From a virus (taxonomy: Duplodnaviria; Caudoviricetes): a stretch of 64,000 bases of DNA. The notes beneath the pieces are model-generated. The model saw only the letters and a list, made by a program, of their open reading frames with translations, was not told the DNA's origin and made no database searches. The translations under genes were made by a program, and so were the position numbers. Positions within the stretch are counted from its first letter, which is position 1. Each line of letters begins with the position of its first letter. Location: the IMG/VR virus record IMGVR_UViG_2541047043_000003, positions 15,427 through 79,426 of that record. The stretch is one strand, 5' to 3'. Positions 1-64,000 of this stretch are shown here, in pieces.

Positions 1-2
1 AA

Positions 3-224
3 ACGGGACTAAAAACCCACGAATTAGGAAAGGACTTTGTAATATTCGGAGATTCCAAAATCAAATGGATCACCGATAAACCGAAAAACGGATATAGTGT
101 AATTTATGACTATCACCCGAGCTTTCGAATCTCCGGCTTTATCGAAGGCGGAAGCGGGGAAGACAGGGAAAAGCCGAAAATATTTAAACTAAAACCGATA
201 TCGAATTTAAACACACGTACTTAA
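3..224 (+). CDS. 3' end of a partial ORF, possibly a phage neck/head-closure protein
   Basis: Open frame TGLKTHELGKDFVIFGDSKIKWITDKPKNGYSVIYDYHPSF...NTRT, stop TAA at 222-224; phage context. Confidence 0.4.
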   Translation, partial: TGLKTHELGKDFVIFGDSKIKWITDKPKNGYSVIYDYHPSFRISGFIEGGSGEDREKPKIFKLKPISNLNTRT

Positions 225-241
225 AAGTAAGGAAAAAACAA

Positions 242-703
242 ATGGAACTAAAACTAAAAGCGGATTGGAAGTTTAAAACCTTTAAAGAAAAAACGCACAC
301 TTTCTTGAAAATGAAAAATCAAGAATCCAAATTCATAGAAACCCTAAAATTAAACGCACTCTTTCCAATGTATCTAATCGGGATGATGAAACTTGCCTGG
401 AGTATCTGGAGACACAAAATCAAATTTAGAACCGAAGTGCCGGGACAGTTGATGATTCTACACTACAACCAAAAAGAAATTAAGGATCTAAGCGGTGTAT
501 TAAAAAGAATTGAGGAGAGAGTCGTAAAACCCTTTCGTTTGTTACACAAAGTAAATCCTATAGTCCTTCTATTGCCGTTTGGAATCTCGTTTCAAGCGGG
601 AAGTTTTAAAGGGTTTGTAAAATCACTGGACTCAGGCCAATTACAAGCCCTAAAAAAAGAGCTCTATGAAATAAAGATCCTAACCCCCGCAAATAACGAA
701 TAA
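242..703 (+). CDS. Hypothetical phage protein
   Basis: 153-aa ORF with AAGGA SD upstream. Confidence 0.7.
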   Translation: MELKLKADWKFKTFKEKTHTFLKMKNQESKFIETLKLNALFPMYLIGMMKLAWSIWRHKIKFRTEVPGQLMILHYNQKEIKDLSGVLKRIEERVVKPFRLLHKVNPIVLLLPFGISFQAGSFKGFVKSLDSGQLQALKKELYEIKILTPANNE

Positions 704-708
704 GAGAC

Positions 709-2913
709 TTGGAAGAATTAGAAAAAGAAGATATCACTTCCGAACTCGCAGAAATAATCTTAGATAAAATTCACCTGGCAATGACGAAAGAAAATCCGTC
801 TTGGCAGGAAATGGCGATGAGTGATGGGCCGGACTCACACGAAGAAGAACTAAACTCACTATTAAAAGAAGGGTTTTTAAAGGTACTAAAACATTCCTCT
901 AAAACTTTGTCGGAAGGGGCCTGTATCCAACTGTCAAAAGAATTTAAAACACTCAAAGCCTCCTATCTTTCAAACTATCTAAAAGAAAAATCAAAAGCAG
1001 TCCAAACCCCAGAACAAAAAGAAGAAATTCAAAAATCAAAGCTACTACCCGGACAAAAAAGGCAGGGCAACTACAAAAAAACGTATCTCCAAGGGATTGA
1101 AATCAGAATCGAAAATAAAAAGGGGACATATAGAGAAGGAACCGACTCCCACGGAAAAAAATGGAGAAACAAAATCCATAACGACTATGGATACATAAAA
1201 AAAACAGACGGCGACCATGTAGACGTATTTGTCGGACCCGACAAAGAATCAAGGGTCGTATTCGTAATCAATCAGAAAGACAAGGAGGGAAATTTCGACG
1301 AACACAAGGTAATGCTTGGGTTTCACGACGAAAAATCGGCCAGAAACGGATATATAAAAAACTATCCGAAAAATTGGAAGGGGTTCGGTAGTATCGTCAA
1401 ATTAACCGTAGGAGAGTTTAAGGAGTGGTTAAAAACCGAAAACACCAAAAAAGAATTAAAAAATCCTAAAATAGAATTTTTAAAATCAAAACTCTCTCAT
1501 TTAAGAAGCACACTAAAAAACATAAACACTCCACAAAACAAACTCTTTCAAAAAGAAGAGTATGGAGAAATGGAGGAAGAGTCCGTCTACAAAAGTCTTC
1601 TTTTAGAAGTAAAAAAATCCACGCATCTAATCTCAAACCTACAAAAAGCGGATGTAGGCAGGCCGCCCGATTTAATCGGAACCGAAGAAGAATGGAATGA
1701 CGGGCGGATGCATAAAAAAACGGAAAGCGGTTGGATTACACTCCCAAAAAAGAGAGAGAAAAGAACACCCGAAGAAACAAAAATTAAAAAACACCCGAAA
1801 AAGAAAATAGAAGAAAAACCAAAAAAAGGAAATACTCATCCGACAAAACTTCCCTTTTCACAAATAAGAGTCATCGAACAATATACGGCAAAAAAAGACT
1901 ACGATCGCAATCAAATCGAAACTTTAAAAATTAAAATAAAAAAAAATGGATACGATCCGAGCTTTCCTTTGTCGGTCGATTTAAAAGAAGGAAAGTGGAC
2001 CGTTGTTGCCGGTCACCACAGATACGAAGCGGTGCGTGAGCTAATCGAAGAAGGGCATTTGTCGCAAAATATCGAAATACCGGTAGTCGAAAAAAATTTC
2101 GCGTCTAAAAACGATCGGCTGGTTGCACAAATTTCAGAAAATCACAGACGAAACGTACTCGCAACCGACGAAGCCAAAGCCTACGGGGAAATGGTAAAAA
2201 ACGGATGGGACGTAAAAAAAATCTCGGAAGAACTAGGAATCAAAGTCGGGGAAGTAAATAAAAGGTTAGCACTCAATAATTTATCACCTGAGTTATTTGC
2301 ACTCGTACACAAAAAAGACAGATCTTTGCCTCTTGGAATTGCAGAGGTGATAGGGATGAACGCAAAAGATGCAAACGACAAACCCTCTCACACAATGCAA
2401 ATCAGAGCGTTTAAGTGGTACGCTGAAAATAGGTCCAAATACGGAAGTAGGGGTGCAAGCGTACTCCAAAACTATATCAAAGAATTACAAAGTGGAGAAT
2501 TAGAAAATTTTGATTTTGATTACGTAGCGACGGATATACAAAAAGAGGCACTAAAGAACGTTTCCAAAGAGAAAGCGTCCGCAAATAAAAAGATGCTTGA
2601 GGTCATGCTCGACGGATTAACCAAAAGCATACAAAGGCCGCTTGGCGACAATATCACTTCCCTAAATCCACAGGTTGTAAAGGAGCTAGCGGCCTCACTC
2701 GCACTTAGCGCGGACAAAGGCGTGGAATCGTCTTCTGTACTCGGAAGACTTGGAGTCATAATCCAGGATTTGACTTTAATAAAGAATTCGATTCAAAGTA
2801 AATTGAAAGAGATCGAAAACGAATCGAGTACACCTCTACTATTTGCAAAAGGTTTTTTACAAAAAATTAAAAAAACCCTAGAACTTTCAAAAGGAAAGAA
2901 AGTGGAAATCTAA
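709..2913 (+). CDS. Polyvalent-type protein with an inorganic pyrophosphatase-like domain and a ParB/Srx domain with HTH; probable internal head protein
   Basis: YGYIKKTDGDHVDVFVGP...FDEHKVMLGF (InPase-like motif); VVAGHHRYEA...SENHRRNV..DEAKAY..ISEELG (ParB motifs). Confidence 0.75.
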   Translation: MEELEKEDITSELAEIILDKIHLAMTKENPSWQEMAMSDGPDSHEEELNSLLKEGFLKVLKHSSKTLSEGACIQLSKEFKTLKASYLSNYLKEKSKAVQTPEQKEEIQKSKLLPGQKRQGNYKKTYLQGIEIRIENKKGTYREGTDSHGKKWRNKIHNDYGYIKKTDGDHVDVFVGPDKESRVVFVINQKDKEGNFDEHKVMLGFHDEKSARNGYIKNYPKNWKGFGSIVKLTVGEFKEWLKTENTKKELKNPKIEFLKSKLSHLRSTLKNINTPQNKLFQKEEYGEMEEESVYKSLLLEVKKSTHLISNLQKADVGRPPDLIGTEEEWNDGRMHKKTESGWITLPKKREKRTPEETKIKKHPKKKIEEKPKKGNTHPTKLPFSQIRVIEQYTAKKDYDRNQIETLKIKIKKNGYDPSFPLSVDLKEGKWTVVAGHHRYEAVRELIEEGHLSQNIEIPVVEKNFASKNDRLVAQISENHRRNVLATDEAKAYGEMVKNGWDVKKISEELGIKVGEVNKRLALNNLSPELFALVHKKDRSLPLGIAEVIGMNAKDANDKPSHTMQIRAFKWYAENRSKYGSRGASVLQNYIKELQSGELENFDFDYVATDIQKEALKNVSKEKASANKKMLEVMLDGLTKSIQRPLGDNITSLNPQVVKELAASLALSADKGVESSSVLGRLGVIIQDLTLIKNSIQSKLKEIENESSTPLLFAKGFLQKIKKTLELSKGKKVEI

Positions 2914-2963
2914 CTTTCCCGATACTTCCAAAAACAAGTAAAAGGAAAAAAGAGTAATTTTTT

Positions 2964-3185
2964 TTGAGTAAATCTTTCAGACATCATCCGGAAGTGCTTC
3001 GAAATAGAGCCTTACTTACGGAAGGGTTGTATTTTCAAAAACTTACACACTCCGTATTTGATGAAATATGGCAAAATATAGATAGGACGTTTGTAGACCG
3101 AGACAGGCTTTTGGAATTTGTAATCAAAGAGGATTTACTCGGGGACTATGAGAAGTTTTTACAGCAAAAAGAGAACGAAACTTAA
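2964..3185 (+). CDS. Small hypothetical protein
   Basis: 73-aa ORF, TTG start. Confidence 0.5.
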   Translation: MSKSFRHHPEVLRNRALLTEGLYFQKLTHSVFDEIWQNIDRTFVDRDRLLEFVIKEDLLGDYEKFLQQKENET

Positions 3186-3526
3186 AAGTCTTTTAAAAAA
3201 AGAACGAAGTTTTGGAAAGGGGTTCTCGAATTGATTAAAAAGTCGGAACACATAAAAAACCGTTCGTTTTCGTTTTTACTACGAACCCAGAGAGTAAGAT
3301 CCTCTAAAACTACGGACCGATTGTAATTTAAGTTATGCTCGTTTTTAAAGCCGTACGTTTTACTGAGTCCGATCAAAACTAGAAACCGACCTTTAAAAAG
3401 TCCTTTTTGGATATCTTTTAAATCGTGGATATCGCTAGAGTCCGGAAACCCGAAGGGGATCAAATTAATTTTAGGACCGATTGAAAATTTAGATTCCGAA
3501 TTTAACGCATAAATAAAAGTATCCAC
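3182..3526 (-). CDS. Hypothetical protein
   Basis: 114-aa ORF. Confidence 0.55.
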   Translation of the reverse strand: MDTFIYALNSESKFSIGPKINLIPFGFPDSSDIHDLKDIQKGLFKGRFLVLIGLSKTYGFKNEHNLNYNRSVVLEDLTLWVRSKNENERFFMCSDFLINSRTPFQNFVLFLKDF

Positions 3527-3723
3527 AACGTTTCTAAAACCTTAATATTCTATTTTGGGATTTCTGTAAATAAAAAGAACGAATTCAAGGCCCGAAAACA
3601 GCAAGACTTAGTGAATAAAAAAACAGTCCCGATTTCTTTTTTCCAATTTTAAAAAAAAGAGAAAAAAACTCGGAAAATGGGTCACGAAAAATGACGTTAA
3701 ACCTTTTAAAATTTGAAGATCTA

Positions 3724-4032
3724 TTATTTAGAGAATTCTTCCGCCAAAGATCTCGACATATCCGCATAAGAGGAGACTGACTTGGAAACAAGGTCTAAGA
3801 TTTCTTCCTGATTGTCGTTTGTATGGAAAAGGGTAAGCCCTTGCGTTGACATTTGGTGAAAAAGAAGGTCTTTGTTAGAAGTGGGGTATTTTTTAAAAAG
3901 TTCGTTTGCGCGAAAAAGAAGTCCCCGCACAAAGTTGTAGGCGTCACTGGCCGCCTCGCTTTCCGATCGTCCTTTGTTTCTTGCAATTTGGCTAAGTTGA
4001 CCGATCTGTTGAAAAATTAAATCTTGATTCAT
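3724..4032 (-). CDS. Hypothetical helical protein (likely start MNQDL at 4032)
   Basis: GGAGG SD about 10 nt before the ATG at 4032. Confidence 0.65.
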   Translation of the reverse strand: MNQDLIFQQIGQLSQIARNKGRSESEAASDAYNFVRGLLFRANELFKKYPTSNKDLLFHQMSTQGLTLFHTNDNQEEILDLVSKSVSSYADMSRSLAEEFSK

Positions 4033-4238
4033 TGTTTTTGTACCTCCGCAACAACTCATATACTAATCTACCACCTAAAAATCGGACAAGACTCTGATTT
4101 TAATTTTGTTTTGAGACGCACAAAACAACCACACACGCTACACTGCTCCGACAAAAACCCCTTTAAAATTAAAGGACAGGACAAACAAGTCTCCAAACGT
4201 TTTTTAGAAAAATCACTTTCCTTTTTAATCATACTTTT

Positions 4239-4691
4239 TTAACTCCAATACCTACCGTGAACGAGGTAAGTCGTGACCGGTTTCCACTGAAAAAATTCAT
4301 AACGAAAAACTCTGTAACGAGTATACCAGTCCGGAATATAACAAGAGTTGCATGTGTGAATACAACACGTAGTGGTGCAACACCAAACAAAGGTGGTGCC
4401 ACCCACCCAGCAAAGATTAATACTGACACTTCTGGAATAGCCGCCGGGACAAGGAAGACAATCAAACCAAGGCCCTTTTTGAAAACAGGAATCGCTACCA
4501 CCGCATTGATTGCAGTCCGTAACCGAATAACCGTAATCAAGATGAGCGTCCACAACGTACCAAGTGTCTCCGATAGTGTAAGAGCCTTTTGGAAAAACGT
4601 CGTAACGATTCGAACCTAAATTCCCCACCCAATGGCCGCTTGCTCCGCTTACCGGAGAAGAAGGCCCACTCGGCGGGGTTATGCGAAAGGG
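4239..4691 (-). CDS. Cys-rich (12 Cys) domain, probably translated as a -1 frameshift extension of the upstream gene
   Basis: Frame stays open from the C-CCT-TTC heptamer (4685-4691) to the stop at 4239; CxxC...CC..CC..CxxC pattern. Confidence 0.65.
   Translation of the reverse strand, partial: PFRITPPSGPSSPVSGASGHWVGNLGSNRYDVFPKGSYTIGDTWYVVDAHLDYGYSVTDCNQCGGSDSCFQKGPWFDCLPCPGGYSRSVSINLCWVGGTTFVWCCTTTCCIHTCNSCYIPDWYTRYRVFRYEFFQWKPVTTYLVHGRYWS
4623..4691 (-). promoter_or_regulatory. -1 programmed ribosomal frameshift signal (slippery heptamer, 6-nt spacer, long GC-rich hairpin)
   Basis: Minus strand reads CTC CCT TTC GCA TAA, then CCCCGCCGAGTGGGCC...CTCCG-gtaag-CGGAG...GGCCATTGGGTGGGG. Confidence 0.7.
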
Positions 4692-5455
4692 AGCCAGGTG
4701 GCTCCTTCGTTATCGCTCCAATAGGAAAAATTACCTTGAGTTCTAACCCTCCAGTTCTTGCTTGTAGAACCGGGGGAGGGGGTGGTTTTTAAAAAATCCT
4801 TTGATTCAAGGTGTTCGTAAATCCAGTTGATCGCACTGGCAAGAGACTCGTTGTCTAAAATTCCGGGGTTTAATTCCACGTCGATTCCGATCAGTTTCGG
4901 GTCATAGACGGGTAAAGTGCGAGTAACGTTTGAAATGACACCACCGACACTTGTTTTTTGAAACGATAACAAACCGATTCGGTTCGGAGAAACAGAGGGA
5001 AGATTTTGGGAATTAACGGATTGTTCGAAAACTCTGGACCTGAAAGTTTTTCTTGTGGGCCTTGTTTGAGGTTGGAATCTTTCGCTTGAATTAAAAATAG
5101 GAACCGCTTTTTCGTCGGTAAGAGAGGATTCTAGAGCAATTTCATAAATACCGACTCGCGAATTCGGATTAGGGGTTAAAGTTAAAGCGGGAACGATAAA
5201 AACGCAGTCGGTTCTTATAAAAATACCGGAACTCACTTGTATCGTATTCGGACCCGTTAAGGAAACTTCAAAACCGATTGCTGTATCCGAATCCCTGTTG
5301 ATCGTTGCAAGGATCGCAGAAAGTAAGGCCGGAACGATCGAGTTTGAACTTTCAGCCCCCGAGAGTCTGTTAAAATCTTCTGCTGTGACTTTTTGAAAAA
5401 GATTTTGATAATAGACTTTGACTTCGTTACCGGAAATTAAGATTTCAGTTTCCAT
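4679..5455 (-). CDS. Baseplate/tail-fibre-associated protein (start METEIL at 5455)
   Basis: Follows the baseplate J and I-like genes; its ATG overlaps the end of the upstream ORF. Confidence 0.6.
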   Translation of the reverse strand: METEILISGNEVKVYYQNLFQKVTAEDFNRLSGAESSNSIVPALLSAILATINRDSDTAIGFEVSLTGPNTIQVSSGIFIRTDCVFIVPALTLTPNPNSRVGIYEIALESSLTDEKAVPIFNSSERFQPQTRPTRKTFRSRVFEQSVNSQNLPSVSPNRIGLLSFQKTSVGGVISNVTRTLPVYDPKLIGIDVELNPGILDNESLASAINWIYEHLESKDFLKTTPSPGSTSKNWRVRTQGNFSYWSDNEGATWLPFA

Positions 5456-6044
5456 TTTTAGCTCCAAGAAAAACGGCGGTGCCAGCCGCAAGAATTCGAT
5501 TGAGTTGTGTGATTTGAATGTCTTTAAAAGAAGAAAGGTTTTCGGCGACAATGTAACTCACACCTCTGTCGGGTGTGACGATACTCGAAACCGAGTTCGT
5601 ATCGGGACCCGGAAGAAAAAGGCCGGTATCACTAGCCGATACGTCGGTTGCAAACCCGAGTTCGTTACATCGTAAAACCGCAAAGTCAGGCCTTTGAAAA
5701 ATCTGTCCGATTTTTGGAATCGTAGGTTCGTTAGAAAGAACGTATCCTAGGATGTAGCCTACAAACTCGGGATCATTCATATTCAAAGGTCGCTCGATTC
5801 CTAGAAGCTCTGCCCACTTTCTAAGGAAATGACCTTCCGTGTTAGACAAAACCGCGCAGTGTGTGGCAAGTTCTTGATACCTCAAATGCCACTCAACGGA
5901 ATTAAAAAGCGCGCCTACGTTTATATCATTGACGTTCGTTGTCGGAAGATACTCGGGACGGGACTTGTCGCCGAACAGTTCTTTAAACGTAGGGTCGGTT
6001 TCGTTAAACTGAGGGAGTCTTTCTAAAAGTTTATTTAAAGCCAT
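5445..6044 (-). CDS. Baseplate wedge protein (gpI/gp48-like)
   Basis: EGHFLRKWAELLGIER..M.DPEF motif; lies directly after baseplate J. Confidence 0.65.
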   Translation of the reverse strand: MALNKLLERLPQFNETDPTFKELFGDKSRPEYLPTTNVNDINVGALFNSVEWHLRYQELATHCAVLSNTEGHFLRKWAELLGIERPLNMNDPEFVGYILGYVLSNEPTIPKIGQIFQRPDFAVLRCNELGFATDVSASDTGLFLPGPDTNSVSSIVTPDRGVSYIVAENLSSFKDIQITQLNRILAAGTAVFLGAKNGN

Positions 6045-6049
6045 ATATC

Positions 6050-7252
6050 TTAAGAGGGTTCGGATTTGGAAGCGGAACCCAAAATCACGCCCAGAGACGA
6101 ACCGCCGGTTCTTGGAAGAAACGTGGGAGGAACGCTAACGTCATTTGGAATCGGCGGCGTATTTGGAACGGGGTCGGTCGCAAGTTTTCCGTAGAGTTCT
6201 AAGATCGTTACCTTGTAAAAGTCGGGATGACTTTTAAGGATAGTACCTTCCACTTGTTTGAGTAAAACGTCAAAACCAACCGGAAGGGTGTTGAGATAAG
6301 TTGTGATTGCGTTTGTTGCGACCGAGATCGCGTCATCGATTGAGACTTGAGAATTATTTAATATTTCTAAATGAAATTTAACCGAGATTCCAAGAACCGG
6401 GATTTTAAAAACACAAACCCAAGTGCCAGCGGCCGCATACCCGGGGAAATTTTCAGGGTCTTGTAAATCCCCTTCGATTGTTTTTTGAACGAAGTCAAGG
6501 AGGGATTGCGGAGGATTTGACGTGCCGTCTGAGACATACAAATTGATCCAACCGAATTCCCTTTGACCCGAAAAGGGGTTTACGTTTGTAGTAAGTTGCG
6601 CTCCGGCGATACCTGGAATAGAAATCGTAGCGGTATAGATACCGAGGGGTGTGGATCTACCCAAAGAAACGATAAAATTACGAAATCTTTTAAGACGATT
6701 TTCTTCGCTTTCTTTATTTGTACCTCCCGCAAAATCGTTCGGATTCCAAACCCGAGTATTTGCAGGAAGTTGAATATTTAAGGTACCGAGACCTTCTTCC
6801 GTATCGATCGAAAGCCTACGAATATTAAAGTCGACACCCGGCTCTTTGGCCCGAATTTCAATTTCACCAAAGGTTTGGCCCACTTCGATGGAAGTAGGTA
6901 GAACGGATTCGTACATAAGGCCGAAAAGATCGAGGGTAAAAATCGGAATTGGAACGGGAGATGTATGGCCTTGGTGTTCGATTCGAACGATACCAACCGA
7001 TCTTAAACCCGGAAGCCTTGAAAACCCGAGTGCTGTATATATTCCTTCCCGGATCGAGTAGTCAAAACCGTTGAGGGTTCTAAGATCGCCTTCGGCTAAA
7101 ACGGAGGCAATGGCCGCGATCCAAGTGGAAATCCTAGAACCCGGATTGAAGTTACAAAGTCTAGAACCCGTAGAGATTAGGAAATTTTGAATCGCTATTT
7201 TGTATTCAAGTTCGGTTTTGGGAACGTAAGCCACGTTCTTAAAACTAAACAT
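6050..7252 (-). CDS. Baseplate J/gp47 family protein (probable GTG start at 7234)
   Basis: NFNPGS, FAGGTNKESEENRLKRF and LYVSDG motifs. Confidence 0.85.
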   Translation of the reverse strand: MFSFKNVAYVPKTELEYKIAIQNFLISTGSRLCNFNPGSRISTWIAAIASVLAEGDLRTLNGFDYSIREGIYTALGFSRLPGLRSVGIVRIEHQGHTSPVPIPIFTLDLFGLMYESVLPTSIEVGQTFGEIEIRAKEPGVDFNIRRLSIDTEEGLGTLNIQLPANTRVWNPNDFAGGTNKESEENRLKRFRNFIVSLGRSTPLGIYTATISIPGIAGAQLTTNVNPFSGQREFGWINLYVSDGTSNPPQSLLDFVQKTIEGDLQDPENFPGYAAAGTWVCVFKIPVLGISVKFHLEILNNSQVSIDDAISVATNAITTYLNTLPVGFDVLLKQVEGTILKSHPDFYKVTILELYGKLATDPVPNTPPIPNDVSVPPTFLPRTGGSSLGVILGSASKSEPS

Positions 7253-7309
7253 AAAAAAAGGTATCGGAAAAAAAACCGATACACGTAAGCGGGTGTTAGA
7301 TTCTTTTTT

Positions 7310-9220
7310 GTGGGAATCATGGGTCTTGCAACATCAGGATTTAATTCGGTAACGGGAGGGGGGTTTTCAGGAAGCCTTGCACCGACGTATGAGGCTCAAA
7401 ACGTATTTTCTTTCGCCTTCTATGAAAAGGAAAAAAGCGGAAAATACTCGATTACGAAAGGGGACTCAAACGAATATTTTTTTGTAAACGGTCCGCTGTC
7501 GTATACGGAGAATTTTAAAAATAGAACCAACATAGAAAAAACATTCGGCGGAGTAGTAGTCGTAGACTTTGGACCGGACAATCACGAAATTAAACTAGAA
7601 GGCGAATTCCATATCTATCACCTAGGACTTCCCCAAAAACCTAGATCTACGATACCGGGAGAATCGGGGTCCGGATTTGTACAGTCCGCTTTTTCAGCCG
7701 GTAAAACGATATTAAAAAATAAAATCGGAAGTTACTACGACAAGTTGAGAAGCAGTTATTTAAGTCTCGGGGGAGGGGAGTTTCGTAGCGGCCTACAGGA
7801 ATTCCAGGACTTTATGTTCCTACTCCACTACTCTCGAAATTTAGAAAGAGTGGAATATACGACCAACGACCCGCAAGCGTCGAGTATCATAAAACTGTTC
7901 CTTGAAAAAAGACTTACCTGGAAAACACACGCCTTCGTATTCAGAGACTACGATAGAAATAGAACCGTAGAGGTAGTCATTCCAAGTAACGGCTTTACGA
8001 TTTCAAGATCGGTATCCGATACCAACACTTACAAATATTCCTTAAGTTTAGTGGTCGTAAAAGAACTGGAATCAAGAATTACAAGTCAGTTAGTGAGGTC
8101 GAATTTTAACGCGTTTAGAACGATTTCCGGCCTTATGAACGAAATTGAAAATTTAGTGAACCTTCCTTTAAAAATATCGGGCGCGTTACTCGGAGTTGCA
8201 AGAGGAATCCAGGTGTTTGCAAGTTCCACCAAAAGACTACTTACCTCCTGGGACAGAATGAAGGATCAGTTTGGTATAGAAGGAAAACTTGCGAGAAAAA
8301 CATTCGAAAACGCTAAATTAGAACTCTCTCTAAAAACCAAAAAAAGAGGATTACACTCGGATGAGCTTTCGGATCAAATTGATATTTCATCTAAAAAATC
8401 CCGTTCAAATGAAGCCGAATTTAGACAAAATTTAGATACGGCTACAAACGACTGCAATTCCCTAGTTACTTCAATTTCTCAAGTTTTAATCTCCGTAGAC
8501 GATTCAGGTTCGATCGAGGCAATGTCACTAAAACCGAACGCGGATTTAAGCGTTTGGATAGAAAACGACGTATACAAGTTCGTCTTAACTTCCAAAGAAA
8601 TTTTAATCGAAATAAAAGCGGCCCTAAACCTTGCATCCACTGACAACGAATTTTCAATATACCACGTTAGCCCTGGAGATACCTGGGAAAGTATCGCCGA
8701 AAAAAAGTTAAAAGACTTAAAACTCGGACTTTCCCTTGCCAAATATAATAACGCACAAGACACGACAAGTTTAACCAAAAGGGCGATTAAAATCCCGTAT
8801 GGAACAAACACTAACGTATTCACAACCCTTCCGGACAATCCAAGTCCAAAGGATTTAGAAATCGCACTCATCGGATGTGATATACGACTAAATCCGAATC
8901 GAGGGATTGAAATCTCTCCCACGGGTGATTTAAGTCTCCTCGAGGGGGATGAGACGTTAATCAATGAAAAGTTGGATTTAATCGATATCGTACAAGGTTC
9001 ATTGATCGGTGCGTCCGAATTTGGAAACCCGATCCTACCGGGAGAAAACCCGGATGAGATTTTTAAAAAAGGGAGTATTACAAATCTTTTAAATCAATTT
9101 CGGTCCGATCCGAGAATTAAAAGCGCAAAATTTTTAGGGGCCGTAGGGGAGGGGGATGTTTTCTATTTTAATTTCCAATTGGAGTCGATATCCGGAGGGA
9201 GTGTTATTCTTTCCGTATGA
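7310..9220 (+). CDS. Baseplate/tube-initiator protein with LysM and a C-terminal gp25-like wedge domain
   Basis: YHVSPGDTWESIAEK (LysM); GDLSLLEG...FG...DPRIKS (gp25/W-like). Confidence 0.65.
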   Translation: MGIMGLATSGFNSVTGGGFSGSLAPTYEAQNVFSFAFYEKEKSGKYSITKGDSNEYFFVNGPLSYTENFKNRTNIEKTFGGVVVVDFGPDNHEIKLEGEFHIYHLGLPQKPRSTIPGESGSGFVQSAFSAGKTILKNKIGSYYDKLRSSYLSLGGGEFRSGLQEFQDFMFLLHYSRNLERVEYTTNDPQASSIIKLFLEKRLTWKTHAFVFRDYDRNRTVEVVIPSNGFTISRSVSDTNTYKYSLSLVVVKELESRITSQLVRSNFNAFRTISGLMNEIENLVNLPLKISGALLGVARGIQVFASSTKRLLTSWDRMKDQFGIEGKLARKTFENAKLELSLKTKKRGLHSDELSDQIDISSKKSRSNEAEFRQNLDTATNDCNSLVTSISQVLISVDDSGSIEAMSLKPNADLSVWIENDVYKFVLTSKEILIEIKAALNLASTDNEFSIYHVSPGDTWESIAEKKLKDLKLGLSLAKYNNAQDTTSLTKRAIKIPYGTNTNVFTTLPDNPSPKDLEIALIGCDIRLNPNRGIEISPTGDLSLLEGDETLINEKLDLIDIVQGSLIGASEFGNPILPGENPDEIFKKGSITNLLNQFRSDPRIKSAKFLGAVGEGDVFYFNFQLESISGGSVILSV

Positions 9221-9900
9221 GTGGGAGCTTTACAAACGATTCTTTTGACTGGCAAGAAAAAATAAAGTCTTTGGATTCTCGTTTTGCGCCTCCCGTATTT
9301 GCAACCGTAACGGAAGTTTTTCCCAGATTTAGAGCGAACGTCCTGACAACTTTCGGTGAACAATTTTTAAAAGTCAGGTATTTCGGACCCGCATTGTTTT
9401 CAAACGGGAAGGCGCACGGACGGGCCTTCTCATTAAAAAAAGATCAATTAGTACTTCTAGAATTCATCGGCGGGTCATTTAGAAGTCCCGTGATAACGAA
9501 AACGTTTCCGTTTGCGACAAAAGACAGCGAGTTTGATTCTTTAAGTATGTTTTGGAAGAAATTTTCCTTTTTAGATCCGAATACGGATATCATCGACTTT
9601 CACGAATCCGGTTATTGTGTCAGGCAAACAACGAATAAAATAGAAGTGTATGACTCGGATTTAAGTATCGTTTTGGAATTTGATTTTTTAGAAAAGAAAG
9701 GAAAATTAAATTTTACTGATTTAGAAATAACGGCCAAAACCAAAATCACCGGGGACTTGGAGGTCAAAGGAAAAATCAAAGCAAGCGGGGAAATAGAATC
9801 GGAAAAAGACCTAATCTCTTCTAAAAAGTCCTTTAACAATCACGGCCACACGTATAACCCGGGGCCTTTAGCACCTACAAAAACAAGTCCTCCGATTTAA
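9217..9900 (+). CDS. Baseplate spike (gpV-like)
   Basis: OB-fold-like N-terminus; ITGDLEVKG beta-strand repeats; HxH tip motif (NNHGHTY). Confidence 0.8.
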   Translation: MSGSFTNDSFDWQEKIKSLDSRFAPPVFATVTEVFPRFRANVLTTFGEQFLKVRYFGPALFSNGKAHGRAFSLKKDQLVLLEFIGGSFRSPVITKTFPFATKDSEFDSLSMFWKKFSFLDPNTDIIDFHESGYCVRQTTNKIEVYDSDLSIVLEFDFLEKKGKLNFTDLEITAKTKITGDLEVKGKIKASGEIESEKDLISSKKSFNNHGHTYNPGPLAPTKTSPPI

Positions 9901-9923
9901 AAAATAAAGGTTTCTTTTTTTGT

Positions 9924-11486
9924 ATGTTAGAGGATGAAAAAATCTCGATTGCGTCTCGTAGTGACATATCGATCCCACCGAAATCGTTTGCACTCGAAAT
10001 CCATCTTCCCGGTTCTTCTAAAAATATCTTTTTTCCGATTGAGTATGTCACTCAAATCAAATCACACAGGTCTTTAAGTGCCGGTCGAGGAGGGATTTCA
10101 CTTTCGATTCCCTTGCAAGAAGAATACGTAATTCAATACGGAGAAACAAAACCGCTTCCGCTTTCTCAAATTGAAAACCCGGAAAGTTTAAAATTCAAGG
10201 ATATATTTCGGGTAAGAAGTCTTGTGTTTTTGTACTACGATAATTCTTCTCCAAGCACGAAAACGATCGGATTTAAAAAACTAAACGCAGGGAAGATAAA
10301 AAGTAGGGCTCTTGAGTATTCACCCGACGGTAAAAGTTTTGTAAGCGTACAAATAACTCCGATGGAGACTTTACTTACGGACACAGACTTTTTTATCGAC
10401 TACCAAAGAGAGGAAGGCGCACCCCAAACAAGAACCGGCGAATCGTATGCGGGCGTGATTACAAGTGCAGCTAAGGTTTTTTTACAAGGACAACTAAAAG
10501 ACCTTCTAAAGAACTTTTGGGACGAGTTTTTTTGTAAGCTTATGAACGTTACAAGATTCGCGGATCATCCAGTATTACGTCCGACCACTTCCCAAGATCC
10601 GAATGCGGCCTTGTCGATACTCTTACCTAAAAAAGCATACACGGAGTTTTTCGTATACGAATCCCAAGTAATTAGCTCTTTTACGATCGGACAGTACGTG
10701 AATTTTTGGGAGATTCTACGTTCCTATTTGTGCGAACCGCTCTATGAACTTTTTGTAGATCCGTTGGAAACTTTTGAGATAGAGGGAATTTTTGGAAAAG
10801 GGATTTCGTTTGGAGAAATCGGATCTCCTCACTTAGAAGAATACGAAGTCGGTAGTAAAGAATCAAAAGTAGTTTTTCGCCCGACTCCCTTTTATATGTT
10901 TTCAGAGGACGGTAAATACAGGGATTTAAAAAACTTCGGAATCGATGCGGTATATACGTTTTTACTAGAGGATTTAAAAAACTTTAGAATCGAAGAAAAC
11001 GAGGAAAACGTGGTATCAGGGGTTCACGTAATTCAAAATACATTCCAGCAATTCGGTACCGTGTTATCAGAACCAAAATACGCGGATAAAATCAGATCCA
11101 TATTTGGACCGAGACTTTTACACGTAAAAATTCCGGGACTCATTTTTAAGGAAGAAAACTTAAAAACTAAAAACAAAGAAAACTACAAGAAAGAACTTTC
11201 CGGGATTCGGGATATGTTATTTCGAATTTTTTGCGATTTGGAAGAATTAAAAATAACGAACGGATCTTTTGATCTTCCCTTTATTCCTCTAAGACCCGGA
11301 ATGCCCTTTCAAATCCTTTTTAATCCTTCCAAAAAGTACCCTATATCCGAAGAAGAAATTTGCAAATTCGGATATATCACGGACGTAGTGGACGAATTTT
11401 CACCCGGTAGCGCAAAGGCAAATACGAACGTTTCGTTTAAATGGGGGCCTTCTTCTTCAAACTACGAAAGTAATTTTAGAAGTTAA
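9924..11486 (+). CDS. Baseplate hub protein (putative)
   Basis: Position next to the spike gene; PLYELFVD, FRPTPF, LRPGMP and YITDV motifs. Confidence 0.55.
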   Translation: MLEDEKISIASRSDISIPPKSFALEIHLPGSSKNIFFPIEYVTQIKSHRSLSAGRGGISLSIPLQEEYVIQYGETKPLPLSQIENPESLKFKDIFRVRSLVFLYYDNSSPSTKTIGFKKLNAGKIKSRALEYSPDGKSFVSVQITPMETLLTDTDFFIDYQREEGAPQTRTGESYAGVITSAAKVFLQGQLKDLLKNFWDEFFCKLMNVTRFADHPVLRPTTSQDPNAALSILLPKKAYTEFFVYESQVISSFTIGQYVNFWEILRSYLCEPLYELFVDPLETFEIEGIFGKGISFGEIGSPHLEEYEVGSKESKVVFRPTPFYMFSEDGKYRDLKNFGIDAVYTFLLEDLKNFRIEENEENVVSGVHVIQNTFQQFGTVLSEPKYADKIRSIFGPRLLHVKIPGLIFKEENLKTKNKENYKKELSGIRDMLFRIFCDLEELKITNGSFDLPFIPLRPGMPFQILFNPSKKYPISEEEICKFGYITDVVDEFSPGSAKANTNVSFKWGPSSSNYESNFRS

Positions 11487-11536
11487 AAAAAATTAAAAAC
11501 CCGATTCTATTAAAAAACGAATAAAATATTAGTTGA

Positions 11537-11926
11537 ATGTCTTCTTTTCTTGGACCCTTTGCGAGCGACGATACGCTTTCCGATTCTAGAAAAAAAGTTT
11601 TAAACGTATCCCAAGTGGAAATCGATTTTTCAAGTCCGCTCGGAACCTACAATTTAGGGGAAAATTTACAGGTCAATTCTACAGTTCTCCAAATACTCGT
11701 AAAAGTCGAGACGGCTTTTGACGATTTTCCGATTCTTACCGTCGGAAGTACTACGTCTCCCGATCTTTGGATGGACGGTTTTAACGTAGATTTGTCGGTT
11801 GCAGGGATCTACGTGGGATTTGGATTTGATTTAATCAAAACGACAACTCAGTGCAGGGTGTATTGGAATCCGAACGGAAGTAGCAAAGGAAGACTGAATG
11901 TTTTTCTAATATTTTCGGATAACTAA
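11537..11926 (+). CDS. Beta-rich virion protein (decoration/fibre-associated)
   Basis: VKVETAFD..LTVG motif; beta-sandwich-like composition. Confidence 0.5.
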   Translation: MSSFLGPFASDDTLSDSRKKVLNVSQVEIDFSSPLGTYNLGENLQVNSTVLQILVKVETAFDDFPILTVGSTTSPDLWMDGFNVDLSVAGIYVGFGFDLIKTTTQCRVYWNPNGSSKGRLNVFLIFSDN

Positions 11927-11948
11927 AAACTAAAAACGTTCCAATTGG

Positions 11949-11985
11949 AAAAAAATCGGTATTCGGACTTACATTCCGAATACCG
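11949..11985 (-). terminator. 11-bp hairpin with U-tract on the minus strand
   Basis: cggtattcgga-cttacat-tccgaataccg preceded by A7 on the plus strand. Confidence 0.5.
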
Positions 11986-12102
11986 GTATAGCTAGTGTTG
12001 GATATTTCTTTAAAAAAAACTTCGCTTGAAATTTAAAAGAAAAAATTATCCCTTTTTTTAAAAGAAAAAGCAGTCATAACGTCTAATTTAACAATATAGA
12101 AT

Positions 12103-12333
12103 ATGGTTCGCAAATTTGAAATCGAGGAGGGTGTGATTTATAACCTTTTTTATATGGGTCTTTCCGTACAGGGTTATTATTTCAGAGGCAACTGGATCTT
12201 ATTCGGATTGTTTGCGGTTTTAATTAAAAAACTTAAAATTCATCCAGACGGTTACTTTTTAATCGCCTACAACTGTAATTATTTCAAAGTCCTTTATCTT
12301 TTTTTAAAAGGGGAATTTATTTCCAAAGAATAA
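12103..12333 (+). CDS. Small hydrophobic hypothetical protein
   Basis: 76-aa ORF with a hydrophobic segment. Confidence 0.4.
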   Translation: MVRKFEIEEGVIYNLFYMGLSVQGYYFRGNWILFGLFAVLIKKLKIHPDGYFLIAYNCNYFKVLYLFLKGEFISKE

Positions 12334-12377
12334 AAAATCCCACCGTCCGATAACTAAGTTTTCTTGATAACAAGGTC

Positions 12378-13292
12378 TTGATGCTTGAGACCGCGTTTTT
12401 ACATCCGTTCCAAATCCTAAAGGCTAGCCCCGAAGAACGAACCGGCGCGATCAAAATACTGGTTAGGGCTTCTTCCGAAAAAGAAGACCTCCAGGGCGAA
12501 GTAATCCTAAAGTCCGCGTACGCAGACCTCGACATGAGAAGTGAATTTCTCACACAAGGATACTTTGATTACAATCATCTAACCGACTTAATCGACAAAG
12601 AAATTCAGGATTTAAGAAGCAAAGGGAAACTTTCCGGGACAGAACTTGTAAATTTACAAAAAGCTAAAGTTGAATCAATCATCGGAGGGGTAGAACGGAT
12701 CGGATTCAAAGACGATTTTCCACAAAATTTAGGAATTAAAAACGACGGATTGTATATCCAAGGACGCCTATTCCCGGAAAACAAATTTGCGGAAGAAATA
12801 AGTAAAGGGCTCCAAGCCGGTTTTATGGGATGGGGTGCGTCCGTTTCGGGATACGCAAGGCCCCAAGACTACCAAGGAAAAACGATTCGAAAAATACAAC
12901 TTCGTAAATGCGCCATAGCTCCCCTTCAAGAAGTCTACAACCCCGACACTGCCGTACAATTAATTAAGGGTGCAGTTCTACTTCGCGATATTGAAAAAAG
13001 TTCGTTACCCGTTCCGAGTGAGGACTTACAAAACCCGGAAAGTTTAGACCGACTGTTTCGAATCGAAAGAAAACTCGATTTTTTATCGAAACTTTTTTTA
13101 TCAGATCCGAACACACAAGACAAGTTTTTAGACTTAATCTTTTCCGATATTGCAAACCGGACTAAAACTCAAGAATTAAAACTCGGGTCTTCTTGGATTC
13201 GTTCCGTTCTTTCGGACGAATTCTATCTAGAAGGGGAAGACTTAGAGAATTTTACCGATCTTTTATTTTTAAAACTAAACGGAGAATCGTAA
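12378..13292 (+). CDS. Prohead protease
   Basis: ASSEKEDLQGE, GYFDYNH, GLYIQGRL, GASVSG and CAIAP..YNPDT motifs; upstream of scaffold and capsid genes. Confidence 0.8.
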   Translation: MMLETAFLHPFQILKASPEERTGAIKILVRASSEKEDLQGEVILKSAYADLDMRSEFLTQGYFDYNHLTDLIDKEIQDLRSKGKLSGTELVNLQKAKVESIIGGVERIGFKDDFPQNLGIKNDGLYIQGRLFPENKFAEEISKGLQAGFMGWGASVSGYARPQDYQGKTIRKIQLRKCAIAPLQEVYNPDTAVQLIKGAVLLRDIEKSSLPVPSEDLQNPESLDRLFRIERKLDFLSKLFLSDPNTQDKFLDLIFSDIANRTKTQELKLGSSWIRSVLSDEFYLEGEDLENFTDLLFLKLNGES

Positions 13293-14053
13293 TGTTAAAA
13301 GACGCGATTTCGCGATTAAAAGAAAGACTAACGACTAACGTAACAAAATCCTCGATCAATGAATCGGATTTACAGACGTTAGCCTCGACTGTGACGACCC
13401 TACTCGATTCTGGAAAAGTGGAACCCAAAACTGATAAAATAAAAGAGTGGGCCGTTTCGAAAGGCTTGGAAGAAGCCGAAGCCATTTCTTTTGCAGAGGA
13501 GGTAATTGATGCGTATTTTGACGATACGACTGATGAAACCGTTTCTAAATCGGAACTGGGGGATTCTTTAAATGGCGAAGAGGAAGAAGAATCTGAGGAA
13601 AAAAAGAAAAAGGAAGAAAAAGACAAAAAAAAGAAAAAAGAGGAAGAGGAGAAAAAAGAAATCGAAAAATCAAAATTTATTTCAGAGATTCAAAATACAT
13701 TAGAAATACTTAAATCAGGACAGGAAACACTGGCCGCTGCAATCGAACATCTGCTTGATAACGCACGAGATAACCAGAAACTAAAGTCGGAACTTCTAAC
13801 CTTAAAATCAGAAATCGGAAGTGTGTCTTGTCGACCCGCAAATACAAAAACACCCGTAACCACTCAAATACAAAAATCAAATCTAAACGGTCAGGTGGAC
13901 GCTCGCGAAAGGGACAATGTAGCGAATAAAATCATTAAAGGAATCGAACTCGGTAAGTGTCAGTTAGAGGACGTTTCCTATTTTCAATCCACTTGGAAGC
14001 TTTCCGAGAGAGCCCAAAAATTCTTTAACGAATATAAGGAGGTTTTAAAATGA
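13292..14053 (+). CDS. Capsid scaffolding protein
   Basis: E/K-rich coiled coil between protease and capsid genes; TAATG coupling at 13290-13294. Confidence 0.7.
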   Translation: MLKDAISRLKERLTTNVTKSSINESDLQTLASTVTTLLDSGKVEPKTDKIKEWAVSKGLEEAEAISFAEEVIDAYFDDTTDETVSKSELGDSLNGEEEEESEEKKKKEEKDKKKKKEEEEKKEIEKSKFISEIQNTLEILKSGQETLAAAIEHLLDNARDNQKLKSELLTLKSEIGSVSCRPANTKTPVTTQIQKSNLNGQVDARERDNVANKIIKGIELGKCQLEDVSYFQSTWKLSERAQKFFNEYKEVLK

Positions 14054-15501
14054 TCGGTCCTTATTCCCTAGACCAATTAATCGAAATTAAAAAAGGGTTC
14101 GAAGCAAACACGGCTCAAAACGGCGCGGCTCCGTTTGTGGATTTTAATTCTTCGGGTGCAACGCTTTCCATGCAACTACTTGACAAAGTGGAAGTCGCTT
14201 TGGTGTCCACGGACAAGGACTTTAAGTTTTTAAAAGAAGTACCGAGAAGAGCCATCACTCAGACGCTTGCAGAATACAACCGCTACAAATCACACGGTGG
14301 CGGGTGGTACCATACGTCCAATATTGGACAATCCGAAGAGCCTAGTTTTCGAGACGCACAACTAGAACGTCTGTATAACGAAGTCAATTACAGCGCGGAA
14401 GGATTCTCTTTTAATAAAGTAGTCGATACGGTAACAAATGCCCAGGACCCGGAACTGATTCAATCCAACGCCGCACTCAGGCGCGCAATGGAGAATCAGA
14501 TGAGACGTATTTGGTTTGGAAATAAAAAACACAACCGAAACGAACAGGACGGTTTTGAAACGGTCGCCAAAAAACTAGGAAAAGAATTTTTTACGGATTG
14601 TAGGGGTGCGTTACCCGCAATCGATCAAATGAAATATGTGACTTCCAAAGTCAGGACCAAATATTTCGGTCTCGTAAACTACGTAAAAATGCACCCGTCC
14701 ACAAAAGCACTCTACGACCAAAATTTTGATCGTAACGGTTCCGGGATGGTCTTGCAAAATAACAGTTATTCTCCTTCAAACACTTCTCTTTCCAATATCG
14801 TCTATGGCGTTGCGGACTCGAACGCTAAAGACAATATGATTATTTTTGACGACGATATCTGGCTCGACCGTCATAGTTGGGGAGTACCTCAAAGGCTCGA
14901 TCACAACGGAAATATGGTCGAAGGCGCGACAAGCGACAAGGAATCTCCTTCTACACCAAGCCTTTCAGTATCCGTAATTCCTTCCGTTCCGAATTCGTTA
15001 TTTACGGGTTCGTATGTCGGAGACTACAACTACAGAGTTTGCGCGGGGACTCTAAGACACTTTTCGGCCGCTTGTCCGGAGGTAAACGTTTCGATTCCGA
15101 ATGGAGGTGCCTCGGAACTTACGATTACACCGGGAGTCGGTGGAATACCGGAAACAAGATACGTGATACTTCGGGATACGACCCCGGATTCAAATCTACT
15201 TCTGTATATGCGGACAGTTGAAAGAAACTTAGTCGGTGCTACGACGATTATTCAGGATCTTAACGAGGATTTACCCGGTACTACAATTATGGTTCAGGGA
15301 GATTTTAACTCAAAGTCGTCAAGCGACGAAACAAGAACTTTGGTGTTGTCCGAGCTTCTTCCGTATACCAAAACCTTATTTCCCTACGGTGCGGGAGGTG
15401 TATTAAGGACGCGAGTCGGAATCGTCGAAAACTACAGCGCACTTCAAGAGTTAGCACCCGAGAAGTTCCACGTATTCACGAACGTTCCCGTAAGACTTTA
15501 G
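14050..15501 (+). CDS. Major capsid protein, SPO1/Twort (Herelleviridae)-like
   Basis: GATLSMQLLD..VALV..DFKFLKEVPRR..QTLAEYNRY.SHG resembles the N-terminus of that capsid family; WFGN..EQDG motif. Confidence 0.8.
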   Translation: MIGPYSLDQLIEIKKGFEANTAQNGAAPFVDFNSSGATLSMQLLDKVEVALVSTDKDFKFLKEVPRRAITQTLAEYNRYKSHGGGWYHTSNIGQSEEPSFRDAQLERLYNEVNYSAEGFSFNKVVDTVTNAQDPELIQSNAALRRAMENQMRRIWFGNKKHNRNEQDGFETVAKKLGKEFFTDCRGALPAIDQMKYVTSKVRTKYFGLVNYVKMHPSTKALYDQNFDRNGSGMVLQNNSYSPSNTSLSNIVYGVADSNAKDNMIIFDDDIWLDRHSWGVPQRLDHNGNMVEGATSDKESPSTPSLSVSVIPSVPNSLFTGSYVGDYNYRVCAGTLRHFSAACPEVNVSIPNGGASELTITPGVGGIPETRYVILRDTTPDSNLLLYMRTVERNLVGATTIIQDLNEDLPGTTIMVQGDFNSKSSSDETRTLVLSELLPYTKTLFPYGAGGVLRTRVGIVENYSALQELAPEKFHVFTNVPVRL

Positions 15502-15534
15502 AATTATCTAATACGTTTATTCTCCTTACTTTAG

Positions 15535-15558
15535 AGGGTGAGTAATCACCCTTTTTTT
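15535..15558 (+). terminator. Intrinsic terminator after the capsid gene
   Basis: agggtga-gtaa-tcaccct followed by a T-tract. Confidence 0.75.
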
Positions 15559-15560
15559 AA

Positions 15561-16304
15561 ATGGCAAATTTCGAATCGTTATACGCAAAAGGAAAGTTTC
15601 CAAGAACAAGATTTCTTTTGGAAAAAATCGCGGTTTCTGCAAAAGACTCCTGGACTCACAACACACTGAGTGCAAAACCCGCTTGGTGGGGAAAAATGGC
15701 GATGTCCAACCGTACAGGCGGGGGAGGTGGGATTTTAATTAAAAAAATTCCGGGAGGATATCAAGTCTTTCATCCGAATAAGGGAAAATACAATTATATG
15801 GCGGTGATTGAAAGGGGTAGAAGACGTTACGATATGCGTCCGGCTTTACTCGGAGGAAGTCGCGCACGTATGGGTGAAAACGGTCCTTATGTAATCGTCC
15901 CGGTCACTAAAAACGAAAATAAAACTCCCGTTTCTCCAAAAAACAATTCGATCAATTCCGTTATTATAAAGACCGGTTCTTTTAAGGAAGAAAACGCGCA
16001 CGGTAAACTTGTAACCAGGAATAGATACAAATACAGACAAGACCCCGGAATGACCGGTCGCGGAAACGTATTTGCAAGCGAACAGGTTTACAAAAACGGG
16101 CATGTGCAGAGATCTTTTGTAAAATTTGTGGTAGTAACCGAAAGAAGTACGGATTTTTTTCAATCCGTGATACCGGCGCAAAGGGTTTTAGGTCGAGTAA
16201 AAGAAGACGTTAATCGCGCTCTAAAATCAAAACAATTAAAATCGGCCGTAGCCTTGGATACGAAGGATTTAATAAGTGAGCTATTAAGTAAGAAAAGAAA
16301 ATGA
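15561..16304 (+). CDS. Phage neck/tail completion protein (putative)
   Basis: IERG...YDMRPALL...GPYVIVP motif; position after the capsid gene. Confidence 0.55.
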   Translation: MANFESLYAKGKFPRTRFLLEKIAVSAKDSWTHNTLSAKPAWWGKMAMSNRTGGGGGILIKKIPGGYQVFHPNKGKYNYMAVIERGRRRYDMRPALLGGSRARMGENGPYVIVPVTKNENKTPVSPKNNSINSVIIKTGSFKEENAHGKLVTRNRYKYRQDPGMTGRGNVFASEQVYKNGHVQRSFVKFVVVTERSTDFFQSVIPAQRVLGRVKEDVNRALKSKQLKSAVALDTKDLISELLSKKRK

Positions 16305-16376
16305 AATTTTACTTTCGAAAACGATTTGAAATATTGATATACAAAAAAATAAGACTTTCCTTAATCTAAACGGTAA

Positions 16377-17327
<951 letters not shown>

Positions 17328-17336
17328 GGGAACTTT

Positions 17337-17513
17337 ATGACTACCGCAGAGAGACTGAGAGAAGAAGGCAAGATTGAGGGAGAACTCAAAGGTAAAATCG
17401 AAGGCAAAATCGAAGACGCTCGCAATATGCTTTCGGAGAGAATCGACCTAAACGTCGTTCTTCGAGTCACGGGCCTTACTGAAAAAGAACTTAAAGATCA
17501 CGGAGTCATTTAG
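17337..17513 (+). CDS. Stand-alone RpnS-like mini-ORF (58 aa)
   Basis: [30 protein letters not shown]...KELKDHGVI; AAGGGA SD upstream. Confidence 0.7.
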
Positions 17514-17602
17514 GGAACGATCGGCCCTAAATAAAATCCTTCCTATCCCGCAAAAAATAACACCCTTTCCGATTCTTTTTTTTCCTTATTCTTTTCTCTT
17601 AA

Positions 17603-18400
17603 ATGGACGCAAATTTAAGAGAAGATGACATTCGCAAACAAGACGGACGGGACAAAGGTCTTGTATTAATCACGTATCCCGCTCCACCCGAAGACGTGGT
17701 AGTCGATTATTTTAGAATCAACATTCCCCTGACAGGACTTGAATACAGAAATATAAACGTACCGATAGAGCACGGACACCCTTTGTATCAAGAAGGAATA
17801 TCCACAAAAGGTCCGAATACTAAATTTCCGAAAATCGGAATCGAATGCGCGACTGAAAAACACACTCAGTTTTTAGGATTAAACGAATTACATTTTGAAA
17901 ATTCAGAAAAGTTTTTGGAGTATTTAAAAAAAATCTCAGAACTCCCCGAAAGCAGACGAATCGCTTCCAAATCTTTTTTAGACGAGTTTTCTAACAAAAA
18001 ATACTTCCAACAGTTTCAATTCACTTGCGAGTCGGACGTAATTATCACCGGGTTTGTAACCGGTGCAGCCGGAAGAAACACAAACAAGTTTCTCTATGAC
18101 TCCGCACTCGCTACAACTCTCCTACTCGCAAACGATTTACCCGTAATGTATCCGGGACTGACCGTATTTCTACCCGAAGACACGGAACCAAATCTAACAA
18201 CGACCGATTTTTCAGAACCGTTCTGGGGATTTGAAATAAAATTAAAAATCGTACAAACAAAATCGATTTTTAGAACCAAACCCGCATTTCTTTTTCCCGA
18301 TATTAAAACCTTTGACGTATCTTTAACGCGAAGCCGCACCCGATTCGAAGGTCGATTCGCTTTAAAGGACAAACAAGGTGGAACCGGAATTAAATCTTAA
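17603..18400 (+). CDS. Tail terminator/completion protein (putative)
   Basis: FPKIGI motif; position before the sheath gene. Confidence 0.5.
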   Translation: MDANLREDDIRKQDGRDKGLVLITYPAPPEDVVVDYFRINIPLTGLEYRNINVPIEHGHPLYQEGISTKGPNTKFPKIGIECATEKHTQFLGLNELHFENSEKFLEYLKKISELPESRRIASKSFLDEFSNKKYFQQFQFTCESDVIITGFVTGAAGRNTNKFLYDSALATTLLLANDLPVMYPGLTVFLPEDTEPNLTTTDFSEPFWGFEIKLKIVQTKSIFRTKPAFLFPDIKTFDVSLTRSRTRFEGRFALKDKQGGTGIKS

Positions 18401-18590
18401 AGGAAAAGAAAAAAATTCATCTTCAAACAAGAACCAGACTCCCGAAGAGTTTCTACTAAAAAAAGAAACTCAACTAGGTAAAACGATAACCCCGCGCTTT
18501 CGGGAATATTTTTACCGGGAACTAAAAAGAGTCTCAAACCGAACTTTCGAAGACGTTTGGGAGGCCGTAAATGGGAACACGCGAGCCTGA
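18378..18590 (+). CDS. Small phage protein preceding the sheath gene
   Basis: 70 aa; overlaps both neighbouring genes. Confidence 0.6.
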   Translation: MEPELNLKGKEKNSSSNKNQTPEEFLLKKETQLGKTITPRFREYFYRELKRVSNRTFEDVWEAVNGNTRA

Positions 18591-20382
18591 GTTTTTAGGA
18601 CGCGGATATATTCAACCCGGAGCGCGCGGTGCGTTTAGAACCAAACCCCAAAGTGCCGGAATCTCCCCCGACTTAAGCACCCTCATTTTAATCGGACCTT
18701 CCGACAACGGATACGACACAAACGACCAAACATTACACGTAACAAAACGAGTATTGGAACTGGGAAGCTCCGACGAAGCGAGGTCGGTTCTTTACTCGGG
18801 CGACTTAGCCGATGCGGTAATAAACGCATTTTCGCCTTCCAAAGATTCACGATTTGCAAACGGGCCTCAAACCATCAAAGCGTTAAATATATCTCCGAAC
18901 GTTTCCGCAAGCGCACAAGCACCCACAAACGTATCAGGAATATTGAATACGATTAAAGCCACCGTACCGGGACCGAAAGGAAATCAGATTCGTTTTAGAA
19001 TCACAAACAACGGAAGTATCATCCAAGTGGGGGATAGCGATCAAATCGTAACCTCTCAAACGATCGAAGCAAACGAAATCAGGATACAATACTCAGGAAA
19101 CGCGGGAGCTGCAAACCTAACGTTTAACGGAATAGAATTACGAGTCACGTTATCAGGAACCCCTGCAACGGACACGAGTCGAGATTTGGTCGCCTTGGTA
19201 AAAGACTACGAAACTCTATCGGAACTGGTTGCGTATATTTCCAGTCAAAACGGATATAGCGCGGTTTTGTTGTCGCAACCCGATCGTAAAACTTACCACC
19301 TAGATTACATATCCGCAACAGACGCGGTGGATATAAAAACTCAAAACTTCACCCTAAAATCTCTTCTCCACCAGCAAGAAACTTTTTTTCTCTCAAACGG
19401 ACTCGCTGAAATTGTCGCAACTTTGGAGAGAAAACCCCTTTCGGATATGGCTAGTTTTACGTATCTCACGGGCGGAAGAACGGGAGTCGTAACGACGAAA
19501 GCGTATTTAGATGCGATTGATACCGTATTTGAAACCGAGATTGCAAAAGGATTTTACGTCAACGTCTGCACTTCCATCGAACCGGTAAGACTTTATTTAG
19601 CCGACAAACTCTCAATCGGGAATTCAGCCGAAGGCTCGGATGAAAGATTCGGTGGAGCTGGACTTGATTTAGACAAGTCAATCGATGCGAGGATTGACGA
19701 TATAAAGACGACGAATTCGGAATATATGGTACTCGGACTTTCTCCTGTTACGAGATACAAAGCAGACAGAGTCAATTTAAAAACATATCCGGGTTGGATG
19801 TTATCGGTACTGCACAACGCAATCAAGGCGGCGGCAAACGTAAGAGAGACGGTAACATACAAGGATTTGAATATAGTAGACGCGCCCGAAATTCTTTCCA
19901 AAACACAAATTAAAAAAGTATTAAGAGCGGGCGGACTTGTAGTCACAAGAAAACCGAATAGCGGACCGTTTAAAATCGAACTCGCGCTTACCAGTTATCA
20001 GGCCCAAAACCTAATCAAAAACCAGGCATCAACGGTTTGTACAGCGTTAGCTTTGGTAAAAGATTTTAGGGAATGGTTAAATGTTACCTTTACGGGAGAG
20101 GTACCGACAGATCCAAACGCACTCGGAACCAATTTAACGGACGCGGACATTCGAACCGCTGTAACACAACGATTTCGTAATGTATATATTCGCCAATACG
20201 GCTGGCTGACTCGAAACATCTACACCGGCGAAGACGCATTTGACGAAAACTTCGAAATACGACGCGACGGAGACGTAGCGTATTTCGTATTCCCCGACGG
20301 TAAAATCGTAACTCCGATCAATTACATGTTCTTTCTCTTAAACTTAGACGTCGTTCGCGGTGCTGCAACGGGAGGAAATTAA
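18571..20382 (+). CDS. Tail sheath protein
   Basis: 603 aa; YIQPGA, GDLADA, PGPKGNQI, YLTGG and TPINY motifs. Confidence 0.9.
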   Translation: MGTREPEFLGRGYIQPGARGAFRTKPQSAGISPDLSTLILIGPSDNGYDTNDQTLHVTKRVLELGSSDEARSVLYSGDLADAVINAFSPSKDSRFANGPQTIKALNISPNVSASAQAPTNVSGILNTIKATVPGPKGNQIRFRITNNGSIIQVGDSDQIVTSQTIEANEIRIQYSGNAGAANLTFNGIELRVTLSGTPATDTSRDLVALVKDYETLSELVAYISSQNGYSAVLLSQPDRKTYHLDYISATDAVDIKTQNFTLKSLLHQQETFFLSNGLAEIVATLERKPLSDMASFTYLTGGRTGVVTTKAYLDAIDTVFETEIAKGFYVNVCTSIEPVRLYLADKLSIGNSAEGSDERFGGAGLDLDKSIDARIDDIKTTNSEYMVLGLSPVTRYKADRVNLKTYPGWMLSVLHNAIKAAANVRETVTYKDLNIVDAPEILSKTQIKKVLRAGGLVVTRKPNSGPFKIELALTSYQAQNLIKNQASTVCTALALVKDFREWLNVTFTGEVPTDPNALGTNLTDADIRTAVTQRFRNVYIRQYGWLTRNIYTGEDAFDENFEIRRDGDVAYFVFPDGKIVTPINYMFFLLNLDVVRGAATGGN

Positions 20383-20384
20383 AC

Positions 20385-20816
20385 ATGGCAAAAAGTTCAA
20401 AACCGAATCCAAGAGTACTCACCGGAAACGACGCAATCGTTAAAATCAACGGACAATCCGTCGGGTTTATGAAATCTTTGCGAGTAAATATAAACAACAA
20501 TCAAGGAAGAATTCAAGCGATCGGAAAAAGAAAACCGAAAGGACTTAAATCCCTCGACTGGCAAGGAACGGCGTCGGGAGAGTTCCATATATTGACAGTA
20601 CCAACCGATGGGGTCGTAGTAATCGATACGTATGACGATGACAACGCGGACGACTTGTACGATATTTTAGTTTTAGACAAAAAAAGCGGGAAACGAGTGG
20701 GACTCTTAACGGGGGGAGTGAACACAGAAGGGTTTAGTATTCAAAATAACGAAATGAGTGGAAGGGAAATTGAATTCGAACTCGTGGATTGGGAACCGAT
20801 GGAGGCATTTAACTAA
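20385..20816 (+). CDS. Tail tube protein
   Basis: 143 aa directly after the sheath gene; LTGNDAIVKING..VG motif. Confidence 0.85.
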   Translation: MAKSSKPNPRVLTGNDAIVKINGQSVGFMKSLRVNINNNQGRIQAIGKRKPKGLKSLDWQGTASGEFHILTVPTDGVVVIDTYDDDNADDLYDILVLDKKSGKRVGLLTGGVNTEGFSIQNNEMSGREIEFELVDWEPMEAFN

Positions 20817-21097
20817 AACGTAATACGTCTATTTTTTTAATGAATTTTATCGATATATATTTGGCTGTTATATAAAGCAAGGGCTACCCCTTTCGAAGTA
20901 GCCCCGCACCCTACACGTTACCATAGGGGGATATACTTTAAAAGCGTCGTCGTAGAAAGGAAATTTGTAAAGTAAAAATTGTATCGATACAATCATGCTA
21001 AAAAAATGAAACGGTTCGGCCCCAAATATAGAATAACGACCCTAACTATATACACTTCACATTCTCCGATAACAACATTTCAATTAAAATCTCGAAT

Positions 21098-21751
21098 ATG
21101 AGAATTCTGGAACCAAATAAACGAGTCACACTTTCGGCGAAATACGAAAGTGAAAGTTATTCTTTCGAGGCGGACATTGCAGATCCGAGTACGGAGCTTG
21201 ATATAGAGATAGGAGTAGCGAAACGATTGGGAGGTGCGTCCTTAGAATCGATTCCAAATACGACGTACGGTTATATATTTGCGATAACGACCCTCGATCA
21301 CGTAATTAAAGAGATACCGCCCGACTTTCCGATCGAAGAGATAGTTTCGTTTGAACAAATACGAGACAAAGAATTCGTATTAAGACTATTTAATGAATAT
21401 AAGAAGAAAGAAAACTGGTTTCGATCGGAGTTAAAAAAAAATAGGGACGCTCGACGCACTCTCAAACGAAAAGAACCTGCTCGATCTTTTTTTAATGAAG
21501 GAGTTTCAAATTCTACCGAAGGGGGTAAGGCATCTGGGGAATCTATTTCTAGAACAAAAGAGGTTTTTGCTGGAGGCGACGTCGAGAGTGGATCTAACGA
21601 GTTTAAAGACCAAAACTCGACTATTGTCGGAGAAAAAACAAGTGGAGAGGATGAAATCGGAGGAGTTTTTAACGAACATAAGCCCGACGCTGATTCGTAT
21701 CCTGGAAGAAGAGGCAGGGTTTTCACAAGAACAGATCCACGCGCAAGGTGA
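21098..21751 (+). CDS. Tail assembly chaperone (G); residues after the A9 run look off-frame
   Basis: Between tube and tape-measure genes; low-complexity tail after ELKK. Confidence 0.7.
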   Translation: MRILEPNKRVTLSAKYESESYSFEADIADPSTELDIEIGVAKRLGGASLESIPNTTYGYIFAITTLDHVIKEIPPDFPIEEIVSFEQIRDKEFVLRLFNEYKKKENWFRSELKKNRDARRTLKRKEPARSFFNEGVSNSTEGGKASGESISRTKEVFAGGDVESGSNEFKDQNSTIVGEKTSGEDEIGGVFNEHKPDADSYPGRRGRVFTRTDPRAR

Positions 21752-21812
21752 ACAAAAAAGGGAAGAGATTTTGAAACGAATCGATGACGAATTAAAAATA
21801 CATGGCCTCTGA
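21435..21812 (+). CDS. Tail chaperone GT extension in the +1 frame
   Basis: Frame opens within the A9 run (21433-21441); LDLFLMKEFQILP motif; overlaps the tape-measure start. Confidence 0.65.
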   Translation, partial: KKIGTLDALSNEKNLLDLFLMKEFQILPKGVRHLGNLFLEQKRFLLEATSRVDLTSLKTKTRLLSEKKQVERMKSEEFLTNISPTLIRILEEEAGFSQEQIHAQGEQKREEILKRIDDELKIHGL

Positions 21813-23484
21813 ATCCTTAGAAATAAAAGTACACGCAAAACCCGATTTTAAGGAAGTCGATCAAGGTTTTGATCGAATCGCCAAAAAATTTAAAAAAGGA
21901 TTCTCTCTTTTTGGAAGTGGCGCGGGTGGAAGTGAAGACCAAAATTCAAAAAACAAAAAATCAAAAAAGAAAAGAAAACTAGAGGCCGCTTCCAAATACG
22001 CGGGGGGAAGTGCGTACGCGTCGAAAATCGGTGCCGACGGATCGGATTTAGACGAAACCGGCCACGGTGGATTTTACAATACTCTTGATAAAAAGATTTC
22101 AGCGGCTAAAGACCTGTTTTCGAAAAAGAAAAAAAAGAAAGAAGAAGACGAGGAAGAAAAGACTTCCTCGACAAAACCGGACTCATTCAAACAACTTCAG
22201 ATCCAAAAATCGGAAATTAAAATCCAACACGCACATTTTGATAAAGGCGGGTTTGGAGGACTTGGGGGAAGCGGTGGAAATACAAATCCAAGTGAAGCGG
22301 GAGAAAGCGGAGGCGGCCTTAAATCCAAATTTCTTTCCGCTTTAGGTGCGACAATTCCGATCGCCGGAGCCGCGTTTGCAGTTGCGGGTGGGGTATTAAA
22401 AACAATCTCAGCAATCGGAGAACAGTACCACGCTTCCATGCAATCGCAAGCGTCTACAATCGGAGCCACAGGCGGATACGTGGGAGGAGGGGGAGGTTAT
22501 TTTTCCAACTCGGAACTTGCACAAGCAAACGTATTTAAAAGTAGAGTGAGTGGGGAAAGTATATACCAAAAAGGTAATTTAATAGATTCAAATACGATTC
22601 AGTTTGCGGCGTCTCAAGGAAAGGGAATTGCAGACGTAGTTAAGGAACTGGAGACGATTCGAAAAGATTCAAAAAATGCGGATTTAGGATATTTAAGGGG
22701 AGGAGCGGCCGCTTCAGGGTTTACAGGACTTAGACAATCCGAATATATATCGAAACTTGCATCAATTTCTGAAAATTTAAGAAACAAAGGCTTTTCCGGC
22801 GACATTTCCGATTTTGCAAAATTTTCATCCGGATTCAATAGAAACGATTCCAAAATGGACCCTTCCAGACGAATGGCTCTCGCGGAAGACCTTTCCAACC
22901 AAGGAAGAAGTGGAGCGTTTGGAGGCGGAATTTTCGGTTCTCTCTCTATGAGTCATGCACTCGGAGCAAACGGAGGGGATATTTTTAAAGCGATAGAGGA
23001 GTCGGAACTAAGTCCCGGAAAATACATGTCGTCCGCGCTTTCAAGTCTTGATCCAAAAACAAGAGGACTTGTTCACAAATTACAGGGTGGAAGTTTTTCG
23101 GAAATGTCGAATATGAGTTTCGGGTACAAAAACTTTTCATCCGACAATTCTCGAATAAGCGCGGGATACAATAAGGGTCTAGAATTAGATAACCGAAAAA
23201 AAGAAACTTTTGCTTCGGACGTAGGAGCGCAAGCCGCCGAAGTTGGGTACAACTTAAATACGGCGATGATTCAAGTTTTTAAAGAAAATAAAAATGCGAT
23301 GCTTGGTTTGACTGAAGTCGTTTCGAATATAGAAACAAAACTTCTTCCGGTAGTATCCACTTCAATTACAGGAATTGTCACGGGAGTAGAAAAGTTGTGC
23401 GAGTACTCAGAACCTGTTTTCGGAGCGATTTCCAAATTAATGTCATTTTCAAATCCGGCCGGTTTTTTAGTTCGTACCAAATAG
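21802..23484 (+). CDS. Tape measure protein (short, 560 aa)
   Basis: Gly/Ala/Ser-rich helical protein after the chaperone genes. Confidence 0.75.
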   Translation: MASESLEIKVHAKPDFKEVDQGFDRIAKKFKKGFSLFGSGAGGSEDQNSKNKKSKKKRKLEAASKYAGGSAYASKIGADGSDLDETGHGGFYNTLDKKISAAKDLFSKKKKKKEEDEEEKTSSTKPDSFKQLQIQKSEIKIQHAHFDKGGFGGLGGSGGNTNPSEAGESGGGLKSKFLSALGATIPIAGAAFAVAGGVLKTISAIGEQYHASMQSQASTIGATGGYVGGGGGYFSNSELAQANVFKSRVSGESIYQKGNLIDSNTIQFAASQGKGIADVVKELETIRKDSKNADLGYLRGGAAASGFTGLRQSEYISKLASISENLRNKGFSGDISDFAKFSSGFNRNDSKMDPSRRMALAEDLSNQGRSGAFGGGIFGSLSMSHALGANGGDIFKAIEESELSPGKYMSSALSSLDPKTRGLVHKLQGGSFSEMSNMSFGYKNFSSDNSRISAGYNKGLELDNRKKETFASDVGAQAAEVGYNLNTAMIQVFKENKNAMLGLTEVVSNIETKLLPVVSTSITGIVTGVEKLCEYSEPVFGAISKLMSFSNPAGFLVRTK

Positions 23485-23521
23485 AAACTTCCGATTTTTA
23501 ATTTCGTTTTAATCTTTCGAA

Positions 23522-23911
23522 ATGGAAATCCACCGAGTACTATTTCAATTATTCCAAAGAAACGGCGTCTCGATTGAAAGAGAAGTAGAGGAGTTTGCCG
23601 CAGAGTTTCAAGTACAACAACCTCAAAAACTAACCAAAGCGTTTAAACAATCGGACAATTTGGTCGCGATTCCGATTCCTTCCGGAATTGCGTTTAAATA
23701 CGTATTGATCCTTGGCACATACCTTGCAGACGACACCGCAATCGGCGTAAAAAAAGGAGACCCCGCACCGATTGTAGTTCGACTAAACGGGTCCGCACAA
23801 GACCATCCTCTTCCTCAAGGCTTTATGACCTGGAGCGGCGGACTTAATTCTCTAAGAGTCGCAACTACGTATGACACGAATCAAATACTCGTGGAAGTAT
23901 ATCTAGGATAA
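23522..23911 (+). CDS. Phage structural protein (hypothetical)
   Basis: 129 aa, beta-rich; coupled to the next gene. Confidence 0.55.
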   Translation: MEIHRVLFQLFQRNGVSIEREVEEFAAEFQVQQPQKLTKAFKQSDNLVAIPIPSGIAFKYVLILGTYLADDTAIGVKKGDPAPIVVRLNGSAQDHPLPQGFMTWSGGLNSLRVATTYDTNQILVEVYLG

Positions 23912-25416
23912 TGAATGGCGTATTTCATTTCCTACTGAAAGGGATCGCAACCCAAGTTAGTTTCGGAAAAAAAGGACCGAGTTTAAAAGCGACACCTTCC
24001 GGATTTGAAGTACGTCTTCCGGACGACTCAGGACTTACGCACCTAAAAGTTGCAAGCCCGCTACAAGGAGACGACGCGGTAAATCTAGATTGGGTAAGAA
24101 ACGAAGTACTCGCAAATTGGAATACACCCGTTCAAAACCTGGAGGAACTTCGTAGAATTCCAGTACAAGAAAGAAGGGACAAACAAATCAGGGAAGTTGA
24201 AGACGAACTTACCCTCTACCAATTCGATTCAGAGTCTTTTGCCAATGTTCCCGATCCAGTCGATCCTTTACGCACAATTCTTCCAAACGATTTAAACGTG
24301 CAAAGTCCCGGAAGATGGCTAAAAACGACAGCCCGTAATTCTCTTCATTCTCAACTCATCGGGTTATCTGCAAACGACCATCCACAGTACGAACTTAGGT
24401 CCGAAAAAAATTTACCCGGCGGATATCCGGGACTCAGTACGGATTCAAATAACCCGGGAATTGAAATCCTTTCCGAAGAAACGGTAAGTGTTTTGAAGTC
24501 GGATGCTTCTCAAAGTAGAGAATATCTTTTACCGGATATCTCGGGGACGCTCGCACTCGATAACGTATTTTTAGGAGCAACTGAGCTTTCAAACGGAAAC
24601 AAGGGACTCGTTCCGGCACCACAAGTTTTAGACAGAGAAAAGTTTTTGTCGGGAGACGGAAGCTGGAGAACAAATTTCGGTTCTTTAAAGAACTCATCCG
24701 TTAAATCTTCCCCCTATACCGCCACCAAATACGAACGGGTTCTTTGCGACGTAACAAGCGGGGGGTTCCCTGTTTTTTTACCGCAAAATCCAAACGACAA
24801 TATCGTAGTCGCAATATTAGACGTTTCTAATTTAGCAGGCACGAATCCGATCACACTCCTTCGAAACGGTGAAAAAATCGAAAACTTAGAAGAGGACTGG
24901 CAGCTTGATTTAGACGGAGGTTCGTTTGAACTTATCTACTCTTTAGAAAGAAGGAGTTGGTATTTTTTAGGAACACCCGCAACTTCCAATCTTGCTACGA
25001 CAAACGGATTTTTAACTAACACTCCGACGTTTGAAGAAGTAAGCATCGCGCCTTCTGCAAGATCGGTTAAAGAATATATCGAAGCCCAAAATATAGCGAT
25101 CTTTCAACTGATTTCACAAATAGGTGTTTTTCTTTTCGGAGGTAATTTTGCGCCTCAAGGAACGATGAAAAAGAACGCATTTTTCGAAGGAACGACAAAC
25201 GGAAGCGGTCAATGTATTATCAACACCGGTCTTTCCAATTCCATCCTCGCCGTTTTTGCATGCGTTTCGGATAACGCGGGTAAATGGTATTTTCTTCCGC
25301 CTTCGGGAACTACAGCCGCCGGGTATTTCGACAATCAAGGATACGTTACAATTCAGTTTACGGGAAGCTCTACATTTTATAACCGGAATGTTCGTATCGT
25401 GGTTGAATACAAATGA
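23911..25416 (+). CDS. Fibre-like virion protein
   Basis: DDAVNLDWV, DHPQY, GLVPAP..FLSGDGSW and DVTSGGF.V.LP fibre motifs. Confidence 0.65.
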   Translation: MNGVFHFLLKGIATQVSFGKKGPSLKATPSGFEVRLPDDSGLTHLKVASPLQGDDAVNLDWVRNEVLANWNTPVQNLEELRRIPVQERRDKQIREVEDELTLYQFDSESFANVPDPVDPLRTILPNDLNVQSPGRWLKTTARNSLHSQLIGLSANDHPQYELRSEKNLPGGYPGLSTDSNNPGIEILSEETVSVLKSDASQSREYLLPDISGTLALDNVFLGATELSNGNKGLVPAPQVLDREKFLSGDGSWRTNFGSLKNSSVKSSPYTATKYERVLCDVTSGGFPVFLPQNPNDNIVVAILDVSNLAGTNPITLLRNGEKIENLEEDWQLDLDGGSFELIYSLERRSWYFLGTPATSNLATTNGFLTNTPTFEEVSIAPSARSVKEYIEAQNIAIFQLISQIGVFLFGGNFAPQGTMKKNAFFEGTTNGSGQCIINTGLSNSILAVFACVSDNAGKWYFLPPSGTTAAGYFDNQGYVTIQFTGSSTFYNRNVRIVVEYK

Positions 25417-26774
25417 AATCTTTTAAAAACGATTTTTTAAAGGACAATCAAATCCGTGAGTATGTGGATTCTAAAATTTTAAATGAGATTGTCGCAAGAA
25501 ATACCGCTCTTTCCTTACTTCAAACCCAAATTTTAACAAAAATAAACTTTACCGAAAAAGGCGTGCCTTTAGGCGTTGCAACTCTTGGGTCCGACGGATT
25601 CCTTTTATCCAACCAAAGACCGCCGGTTCCATTATCCACAAATGTATTTGTCTTTAGACCGGGCGAGGTTTCTCCAAACGAAAATGTATATTCCACTTGG
25701 GTAACTTTTCGCTCCGCATTTGTCTCAAAAAAAGGTCTTAAATTTTTACAATTCGACGATTCCCTTCAAGGTATCTCAATCCCTCCGGAGAATATTGATT
25801 TTTCGGAATGTATTTTACTTTCTAGGTATAAAAAGCAAATTCCTACTGCTATTAACTTTGCCTCCGGATTTTTAGTGAGTGCGTGGCCGATAGATGTTCA
25901 AGGATTAAAACTAAACTTTTCTTCTCATTTTTTTGATAACGGAGGATCAACTTCACTTTCCCTTTCTGATTCCGTTCTCGAATATACCGGAACGGAAACA
26001 GGAATGGATTTTTTTTCGGGTTCTTTGTCGGTTTTTTTAAAAAACTCTAAAATAGTCGGAAACGGAAGAACCGTTTTTTCATTAGGAAACAGATCCATTC
26101 AGATATTTGGAATATCAGGATCTTGTAATGTTGAGGCCGGTTGTATTCAAGGGGGAGATAGCTCCACAATGACCATTACAAATTTAGGTTCGGTTTTAAC
26201 CTCCGGCAATTCCTTTGTAGGCATTCAAGGATCGTTTCTTGGTACAAAATCCGAATCCGATCTCTCCCACGTATTCGAAAAAACATTAATTTCCAAGGGT
26301 CAACTTGTAACACGGGACTCTTCAGGAAATTTTATTTCGGTTTCCCCCGGACTTAATAATGAGATTCTAATCTTTGATTCAAACTCGCAAGGCGGATTTA
26401 AACCTGCGTCAATCGGTAGTCTTTTTTCTCTTCCAGGAATGAAGACATTATCCGATTTTGTTCGTCAATCTTCTCCTCTTACAAGTCTTCTTTCTGCGGG
26501 AAGTAAGACACTCGACTGTTCAGCCTCGAATCTGTTTCGAATCACCGGGGGAAACGCTACGATCACGTTTTCAAATATGACTGAAAACGAAGTTGTAAAT
26601 GTCGTTCTGGAATCTACGGGTTCCTCGTATACAATTACCTGGTCTGGAGGAACGTTTCTTTGGGCGGGTGCGAGTATTCCGACACCGACCTTAGCTTCAG
26701 GAAGAAAAGACTTTTATTCTTTTATAAAAGTCGGAGGTTCTATTTATTCCTCCTGTATTTTGAATATGGGTTAA
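25413..26774 (+). CDS. Fibre-like virion protein
   Basis: KGVPLGVATLGSDG, KGQLVTRD and C-terminal ITW...W.G...PT....KDFYSF motifs. Confidence 0.65.
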   Translation: MKSFKNDFLKDNQIREYVDSKILNEIVARNTALSLLQTQILTKINFTEKGVPLGVATLGSDGFLLSNQRPPVPLSTNVFVFRPGEVSPNENVYSTWVTFRSAFVSKKGLKFLQFDDSLQGISIPPENIDFSECILLSRYKKQIPTAINFASGFLVSAWPIDVQGLKLNFSSHFFDNGGSTSLSLSDSVLEYTGTETGMDFFSGSLSVFLKNSKIVGNGRTVFSLGNRSIQIFGISGSCNVEAGCIQGGDSSTMTITNLGSVLTSGNSFVGIQGSFLGTKSESDLSHVFEKTLISKGQLVTRDSSGNFISVSPGLNNEILIFDSNSQGGFKPASIGSLFSLPGMKTLSDFVRQSSPLTSLLSAGSKTLDCSASNLFRITGGNATITFSNMTENEVVNVVLESTGSSYTITWSGGTFLWAGASIPTPTLASGRKDFYSFIKVGGSIYSSCILNMG

Positions 26775-26778
26775 GCGA

Positions 26779-27930
26779 ATGTTTTTACCGTTCGCCCATT
26801 TTCAAATACCAAAAACAAAACCGATCGTAGATTCGGGTTTTCCGGTAAGCGAGGCCAATTGGGCCGTATATGCTATGGCATTGAGTGGAAATAAAATATT
26901 TATTGCAGGTGCATTTACAAGTATAGGGGGAGTTTCAAGAAACAAAATCGCGGCGTTGGACTCAAACAGTGGAGAAATACTTCCTCTTTTTCAAGGACTA
27001 CAAGGTGCAAACGGAACTGTAACCGCGATGATCGTTGTCGGAAGTATGCTCGTTATCGGAGGTAGTTTCACATCCGTAAACGGAGTGGCGCGTAACGGAA
27101 TCGCCGCACTCGATCTTAGTAACGCAAACGTACTACCCTGGTATCCAAACGGTGGAATTGCAGGAGGTTCTTTGACGGTTAACGACTTTTGCGTTAAAAA
27201 CAATTCACTTTACCTTTGCGGGAATTTTACAAGTATCGGAGGAGTTTCAAGAAACGGAATCGCGGCCCTTGATGTTACTACGGCCGGTGTTTTGTCTTGG
27301 TACCCAAACGGAGGAGTTTTAGGCGGTGAAGGTTACAGGCTTTTACTTTCTTCGGATACAAACAAGGTGTATATAGGGGGAAGTTTTACTCAAATCGGCG
27401 GGGTCGGTCGGGAAAAAATCGCGGCTTTTGACGCAAGTACTGGAAGCGTCATTGGCACTTGGGGACCCACAAGTCCACCCGCGGGAGCCGGGGCTTCCCC
27501 TCATGTAAAAGACATGGTACAAATCGGGAACACTCTTTTTATCGGAGGGGCATTTGGTGTAATTTCAGGTCAAGGACGGCTCGGATTTGCGGCGTTAAAC
27601 GCAAATACGGGTACGTTACTCGACCTTTATCCCACAAACCTCGGCGGAGACGCGGTCAAACCTAATATTATGACTTTTGCAAGTAAAAATAACCAACTCC
27701 ACTTTGCCGGTTTTTTTTCTTCGGTAGGCGGTGAAACTAGGCTTTCGATTGCCTGTTTGGATGCGGTTACAATGCAAGTTCTACCTTGGTATCCTCCGTC
27801 TGGAGTCGGGAATCTTACTTCCAAGGTATCCAAAGGTTTTTCCTTTTTAGACAATACTTGGTGGTTAAACGGTAATTTTCAAAGTATGGGTGGAATTACT
27901 TGTAACAATTTGGTAAAACTCAATCTCTAA
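26779..27930 (+). CDS. Beta-propeller protein, putative receptor-binding protein
   Basis: About seven repeats of GGxFTSIGGVxRNxIAALD. Confidence 0.75.
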   Translation: MFLPFAHFQIPKTKPIVDSGFPVSEANWAVYAMALSGNKIFIAGAFTSIGGVSRNKIAALDSNSGEILPLFQGLQGANGTVTAMIVVGSMLVIGGSFTSVNGVARNGIAALDLSNANVLPWYPNGGIAGGSLTVNDFCVKNNSLYLCGNFTSIGGVSRNGIAALDVTTAGVLSWYPNGGVLGGEGYRLLLSSDTNKVYIGGSFTQIGGVGREKIAAFDASTGSVIGTWGPTSPPAGAGASPHVKDMVQIGNTLFIGGAFGVISGQGRLGFAALNANTGTLLDLYPTNLGGDAVKPNIMTFASKNNQLHFAGFFSSVGGETRLSIACLDAVTMQVLPWYPPSGVGNLTSKVSKGFSFLDNTWWLNGNFQSMGGITCNNLVKLNL

Positions 27931-29546
27931 AAAACAAGATCCGCATCCTTTTCTTCCTCTTCTTCAAAGTCAAATCCATCGTCGTTCTCTAAATCCTCCG
28001 AATATCCCGAATCGGAATATTCCGTTTCAGGATCTTTTGATTCGAGCTGTTGGTTTGATTGCTGCATCATTTGAAAATTCTGTTGAAAAATCGGATTTAA
28101 AATTACCGCTCCGGCCATTTTATATTCTTCCTCGCTGACACCGTAGAGATCGGCCAGGGTTTCCGCGATTGTAGGTTCATCTTGTGCAATTCGGATTTCG
28201 TCGATTAGTTTCCAGTTTGAAACCTCGTCTTTTAATTTGGAAAGTTTGTCTTTTTCATCTTCCGGATTTTTTCCTGTGAAATCGCATACGATTCCCGCGA
28301 AATCATCTTCTCTAAATTCCCGTATCCTGTTAAATGAGGCTTCGAAGTAGGTTAAAAGAGAAAGACTCGCTCGGTTCATCGAGAGTTTACTTTTTCCAAC
28401 CTGATTGCCTTCCGAAAAAGTAGCCTGGGAACCGGTGAGTCTAAGCCCAAGTTCGGACTGATCCATTCCGTGGCCCATTAGTACGAAAGAAACGCACCAT
28501 TGCATGAGTTCCTTGAAGAGCATATCGTTTGGAATATTAAGAGGAGTCCATCTTACTTCCCCGGCGGAAGTTCCGATGATGGGGATTCCGTGAGAGTCGT
28601 CAAGGCCCGAAACCATTTCCTGCCACTGTAGTTGTAACGACTCGATTACTTCTTGCGTAGCGTCTCCCTGAAAACTCATGAACCCTTGTGGGTGTAGTCT
28701 TGAAAAAGTATCCCGATTGAATTTAAGGGATCTGATTACTCCGATTAAATCCAAAATACACGCTTCGAGCGGTGAAAATCCGAATCCCCGAAGGGATACG
28801 TCCGAGATATGATTTTTGTGAAACCACAGAATTTCGTTTTCTGAGAAAGTTTCGACTACGTTGTCGTCTATAATCTGTACAAATGCGATACTTTTGTCGC
28901 TACGATAACCCTTGTTTCTGTCTACGGGAAAAATCGTTGCCGGATCTAGGTATCTGATTTCAATGAGTTTATTAAAAGAATTGTATATTAGAAAAAAGGC
29001 GATACTGTCGATCGTGAGAGTATCCCTTAGCATCATCTCAAAGACGGACCCTAGATGGTCTCTATTGGCCCAACCGGGGGTTAAATCCCCCATTTTTTCA
29101 AAAAACCTACCGCACGATTTCATCTTAGAAAGGATTTCTTCGTCCACTTCGTCGTCTTCGTTTTCAGTCCGAAACCAAAGTCCGGTTTTTTTACTAATTC
29201 GTGCAAACCGACTTAGTTCCTCGACTCTTACGGTGTGTATCGCCGATATGATCGATGTCGTGTAACTTGCGTTTCTTAGCTGGGTAAAAGGGATTCTCCA
29301 AGTGGGCCGAAGTTGTACGCCGTCTCTGATTTGATTTATTTGGTCGTAGGTATATACCGGATTTCTTCCCGCGAGTTTTTCCGAATTTATCTGATTAAAA
29401 AATGATTTTGCTAAAGTAAGTAGGTGTTGGTTTATTTTTTCAGGTTTTACTACGTTTTCGTTTGAGTTTACAAGCCTTTGTCGTTTGGCTAAATTTTTCT
29501 CGTAATCGTTTCCTCGAGGGCGGCCGTTTTTTAAATTCACAATCAA
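27927..29546 (-). CDS. Portal protein (probable GTG start at 29540)
   Basis: RDTLTID, YLDPATIF, FVQII, GFGFSPLE and MDQSELGL motifs. Confidence 0.9.
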   Translation of the reverse strand: MIVNLKNGRPRGNDYEKNLAKRQRLVNSNENVVKPEKINQHLLTLAKSFFNQINSEKLAGRNPVYTYDQINQIRDGVQLRPTWRIPFTQLRNASYTTSIISAIHTVRVEELSRFARISKKTGLWFRTENEDDEVDEEILSKMKSCGRFFEKMGDLTPGWANRDHLGSVFEMMLRDTLTIDSIAFFLIYNSFNKLIEIRYLDPATIFPVDRNKGYRSDKSIAFVQIIDDNVVETFSENEILWFHKNHISDVSLRGFGFSPLEACILDLIGVIRSLKFNRDTFSRLHPQGFMSFQGDATQEVIESLQLQWQEMVSGLDDSHGIPIIGTSAGEVRWTPLNIPNDMLFKELMQWCVSFVLMGHGMDQSELGLRLTGSQATFSEGNQVGKSKLSMNRASLSLLTYFEASFNRIREFREDDFAGIVCDFTGKNPEDEKDKLSKLKDEVSNWKLIDEIRIAQDEPTIAETLADLYGVSEEEYKMAGAVILNPIFQQNFQMMQQSNQQLESKDPETEYSDSGYSEDLENDDGFDFEEEEEKDADLVF

Positions 29547-29578
29547 GAATTTAGTTTAAAACGTAAATATCGGAAGGA

Positions 29579-29610
29579 GGTTTTTCCGGGTTTTTCCGCC
29601 GGAAAAACCC
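29579..29610. promoter_or_regulatory. Inverted and direct repeat in the divergent intergenic region
   Basis: gggtttttccg-c-cggaaaaaccc plus an extra ggtttttccg copy. Confidence 0.5.
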
Positions 29611-29685
29611 CTTTTTACCAAGGTTTGTACTTTTAAAATTTAACTTAATTTTTCCGATATTTTCTTTCTTTGTTATCTTTTCTTT

Positions 29686-29991
29686 ATGCCTAAAAAATCG
29701 ATTACTCTTCAAGACTTTAGCCGTCTTGAATTTCAAAATCAGTTTACTCTACCGGGGAATGCGGTTTTAAATTCACCCGATCGGCTCTATTACGTTACCG
29801 GTATATACGCAAACGGCGCGTGGAAGATATTCGTCAAAGGAAATAACGCAGACGCAAATCTTCAAAACTACATAAGGTCTGGAAACGGAGACATTCAGTT
29901 TTTTCGTCCAATTTGTGCGTGTGAAGCTTCCTTTTCGGGTGTAACCGAAGTTTCCGGCTTTTGGACGGATAGCAGTCTTTCCTCCCACTAA
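29686..29991 (+). CDS. Hypothetical phage protein
   Basis: 101-aa ORF behind a CCGATA promoter-like motif. Confidence 0.65.
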   Translation: MPKKSITLQDFSRLEFQNQFTLPGNAVLNSPDRLYYVTGIYANGAWKIFVKGNNADANLQNYIRSGNGDIQFFRPICACEASFSGVTEVSGFWTDSSLSSH

Positions 29992-29997
29992 AAGATT

Positions 29998-30462
29998 ATG
30001 TTTAAAAACTCTAACTCCTTAGTAAAAAAGAAAGTGCTCGTCCACGGTAAAGCGGGCGACTACATGGCGTTTCGTAATACGAAGACGGGTAGTGATACCC
30101 TTACTCCCCGTGAAAAAAAAGTGGAACAAGCGCGTCATGAGAGAAATAAAATTTCCTATTCCAAAAACCTTTCCGAAAAAGAAAAAACCTTAATCGAGGA
30201 AATGACACAAAGACATTTACAATTCGAATCGGAAGCAAAAGAACAAAGAAAAACGTACGGAAGCGGTCCTAAGATTCCGAAACCCGGTATGATTATGCGT
30301 GTGTATGCAAAAGGAAAAGTGAATGTGGGTGGTATGCTTGCAAAAGTCAAAGAAATCGCACACGACGGCAAAACCGTAGTTTGCGAACTTACCTCCGGCA
30401 AAATCTACAGTTTAAGTTTAGAGCACTTAGAATTCGCTAAATCCAAACTCTTTTCCGATTAA
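29998..30462 (+). CDS. Basic phage protein with KOW/SH3-like C-terminus
   Basis: PKPGMIMRV..G...GMLAKVKEI pattern; ends EFAKSK. Confidence 0.55.
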   Translation: MFKNSNSLVKKKVLVHGKAGDYMAFRNTKTGSDTLTPREKKVEQARHERNKISYSKNLSEKEKTLIEEMTQRHLQFESEAKEQRKTYGSGPKIPKPGMIMRVYAKGKVNVGGMLAKVKEIAHDGKTVVCELTSGKIYSLSLEHLEFAKSKLFSD

Positions 30463-30509
30463 ACTTTTTTAATGTATATTAAAAAAATGAAATTTTTATT
30501 CATCAATTC

Positions 30510-31472
30510 TTGTATTCCAAAAAGTTTTCTTTGACTTACGGTTTTGGCGGGGACTTAAACAAACAGTCCGAAGACTATGAGTATCATGATCTTTCCGCCC
30601 GTATCTATCCGGAGCTTGAAAAAAAAGGAGAGATACTTCCCGGTTGGGGTACTCTTATTCATCCGGACGAGCTTCGTCGTATTATGTTCTACGGGAACGA
30701 ACCACTTCTGACTACGAGAGGCTCTCAGTTAGAGGACTTCCAGTTAAAAAATTGGTGCGACCAAACCGTTCGCGCATTCGCTTCTGAAATCGATTGGGAT
30801 ATTTACCCTAGACTTTTTCGGTCCCGGCCACTTGTCGGTCAAAGCGGAAGATTTGATTTAGAACCTCGAACCGGAAGGATCGAAGATTATGCGGAGTGGG
30901 ACGATAGCTATGACTACGACGTTTCTAAAAATTCGAACTTCTTTTTAAAACTAAGAAGAAAGAACCTTTGCTGTCTTCACAAGTGGGTCTTAACTCTTCC
31001 CTGGAGCGGGAATACGGTTTTAGATCTTACAAACCGCGCAACGATTCAATACAAAACCGGAATCTTGCGCGCGGTCTATTCTAGGATTCCTTTTGGTAAT
31101 ACCGGCATTTCTCAAATCGGAATTCAAGGCTACAGGGCTTTGGACCAAAATTCCACCAACTTACCCGGTGCCTATCAAGTCGATTACACGACCGGATACG
31201 ACCACGCAACACGAGTTCCGAGTGAACTTAAAAGTCAAATTCTAAAGTATTTTTCGATATGTCTTTTATCTTCCTACGGAGAAGGAATCATCGGAGGGGT
31301 TGCCAATTATTCTACTTCCTTAGGCGTTATTTCGGAATCTATTGGAACTACAATGTCCGCTGAAAACGCATTTTTTGGAGCGCGAATCAAACAATTTACC
31401 AACGAACTAAACGAGTGGTGGAAAAAAAGTAAAATCCGTTATACCGGAATTTCTTTTGGAGCTTTGGGCTAA
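30510..31472 (+). CDS. Head-tail adaptor/neck protein (putative)
   Basis: VDYTTGY, GGVANYSTSLG.ISES and FFGARIKQ motifs. Confidence 0.65.
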   Translation: MYSKKFSLTYGFGGDLNKQSEDYEYHDLSARIYPELEKKGEILPGWGTLIHPDELRRIMFYGNEPLLTTRGSQLEDFQLKNWCDQTVRAFASEIDWDIYPRLFRSRPLVGQSGRFDLEPRTGRIEDYAEWDDSYDYDVSKNSNFFLKLRRKNLCCLHKWVLTLPWSGNTVLDLTNRATIQYKTGILRAVYSRIPFGNTGISQIGIQGYRALDQNSTNLPGAYQVDYTTGYDHATRVPSELKSQILKYFSICLLSSYGEGIIGGVANYSTSLGVISESIGTTMSAENAFFGARIKQFTNELNEWWKKSKIRYTGISFGALG

Positions 31473-32026
31473 TGGATGAGTTTTTTAATTTTAAATTTTT
31501 TGAAAATGAATTTCAACACATTGCAGGTTATATTGCGAGTTTTGTAATATTCTTAGGACAGTTTATTTTTTGGTTTTTAAAAAAAATCAAAGATATCCGT
31601 TCTTCTAACTCCAAACCTTTGTATACCGTTTCAAGTCCTTATTTTCATTTTTTCGGTGAAATTACTCGTCTTGATATTTTTTTAAAAAATAATTTGAGTG
31701 TGGCGGTAAGCGAGGTTTTATTTACGGATTTAGTTTCCCTCTACAAAAAAGCCAAAGATAGAAATCTGGAATCGATTAAAATCGAACTCGCTCATTTTTG
31801 TAATATCTCTCAAAGTGCGAGTCTCGCAATTCGTAATTTTGTGGACTACGTTGCGGCGTTTAACGGCATTCGAGTCGTTATTAAATTCCCGGCTAATTCA
31901 GACGACGCCGTTAATCTTTTTTTAGACCTAAAAAAACACCGGGCTCATTCGGATTCGGGTAGGATCGAACTGTATCTTAACGATTACTCTCTTTTTTCTG
32001 GAAAAAATAGAAATTTTTTCCGATAA
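31472..32026 (+). CDS. Membrane-anchored protein with a possible STAS-like domain
   Basis: N-terminal TM helix; IKIELAHFCNISQSASLAI segment. Confidence 0.5.
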   Translation: MDEFFNFKFFENEFQHIAGYIASFVIFLGQFIFWFLKKIKDIRSSNSKPLYTVSSPYFHFFGEITRLDIFLKNNLSVAVSEVLFTDLVSLYKKAKDRNLESIKIELAHFCNISQSASLAIRNFVDYVAAFNGIRVVIKFPANSDDAVNLFLDLKKHRAHSDSGRIELYLNDYSLFSGKNRNFFR

Positions 32027-32051
32027 CCTTTTATTCTTTATTATCCAAGGT

Positions 32052-32723
32052 ATGAAATACGAAACTTTCATACCTCTTCTAATCGAAAAAACTAAGTCTA
32101 AGTTCCTTTCCTTAGAAAAAAATAAAGGACCGAAACTTGATTTTGAATCCTCTCTTATCTTAATCGGAGTTCGAGGTATCAGCGTTTGTAATAACGAAGT
32201 ATCCTTAAACGACAACGACTTTGATTCGTTTAACGACGTGCTTTTTAATATCTATCCCGGTGGTAAATCCTGGGGGAGTAGGGTTGTCACTCTCGATCCG
32301 GGAAAGGTTTCTAAAGAAACGCTTTTAAAATACGGCATCAAAAACGGTGAATCCAGAACCGAGGAAGGCGTCTATCTCGTTAAACTTGGGAACCATCGCG
32401 GTCACGTTGCAATCGTTCAAGGTTCTCCTTTTTATTTTCGTCGGGACGAAAATGGGGATCATATCTGGAACGAACTGGACCCGATTTATTTTGACTGTGT
32501 GGGTTTAAATATTCACGCTCAAGGAACTCTAAAAAATTACGTGGGAGTTTCCTCTCTTGGCTGTACGGTTACTAAAGCGACTTGGAAGGATTCGGAGTGG
32601 ATAGAGCTTATTTCTGTTTTTAAAGGCGCGGAGCTTAGTGCAAAAAAGAAAAATCCAAACTTCCCGGGTTTTTGTTACGCGGTTCTAAATCAAGACTCTG
32701 TGAAAGATATTCTTTTAAGGTAA
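32052..32723 (+). CDS. Putative endolysin (L,D-transpeptidase-like catalytic motif)
   Basis: GLNIHA...SSLGC motif; lysis-gene context. Confidence 0.6.
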   Translation: MKYETFIPLLIEKTKSKFLSLEKNKGPKLDFESSLILIGVRGISVCNNEVSLNDNDFDSFNDVLFNIYPGGKSWGSRVVTLDPGKVSKETLLKYGIKNGESRTEEGVYLVKLGNHRGHVAIVQGSPFYFRRDENGDHIWNELDPIYFDCVGLNIHAQGTLKNYVGVSSLGCTVTKATWKDSEWIELISVFKGAELSAKKKNPNFPGFCYAVLNQDSVKDILLR

Positions 32724-32729
32724 ATCACT

Positions 32730-33068
32730 TTGCAAAAGAAAATTAAAGCAAAAGAAATCTTAAAACTCCATCCGGATTCGGTAGAAGCAAAAGGTCTGGA
32801 AGAAAGATTAGAAAAGTGCGTAGTCGTTGAAAAAAACTTTTTTCGTATCACGAACCAGGCGTTTTTTCTCGGTCTTTTCTTTTTGTTTATCGGACTCTAT
32901 ACCCTAAAATCCTTTCCGGAGGCTAAAATTTCGGAAGGGTTCGGGGGAGTGAGCGTCTGCGGCCTTTTTCTTACCTCCGGAATTATTCTAATGTCTTGGT
33001 TTAAAACCGGTGAAATTTTAAAAGCTGTTGGGGATTTTATCTCCAAGGCAAAAGGAGGAAGCGGGTAA
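32730..33068 (+). CDS. Putative holin (2 TM)
   Basis: Two hydrophobic helices; follows the lysin gene. Confidence 0.5.
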   Translation: MQKKIKAKEILKLHPDSVEAKGLEERLEKCVVVEKNFFRITNQAFFLGLFFLFIGLYTLKSFPEAKISEGFGGVSVCGLFLTSGIILMSWFKTGEILKAVGDFISKAKGGSG

Positions 33069-33147
33069 ACTCAATTAGATTTCTTTCATATTCTAAACAT
33101 ACGTCAAATGTAATCTTTTCTTAATTTTTTTAAAAAGGATTCATATT

Positions 33148-33426
33148 TTGAACAAACATATTTCTAATCTTAAAATCTATTTTTTTTCTCACAAGTCCTT
33201 TGTGATTTCTTTGGTGTTCATTCTTCTTTTACTCGTTACGTTTATCAAAGTAAACAACATTCAGATTCGTTTGTCCGATACCGACAGCGTTACTTCTGAA
33301 AATATAGCTCCCGTTGACTACTCCATTGACAGAAGCCGTTTTCTTTGTTACGCAAAAAAAACTCCTGTAGACGTTCAAAAAACTTGCGACGGTGCGTTTC
33401 CTAAAAACAAAGAGAAAGTAAAATGA
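33148..33426 (+). CDS. Membrane protein, possible i-spanin
   Basis: Single TM helix; overlaps the next lipoprotein gene. Confidence 0.4.
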   Translation: MNKHISNLKIYFFSHKSFVISLVFILLLLVTFIKVNNIQIRLSDTDSVTSENIAPVDYSIDRSRFLCYAKKTPVDVQKTCDGAFPKNKEKVK

Positions 33427-33803
33427 TGAAGCGTTTCGTTTTTCTTTTTTGTTTTTTTCTTACCTTTAACTGCGCTTCTATTCAAAATTCGACTCCTAAC
33501 TCCTTGCCTTCAAGGTCTTCGGGTTGTTCCGAGTATGTCGGCTCTTCTTGGTTTTTGTGTTTGGAAAAACTTCATGCAAAGTGGGAAAAAATCGAATCTT
33601 CCAATGCTTCGATTACAATCCTTTCGGAGGCAAGGGAAGGGGAGTATATTCGTCGTAAAAAAAGAATCTGTTGGTCTCCGTTTTTTTGTCGGGATCTAGA
33701 GGAAAGAGTTTATTCCCCGTCCTTTTTTCAATCCCTAAAGAAGACTTTGTCTACGGTCCTAATTTCTGTGTGTATAGGTCTTTTGATCGGTATTTCTCTT
33801 TAA
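33423..33803 (+). CDS. Lipoprotein, possible spanin
   Basis: Signal peptide with lipobox (LTFN-C) and a C-terminal TM helix. Confidence 0.45.
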
Positions 33804-34585
33804 TGTCTTATACACAACATTTGAATACGAAACTTTTTTACGACGATTGCTTTAACGTTCTTCCAAAGATTCCAGACAAATCGGTTGATCTGATTTTGTC
33901 GGATCTTCCGTATGGTACGACCGATTGTTTCTGGGATAAAATTCTTCCTTTAGATCTACTTTGGAAAGAATACGAAAGAATCATCAAAGACAACGGAGCT
34001 ATTATTTTAACGTCTTGTCAGCCCTTGACGACTAGACTCATTTGCAGCAATCAAAAACTCTTTCGTTACGAACTCGTTTGGTACAAATCAAAACCCTCCG
34101 GTTTTTTAAACGCTAAAAAAATGCCAAACAAGTCGCACGAAAACATTTTAATTTTTTACAAAAGGCTTCCAACATACAACCCTCAAAAATTTAGGATTGA
34201 TCCTAAATTTCAAAAAAAGGGAAAATCTTCTAAGGCAGGAATCAACGTTTTCAAAGTAAGTGGTCCGAAATCGGAGAATTATCAGTACTTAGATGAGGGT
34301 TTAAGGTATCCGGATTCCGTTCTTTGTTTTCCAAGTGAGTTCGCAAAAGGGATGCACCCGACTCAAAAGCCGGTTTCTCTTATGAAATTTCTAGTTCAAT
34401 CCTACTCGAACGTCGGTGATTTGGTTCTTGATAACTGCATGGGGGCGGGAACGACCGGCGTTGCGTGTGTTGAGTCCGATCGCAATTTTATCGGCATCGA
34501 AAAAGAGAAAATTTATTTTGATCTTGCTAAAACTAGAATCTCGAACGCGAAGAAATTGAAATCGCAAAATCTATTCGTTTCTTAA
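33803..34585 (+). CDS. DNA N6-adenine/N4-cytosine methyltransferase (beta class)
   Basis: [21 protein letters not shown] and FIGIE motifs; TAATG coupling. Confidence 0.92.
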
Positions 34586-35250
34586 GATTTAATAATGAAA
34601 CGTCAGGTTAATCTTTCATGACCAATTTCCAAATCTTTGAACTGATCCTTATGTATACCGCGTTCTGGAGTCTTGTAGTCTGGGGACTTTGTGGGTTAGT
34701 TTTCGGGATTATCGCTTTATGTTTTTGGAGAGATTGATTTTTTGTTTTACTTGATCCAAGATTAAAGTCTGCTTTGTTTTTATCCGATTTTAATTGAATC
34801 GTTACTAGGCAAGTATTAAAGAGATTTAAACCTCCTCCCAAAGAACTTAGATTACATTATATTCCTGTAAAGGACACGGCCCTCCAAAGTGACTTACGTT
34901 CGAAGGACCGTGTTTATTTAGTTGTAGTTACTTACCCGCAATAATGCGGGTAAGTGTATAGTTAATTATAATATTCAAGATTGTTGTCGAGTATTTTTTG
35001 AATGTTATCTACCGAAATCCAATCGTATTTTCATCGGCATCGATCAAAATAATATCTATTTTGATCTTATTAAAACTAGAATCTCGAATACGAAGAAATT
35101 AAAATCGCAAGGTATCTTTGCCTGAGCGGATTTTAAAATGAAACGCTAGTTTAAACTTTCATGACCCATTTCCAGATCTTTCAATTGATTCTTTTGTACA
35201 CCGCACTCTGGGGATTTTGTAGGTTAGCTTTCGGGGTTATCGCTTTTTTA
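34476..35250 (+). repeat. Degenerate direct repeat of about 240 bp (34476-34720 versus 35019-35250)
   Basis: Shared atcggcatcga...tattttgatctt..taaaactagaatctcgaa..ttcatgacc.atttcca segments. Confidence 0.85.
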
Positions 35251-35325
35251 TTTTAAAAAAGTAGATTAGTATATTATTTTTTCGTTGTAGTAACTTTATC
35301 CTTATTCATTTTTGTACTCGGTTCA

Positions 35326-36303
35326 ATGAATACTGAGATAAATGAAACTGTCGAGAAGTCCCTCTGGGATCAAATGAAGTCCTCCTTAAACGAACGAGTT
35401 GGAAGCCCATTTTACTTCTCTTTCACGATTTCCTTTTTAATGTGGAATTGGGATATCTTTTATATTCTGTTCTTTGAAAGTTATAGCTATGAAAAGTTTC
35501 GAATTTCACTTACTGATTATGATTTCACAATTTGGAAAGCTACCGGGACCGCATCGATTTATACTCTTATTTATACAATACCCAATTTGATTTCTGATAA
35601 CGTTTCTTTTCGGTTCAAAATTTTTAATGAGAACAATAAAAATAAATATCAAGAAAAGAATCTATTTCTTGATTCGGTAACCGGTGACAAAATTAAACAT
35701 TCATATCAAGATTCAATATCGAAGTTAAATAAAAAAATCGAACATTTGAACTCTGAATTAGATAAAATTCACGATTATTATCATAACTATATGACTTCAT
35801 ACTTTTTAAAGGACAACAATTTAACGGATGCAAAATTATCTCTAGAAATGTGTTGGAAAAATCAGTCTTATTCCTTAAACGATATAGGAAAATCAGTTGG
35901 CTTATTTAATATTAGTTCCAATGGAAAAGAATTAATACTAACCAATTCTCCAAATTTCAATACCAGTGGCGGACTTCATGAAAAAGGAATTATTCTCGCA
36001 GTATATGAGAAAGAAGTCCTAATTGCAAAAAAAGGTACTATACCGTTGGAATTTTTTAAGAATTCAATTTCTAATTACGAAGAATTATTAAACCAAGTTC
36101 AAAATACGACTTTCGGCATTGAAATTTATTTAAGAAATGATCCAGGAATGATGACTGCACATTTTAATATGTCTACAACTCGAAATGAACTCTCTCGAAA
36201 ATATAATGGCGACTATACTTTAATTGGAACCGCTTTGAAAATCGGTGTAACTTTAAATTTTCAAGATAAATCAACTGTACCAATGTTGTTCTTTAAAAAC
36301 TAA
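35326..36303 (+). CDS. Hypothetical membrane protein with a coiled coil
   Basis: ERVGSPFYFSF..WNW N-terminal TM region; AT-rich. Confidence 0.75.
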   Translation: MNTEINETVEKSLWDQMKSSLNERVGSPFYFSFTISFLMWNWDIFYILFFESYSYEKFRISLTDYDFTIWKATGTASIYTLIYTIPNLISDNVSFRFKIFNENNKNKYQEKNLFLDSVTGDKIKHSYQDSISKLNKKIEHLNSELDKIHDYYHNYMTSYFLKDNNLTDAKLSLEMCWKNQSYSLNDIGKSVGLFNISSNGKELILTNSPNFNTSGGLHEKGIILAVYEKEVLIAKKGTIPLEFFKNSISNYEELLNQVQNTTFGIEIYLRNDPGMMTAHFNMSTTRNELSRKYNGDYTLIGTALKIGVTLNFQDKSTVPMLFFKN

Positions 36304-36426
36304 TGTCTTTACTTGAATCGATTCAACAATTTCAAAATACCGAAATCCAAAACTTAAATCAATGGATTTTAAAAGAAGATTTCTATTTACCAAGTTTTTG
36401 GGTTTATTTGACTTCGCGTGTCTTTA

Positions 36427-37512
36427 CTACTCGGACGTATAAAAATGGAACCCAGAATAAATGAGAATTAAATAATGTCTTAATGGATATAGATGCAAGG
36501 AAAATAGGAAGAAAAGGACAAGAGAAACTTCGACGTCTTGGAGTCCAACGAGTATTGGAAGGAGAATCGCCAAAAGCAGTATCGGAAAGTTTAAAGTTAG
36601 GAAGAAAAACAATCTTTGTATGGTTGAAAAAATACAAGGAAGATGGAGAAAAAGGCCTGATTCCCGGTAAGGCGAAAGGTAAAGCCCCTTTACTGAACGC
36701 CAAACAGAAACAAAGATTAAGTAGAATGATTGTCGGTAAAGATCCTCGACAATGGTCATTGAGCTCGGGTTTGTGGACTCGAAAATTGGTATCAGAACTG
36801 ATTATGAAAGAGTTTGGAATTAAAATCGGTTTAACGGCGGTAGGTAATCTATTACATAGTTTGAATATAACCCCGCAAAAGCCGTTAAAAGTAGCCTACC
36901 AAAGAGATCCTCAAGCAGTCAAAGAATGGATGGAAGTAACGTATCCTTTGATCCGCAAAAATGCGAAGAAAACCGGGGCAGAGATCTATTTTACAGATGA
37001 AACGGGAATTCGCTCAGATTCTACGGTTGGAAGGACTTGGGGTCGAAAAGGAGATAAGGTCATTTTAAAAGATACTGGAGTTCGTAGTAAAGTAAATGCG
37101 ATCTCGGCTGTGAATATTTCCGGTGCATTTTGGTATCAAACTTACACTGGAAAGTTTACGGGATCTAAGTTCGTAGAACTGTTAAAAGACTTCATGAAGT
37201 ATAGAAAAAAGAAAGTCTTTCTCATTTTGGATGGCCACCCCACTCACAAGGCAAAAGAAGTGAAAGAATACTTAAAACTTCTCAATGGTAAATTAGAATT
37301 TTATTTTCTTCCTGGATATTCTCCTGACTTAAATCCAGATGAGTTTGTCTGGAATCATTTAAAGACAAATCTTCTACCTAAACGATTCTTGGGTTCCAAT
37401 GATACTATTTTATATGTTGTTCAAGCATGTCTTCAATCTATTAAAGCTAATGCTAAACTCGTGCGTTCATTCTTTTTGTTTAAATCGGTATCCTATTTAT
37501 ACGACTGAGTAG
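36427..37512 (+). mobile_element. IS630-family insertion sequence
   Basis: Terminal inverted repeats ctactcggacgtataaa / tttatacgactgagtag, flanked by TA at 36425-36426 and 37513-37514. Confidence 0.9.
36483..37508 (+). CDS. IS630 transposase
   Basis: HTH domain; FTDETG, LILDG..TH and YSPDLNPDE motifs. Confidence 0.95.
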   Translation: MDIDARKIGRKGQEKLRRLGVQRVLEGESPKAVSESLKLGRKTIFVWLKKYKEDGEKGLIPGKAKGKAPLLNAKQKQRLSRMIVGKDPRQWSLSSGLWTRKLVSELIMKEFGIKIGLTAVGNLLHSLNITPQKPLKVAYQRDPQAVKEWMEVTYPLIRKNAKKTGAEIYFTDETGIRSDSTVGRTWGRKGDKVILKDTGVRSKVNAISAVNISGAFWYQTYTGKFTGSKFVELLKDFMKYRKKKVFLILDGHPTHKAKEVKEYLKLLNGKLEFYFLPGYSPDLNPDEFVWNHLKTNLLPKRFLGSNDTILYVVQACLQSIKANAKLVRSFFLFKSVSYLYD

Positions 37513-38042
37513 TAAGTGGGTTAACTACACCTTGTTATAGCCCAATTTTGGGATCTTTTTTATTGACTCTTATTTAGTATTACTAATATTTGAATATATT
37601 ATATTCTAATTAATATGATCTAAAACGCACTTACCGTAATCCCTGGGTTGAGAAAGAAGACTCTGGCGCCATTAGCCAAATCAGATTTAACGAATGGGAT
37701 AAGGAAGATTCAAAAACGGATCAGGAGGTCAAGGAATCATGAAAAGCATTTCAGAGAATAAGAAATTAAAAATTAGCGCAAAGGTTCTAAAACTTATCAA
37801 TACTTATAAGAGAATTTTTAATGAGAACGTATAGTATTTTTTAGGAACAAAAAAATACTATTCTAATCCAGAAAAGAGACAGGAAATCCTTGAAAAGGAA
37901 CAGATGAAAGATGAATCAAATAGTTAATATATTTGTGACAGACGCAAAACATGAAAAATAAATAGAAAATCTTAATGAAGCAAGAGCAGTGAATACCGGC
38001 TCAACTCATAATTCATTAACTATTAATAACAAAGGATAACAT

Positions 38043-38363
38043 ATGAAACCACTTATATTCGATTACATGCGAGAGCAAACAAATGTGGAGTTTCCAGAAT
38101 TAACTTACGACCGGAAGTCAGGATTAAATTTCATTAATGGAACTAAATTTGTAGATTTGTGCAATTCCAAAACTGTGTTGCAAACGAAAACATTTACGCA
38201 AAGAGAGTCTGATGATGAGGAGAAGCCTTATACTTCCAGTATTTCAAAGATGTTCTTGGTGACAAAAACAGATACAATAAGGGAAGTAGATGATGATATG
38301 AATTTTAATAATTTAACATATTTATTGACCAAAACCGAAGAAAACAAGGAACAGGATGAATAA
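38043..38363 (+). CDS. Graspetide precursor peptide with three cores
   Basis: Leader MKPLIFDY; cores TKTFTQRESDD, TKTDTIREVDD and TKTEENKEQDE. Confidence 0.85.
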   Translation: MKPLIFDYMREQTNVEFPELTYDRKSGLNFINGTKFVDLCNSKTVLQTKTFTQRESDDEEKPYTSSISKMFLVTKTDTIREVDDDMNFNNLTYLLTKTEENKEQDE

Positions 38364-39324
38364 GGTTCTCATTATAACAAATAAAGAGGACGTTACGGTA
38401 GACTTTGTTATCAATAAACTAATTCATCTTAATGCCAATTATTTAAGGTTAAATACTGAGGAACTCGGTTCTGAAATTTTTATAAAAATAGATCCAATAA
38501 AAGGGGAAGTTCTTATCAAGGAAAACTCCAAGAAAGAAGCCTTAGATTTATCCACATTTGATACTGTATATTATAGAAGGCCCAAGCTCCCTACAGGGCC
38601 GAACTCACTCACAAATGGTGAATTACATTTTTTCTCTCAGGAATTAAATGTTATATTGGAATATATTAATGTATTTTTAGATAACAAATTATGGCTGAAC
38701 AAAATTTCAAACATACGTAAAGCCGAGAATAAAATTAATCAGTTGTCAGTAGCAAAAAATATTGGCTTTACTATCCCTATCTCCCTAATAACAAACTTGC
38801 CGAAAGAAGCTAACGCATTCATTAATTATACTGAAAGATCGATTTTAAAACCACTTAAAGTGGGCCTCATAGAAGAAGAACAATTATCCTCAAAGATTGT
38901 TTATACCAATGAAGTAAATCAGTATTTTCGAGATAATATTGATCGTGTCGGGTTGTTGCCTGTTTATCTTCAGGAAAAAATTGAAAAACAATTCGATATT
39001 AGAGTAACAATTGTTGGAAATAAGATTTTCGCAGCGCAAATAGATTCGCAGTCCGACGAAACATCAAAAACAGACTGGCGAGCATCAAGAAACATCCTCC
39101 CACATCAACGAATACAACTCCCAGCAAAAATCGAAAGATATTGTTTAGAATTAATGAAACATTTTGAATTAAATTTTGCTGCAATTGATTTAGTCTTAGA
39201 CAAAAATGATAATTACATATTCCTAGAAATAAATCCAAATGGTCAATGGGCTTGGATTGAAAAAATATTGGAATATCCGATAAGCGATTCAATAGCAAGG
39301 TTTCTCATCAGCGGCATTGTATGA
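38356..39324 (+). CDS. ATP-grasp peptide maturase (MvdC/MvdD-like)
   Basis: YYRRP, AENKINQL, LQEKIEK.FDIRVT, DWR and FLEINPNGQW motifs. Confidence 0.92.
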   Translation: MNKVLIITNKEDVTVDFVINKLIHLNANYLRLNTEELGSEIFIKIDPIKGEVLIKENSKKEALDLSTFDTVYYRRPKLPTGPNSLTNGELHFFSQELNVILEYINVFLDNKLWLNKISNIRKAENKINQLSVAKNIGFTIPISLITNLPKEANAFINYTERSILKPLKVGLIEEEQLSSKIVYTNEVNQYFRDNIDRVGLLPVYLQEKIEKQFDIRVTIVGNKIFAAQIDSQSDETSKTDWRASRNILPHQRIQLPAKIERYCLELMKHFELNFAAIDLVLDKNDNYIFLEINPNGQWAWIEKILEYPISDSIARFLISGIV

Positions 39325-39944
39325 AAAAATTCTTATCGAAGATAATTAATATTTTCTGGCCTTTTTTAGAAGGAGAGGTTAGCAATTACAATAATTTTCT
39401 TAAAATAGAAAACATGAAATCCAAGCTTATTGATGAAAAAGATATTGATAGATGTATAAAAATGTATGAGTTCCAAAGAGATCGAATAAAAACAATTGAA
39501 TCTAAATCTATAGTATTTATTGGGTTTTTTGGAAGTATCGTGGCCCTATTAGGAATTACATTAAAAGAGATCATACTTAATAAAGATAAAGACTTACTTG
39601 AATATGGTCTGATGCTATTAGTTAGTATATTTATAATTTATACTTCTACAGTGATTCGCTATGCAATTAAAGCTTTAGAGAGAAAAGCATATTATAGTAT
39701 TGACGAAAAAGATATTTTTGAAAGTAGAAATATTGATAAGGCTATAGCAATAATCAATAAAATTAAGCGCAACTATGATGCCATAAATACAAAAGTAGAT
39801 TCAATGACTTTAGCTCAAGAATTTGCAAAAAGAATATTATATTTATTAATATTCTTGGCTTTGATGAGCGGTACATATAGTATAATGAACTTATTAGAAC
39901 CTCTAAACTTATTTTATATTTGTTTCGCTCACTATTTAAGCTAG
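39321..39944 (+). CDS. 3-TM membrane protein coupled to the graspetide genes
   Basis: ATGA overlap with the ligase gene; R..TIESKS.VFIGFFG followed by TM helices. Confidence 0.75.
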   Translation: MKKFLSKIINIFWPFLEGEVSNYNNFLKIENMKSKLIDEKDIDRCIKMYEFQRDRIKTIESKSIVFIGFFGSIVALLGITLKEIILNKDKDLLEYGLMLLVSIFIIYTSTVIRYAIKALERKAYYSIDEKDIFESRNIDKAIAIINKIKRNYDAINTKVDSMTLAQEFAKRILYLLIFLALMSGTYSIMNLLEPLNLFYICFAHYLS

Positions 39945-40040
39945 TTTAAGTATGTTTAAATAATTCGACGTTAAACGACTAAATTAAAATTTATCTGAGC
40001 CAATTCATTGAGGATCAGACTTTTTCTTACAAATATAGAT

Positions 40041-40412
40041 TCACTCTGCATATAGAAAAACCTCTACCGGCTTCTTAAACAATTTAGAAAGCTGTTTTGC
40101 TAAATCTTTTGAAATTGGCCTTTTTCCTAATTCCATAGCAGAAAGATTTTGTCTCGGGATACCGCCCAATTTATCTCCAAGTTCCGAAAGGCTCAATCCT
40201 GCTTTTTTTCTATAATATTTCAATTTTGATCCAGGCTGAAGAAACTCCTCATTCTCTTTGAAAAATTCAGTATCCTTCCAAGGAATCGATTCCTCAGACT
40301 TATCAATATGAAGTTTTTTACCAAATTCCTTTTTAAGAGCTTTCAGAAAGGTAGAAGAAATTTCACCTTTAATCGTAACTTCAGTACGGGGCGTTTTCAC
40401 GACTGCCTGCAT
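40041..40412 (-). CDS. XRE-HTH antitoxin (HigA-like)
   Basis: LKYYRKKAGLSLSELG..IPRQNLSAME.GKRPI. Confidence 0.85.
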   Translation of the reverse strand: MQAVVKTPRTEVTIKGEISSTFLKALKKEFGKKLHIDKSEESIPWKDTEFFKENEEFLQPGSKLKYYRKKAGLSLSELGDKLGGIPRQNLSAMELGKRPISKDLAKQLSKLFKKPVEVFLYAE

Positions 40413-40647
40413 AATATACCTCGATTAATAATGAATTCTTTTCATTTCTCCAGCATGCGACCCAGCTATAAGATAGATGACAATGATATTCATTTTTACT
40501 TAATTTACTATAATTAGGCCACTCGGCTTGAACCGGACCTTCTTTCTCTAATTCTTCCAATAATAAAACTAAATCTTGTCTTGCACTCTTTGGCATTTGG
40601 CGAGCTTTCTTTGCCGCTGATTTTGTTAGCTCCACATGGAAGGCCAC
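40381..40647 (-). CDS. RelE/HigB-like toxin
   Basis: VELTKSAAK...YHCHL...IEVYYAGSRENAPY; toxin gene lies upstream of the antitoxin. Confidence 0.85.
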   Translation of the reverse strand: MAFHVELTKSAAKKARQMPKSARQDLVLLLEELEKEGPVQAEWPNYSKLSKNEYHCHLSYSWVACWRNEKNSLLIEVYYAGSRENAPY

Positions 40648-40653
40648 TATTCA

Positions 40654-40682
40654 ACTGTAATCAAATATGATTACAGAGTCAA
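40654..40682 (-). promoter_or_regulatory. Toxin-antitoxin promoter with operator palindrome; probably leaderless transcript
   Basis: TTGACT-N17-TACAGT-N6-GTG; inverted repeat ctgtaatca-aata-tgattacag at 40655-40676. Confidence 0.7.
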
Positions 40683-40873
40683 ACTTTTTACTGCAATACT
40701 TCGACCGGATACGAAATGAAATTTAACAACTTGTAAAATAGAACGATAGGGATAGATTGACTCGTTTGTTTTTGATTTAAAAATTTAATCAAATGTTTAC
40801 TTAACTTCCGATAATGGTAAATATGTCCCATAAATGAACATTTGTTCATTTTTTATAAAAATTAGGAAATAAT

Positions 40874-42094
40874 TTACTTCTTATTTTGTTTTTCTCCTCT
40901 TTCCTTTAAAAGTTTATTGATTTTAAATATCTCTTCTTTTTTTCCAACCGATATTAACTTTTCGTGAATCTGGCTGGTATGTCTTTCGTTGGATCTGATT
41001 TGTTCATTCATTTTGTCCCACTCATGATTCAGTTTTATTAATGTTCTTTTCAATCGATTTACTTCAGTTTCTTTTTGGGATTTGGTCATTTGAGTGTATC
41101 GTTTTCGAAATTCCCTTACTATTTCTTTTAAGGGTTTGTGTGTTGTTTCTTCCTGTTCCTGTTTTTTTTCAGGTTTCGGTTCTTGAGGTTGAAGCTCTTT
41201 TCGTAGTTCGGCTACATACCGAGTCGCGGTCCCTAAAGGTATTTTCTCCTTTTCTGAAACCTTTTTAGCTAGGTCTTTGTGTTCTTCTTTCGAGCTCTGA
41301 GGAGTTATATTCGGTTTCTCTTCTTTTGGAATACTTTGTTTTTTATCTTCATTTTGTTTGTTTTGGAATAATACGTTTTCCGGCTTTAAATCTTTTTTTA
41401 ATTTCTCCGATTTTTCAAGGATCAAACCTTCAGAGTGAAGGTTTGATTTTTCTTTTTTTGTATTTTTAAACGACTTTCTGTCTCCACCCCGATTTTCTTT
41501 TTCCAATTCCGTTTTGTAAAGCCTACGGATTCTTTGTTTTATTCGTGCTTTTCTTTGTTCTGGTGTCAAGTGTCTTCGAAACAAATTGTCGGATTCCATT
41601 ATATCGTATTCTTCTTCGTCGGTAAGGGGTTTTAAATAATATCGTGCTGGGATTTTTGCGAACTTTTTTCTTACCTCCTTGTCTTCGTGAGTTTGTAACT
41701 CTAATGCGATGTTATATCGATTTTCACCCGTTACAATGATTCCGCCTTTTTTTACGGTAAGTGGGTCTAAAAACCCGTTTGCAATGATATTCTGTTTTAG
41801 GTTATTATATTCTTCTTTTGTTAAGGGGTCAAAATCGTTTTTCGGATTCGGTTTTAATCGTTTGGGACTTACAAATTTTACGATCGGATCTAAAGAATCT
41901 ATTTTTAAAGGTAGTGTAAGAGATATTTTCTTTTTAATCTTTTTCTTAGCTGAAAACCCTTTGTTTGATTTTTTCTTTTTTAATTTATTCTTAGTAGAAG
42001 TGGTTTTCTTTTTTGATATAGGGGCTTTTGAAACCTTCTTTTTTATTTTCTTCTTCATTTTAAGTTTATCAGAACGTTTCATTGATGTGTTCAT
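40874..42094 (-). CDS. ParB N-terminal-domain protein with Lys-rich N-terminus
   Basis: LKPNPKN, IVTGENRY, DNLFRRHLT and RGGDRKS motifs. Confidence 0.8.
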   Translation of the reverse strand: MNTSMKRSDKLKMKKKIKKKVSKAPISKKKTTSTKNKLKKKKSNKGFSAKKKIKKKISLTLPLKIDSLDPIVKFVSPKRLKPNPKNDFDPLTKEEYNNLKQNIIANGFLDPLTVKKGGIIVTGENRYNIALELQTHEDKEVRKKFAKIPARYYLKPLTDEEEYDIMESDNLFRRHLTPEQRKARIKQRIRRLYKTELEKENRGGDRKSFKNTKKEKSNLHSEGLILEKSEKLKKDLKPENVLFQNKQNEDKKQSIPKEEKPNITPQSSKEEHKDLAKKVSEKEKIPLGTATRYVAELRKELQPQEPKPEKKQEQEETTHKPLKEIVREFRKRYTQMTKSQKETEVNRLKRTLIKLNHEWDKMNEQIRSNERHTSQIHEKLISVGKKEEIFKINKLLKERGEKQNKK

Positions 42095-42365
42095 CTAAAA
42101 GCAATGCGTTTAACGGCGGCTCTTCTACTTCATCTCCTGTTTTACTTCTTACCCAACTTATTAAATTTGCGATTACGTTGAAATCTCTTTGTTTTAGTTC
42201 GTTACTTGGTCCGTATCCCCAAGCAAGGCTATATTCTAGTAGTTCTAAGAAAGTTTGTTTAGAAAGTCCTATTTTTATATTTTATAGATTTTCAATCAGA
42301 TCAATCGGCGCATCGTCATTTTCCAGGATATTAGGTTGTATTGTCCGTAGATATAGAATCGTTTA
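42075..42365 (-). pseudogene. Degraded ORF with in-frame stop codons
   Basis: TILYLRTIQPNILENDDAPIDLIENL*NIKIGLSKQTFLELLEYSLAWGYG... Confidence 0.35.
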
Positions 42366-42496
42366 CGGGATTTTAGTGCGTATATTGTCGCTCACTTTTG
42401 TTCAAAACCTTGGCTTAATGTTTTTATTTAAGTTGATTGGTAGTACAAGTCAAATTTTTCACCCGAAGGCAAAACCACTTGTTTCCCTTTTTGAAG

Positions 42497-42853
42497 TTAT
42501 GTTAATTTATTTTCTACTACCGAAGCCGGTGGCAAACTCGCAATTTTTTCCAATAACTCAATCACTTCGGATTCTTCATAATAGCGAATCACGCAATCCT
42601 CATCCGGATCTACAAAGATACCTTTTGCAAATTCTCCCGTTTGGGTTATCCACAATCCTATTTCGTAATAGTCGAAATTAGGATTGTTTCCTAATTCCTT
42701 TTTTGTGTCTTCAGAATATTTTATTAAAGACGCTGTATATCCGTTTATAAATGCCAAGTGAATTCTAATAATCAATTCATCCGAAATATCTTTTATATTC
42801 AAAATCTGATCTTTCAGATCTTGCTTGAGATTTTGCAAAAGTAACTCAGTCAT
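42497..42853 (-). CDS. Hypothetical protein
   Basis: 118-aa ORF. Confidence 0.65.
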   Translation of the reverse strand: MTELLLQNLKQDLKDQILNIKDISDELIIRIHLAFINGYTASLIKYSEDTKKELGNNPNFDYYEIGLWITQTGEFAKGIFVDPDEDCVIRYYEESEVIELLEKIASLPPASVVENKLT

Positions 42854-42975
42854 ATCTCTTAATTTTACTTTTTATATTTTTTAAGATCAAGTAAATTTTC
42901 TTACATTAAATATTTAGAATTGAATATCATTTTTCGACGTTATAACGATTTGTGATAATGGTATCACGGATTATT

Positions 42976-43785
42976 TTATTGATTAAAATCATTTCTTACT
43001 TGGTGATATTTTTTAAAAAAGGATTTTTTAGGATGAACTTGAATAATATTTTTACTTGGAATATCTGATTTAACAAATCCCTCTAAATCACTAGTATGAA
43101 ACTTTTTATTTATGGAGTGTGCATAATTGCTTACAAGAGTTTTCCCAAATCCATATTCTTGAAATATCGTTAATTCTGAAACTTCAATTAATGCCTCAAT
43201 AACCACAGGCTTTCCAATACTTTTACACAGTTTTGTAATTTTACGATCTTCTTTAAACCAAAAATAAACCGCTTCCCCGCCATAATATTTTAAGAAATCT
43301 TCGGAGTCTTCTCCTACAAAGTTGCGATTTAAACAAAACCATAAGGTTCCTTCTCTTCCTTCAGAATTGTTTTCGCGAAAATAATCTAACTTTTCTTTAA
43401 AGTAAACAATGTCTTCTTTAGAAATTCTGAGTTCATCTTTTAAATATTGAATAAACTCAGAATGATGTTGACGCATGTTCAGAATTCTTAGACCAGTTTT
43501 ATGGTAAGGCTTAGTATGAATCTCTTTTGTACAATGGAACCCGACTATTCCATTATTGTTACAATATTTTTCTACATCCTCGAAAATATCGACTATACAA
43601 CGATCTCGTTTAATGTTTTCGATCCATAAATTATTCATTAATAGATCAATAACTTTCCTTTGATTCAGTTGATCTATTATGTTTTTTGGATACGTTTTTG
43701 AATCATCGAGTATTATCATATATAAATTAAAAAAGTTTTTCGCATCGATGTCTACCATATTAGGCTTTTGACTTTGAATCCGCAA
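42976..43785 (-). CDS. Hypothetical protein, possible ADP-ribosyltransferase-like fold
   Basis: GFHCT..GL..LWFC..YGGE...EG pattern. Confidence 0.6.
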   Translation of the reverse strand: MRIQSQKPNMVDIDAKNFFNLYMIILDDSKTYPKNIIDQLNQRKVIDLLMNNLWIENIKRDRCIVDIFEDVEKYCNNNGIVGFHCTKEIHTKPYHKTGLRILNMRQHHSEFIQYLKDELRISKEDIVYFKEKLDYFRENNSEGREGTLWFCLNRNFVGEDSEDFLKYYGGEAVYFWFKEDRKITKLCKSIGKPVVIEALIEVSELTIFQEYGFGKTLVSNYAHSINKKFHTSDLEGFVKSDIPSKNIIQVHPKKSFFKKYHQVRNDFNQ

Positions 43786-43911
43786 TCATTTACTGAACTG
43801 CTTCTTATGCGAACGTACCAAAGGATGGAGGAGACCGAGCGGAAACCCCGTGGTGTTCAGATACGCTGCGAAGCTCCCTTAGTTATATCACTGAAAATAC
43901 AACGGAAGAAA

Positions 43912-44520
43912 CTAAATTAAATAACTATTATCAAACTTATCTTTCAGTCGTTGCAATATGACCGGTTGATTACTCAATAAATTAGCAGTAAATATTTTAA
44001 GTGGAATCTCGTAATCAGGAAATAAAATTTTATCCGCTAAATACACTGGATAAGGAATCAAATGACCAAGTATTCTTCCTTCAATTTGATAGTTGTTTTC
44101 TGTGTCTAAAACTACAACGACCACAGGCGCGTTAAAATTTTTAATAGAAATCGACTTCCTTGCTAACTCATTCGCTCTAAGAGGCAGAGGTTTATCGTTT
44201 TCTATTTTTTGAAATAAAAAATTCCCATCATCAGTAAGCTTATATGACAAATAATGGAGGCCGCACCATTCCGAAACCAATTGATAACTCTTCGTGTTAG
44301 TTTCCGCTTTAAACAAAGTGTTTCGCAAAACTGAATAGTCTTCCTCCGATATTCCATATAACCTAATCTTTTCAACGATTCCGTCGGCAATATGCTCGTT
44401 CCCATTACCAGATTTTCTTTTTGCATACCAAATGTATCTGCAATTATTGCAGAAAAATTGTCTTCTACCTTCAACTAAGTTCTCATTTATCGACCCTAAT
44501 TCGCAGTTCGGACAAGTCAT
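43912..44520 (-). CDS. Zn-ribbon protein
   Basis: MTCPNC...CNNC; AAGGAG SD upstream. Confidence 0.75.
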   Translation of the reverse strand: MTCPNCELGSINENLVEGRRQFFCNNCRYIWYAKRKSGNGNEHIADGIVEKIRLYGISEEDYSVLRNTLFKAETNTKSYQLVSEWCGLHYLSYKLTDDGNFLFQKIENDKPLPLRANELARKSISIKNFNAPVVVVVLDTENNYQIEGRILGHLIPYPVYLADKILFPDYEIPLKIFTANLLSNQPVILQRLKDKFDNSYLI

Positions 44521-44814
44521 TTTGACTCCTTTAATGTATGATATATTTAAAGATGATCTCACTAATGACGCCTAACGAAGTAGGTTTGCCGACGTCGCCA
44601 ACCCGAAGGGGGACCGACACGACATCTTTCTATAAATTCACCTTATTACTATTTTATCAAGTGAAACCGTTGTTAGCCGCCGCTTCTATATATTCCAACC
44701 AACGAGTCGCCTCGCAAACTTTTGCATTATACCTTTCTAACTCTTCTTGTTTGATTGCCGTTTCTGATTTCGGTTTTGTTAATAATTTTTCCAATTTTGG
44801 AAGAACATCCAAAT

Positions 44815-45273
44815 TCACTTCCCAACATTTCTTATCCGATTCCCAAATCGCATTATAATTTTTTTCAGTCGGGTGGATAATTGCGGATCGTAGGAAAATT
44901 TTAATTCGGCGGTTTTTCCTACGATTTTTGTAGTTATCGGCCCTATAGTAATTCCGTCATATTGTTTTGTTAGATTTTCTATTTTGTTTTTAAGTCGATT
45001 TTTATCTGCGTCATTTTGTTTTTTAACGGTTTTGGAAAGTTCCGGATTATATTGATTTAAAATTTCATGATATAACGCTTCGTATTCTTCGTTCTCATTG
45101 CGTAATCCAGTGATATATTGGTTATATAATCTTGAATAGAGGCTATTCGATTTATTGTTTTCCAACTCAGGATATACTTCGAATATCTTAGAATTAATCC
45201 TTTCCTTTGCAATTTTATCAAAATCAGCATTTTCGTTATACAAAACGGCAAATCGACTTAATTTCGGTTTCAT
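44815..45273 (-). CDS. Hypothetical protein
   Basis: 152-aa ORF with GGAG SD. Confidence 0.65.
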   Translation of the reverse strand: MKPKLSRFAVLYNENADFDKIAKERINSKIFEVYPELENNKSNSLYSRLYNQYITGLRNENEEYEALYHEILNQYNPELSKTVKKQNDADKNRLKNKIENLTKQYDGITIGPITTKIVGKTAELKFSYDPQLSTRLKKIIMRFGNRIRNVGK

Positions 45274-45318
45274 TTCTTACTCCGGATATTGCTATTTTAG
45301 ACGGTAGTATTTAAACAT

Positions 45319-45340
45319 AGTGTTGACTATAGTCAACACT
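45319..45340. promoter_or_regulatory. Perfect 22-bp palindrome between divergent genes
   Basis: agtgttgactatagtcaacact. Confidence 0.7.
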
Positions 45341-45431
45341 TAATATATGAATACCTATTATTTTTTGTATTTTTATATTCCAATTTACCTCTCTATTTTA
45401 GTATATTTCATCGATAATCGAGGATTTAACA

Positions 45432-45719
45432 TTGAGCAACCATCCTTCTAAAAAGATTCATTTCAAATCAATTGCCGAATTGGAAAATACATTGGAAAAT
45501 CTTTGCCTTTCGTATATCGAGCAAGAATCGAAAATCTTGGGTCAATTCGAACTTTCTAGACGGATTGCAGGGGAAAAATCCTTTAAACGAGAGGATCATG
45601 GGGCGCGTTATATTAACGAATCCGTCCATCGTTTCCACAGAGTGAAAAAAACGGGTAAACTTAAAATCGACATTTTACTTGAAATATGCCAAAAAATTTC
45701 CAATTTAAAAAAAGGTTAA
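45432..45719 (+). CDS. Small hypothetical protein, possibly DNA-binding
   Basis: GAGGA SD with TTG start; basic composition. Confidence 0.55.
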   Translation: MSNHPSKKIHFKSIAELENTLENLCLSYIEQESKILGQFELSRRIAGEKSFKREDHGARYINESVHRFHRVKKTGKLKIDILLEICQKISNLKKG

Positions 45720-46109
45720 TTTCATTCAATTGTGTTACTTTATTATTTCATAATATTCTTAATAAAGCTTTTTAACGTTACTGAGAAGGGCCCTCCCCCG
45801 GTTTTTTGGATACGTATCTTAGGAATTCGAGTAATTTTTCCCCGTTTCCAAATTTTGAATCTTTACTGTCCTGTAACGATTCTTGTGTTTGAGTTTCGAA
45901 AGTAACCGTTTCCTATCAGTCACAAACGATATCATTTCCATAAGCGTTTTTGACGAATTTGATGTTCCTTGTCAATAAGAAGGATAATGAGATTTGATTT
46001 TTAGCTACAGATCGATCCGAATAATCAAATATAAGAACCGCTCTTTTCTTTAAGTCAGCCGGTAAACTCGATTACAAATTCCACTTTCAAGTGAATTGTA
46101 TTTCTTCTT

Positions 46110-47090
46110 TTAAAGATTTACCGGAATTGGAGACAACCATCTGAGTAAGAGTTCCTTGGATCTTTTTCCTCCTATCCAAAAATGATGCCAGTGTGCTCTT
46201 CGGATATGTGGACTTTTCATATTGGATTGAATTTCTGTCTGTTTTTTTGTTTCTCTGTAATCCCTTAGCTTTTTACCGATTTCTTTCCCCACGTCCCAAA
46301 CTGTAACTTGCGCCGCTTGATTGAGTTCTATATTACTTTTTTCTTTCGCTCTTTGTTTGTAAGTCGTGTGGGAGTAAGTTCCCGTGATCTCTGCATTTTC
46401 CGAACAGATATACAGGATTAGAGTGATGAATTTTTCTAATTCCAGGGTTTGAGTCTTTATACTCTCTTTGATCCGTTCGAATCCCGCAAATCCCAATTTT
46501 TGTTCTACTTTTTTTGTGTTCGTTTTGAGTAATTCTAAAATCGATTCTTCTACGGTATAGTCTCCGAGTTTTAAGATTAACGGAAATGGTGGTTGATTAT
46601 CGTAATCCGGTAATATTCGCAACTCCTCTTCTCCGTCTGTAGATTCTAAGAATACAAAAAATCCGTTACAATCCTCTATGATGCCTTCCGGTATTTCCAC
46701 GTAAATCGACCAGAGAGGTATTTTTTTTAATATCTCCGTTGGGATTTTTTCAGGCAAAGCGGAAGAGACTAACTCTTTTGCAAGTTCTTTTGAAAACTTG
46801 TATACCCCTTTCGAAAAACTCCAAGGGGCTAGTGCTGCGAGTTGATTCACGAGTAGTAGTTTAAATACCAATTGGGAATCTGATTGTTCAGGCATTCCCT
46901 CAAATACATTCGGGAAATACGTCGCCATCGGCGCAAATACGTAACTCGGCCATTCGGGGAGTTTTTTCCCCTTTTCTTCCAGTGCGTATTTGGCTACCGT
47001 TTTCCAGTTTGGAAATTGTCCTAAAACTTTTTCACAGATTAATTCCGGTTTTGATTGTATTTGTTTTTCGGTTTTTTCTTCTGGAGGTGA
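46110..47090 (-). CDS. AcrVA2/FinQ-family protein; 5' end apparently frameshifted
   Basis: LPEWPSYVFAPM, W..SKGVYKF, P.WSIYV, LILYIC, VG.EIG and PHIRRAHWHHFW..RW..PI.VN motifs. Confidence 0.75.
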   Translation of the reverse strand, partial: SPPEEKTEKQIQSKPELICEKVLGQFPNWKTVAKYALEEKGKKLPEWPSYVFAPMATYFPNVFEGMPEQSDSQLVFKLLLVNQLAALAPWSFSKGVYKFSKELAKELVSSALPEKIPTEILKKIPLWSIYVEIPEGIIEDCNGFFVFLESTDGEEELRILPDYDNQPPFPLILKLGDYTVEESILELLKTNTKKVEQKLGFAGFERIKESIKTQTLELEKFITLILYICSENAEITGTYSHTTYKQRAKEKSNIELNQAAQVTVWDVGKEIGKKLRDYRETKKQTEIQSNMKSPHIRRAHWHHFWIGGKRSKELLLRWLSPIPVNL

Positions 47091-47268
47091 TCATAGTTTA
47101 TGTTTTAAACCTTTTTTGTATGTTCGATCTTTATTATATTCTGTTTTTAGAATTCTTCTTTTTCTAATTTTTTAGTTAAATCGGTTCTTTTCTCGGTTCC
47201 CTGTAGTGTTTTTTTGACATCATTGTTGCTATTTTTACTTAAAATAAATTTGACTCTCTCGTAGGGTT

Positions 47269-47797
47269 TTGTATTTAAGTTCCGTGCATATTTTAGAAGT
47301 CGGTAAACTTTATCACCCGAATAAAACGAAGTGGCAGGAGGGAGCCTTTTATCAATGCGCGGGTGGTGAACACAGGCTTGAATTATTTTTCAATTCCCCT
47401 TCTCCTAAAGAAATCAAATCGGTGAAAAGCGGTACAGCGAGTTTTGGTTTTTTGGTTCAAGACGAGCTAATTTGTTTTTTATTTCGTTTTTACCCTGATT
47501 TTGATTGGTTCGATTCACCTAGTTTTACCTGAAAAAAATAGAGTTCCTCCTTTAAAAAGGAATTTGGATTCGGATATGCCCGTTTTGACTACGCTTCTTA
47601 TTGATGCGTCTACCGGTATTTTGAAAGTTATCCGAGCCACTTCTCTTAATTTAGATTTTGCTAATCGTTTAGAATCTGAAATTCTAAATCAGTTAAACCG
47701 TCCTTTTGATTCAAACGTTTTTGATAAAAAGTTTGCCTTACTTTATGACTTGTATCCGACCACTCAGTCGATGCTAAAAGATGCGATTTTGTCTTAG
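47269..47797 (+). pseudogene. Hypothetical gene split into two frames
   Basis: Overlapping ORFs 47269-47532 and 47501-47797 read as one protein. Confidence 0.5.
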
Positions 47798-48191
47798 GAG
47801 TAATTGTATTCGGTTTTTTGTTTTTAATAGTAAGTTAGGGTTTTTTGATTCTATTTAGTTTTTCATTGAATAGCCCGATATCTTTTTTAAAGAACTTTTA
47901 GTTACCACTTTAGTTGTTTCTTAGTACCCTTTAACCAGTTCAAATTCATTTCCTAAACACCCCGCTTTGCGAGGCTCTTTTTTATTCTAAAATAGAATAT
48001 ATTTTTAATTATCTGGTTTATAATAGATTCAAAAGAATTGTTCCGGGCTTGCTTTTATCTTCTTCCCGCTAGTTTTAATCGATAATCCTCGTAATCGTCA
48101 AAGAAACATAGCGCACACCACTGAAAAAATACCATTGGGAGATTTTAATAAATAGTTGAAAATTTGATATTAAAGAGACATAATTAACATT

Positions 48192-48812
48192 ATGTCTATC
48201 GCAATTCAAAAGTCAAATTTCGTTAAGAATTTACATGTGATTCGGTTAGTCGGGTTGGAAAACCCTCAAGAACTTCAAAATGTTAAAAAATTTGCTAGTA
48301 ATGTTTTTCTACAAAGCGGTTACACTAAATCATTATATACGACAGTCGATATGGACCCTTGGTCTACTTGGTTCTATGTGCGGGAAGGGTCGGAAATCTT
48401 GGCCGCCATGCGTATTGTAGAAAAAAAACCGATGAATTTAATCCCTTTGGAACTCGGTATCATTAAAGAAAGCGATCCAATACAAAGATATGCAGTGATT
48501 GGGGAAAATATTGCAGATTGGAATTCGGTCAGTTTTTTGCTCTCTAAAAAAGGTGCACGCGCCGCTTTGTCTACGTTTCATGCTGCCGCCAATTTTTGTC
48601 TGGAAAAAAATTTCGATATGATTTACGGGTTTTACCACAAAAAAGTAAATCCGATCGTAAAACTCTATACTTCGATTGGAGCCATTCCTTCTGAAAAGTA
48701 TCCAAAAGAGGTTTATTTTCCGGAATGTTATTACCGGGAAGAGTTAGTTTACCTGACTCCGATTGAAATTAACAAAGTGGCTTTACAAAAAATTAGAACA
48801 AAATTATGGTGA
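48192..48812 (+). CDS. GNAT-fold acyl-amide synthase-like protein (FeeM/LuxI-like)
   Basis: VF..SGY...DMDPWSTWF......ILAAMRIV....IPLE pattern; KLY..IG motif. Confidence 0.6.
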   Translation: MSIAIQKSNFVKNLHVIRLVGLENPQELQNVKKFASNVFLQSGYTKSLYTTVDMDPWSTWFYVREGSEILAAMRIVEKKPMNLIPLELGIIKESDPIQRYAVIGENIADWNSVSFLLSKKGARAALSTFHAAANFCLEKNFDMIYGFYHKKVNPIVKLYTSIGAIPSEKYPKEVYFPECYYREELVYLTPIEINKVALQKIRTKLW

Positions 48813-48834
48813 TCCCGATTCGTTCGTGGCACCT

Positions 48835-49734
48835 ATGTCAATTTTATTTAACATTTTTACATCCTCTCTGATTTTTTTATTAGGATTTTATATCAAAAAA
48901 AAACGAGATCCGCTTATATCCGTTAGGATAACCTTCTTCTATCTGACTCTTTCTGTTGGGCTCTGGACTTTATTTTCAGGCTGTAGACAATATATACCTT
49001 ACAGTATTCGTCTCTACGCTCCGAACCTAATTTTAATTTCTGTAATATTCGTTCCCTTTTTGTTAAACAGAATCGTGAGCAAACTTGTGGATGAAAATTA
49101 CAATGCTTCCAGATTTAGAAAATTCATCGAAACTTGCCTTATTGCTTATTTAATCATTTCAGGACTTAGTTTTAATTTGATAAAAATAACAAATATTCAA
49201 ACTCTTGCACACGAACCCCTATTTGCATATCACGTATTGATTCTTTATTCTATTCTTTGGATTCTGGAAAGCATTTTCAAACTTGCAAAATGTTTAAAAA
49301 ATTCCGATGGGATGGTCCGCGTTAGGCTTTCCTTGATGCTTTTCGGAATAACCGTTGCATTACCAATTTCAATCACTTTAGTCTGGATTCTACCTTTCTT
49401 CGGATTGTACCTTGGATCTTATATATCAATCGGTACCTTTATCTGCATTTTAAGCTGGGCTGTAGCCATCCTTCACTACGACGCTTTCCAAACTAGAAAC
49501 AAGGTATTATCCGGAGATAAAGTTCCCTTCATGGATAGAATCACACTCAATCCCATACTGAAATTATACTCTATTCTAGACCCCGAAGAATTTGAGATGC
49601 GAAGACTTGATTCTAACTCGATTCTAGCAATAGAAGTTATAAACACAGCTTTCGAATGGATCTTTAGAGCCGACATACCATTTAGAGCAACCGCTCGAAA
49701 AGTCGCAATTAAGTATGATAAATACTTAAAGTAA
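48835..49734 (+). CDS. Stand-alone HisKA_7TM-like membrane receptor without a kinase domain
   Basis: Seven hydrophobic helices; FFYLTLSVGLW and WAVAILHY motifs; short cytoplasmic tail. Confidence 0.7.
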   Translation: MSILFNIFTSSLIFLLGFYIKKKRDPLISVRITFFYLTLSVGLWTLFSGCRQYIPYSIRLYAPNLILISVIFVPFLLNRIVSKLVDENYNASRFRKFIETCLIAYLIISGLSFNLIKITNIQTLAHEPLFAYHVLILYSILWILESIFKLAKCLKNSDGMVRVRLSLMLFGITVALPISITLVWILPFFGLYLGSYISIGTFICILSWAVAILHYDAFQTRNKVLSGDKVPFMDRITLNPILKLYSILDPEEFEMRRLDSNSILAIEVINTAFEWIFRADIPFRATARKVAIKYDKYLK

Positions 49735-49739
49735 TCTAT

Positions 49740-50135
49740 TTATTCTTTTTTTATTATCACAAATAATGTATGAAATCGATCGATTAAACCCATAATAAAT
49801 TTCTGCTTGTCTTGGGGCAGCTTCACAAACTTTTCCAATTCTTGCATCAAACCGGGAATTTTTAAAATAATTCGAAGATTTAAAATTTCGTAATCCGTAT
49901 ATCTTTTACCACTGTCGGATTCCTCCAACCAAAACTCGCCTTCGCCTTCCATAATCCAAATTGCAGAGATGTTTGTTTTAAACTGGAACAGCTCGGCATA
50001 CGTCCATGTGAACTCTGTATCTCCGTTTAATAACCTGGAAGCGTTGGACGGATGAATCCTCAAAAGCTTCCCCAAACCTTTCCGATTGATTTGTAAAGTA
50101 TCGCATGCGATTTGCAGTCTTTCGAATGTTTCCAT
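49740..50135 (-). CDS. XRE/CI-like HTH repressor
   Basis: METFERL...LGKLLRIHPSNASRLLNG...ISAIWIMEGEGE. Confidence 0.8.
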   Translation of the reverse strand: METFERLQIACDTLQINRKGLGKLLRIHPSNASRLLNGDTEFTWTYAELFQFKTNISAIWIMEGEGEFWLEESDSGKRYTDYEILNLRIILKIPGLMQELEKFVKLPQDKQKFIMGLIDRFHTLFVIIKKE

Positions 50136-50260
50136 ATTTTTATGTTGCATTTCGCATTTTTTAATTGACATTAGTGCGAATTGCACTAATAACTACGTGC
50201 GTATTGCACGATTCGTTCTCAATGTCAGTACCAAATTGAGAAAGATCTGTGCAATACGCA
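50106..50260. promoter_or_regulatory. Five TGCG-WWW-TGCA operator-like sites
   Basis: Sites at 50106, 50146 (reverse), 50175, 50198 and 50250 (reverse); TTGACA at 50165. Confidence 0.75.
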
Positions 50261-50294
50261 TAATAGCAAGCTGAATAAATCTCGTTTTCTGTGA

Positions 50295-51464
50295 TTGAAA
50301 TCATTGATAACGACTCAAATAAATTCCGTTTTATGCGATTTCCTAATAATTATTCGGACAACTAAAATGATCGAGCACCGAAAGAATGCCACTCATAAAA
50401 AATTTGAATCTTCGTTCTCAAAGTGGAGCCGCCGTTTCTTTAAACACTTTTTATCTTCCCCTTGGTTCTCTAATAACAAGAACCAAAGTTCTTTTGATGA
50501 TATCATTTTCCCCGCCCTACTCTTCTTTTCAGGAGCTTCAATGGTTCTTTGGGAAGAAGCCGTAAATGAAAAAGATCCGAGTAATAAATTAAGACTGATT
50601 GCTCTAATCTACGGGCTTCAAATTTTCTCCTTTTTATTACTCAGGCCGATCCTCAGATCGATTTTAAGGATCGGCCTGTCTTTTTCTTTTCTGAAATACA
50701 TTCTATTCGCGGTTTTTACGAGTATTACATTTCTAATCTCATTTGAAGAATTTTGGTCCTTAACTTTTTTCGGTGGAATTCTAACGTTTGCCGTAGCTCT
50801 TTTTCTATCAGCCGAATCGTCTTTCGTTATCTTTAAACAGAAGTTAGGATTTCGTCCTCACTTTTTTTCGTTGATTCCTCTATCTTTAGGTTTCATCTTT
50901 TTTGGTAACGTTCTCGCAAATCTATTTCTTAATGGAAATTTAAACTACCTTTCCTATTTAGTTTACGACATTATTCTAATTTTTATTTTCAAAAAGTATC
51001 GCAGAACTCAAGATTTAAAACCTGATAAATCTCCCGATGATCTTCAAATCAATCCATTAGCGGATATAATTTCAAAACAATCTGCACCGCGAGACACCCT
51101 CTTTTTACGAGATCGTGATTTAGCTAACTTGGAATCTCGATTAGAATCTTTTATTAAAGAAAAACTTTTTTTGAAACCAAATCTCAGTCAAGGTGATCTG
51201 GCCGATTACCTTGGTCTCTCCAGATACGAAACTTCCAGATATCTGAATTTATACAAGAGGGTCAGCTTTTACGATTTAATCAATAAGCTTCGTATCCAAG
51301 AAGCGCAGAAACTCATTGCAGAAAATATTTCTAATCTAACTCAAATTGCCTCTCTTACCGGTTTTGGTTCCTATGCTACTTTTTTTAAGGCGTATTTGAA
51401 GTTTGCGGGTTCGATACCGAAAAATGCGTTAGATGAAAGGAAACGCGACCGCTTTGAAAGTTAG
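50295..51464 (+). CDS. Membrane-bound AraC-family regulator
   Basis: Multiple TM helices, then SFYDLINKLRIQEA...IASLTGFGSYATF. Confidence 0.85.
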   Translation: MKSLITTQINSVLCDFLIIIRTTKMIEHRKNATHKKFESSFSKWSRRFFKHFLSSPWFSNNKNQSSFDDIIFPALLFFSGASMVLWEEAVNEKDPSNKLRLIALIYGLQIFSFLLLRPILRSILRIGLSFSFLKYILFAVFTSITFLISFEEFWSLTFFGGILTFAVALFLSAESSFVIFKQKLGFRPHFFSLIPLSLGFIFFGNVLANLFLNGNLNYLSYLVYDIILIFIFKKYRRTQDLKPDKSPDDLQINPLADIISKQSAPRDTLFLRDRDLANLESRLESFIKEKLFLKPNLSQGDLADYLGLSRYETSRYLNLYKRVSFYDLINKLRIQEAQKLIAENISNLTQIASLTGFGSYATFFKAYLKFAGSIPKNALDERKRDRFES

Positions 51465-51541
51465 AGATTCTTTTAAGTTTAGAATAAACTAATAAATTGC
51501 TATGATTCCGATTTTCTATTTCAACAAATCATTTTCGATGA

Positions 51542-51772
51542 ATGGGGATATACACTATGATTTCATACAAAGAATTAAAACACAATATAACGCCCGTAAG
51601 TTTTAACGAAATCGACTTCGATATTTTGGAACAACACCTGAATATTAGAATCGATGATTTTACGAGGGAATGTGTACGTAAAAGTGACCACCTAAGGAAA
51701 ATTTTAGCGATGAGACCCGCAATTTTTAACAAAGCTACCGATTTTACGTCTCTTGAATATTATAAGGAGTGA
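51542..51772 (+). CDS. Small hypothetical protein
   Basis: 76-aa ORF. Confidence 0.45.
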   Translation: MGIYTMISYKELKHNITPVSFNEIDFDILEQHLNIRIDDFTRECVRKSDHLRKILAMRPAIFNKATDFTSLEYYKE

Positions 51773-51814
51773 GTGCGATAATAATCAGGACAATTCGCGT
51801 TAGATTTTATTTTT

Positions 51815-52681
51815 TCATTGTATCTGAATTTTTATATCATTCGGTGCTGTTGTCGTTGACTCCGAAAAATACTGAACGAGTATCACGAGCGGCCCGCTCG
51901 CTGTCGAAGAACTCCAGGATACTTGATTTGCCGAAAGCGTATTTTGCTGAAAATTCAATGTTTTATACGTAGTAGGAAAACAGGCGTCTGTGCCGGTTAC
52001 AATTAGAGTTTGTAAATTTCCTAAGTTTGTTGTATTCGAAGTAAATACAATTTGTTGGTTTTGTGTATAGGAATCGATTTTTATTACCGCAAGTGAATTC
52101 GTCGTTTTAAAATTAAATGGTAAATTTCTAAGTGTGCCGTCCGCCGTTGTCGGATTCTTACACACTGGGGTTGATTCTATGGATAACGTGATATCCGTTG
52201 GAGCTGTATTACTCGTAGCGAAGGAAGTGGCGAGAGCCATCAATCCTCCCGACAGCGGATAGGTATAGACTGTCGTTTTGTTTACTCTCGCTGAAAAGTA
52301 AGAAAAGGAAGTTATATTTTTACTATAATCTTGTGGGACGTCGCACGGACTATTTGCGTTATAAAAAAGCATCGTATATTGTACCGGCATTGATTCAGTC
52401 ATATTCATCTGGATCCTCCTTCCGAATTCGAAATTATTTAGATAACCTAAGCTTCCTTGGTATTGTGTAACCACCCTTTTATACGGGGTAAACTTCAAGG
52501 GTATGCTTTCCCCACTCAGTTGAGGTGTTTCACAATTCGCCGCCAATTGGGTCGTTACAAGTAGAGCTAATAAACTTTCGTTTGAGTTTTCTGATTGTTT
52601 ACAGTTTAGAATTTGTATAGTTATCCCTAATATTAATAGATTCATTACGATTTTTTTATATTGTTTCATTTTCCGGTTCAT
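51815..52681 (-). CDS. Lipoprotein
   Basis: Spirochaete-type lipobox (QILN-C). Confidence 0.75.
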   Translation of the reverse strand: MNRKMKQYKKIVMNLLILGITIQILNCKQSENSNESLLALLVTTQLAANCETPQLSGESIPLKFTPYKRVVTQYQGSLGYLNNFEFGRRIQMNMTESMPVQYTMLFYNANSPCDVPQDYSKNITSFSYFSARVNKTTVYTYPLSGGLMALATSFATSNTAPTDITLSIESTPVCKNPTTADGTLRNLPFNFKTTNSLAVIKIDSYTQNQQIVFTSNTTNLGNLQTLIVTGTDACFPTTYKTLNFQQNTLSANQVSWSSSTASGPLVILVQYFSESTTTAPNDIKIQIQ

Positions 52682-52816
52682 TCCTTTTTTAGATTTTATT
52701 TTTCTAAATCTTCTGTATGGTGTTTTCTAGTTAGCCGTTTTTTTGTCTGGATTTGCCGGACAAACCTTTTGTGCTTTCGTAGGTAAGATGCAGCCTAACA
52801 CATTCAAATTAGAAAC

Positions 52817-53143
52817 TTAAATTCGATTCGATTTTATATATACCGGAATTCCACATTTTTCTTTATAATCGATTAAACAATAATCGCGACATTTTCCTTG
52901 GCGGAAATCTCTTCTATTTGGGTAATGCCTTAAACATTCAGATAAGCATTCATCTAATTTTTTATTACATCCTTTCAATTTTTCCACATTTTCCACGTCT
53001 ACATTTCTTTCTGGATACACCTTCTCTTGAGTATTCTTTCCAGATAAAGAACTATATGTTAGGATTGTAGAATATACAAATATAAGGAGAACCCTATTAA
53101 ATAGAACATTCGAGTGCATAAACCGGCCAACACACATCATCAT
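52817..53143 (-). CDS. Cys-rich exported protein, paralog of 55211-55537
   Basis: CxxKxDxCLxxC...CRDxC motif. Confidence 0.65.
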   Translation of the reverse strand: MMMCVGRFMHSNVLFNRVLLIFVYSTILTYSSLSGKNTQEKVYPERNVDVENVEKLKGCNKKLDECLSECLRHYPNRRDFRQGKCRDYCLIDYKEKCGIPVYIKSNRI

Positions 53144-53321
53144 AATCTTGTAGTTTTGGAAGTGGACTTACGGCCATTCTGCGCTCTACGCACTCAATAA
53201 AACTTTTTCTTTGAGAATAATCATCGCCTCTCCCATTAGTTTTCTGATGAATATCGTTTTCAACATTGCACGACGTTAATACCAAATTTATCAATAAAGG
53301 TAGTGAAATATATGTTTTCAT
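53097..53321 (-). CDS. Small lipoprotein, candidate immunity protein
   Basis: Lipobox LTS-C. Confidence 0.6.
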   Translation of the reverse strand: MKTYISLPLLINLVLTSCNVENDIHQKTNGRGDDYSQRKSFIECVERRMAVSPLPKLQDYDDVCWPVYALECSI

Positions 53322-53458
53322 TCCTTTGGTTTATACTCGTTGCGGTCTTATGGAGTCGCTTTTTCCTCTCTCTGGTTTTCCGGACAATCCTTTTCAGGTT
53401 TCACAGAAAAGCTGCACTGGACTACTCAAGAGAAACCCAATTGTGAAAATTTTACACG

Positions 53459-54016
53459 TCAATTAAAAATTCCCGAGTCTATACCTTTATAAGCAATCTG
53501 AAGAATCACTTCATCTACAAAATCAGTTCTACTAAGATCATGATAAGACTTTTTATATAGTATGTTACCTATAGCCGCCTGTTGAATCGGCAATAAAAAA
53601 GTTATTTTTTTATCCTTTTTAAAATTAATCATTTCCACATCCAAAACAAAACTATGTGTGTAGTAAACGGGAATGATTCCTAATGTAATTGAACTTAACA
53701 TCAAGCTAAACATTGAACTTGTAACACGGCGGGGAGATACTTTTATATTTATCTGAACATCGGAATTTTCTACTAAATATCCAACATCATTAAATATATT
53801 CAATTTTCTGAAAGAAGGGACAAACATTGAAATAAATTTATAATGCTCAATGTTCAGATTTATCGAATGAGGCTTATCAAAATCAAGCTCAATATCAACT
53901 TTAAGTCTTTTACTTTTAAAATCAAAAGACTTCTTTTCGCTAGATGCGATGGGCTCTATTTGATGCCAATGACAATTTGTTAAAATTAAAATAATAATTA
54001 AATAATAGCATTTCAT
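53459..54016 (-). CDS. Lipoprotein, candidate immunity protein
   Basis: Lipobox LTN-C; TLGIIP motif. Confidence 0.65.
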   Translation of the reverse strand: MKCYYLIIILILTNCHWHQIEPIASSEKKSFDFKSKRLKVDIELDFDKPHSINLNIEHYKFISMFVPSFRKLNIFNDVGYLVENSDVQINIKVSPRRVTSSMFSLMLSSITLGIIPVYYTHSFVLDVEMINFKKDKKITFLLPIQQAAIGNILYKKSYHDLSRTDFVDEVILQIAYKGIDSGIFN

Positions 54017-54606
54017 CTTATTTCTCCGATTTCATTTAAAATCTTAGCAGATAAATCAGAGCGTAAAATAGAAAATATATTAGTTTTTTTTGGTATATTT
54101 AATTCAAATATTGAAAATACCTCCTGTCTTACATATGAAAATTGTTTAAGACCATTGTGATCATTAGTAATTTGATTTGTACGTATGCTGGCTTTAATGT
54201 CATATTCGATTTGTAAGGAATTTTTAAAAATTAAATCAAAAATAAAAATCGACAATAGGTTCAAAATGTAAAACCGATAGCTTTCCTTAATTCGAAATCG
54301 ATAAAAATCTATTTCAATAGTGTTTGAACTTTTTGCAATAGCGTCGATTTTCGAATTGTTACATCTCGTTTTAATAATATGATTTATTGATTTCCATGTT
54401 TCATAAGCTAACAATTCACGCTCAGGTTGCTCATACAAATCATCACTAAATTTCACTTTGACCAACGAATCCTTTATCCACCTTGAGTCACAATGCACGC
54501 CTTTTAATTCTTGATCCAAAATGGGACCTTTTAACGTATAAGCACCCATACAGCTTAGCATTAAGAATATGATTAGAATCATTATAATATTTATCTTCAT
54601 ATACAA
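54013..54606 (-). CDS. Lipoprotein, candidate immunity protein
   Basis: Lipobox MLS-C. Confidence 0.65.
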   Translation of the reverse strand: MYMKINIIMILIIFLMLSCMGAYTLKGPILDQELKGVHCDSRWIKDSLVKVKFSDDLYEQPERELLAYETWKSINHIIKTRCNNSKIDAIAKSSNTIEIDFYRFRIKESYRFYILNLLSIFIFDLIFKNSLQIEYDIKASIRTNQITNDHNGLKQFSYVRQEVFSIFELNIPKKTNIFSILRSDLSAKILNEIGEIR

Positions 54607-55210
54607 TCATTCCCCTTGCGGTGCAGCAAAACAGCCTTTCGAACCTACGGAAATAGAGCCATCCCACTGACTTTTGTTATTCACCCCTGAAGCACTTTCT
54701 CCGCCGCAAGTGTATAGAAAATTTTTCCAGTTTATAACTCCATTTTTTGCAAGAGTGTCATTTGCACTTCCTCCTCCCAAAGCCATTACGCTCCCTACAA
54801 TCACCGCTGCCACAGCACCAGCCTCTGGAAAAGCAGCGACAGCAAGGCCGCCACTCGCAATGCTAATCACTACAATTCCCGCATAGGTTATGCCTAACGC
54901 TACTTTCCTCATTTCTTTATTTTTTCTTTCTTGCTTTCCTGCTTTTATTCCTTTGAAATAAGCATCGACCATCGATACCAAATCCCCTTCTGTCTGATAA
55001 TAAGCAAATGCCTCGTGTACTCAACTTCTTGTCTAAGCCATTCGAATTAAAATCCTTCCCCATTGCATGACCAACGATCCGGTTCACCATGTGCATAAGA
55101 CCGGCACCGCTAACATGACCGCTCGGATCGCGATAACTTACTGGATTCCCGTCCACATACATATAACGGTTCATACCGTTCACGTTAGTCGGCATTACAA
55201 CAGAATCCGC
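54607..55210 (-). pseudogene. Orphan RHS C-terminal cassette (copied core end plus alternative tip, split by a frameshift)
   Basis: Copy of NRYMYVDGNPVSYRDPSG, then a hydrophobic Gly/Ala-rich tip in another frame. Confidence 0.8.
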
Positions 55211-55537
55211 TTATCTTGTAGTATACGCTCTAAATACGTGGTTTCTGGATGAACGGTAATACATATAACATCCATCCATACTCAAAATCTTATCAATACA
55301 TCGGTCTCTACAATTTTCCCTATTTGAGTTCTCTAAATATGAATAGGGATTTTTCTCGTTGCATCCTTTCAGACACAGATCCATTTTCATCGCACATTCT
55401 TTTAGATAATTAGTTTCAAGTTCCTGACTCCCACTTATTGATAATTTCTTATATTTATCTCTAACAATCAACACATCTTGCGAATCAGAAAAGCAAGTTA
55501 TATGGATAAATAAAACTATTATTAAATTAGTCCTCAT
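55211..55537 (-). CDS. Cys-rich exported protein
   Basis: Signal peptide; CAMKMDLCLKGC..CRDRC motif. Confidence 0.65.
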   Translation of the reverse strand: MRTNLIIVLFIHITCFSDSQDVLIVRDKYKKLSISGSQELETNYLKECAMKMDLCLKGCNEKNPYSYLENSNRENCRDRCIDKILSMDGCYMYYRSSRNHVFRAYTTR

Positions 55538-55846
55538 TCTAATATACTAATTATCTTATCCTTAAAACTACGACTAACTCAATATTAACGTTTCGGATTT
55601 ATAGGAATTACACTATCTTCATCCGGACAGCTCAATTCTTTACGCACATAGCTTGAGCAGCTTGTATACAATAAATCATAATCTCCTATGTCTTCAGATG
55701 AAACGGTTTTCAAAAATTGGAATCTAAACATACATTCCTTAAATCTATCTGAAGCATGAGAATAACAACTCTGCTTATCAGTCATACAGCTACCCCCTAC
55801 TACGATAAGTAACGTGGAGGTTGAAATATAAAAATATTTTTTTATC

Positions 55847-62773
<6,927 letters not shown>

Positions 62774-63109
62774 TTAAAAACCCCTGTTCTAATCTTCTGT
62801 TCTTTAAGCCGCACATCCCTTCAATCAAGTTCACCTAACGGGAAATACCGCTTTATTTTGTGATATTTTTGTCACTTTTACACAAACAAGTTATTTCTAG
62901 GAATGATTTTTTGATTTTTAGATCTAGTTTTGTATTTTTGAATTATAATTTTCGCATAACGTATGCGACTGGTCATTTTCAAGTACGTTTGACTTTTTAT
63001 AAAGTGATTTAATCACAAGGTCCCTATCTCTGAAATAAAATTAATATTCTATTTACAAGAAAGACATATTTTAGACTCCTGGTTTTAACTTTTTCAAGAG
63101 TTCTATCCA

Positions 63110-64000
63110 GTGAAAGTCAAAATGAAATATTATATTCTAATTCTTGCATGTATTTTGCACCTTTTCCCTCCCCTATTCGCTTCCGAACTTCTTTTAAAAT
63201 CGGGGGAAGCGTTCTTAATCGAAGAAATCAACGAAAGCGCGGACGTGATTAATCTTCGTTGGAAAGGGCGACAATACAGAATCCCAAAATCCGAGATTCA
63301 AAGGATCGATTATCAGAAAAAAGGCCCTGAATCCTCTTACAATTATTCCGAATTTCGTTTAACGGATGGCTCATCCATTCGAGGAATCATCGTTGAAAAG
63401 AAAAAAGACAGGCTTGTATTTCGAACCGAGCTAGGGTTTGTAGAAGTCGAAAAATCCAAGATTCAAAATCTAAACGCAAGTTCCTTAGAATCCGAAACGG
63501 AATCTCCCGACTTACCCGACAAATATCTCTCCGGGCGTTCGGGTGAAAACCTACTCTATGTAGGCGGAAGTCTTCTCTTTCAGTCAAATCACGGATCTTG
63601 GAACAAGAACAACCCCGGAACCGCCGGTCTTGGGTTCTTTATCGAAAAAGGTTTTTTAAATCATCCGCTTTGGTTTTTCGGATTTCTTTCCGAGTATTCC
63701 GTCGCACCCGGTGTTTCCGGCTCCGTTTCTCTTTGGAATCAATCTTTGTATTTCGGAAAACAATTCGGATCGTCCGCCCCCTACTTCTTGTTAGGCGGAG
63801 GTGTAACCTCGGTTCAATGGAAAAACGATTCTCGTTCGTATAACGGAACCGATCCGGAAGTTTTAGGGGAATTCGGTTGGGCCTGGGAGTTCGCAAACGG
63901 TTCTCGTCTCAGGCTTGGAGTCAGGTCACAGTGCGCGTTTGAATCCGGAGATTCACTTTGTAGATCCGGAATTCGTATCTCTTGGGGGTTATTGTTATGA
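63110..64000 (+). CDS. Leptospira-type exported protein with a probable beta-barrel C-terminus (LA_3334-like)
   Basis: Signal peptide; ELLLKSGE and LTDGS.IRG repeats; terminal amphipathic strand. Confidence 0.6.
   Translation: MKVKMKYYILILACILHLFPPLFASELLLKSGEAFLIEEINESADVINLRWKGRQYRIPKSEIQRIDYQKKGPESSYNYSEFRLTDGSSIRGIIVEKKKDRLVFRTELGFVEVEKSKIQNLNASSLESETESPDLPDKYLSGRSGENLLYVGGSLLFQSNHGSWNKNNPGTAGLGFFIEKGFLNHPLWFFGFLSEYSVAPGVSGSVSLWNQSLYFGKQFGSSAPYFLLGGGVTSVQWKNDSRSYNGTDPEVLGEFGWAWEFANGSRLRLGVRSQCAFESGDSLCRSGIRISWGLLL

What the first reader, a model, noticed from the sequence alone, without database searches (positions are those of the whole stretch)
4239..5455. -1 ribosomal frameshift adds a 12-cysteine domain to a baseplate-operon protein
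Seen on the minus strand: the gene ends CTC CCT TTC GCA TAA, giving an in-phase X-XXY-YYZ heptamer (C CCU UUC). Six nt later comes a GC-rich hairpin of about 56 nt (4623-4678), striking in AT-rich DNA. The -1 frame runs 148 codons through a Pro/Ser/Gly linker into CNQC...C...CLPC...C...CCTTTCC..CNSC. Predicted products are 258 aa and about 405 aa. Inference: a fixed-ratio extension carrying a metal- or disulfide-stabilised tip, possibly for receptor binding. Frameshifting here is outside the usual tail-chaperone context.
Basis: partly seen in the sequence, partly recalled or inferred. Interest (0 to 1): 0.75.

Follow-up and report, generated by a model that had tools for sequence, protein, structure and literature searches.

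The report
Conserved frameshift extends phage tail-fibre protein
A tail-fibre-like gene of Leptospira prophages ends in a strictly conserved ribosome-slipping signal that very probably lets some ribosomes add an extra 148-residue cysteine-rich domain, which current annotations miss or call a separate gene.

Summary
On the minus strand, a 258-aa gene (5455..4679) ends TGG CTC CCT TTC GCA TAA. It carries an in-phase C CCU UUC heptamer, a 6-nt spacer and a 56-nt hairpin (4678..4623; -35.9 kcal/mol, z -4.4). The -1 frame then runs 148 codons with 12 Cys.

Comparative evidence strongly supports a programmed -1 frameshift:
- All 59 related loci I fetched keep the heptamer in phase. They come from Leptospiraceae genomes, prophages and metagenomes, and the extension is 36-100% identical.
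- In 35 of 35 distinct cassettes the 0-frame stop lies one codon after the heptamer and a hairpin starts right after the spacer.
- Distant lineages use different hairpin sequences at the same position.
- The codon supplying the heptamer's first C encodes six different amino acids but always ends in C.
- Synonymous-site conservation peaks at the cassette.
- There is no conserved start codon. One locus has no ATG/GTG/TTG for 172 codons after the junction.

The upstream protein folds like the baseplate-anchoring "shoulder" domain of phage receptor-binding proteins and TssK. The extension has no known fold, and its Cys-rich middle is hypervariable.

The mechanism is canonical and the gene context is new. 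No direct protein evidence exists.

The parts
4679..5455 (-). ORF1, 258 aa plus TAA stop. It is a receptor-binding-protein/tail-fibre-like baseplate protein (phrog_4351) and is the 0-frame product.
   Evidence: Translation. PHROG 4351, E 7e-134, function unknown. The AlphaFold model has pLDDT 70.1. Its residues ~3-190 match phage RBP/tail-fibre/TssK shoulder domains at Z 5.7-8.7, while unrelated rows score <=3.5.
4685..4691 (-). Slippery heptamer C CCU UUC, in phase (CTC CCT TTC).
   Evidence: It is invariant and in phase in 59 of 59 related loci.
4679..4684 (-). 6-nt spacer GCAUAA, which contains the 0-frame stop (4681..4679).
   Evidence: The spacer is GCATAA in 33 of 35 distinct cassettes. 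The stop lies one codon after the heptamer in 35 of 35.
4623..4678 (-). 56-nt stimulatory hairpin with basal stem CCCCGCC/GGGUGGGG.
   Evidence: -35.9 kcal/mol, z -4.38. Homologues fold at -17.6 to -45.7 kcal/mol and always start directly after the spacer. Compensatory pairs are seen. Distant lineages have different stems at the same place.
4239..4685 (-). -1-frame extension of 148 codons plus TAA. It has a Pro/Ser/Gly linker (about 17 aa) followed by an all-beta domain with 12 Cys.
   Evidence: The model has pLDDT 80.6. The protein is conserved from residue 1 in all homologues.
4626..4628 (-). GTG that the source annotation uses as the start of a stand-alone 129-aa ORF (the rival start). It lies in the 3' arm of the hairpin.
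   Evidence: It is GCG in 5 and TGG in 1 of 31 distinct cassettes.
6050..7252 (-). Baseplate J-like wedge protein, the first gene of the operon.
   Evidence: Pfam PF04865, E 2.9e-9. phrog_6 baseplate wedge, E 2.7e-33.
5445..6044 (-). 199-aa protein (phrog_4015, unknown function) between Baseplate_J and ORF1.
   Evidence: The same gene order is seen in KF114877, KF114879 and KF114880 and in L052.
4068..4232 (-). 54-aa DUF6171 CxxC protein directly downstream of the extension.
   Evidence: Pfam PF19668, E 3.9e-8.

Best explanation
This is a programmed -1 ribosomal frameshift at the very end of a tail-fibre/receptor-binding-protein-like gene. The gene belongs to LE1-like Leptospira myovirus prophages.

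Proposed mechanism (canonical, inferred): most ribosomes read CCU-UUC-GCA-stop and release a 258-aa protein. When CCU and UUC sit in the P and A sites, the hairpin 6 nt downstream stalls the ribosome. Both tRNAs then re-pair one base back, on CCC and UUU. Translation continues in the -1 frame for 148 codons and gives a 405-aa isoform.

The short form carries an N-terminal 'shoulder' domain of the kind that anchors receptor-binding proteins to baseplates (supported by fold matches). The long form adds a flexible Pro/Ser/Gly linker and a new all-beta domain. The Cys-rich middle of that domain is hypervariable, so it is most likely a distal, host-contacting or metal-stabilised tip (inferred).

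Shown: all sequence elements and their conservation. Inferred: the shift itself, its ratio, and the function of the extension.
For: 1. The heptamer CCCTTTC is in phase in 59 of 59 loci. Of these, 57 were found by motif, and L002/L003 were seen. Extension identity runs from 36 to 100%. Many loci are close kin or the same contig fetched twice, and they reduce to 35 distinct cassettes.

2. The codon supplying the first C is CTC (15), CGC (7), TTC (6), CAC (3), TAC (2) or ATC (2). That is six different amino acids, always with wobble C.

3. In 35 of 35 distinct cassettes the 0-frame stop lies exactly one codon after the heptamer, the hairpin starts directly after the 6-nt spacer, and the -1 frame is open through to the conserved domain.

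4. The -1 frame opens only 4-39 codons before the junction. Protein similarity starts at its first residue.

5. Hairpin evidence:
- 17 distinct homologues fold at -29.3 to -45.7 kcal/mol, with z -2.75 to -6.99.
- On 25 ungapped sequences, 90.5% of cells pair, against 37-54% when partners are slid.
- Two pairs covary: AU 18 / GC 5 / GU 2, and UA 12 / AU 8 with 5 unpaired. 0 of 500 shuffles reach the observed score.
- Distant lineages keep heptamer and spacer but have unrelated stems at the same position: CUCCGCCUGC/GCAGGCGGAG in L052, and CGCCGUCAGG/CCUGACGGCG in L057-59.

6. Identical-codon frequency among same-residue pairs is 0.467 overall. It is 0.91-0.96 in the 7-codon windows centred on ORF1 codons 254-258 and extension codon 1, the highest of all windows.

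7. There is no conserved start codon:
- The codon-20 GTG is GCG in 5 and TGG in 1 of 31 distinct cassettes.
- L019, L020 and L021 have no ATG/GTG/TTG before the invariant RYDVFP motif.
- L058 has none from 4 codons upstream of the junction to codon 173 of 197.

8. C_CC.U_UU.C is described as showing 'high level frameshifting' in E. coli. It falls in the H_HH.U_UU.Y class of most efficient motifs. Stimulatory structures usually start 5-8 nt downstream (PMC4066793, passages read).
Against: - There is no direct evidence: no peptide, reporter or ribosome-profiling data.
- 25 of 31 distinct cassettes, including this window, keep a GTG at extension codon 20. In some, a GGAG-like stretch lies upstream. 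The source annotation calls a 129-aa stand-alone protein. Internal initiation in those loci cannot be excluded.
- Only two base pairs show full compensatory change within the main group, and those sequences are related.
- Pro and Gly codons of the linker themselves generate complementary GC-rich arms. RNA and protein constraints are therefore entangled.
- In longer contexts the fold z-scores are weak: -1.64 and -1.19 for L052.
- No natural in-frame fusion was found. There were 0 hits among 260-2000-aa proteins. In one search the convincing hits were 106-164 aa.
- The fused protein could not be folded here.
Confidence: 0.88

Rival explanations
1. The Cys-rich ORF is a separate gene. It would start at GTG 4628, or be reached by termination-reinitiation after the ORF1 stop. 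On this reading the hairpin only occludes the start so that translation is coupled to ORF1, and no trans-frame protein is made.
For: - GTG at extension codon 20 is present in 25 of 31 distinct cassettes.
- A GGGAGG stretch lies 7 nt upstream of it in L001.
- Public annotation lists stand-alone 121-164-aa proteins.
Against: - The GTG sits in the stem and covaries with its partner: CCCCACC/GGGUGGGG against CCCCGCC/GGGCGGGG. It is lost in 6 of 31 cassettes.
- L019, L020 and L021 have no canonical start before invariant residues 27-32.
- L058 has none for 172 codons.
- Residues upstream of the GTG (R1, T3, P4, G7, P8, G17, H18, W19) are invariant in 15 sequences, while the third positions of their codons vary.
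- This model does not explain the invariant heptamer or the wobble C in six different codons.
Confidence: 0.06
2. Both routes operate in loci that keep the GTG. Frameshifting makes the 405-aa fusion, and internal initiation also makes a free 129-aa domain.
For: The GTG is retained in most cassettes, with SD-like purine runs nearby. A ribosome that melts the hairpin during ORF1 termination would expose the GTG.
Against: The GTG is explained by stem pairing alone. It is dispensable in several lineages. No data show a free domain.
Confidence: 0.15
3. The arrangement is a decayed gene, meaning a fixed frameshift mutation or an assembly error in an originally single tail-fibre gene. On this reading the downstream frame is not expressed.
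For: Two frames are needed to read one conserved protein. One database relative (P0003, 106 aa) is garbled after about residue 81.
Against: - The same frame break is present in 59 of 59 loci, drawn from isolates, MAGs, viral contigs and metagenomes.
- Both frames remain intact and protein-conserved down to 36% identity.
- Synonymous sites are most conserved exactly at the junction.
Confidence: 0.01
4. The hairpin is a transcription terminator, attenuator or RNA-stability element between two genes, and is unrelated to recoding.
For: It is a strong GC-rich stem directly after a stop codon.
Against: - No U-run follows the hairpin.
- It lies inside a conserved open frame.
- It starts 6 nt after a slippery heptamer in 35 of 35 cassettes.
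- There is no Rfam match.
Confidence: 0.02

Closest known systems
Phage T7/T3 gene 10A/10B capsid frameshift
   Same: A -1 shift on a U-rich heptamer (G_GU.U_UU.C in T7) a few codons before the 0-frame stop. It yields a minor C-terminally extended isoform of a virion structural protein (PMC5009743, passages read).
   Different: - The T7/T3 case is in a capsid protein, not a baseplate/receptor-binding protein.
- T7 relies on a distant 3' element rather than an adjacent hairpin (same passages).
- The extension here is a 148-aa Cys-rich domain of unknown fold.
Frameshift-derived extensions of capsid and major tail proteins (Lactobacillus phage A2; Listeria phages A118, A500, PSA). SPP1 gp17.1* is cited from memory and was not checked here.
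   Same: Recoding appends an extra domain to a fraction of the copies of a virion structural protein (PMC5009743).
   Different: - Those extensions are mostly Ig-like domains on capsid or tail-tube proteins, and several arise by +1 shifts.
- Here the host gene is RBP-like.
- No Ig-like family or fold was detected for the extension.
Tail assembly chaperone G/GT frameshift (lambda and most long-tailed phages)
   Same: A conserved -1 shift near the 3' end of a tail-morphogenesis gene gives short and long forms at a set ratio (PMC5009743; PMC12846349).
   Different: [quoted passage not shown]
- This gene follows Baseplate_J and folds like an RBP shoulder domain.
Lactococcal phage p2/1358 receptor-binding proteins, SPP1 gp22, cyanophage A-1(L) and HFTV1 tail fibres, T6SS TssK
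   Same: The predicted fold of ORF1 residues ~3-190 matches their N-terminal baseplate-anchoring domain at Z 5.7-8.7. The best Foldseek E-values are 2e-3 to 1e-2.
   Different: - Sequence identity is only 7-16%.
- Those proteins carry their distal head domains in frame.
- Here the distal domain is reached only by frameshifting.

Membership tests
-1 programmed ribosomal frameshift cassette (X_XXY_YYZ plus spacer plus 3' structure) | In-phase slippery heptamer that allows both tRNAs to re-pair in the -1 frame | tested here: met
   C CCU UUC is in phase and invariant in 59 of 59 loci. The motif class is reported as highly efficient in E. coli (PMC4066793).
-1 programmed ribosomal frameshift cassette (X_XXY_YYZ plus spacer plus 3' structure) | Stable RNA structure starting 5-8 nt downstream of the heptamer | tested here: met
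   The spacer is 6 nt. The hairpin folds at -35.9 kcal/mol, z -4.38. A hairpin starts at that position in 35 of 35 distinct cassettes. Covariation is seen.
-1 programmed ribosomal frameshift cassette (X_XXY_YYZ plus spacer plus 3' structure) | A long conserved -1 ORF that begins at the site and lacks its own conserved initiation signal | tested here: met
   The -1 frame opens 4-39 codons upstream. The start codon is absent or lost in several lineages. Most loci do keep a GTG at codon 20.
-1 programmed ribosomal frameshift cassette (X_XXY_YYZ plus spacer plus 3' structure) | A trans-frame protein product observed | not testable with these tools
   No proteomic or reporter data were available.
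Phage receptor-binding protein / TssK-type baseplate-attached protein | N-terminal shoulder-domain fold | tested here: met
   VIA-align matches: 8kec_A Z 8.7 (95 aligned residues), 2xc8_A Z 8.4 (104), 9h5b Z 7.2 (127), 4l92 Z 6.0, 2wzp Z 5.9, 6n38 Z 5.7. The next unrelated rows score <=3.5. The model pLDDT is only 70 and the Z values are moderate.
Phage receptor-binding protein / TssK-type baseplate-attached protein | Encoded next to baseplate wedge genes | tested here: met
   The gene lies two genes downstream of Baseplate_J. The same order is seen.
Phage receptor-binding protein / TssK-type baseplate-attached protein | Trimeric assembly and binding to a host receptor | not testable with these tools
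There is no experiment.
Tail assembly chaperone G/GT | [quoted passage not shown] | tested here: not met
   The neighbours are Baseplate_J and phrog_4015. There is no TAC family hit, and the fold is RBP-like.
Ig-like domain extensions of phage structural proteins | The extension is an Ig-like (Big_2/I-set/FN3) domain | tested here: inconclusive
   No Pfam family at E<=0.01. No Foldseek hit at E<=1e-3. The best VIA Z is 4.6.

The most novel reading that the evidence does not exclude
The frameshift is a stoichiometry or symmetry-breaking device. A conserved, portable module consists of a C-terminal beta-hairpin (RTQGN.AYW...W.PFA), then the slip site and hairpin, then a linker, then a hypervariable Cys-rich domain. 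It would let a fibre built from several short chains carry only a sub-stoichiometric number (for example one) of monomeric host-recognition heads.

The module is old enough to occur both on a 258-aa shoulder-domain protein and on a 57-aa mini-ORF in unrelated AT-rich phages. This would explain why selection has never fused the frames. If true, it would be the first recoding-controlled receptor-binding protein, with a new fold.
Probability: 0.25. Interest if true: 0.8.

Novelty: new variant of a known kind. Interest (0 to 1): 0.62.

Why it matters
Programmed frameshifts in tailed phages are textbook for tail chaperones. They are also documented for capsid and tail-tube decoration. I found none described for a baseplate or receptor-binding protein.

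- My four literature searches turned up no such case.
- The held part of the 2016 recoding review has 0 mentions of tail fibre, baseplate or receptor binding.
- The library covers only open-access papers, and supplements were closed.

Here the signal is invariant across at least four Leptospiraceae genera and in metagenomic phages. Yet the extension is left unannotated in the three phage records inspected. Elsewhere it is called a separate hypothetical protein.

Correct annotation would add a 405-aa virion protein to LE1-like prophages of Leptospira, a genus with very few characterised phages. It would also flag a hypervariable domain as a candidate host-range determinant. Finally, it offers a clean natural system of heptamer, 6-nt spacer and simple hairpin, with three alternative stems, for studying frameshifting in spirochaetes.

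Tried and rejected
- **In-frame fused homologues.** The word-index search of 260-2000-aa proteins found none. phmmer against 1.84 billion representatives gave 11 hits. Nine are 106-164-aa stand-alone calls. Two are long repeat proteins (754 and 714 aa) that match in 11-13 short stretches, which I judged spurious.
- **Fold of the extension.** Foldseek against the PDB gave a best E of 2.7e-2, to flavivirus E proteins at TM 0.25, which I took as meaningless. VIA-align wide gave a best Z of 4.6. The ESM Atlas gave no usable hit. Pfam and PHROGs gave no family.
- **Rfam.** No family matched 4400-4900 at E<=1.
- **Alignment-based structure.** RNAalifold on the first MAFFT alignment, which included indel-bearing distant sequences, recovered only the basal stem. 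I therefore re-did it on 25 ungapped sequences.
- **The search of earlier findings.** Closed.
- **The look-up of encoding contigs.** Closed by its description and not called.
- **Transcriptional slippage.** Rejected because there is no long homopolymer run.
- **Stop-codon read-through.** Rejected because the 0 frame hits another stop 9 codons later and the conserved protein is in the -1 frame.
- **Sequencing runs.** Not searched, because RNA coverage cannot show a translational shift.
Full report
**1. Observation**

On the minus strand, an ATG at 5455 opens a 258-codon frame that ends TGG CTC CCT TTC GCA TAA, with the stop at 4681..4679. C CCT TTC (4691..4685) is therefore an in-phase X XXY YYZ heptamer.

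Six nucleotides later (GCAUAA), a 56-nt hairpin spans 4678..4623. It folds at -35.9 kcal/mol, against -22.4 +/- 3.1 for 200 dinucleotide shuffles (z -4.38, none as good). Embedded in 101 nt the z-score is only -1.64. GC peaks at 0.58 there.

The -1 frame is closed until 8 codons before the junction. It then runs 148 codons to TAA at 4241..4239 and contains 12 Cys.

**2. Context**

The minus-strand operon has this order:
- a Baseplate_J protein (7252..6050; Pfam E 2.9e-9; phrog_6 E 2.7e-33)
- a 199-aa protein (phrog_4015)
- ORF1 (phrog_4351, 446 bits, function unknown)
- the -1 ORF (no Pfam or PHROG family)
- a 54-aa DUF6171 protein
- a 111-aa protein (phrog_4073)

The region is 69% identical in DNA to Leptospira phage vB_LnoZ_CZ214-LE1. 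The -1 ORF is found by tblastn in 4 of 50,697 phage records, all Leptospira LE1-like. In the three annotated records, ORF1 is annotated and the -1 ORF region is left wholly or largely unannotated. The window's own genome lists a 129-aa stand-alone protein starting at GTG 4628.

**3. Conservation of the cassette**

The 148-aa extension was found as follows:
- 9 of 22 genomes of the genus
- 15 of 114 genomes of the family, in 4 of 14 genera
- 27 IMG/VR contigs
- 7 GTDB-species contigs, titled Leptospira or Leptospiraceae
- 7 metagenome contigs

Many of these are kin, or the same contig reached twice.

Of the 59 loci held, 57 were located by a protein motif, and all 57 have CCCTTTC in phase. The other two (L002, L003) were shown to have it.

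Among the 35 distinct cassettes:
- The spacer is GCATAA in 33, GGGTAA in 1 and GCGTGA in 1.
- The 0-frame stop lies exactly one codon after the heptamer in 35 of 35.
- The predicted hairpin begins immediately after the spacer in 35 of 35, at -17.6 to -45.7 kcal/mol.
- The -1 frame is open to the conserved domain in 35 of 35, and opens only 4-39 codons upstream.
- The codon providing the first C of the heptamer is CTC, CGC, TTC, CAC, TAC or ATC. That is six amino acids, always ending in C.

**4. RNA structure**

Seventeen distinct homologous hairpins, folded one by one, give one long stem-loop each. Their energies run from -29.3 to -45.7 kcal/mol and their z-scores from -2.75 to -6.99.

On 25 ungapped distinct sequences, RNAalifold gives three helices. 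For a 19-pair structure, 90.5% of cells form standard pairs, against 37-54% when partners are slid. Two pairs show full compensation: AU 18 / GC 5 / GU 2, and UA 12 / AU 8 with 5 unpaired. The covariation score exceeds all 500 shuffles. That control does not correct for relatedness.

More telling, distant lineages keep heptamer and spacer but use other stems at the same place:
- a perfect 10-bp CUCCGCCUGC/GCAGGCGGAG in an uncultured Leptospiraceae MAG (L052)
- CGCCGUCAGG/CCUGACGGCG in AT-rich metagenomic phage contigs (L057-L059)

In L052 the 3' arm no longer overlaps the His-Trp-Val-Gly codons. The structure is therefore maintained independently of that peptide.

**5. Coding evidence**

Among sequence pairs sharing the same residue, the fraction using the identical codon is 0.467 over both frames. 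It reaches 0.91-0.96 in the 7-codon windows centred on ORF1 codons 254-258 and extension codon 1. That is the maximum of all 406 positions. A second rise to about 0.65 occurs at the 3' arm of the stem.

Between the two arms, invariant residues (G7, P8, G17) vary freely at third codon positions. This is consistent with translation of the linker in the -1 frame. The first two bases of these codons also pair in the stem, so the two constraints cannot be fully separated.

**6. Is there an independent start?**

GTG at extension codon 20 (4628) is present in 25 of 31 distinct cassettes. It is GCG in 5 and TGG in 1, and it covaries with its stem partner.

L019, L020 and L021 have no ATG/GTG/TTG before the invariant RYDVFP motif at residues 27-32.

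In L058 the 201-codon open frame has no ATG, GTG or TTG until codon 173 of the 197-codon extension. No ORF was listed there by the ORF listing.

Database proteins from still more distant relatives retain the junction peptide: P0004, P0005 and P0021. Independent initiation cannot be the general way this domain is made. It may still occur as well in loci that keep the GTG.

**7. The proteins**

ORF1 (model pLDDT 70.1) matches the following at residues ~3-190:
- cyanophage A-1(L) tail fibre (Z 8.7)
- SPP1 gp22 (Z 8.4)
- Haloferax tailed virus 1 tail fibre (Z 7.2)
- lactococcal phage 1358 and p2 receptor-binding proteins (Z 6.0, 5.9)
- TssK (Z 5.7)
- Bordetella phage Mtd (Z 5.7)

Unrelated chains score <=3.5. 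Foldseek ranks the same set at E 2e-3 to 1e-2. Against BFVD, Foldseek gives 34 viral hits at E<=1e-3, some named receptor-binding, tail-fibre or baseplate protein. ORF1 is thus most likely a baseplate-anchored receptor-binding/fibre protein. The Z values are moderate, so this is probable and not certain.

The extension (model pLDDT 80.6, all beta) has no convincing structural or family match. Alignments show a conserved N-terminal framework (GHW.GN..RYDVFP.GSY..GD.W) and a conserved C-terminal framework (NTC..P.W.T.Y..YKYEF.QW). These flank a middle part that varies in length, sequence and Cys number. Cys counts are 12 in 11 of 15 sequences, 10 in 3, and 4 in L018. The CxxC...CxxC spacing suggests metal binding. 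That is inference only.

**8. A portable module**

In L057-L059 the upstream frame is only about 50-57 codons long, and a terminator-like hairpin precedes it. Its last 29 residues align with the last 27 of ORF1 (hhalign probability 74%, E 2.7e-5). It ends in the same heptamer-spacer-hairpin arrangement, followed by a 197-codon extension.

The conserved unit is therefore: terminal beta-hairpin, slip site, linker, domain. Its persistence as two frames in very different settings suggests that both products, or their ratio, matter. No in-frame fusion was found.

**9. Comparison with known systems**

The mechanism is the canonical bacterial -1 frameshift. Sharma et al. describe C_CC.U_UU.C as showing high-level frameshifting and place H_HH.U_UU.Y among the most efficient E. 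coli motifs. They also report stimulatory structures starting 5-8 nt downstream (PMC4066793; abstract and passages; supplements not seen).

The outcome is a minor C-terminally extended virion protein. That parallels T7/T3 gene 10, and the capsid and major-tail-protein extensions of Lactobacillus phage A2 and Listeria phages A118, A500 and PSA (PMC5009743, passages). It is not the tail-chaperone G/GT case, because both gene position and fold differ.

I found no report of recoding in a baseplate or receptor-binding protein, nor in Leptospira phages:
- Four searches were run. The two candidate papers I read concerned tail chaperones.
- The LE3/LE4 paper shows 0 occurrences of 'frameshift' in the search listing.
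- The held 300,000 characters of the review have 0 mentions of tail fibre, baseplate or receptor binding.

The library is open-access only.

**10. Verdict**

The mechanism is ordinary, but the gene class, the new domain and the breadth of unannotated conservation make this a new variant of a known kind.

The function of the extension is inferred at roughly 0.45. I read it as a distal, variable, possibly metal-stabilised host-recognition domain. The product ratio is unknown.

Noticed in passing
window 55847-62773 (-): A 2308-aa ORF with SpvB, FG-GAP and RHS-repeat domains (Pfam E 1e-33 to 2e-7). It is a Tc/RHS-type toxin-like protein far from the baseplate operon.
   Followed up: no
window 709-2913 (+): A 734-aa protein that combines an InPase (inorganic pyrophosphatase-like, PF18823, E 7.5e-49) domain with ParB-like regions (PHROG hits). 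Its homologue in KF114877 is annotated as a ParB-like protein.
   Followed up: no
L057 2293-2662; L058 233-993; L059: AT-rich metagenomic phage contigs carry the same heptamer-GCATAA-hairpin cassette behind a mini-ORF of only ~50-57 codons, with a 197-codon extension. L058 has no canonical start codon in the extension frame for 172 codons.
   Followed up: partly
L052 2995-3040: An uncultured Leptospiraceae MAG keeps heptamer and spacer but has a different, perfect 10-bp stem. Its extension, by my reading of the sequences, has few Cys.
   Followed up: partly
window 4068-4232 (-): A 54-aa DUF6171 protein with CxxC motifs lies 6 nt after the extension's stop. It is conserved in the phage relatives as small annotated ORFs. 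A role with the Cys-rich domain is possible but untested.
   Followed up: no
protein P0003 (database relative, 106 aa): One relative is 72% identical over the matched stretch (about 81 residues) and then diverges into unrelated sequence. This looks like a broken copy or an assembly error in the Cys-rich part.
   Followed up: no
window 7310-9220 (+): A divergently transcribed 636-aa protein with tail-tube-initiator (PF23980) and baseplate (phrog_975) matches. The baseplate module is therefore split over two divergent operons.
   Followed up: no
window 9217-26774 (+): Nine large ORFs of the presumed phage region (129-603 aa) have no Pfam family at E<=1e-3. The element is very poorly covered by curated families.
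   Followed up: no
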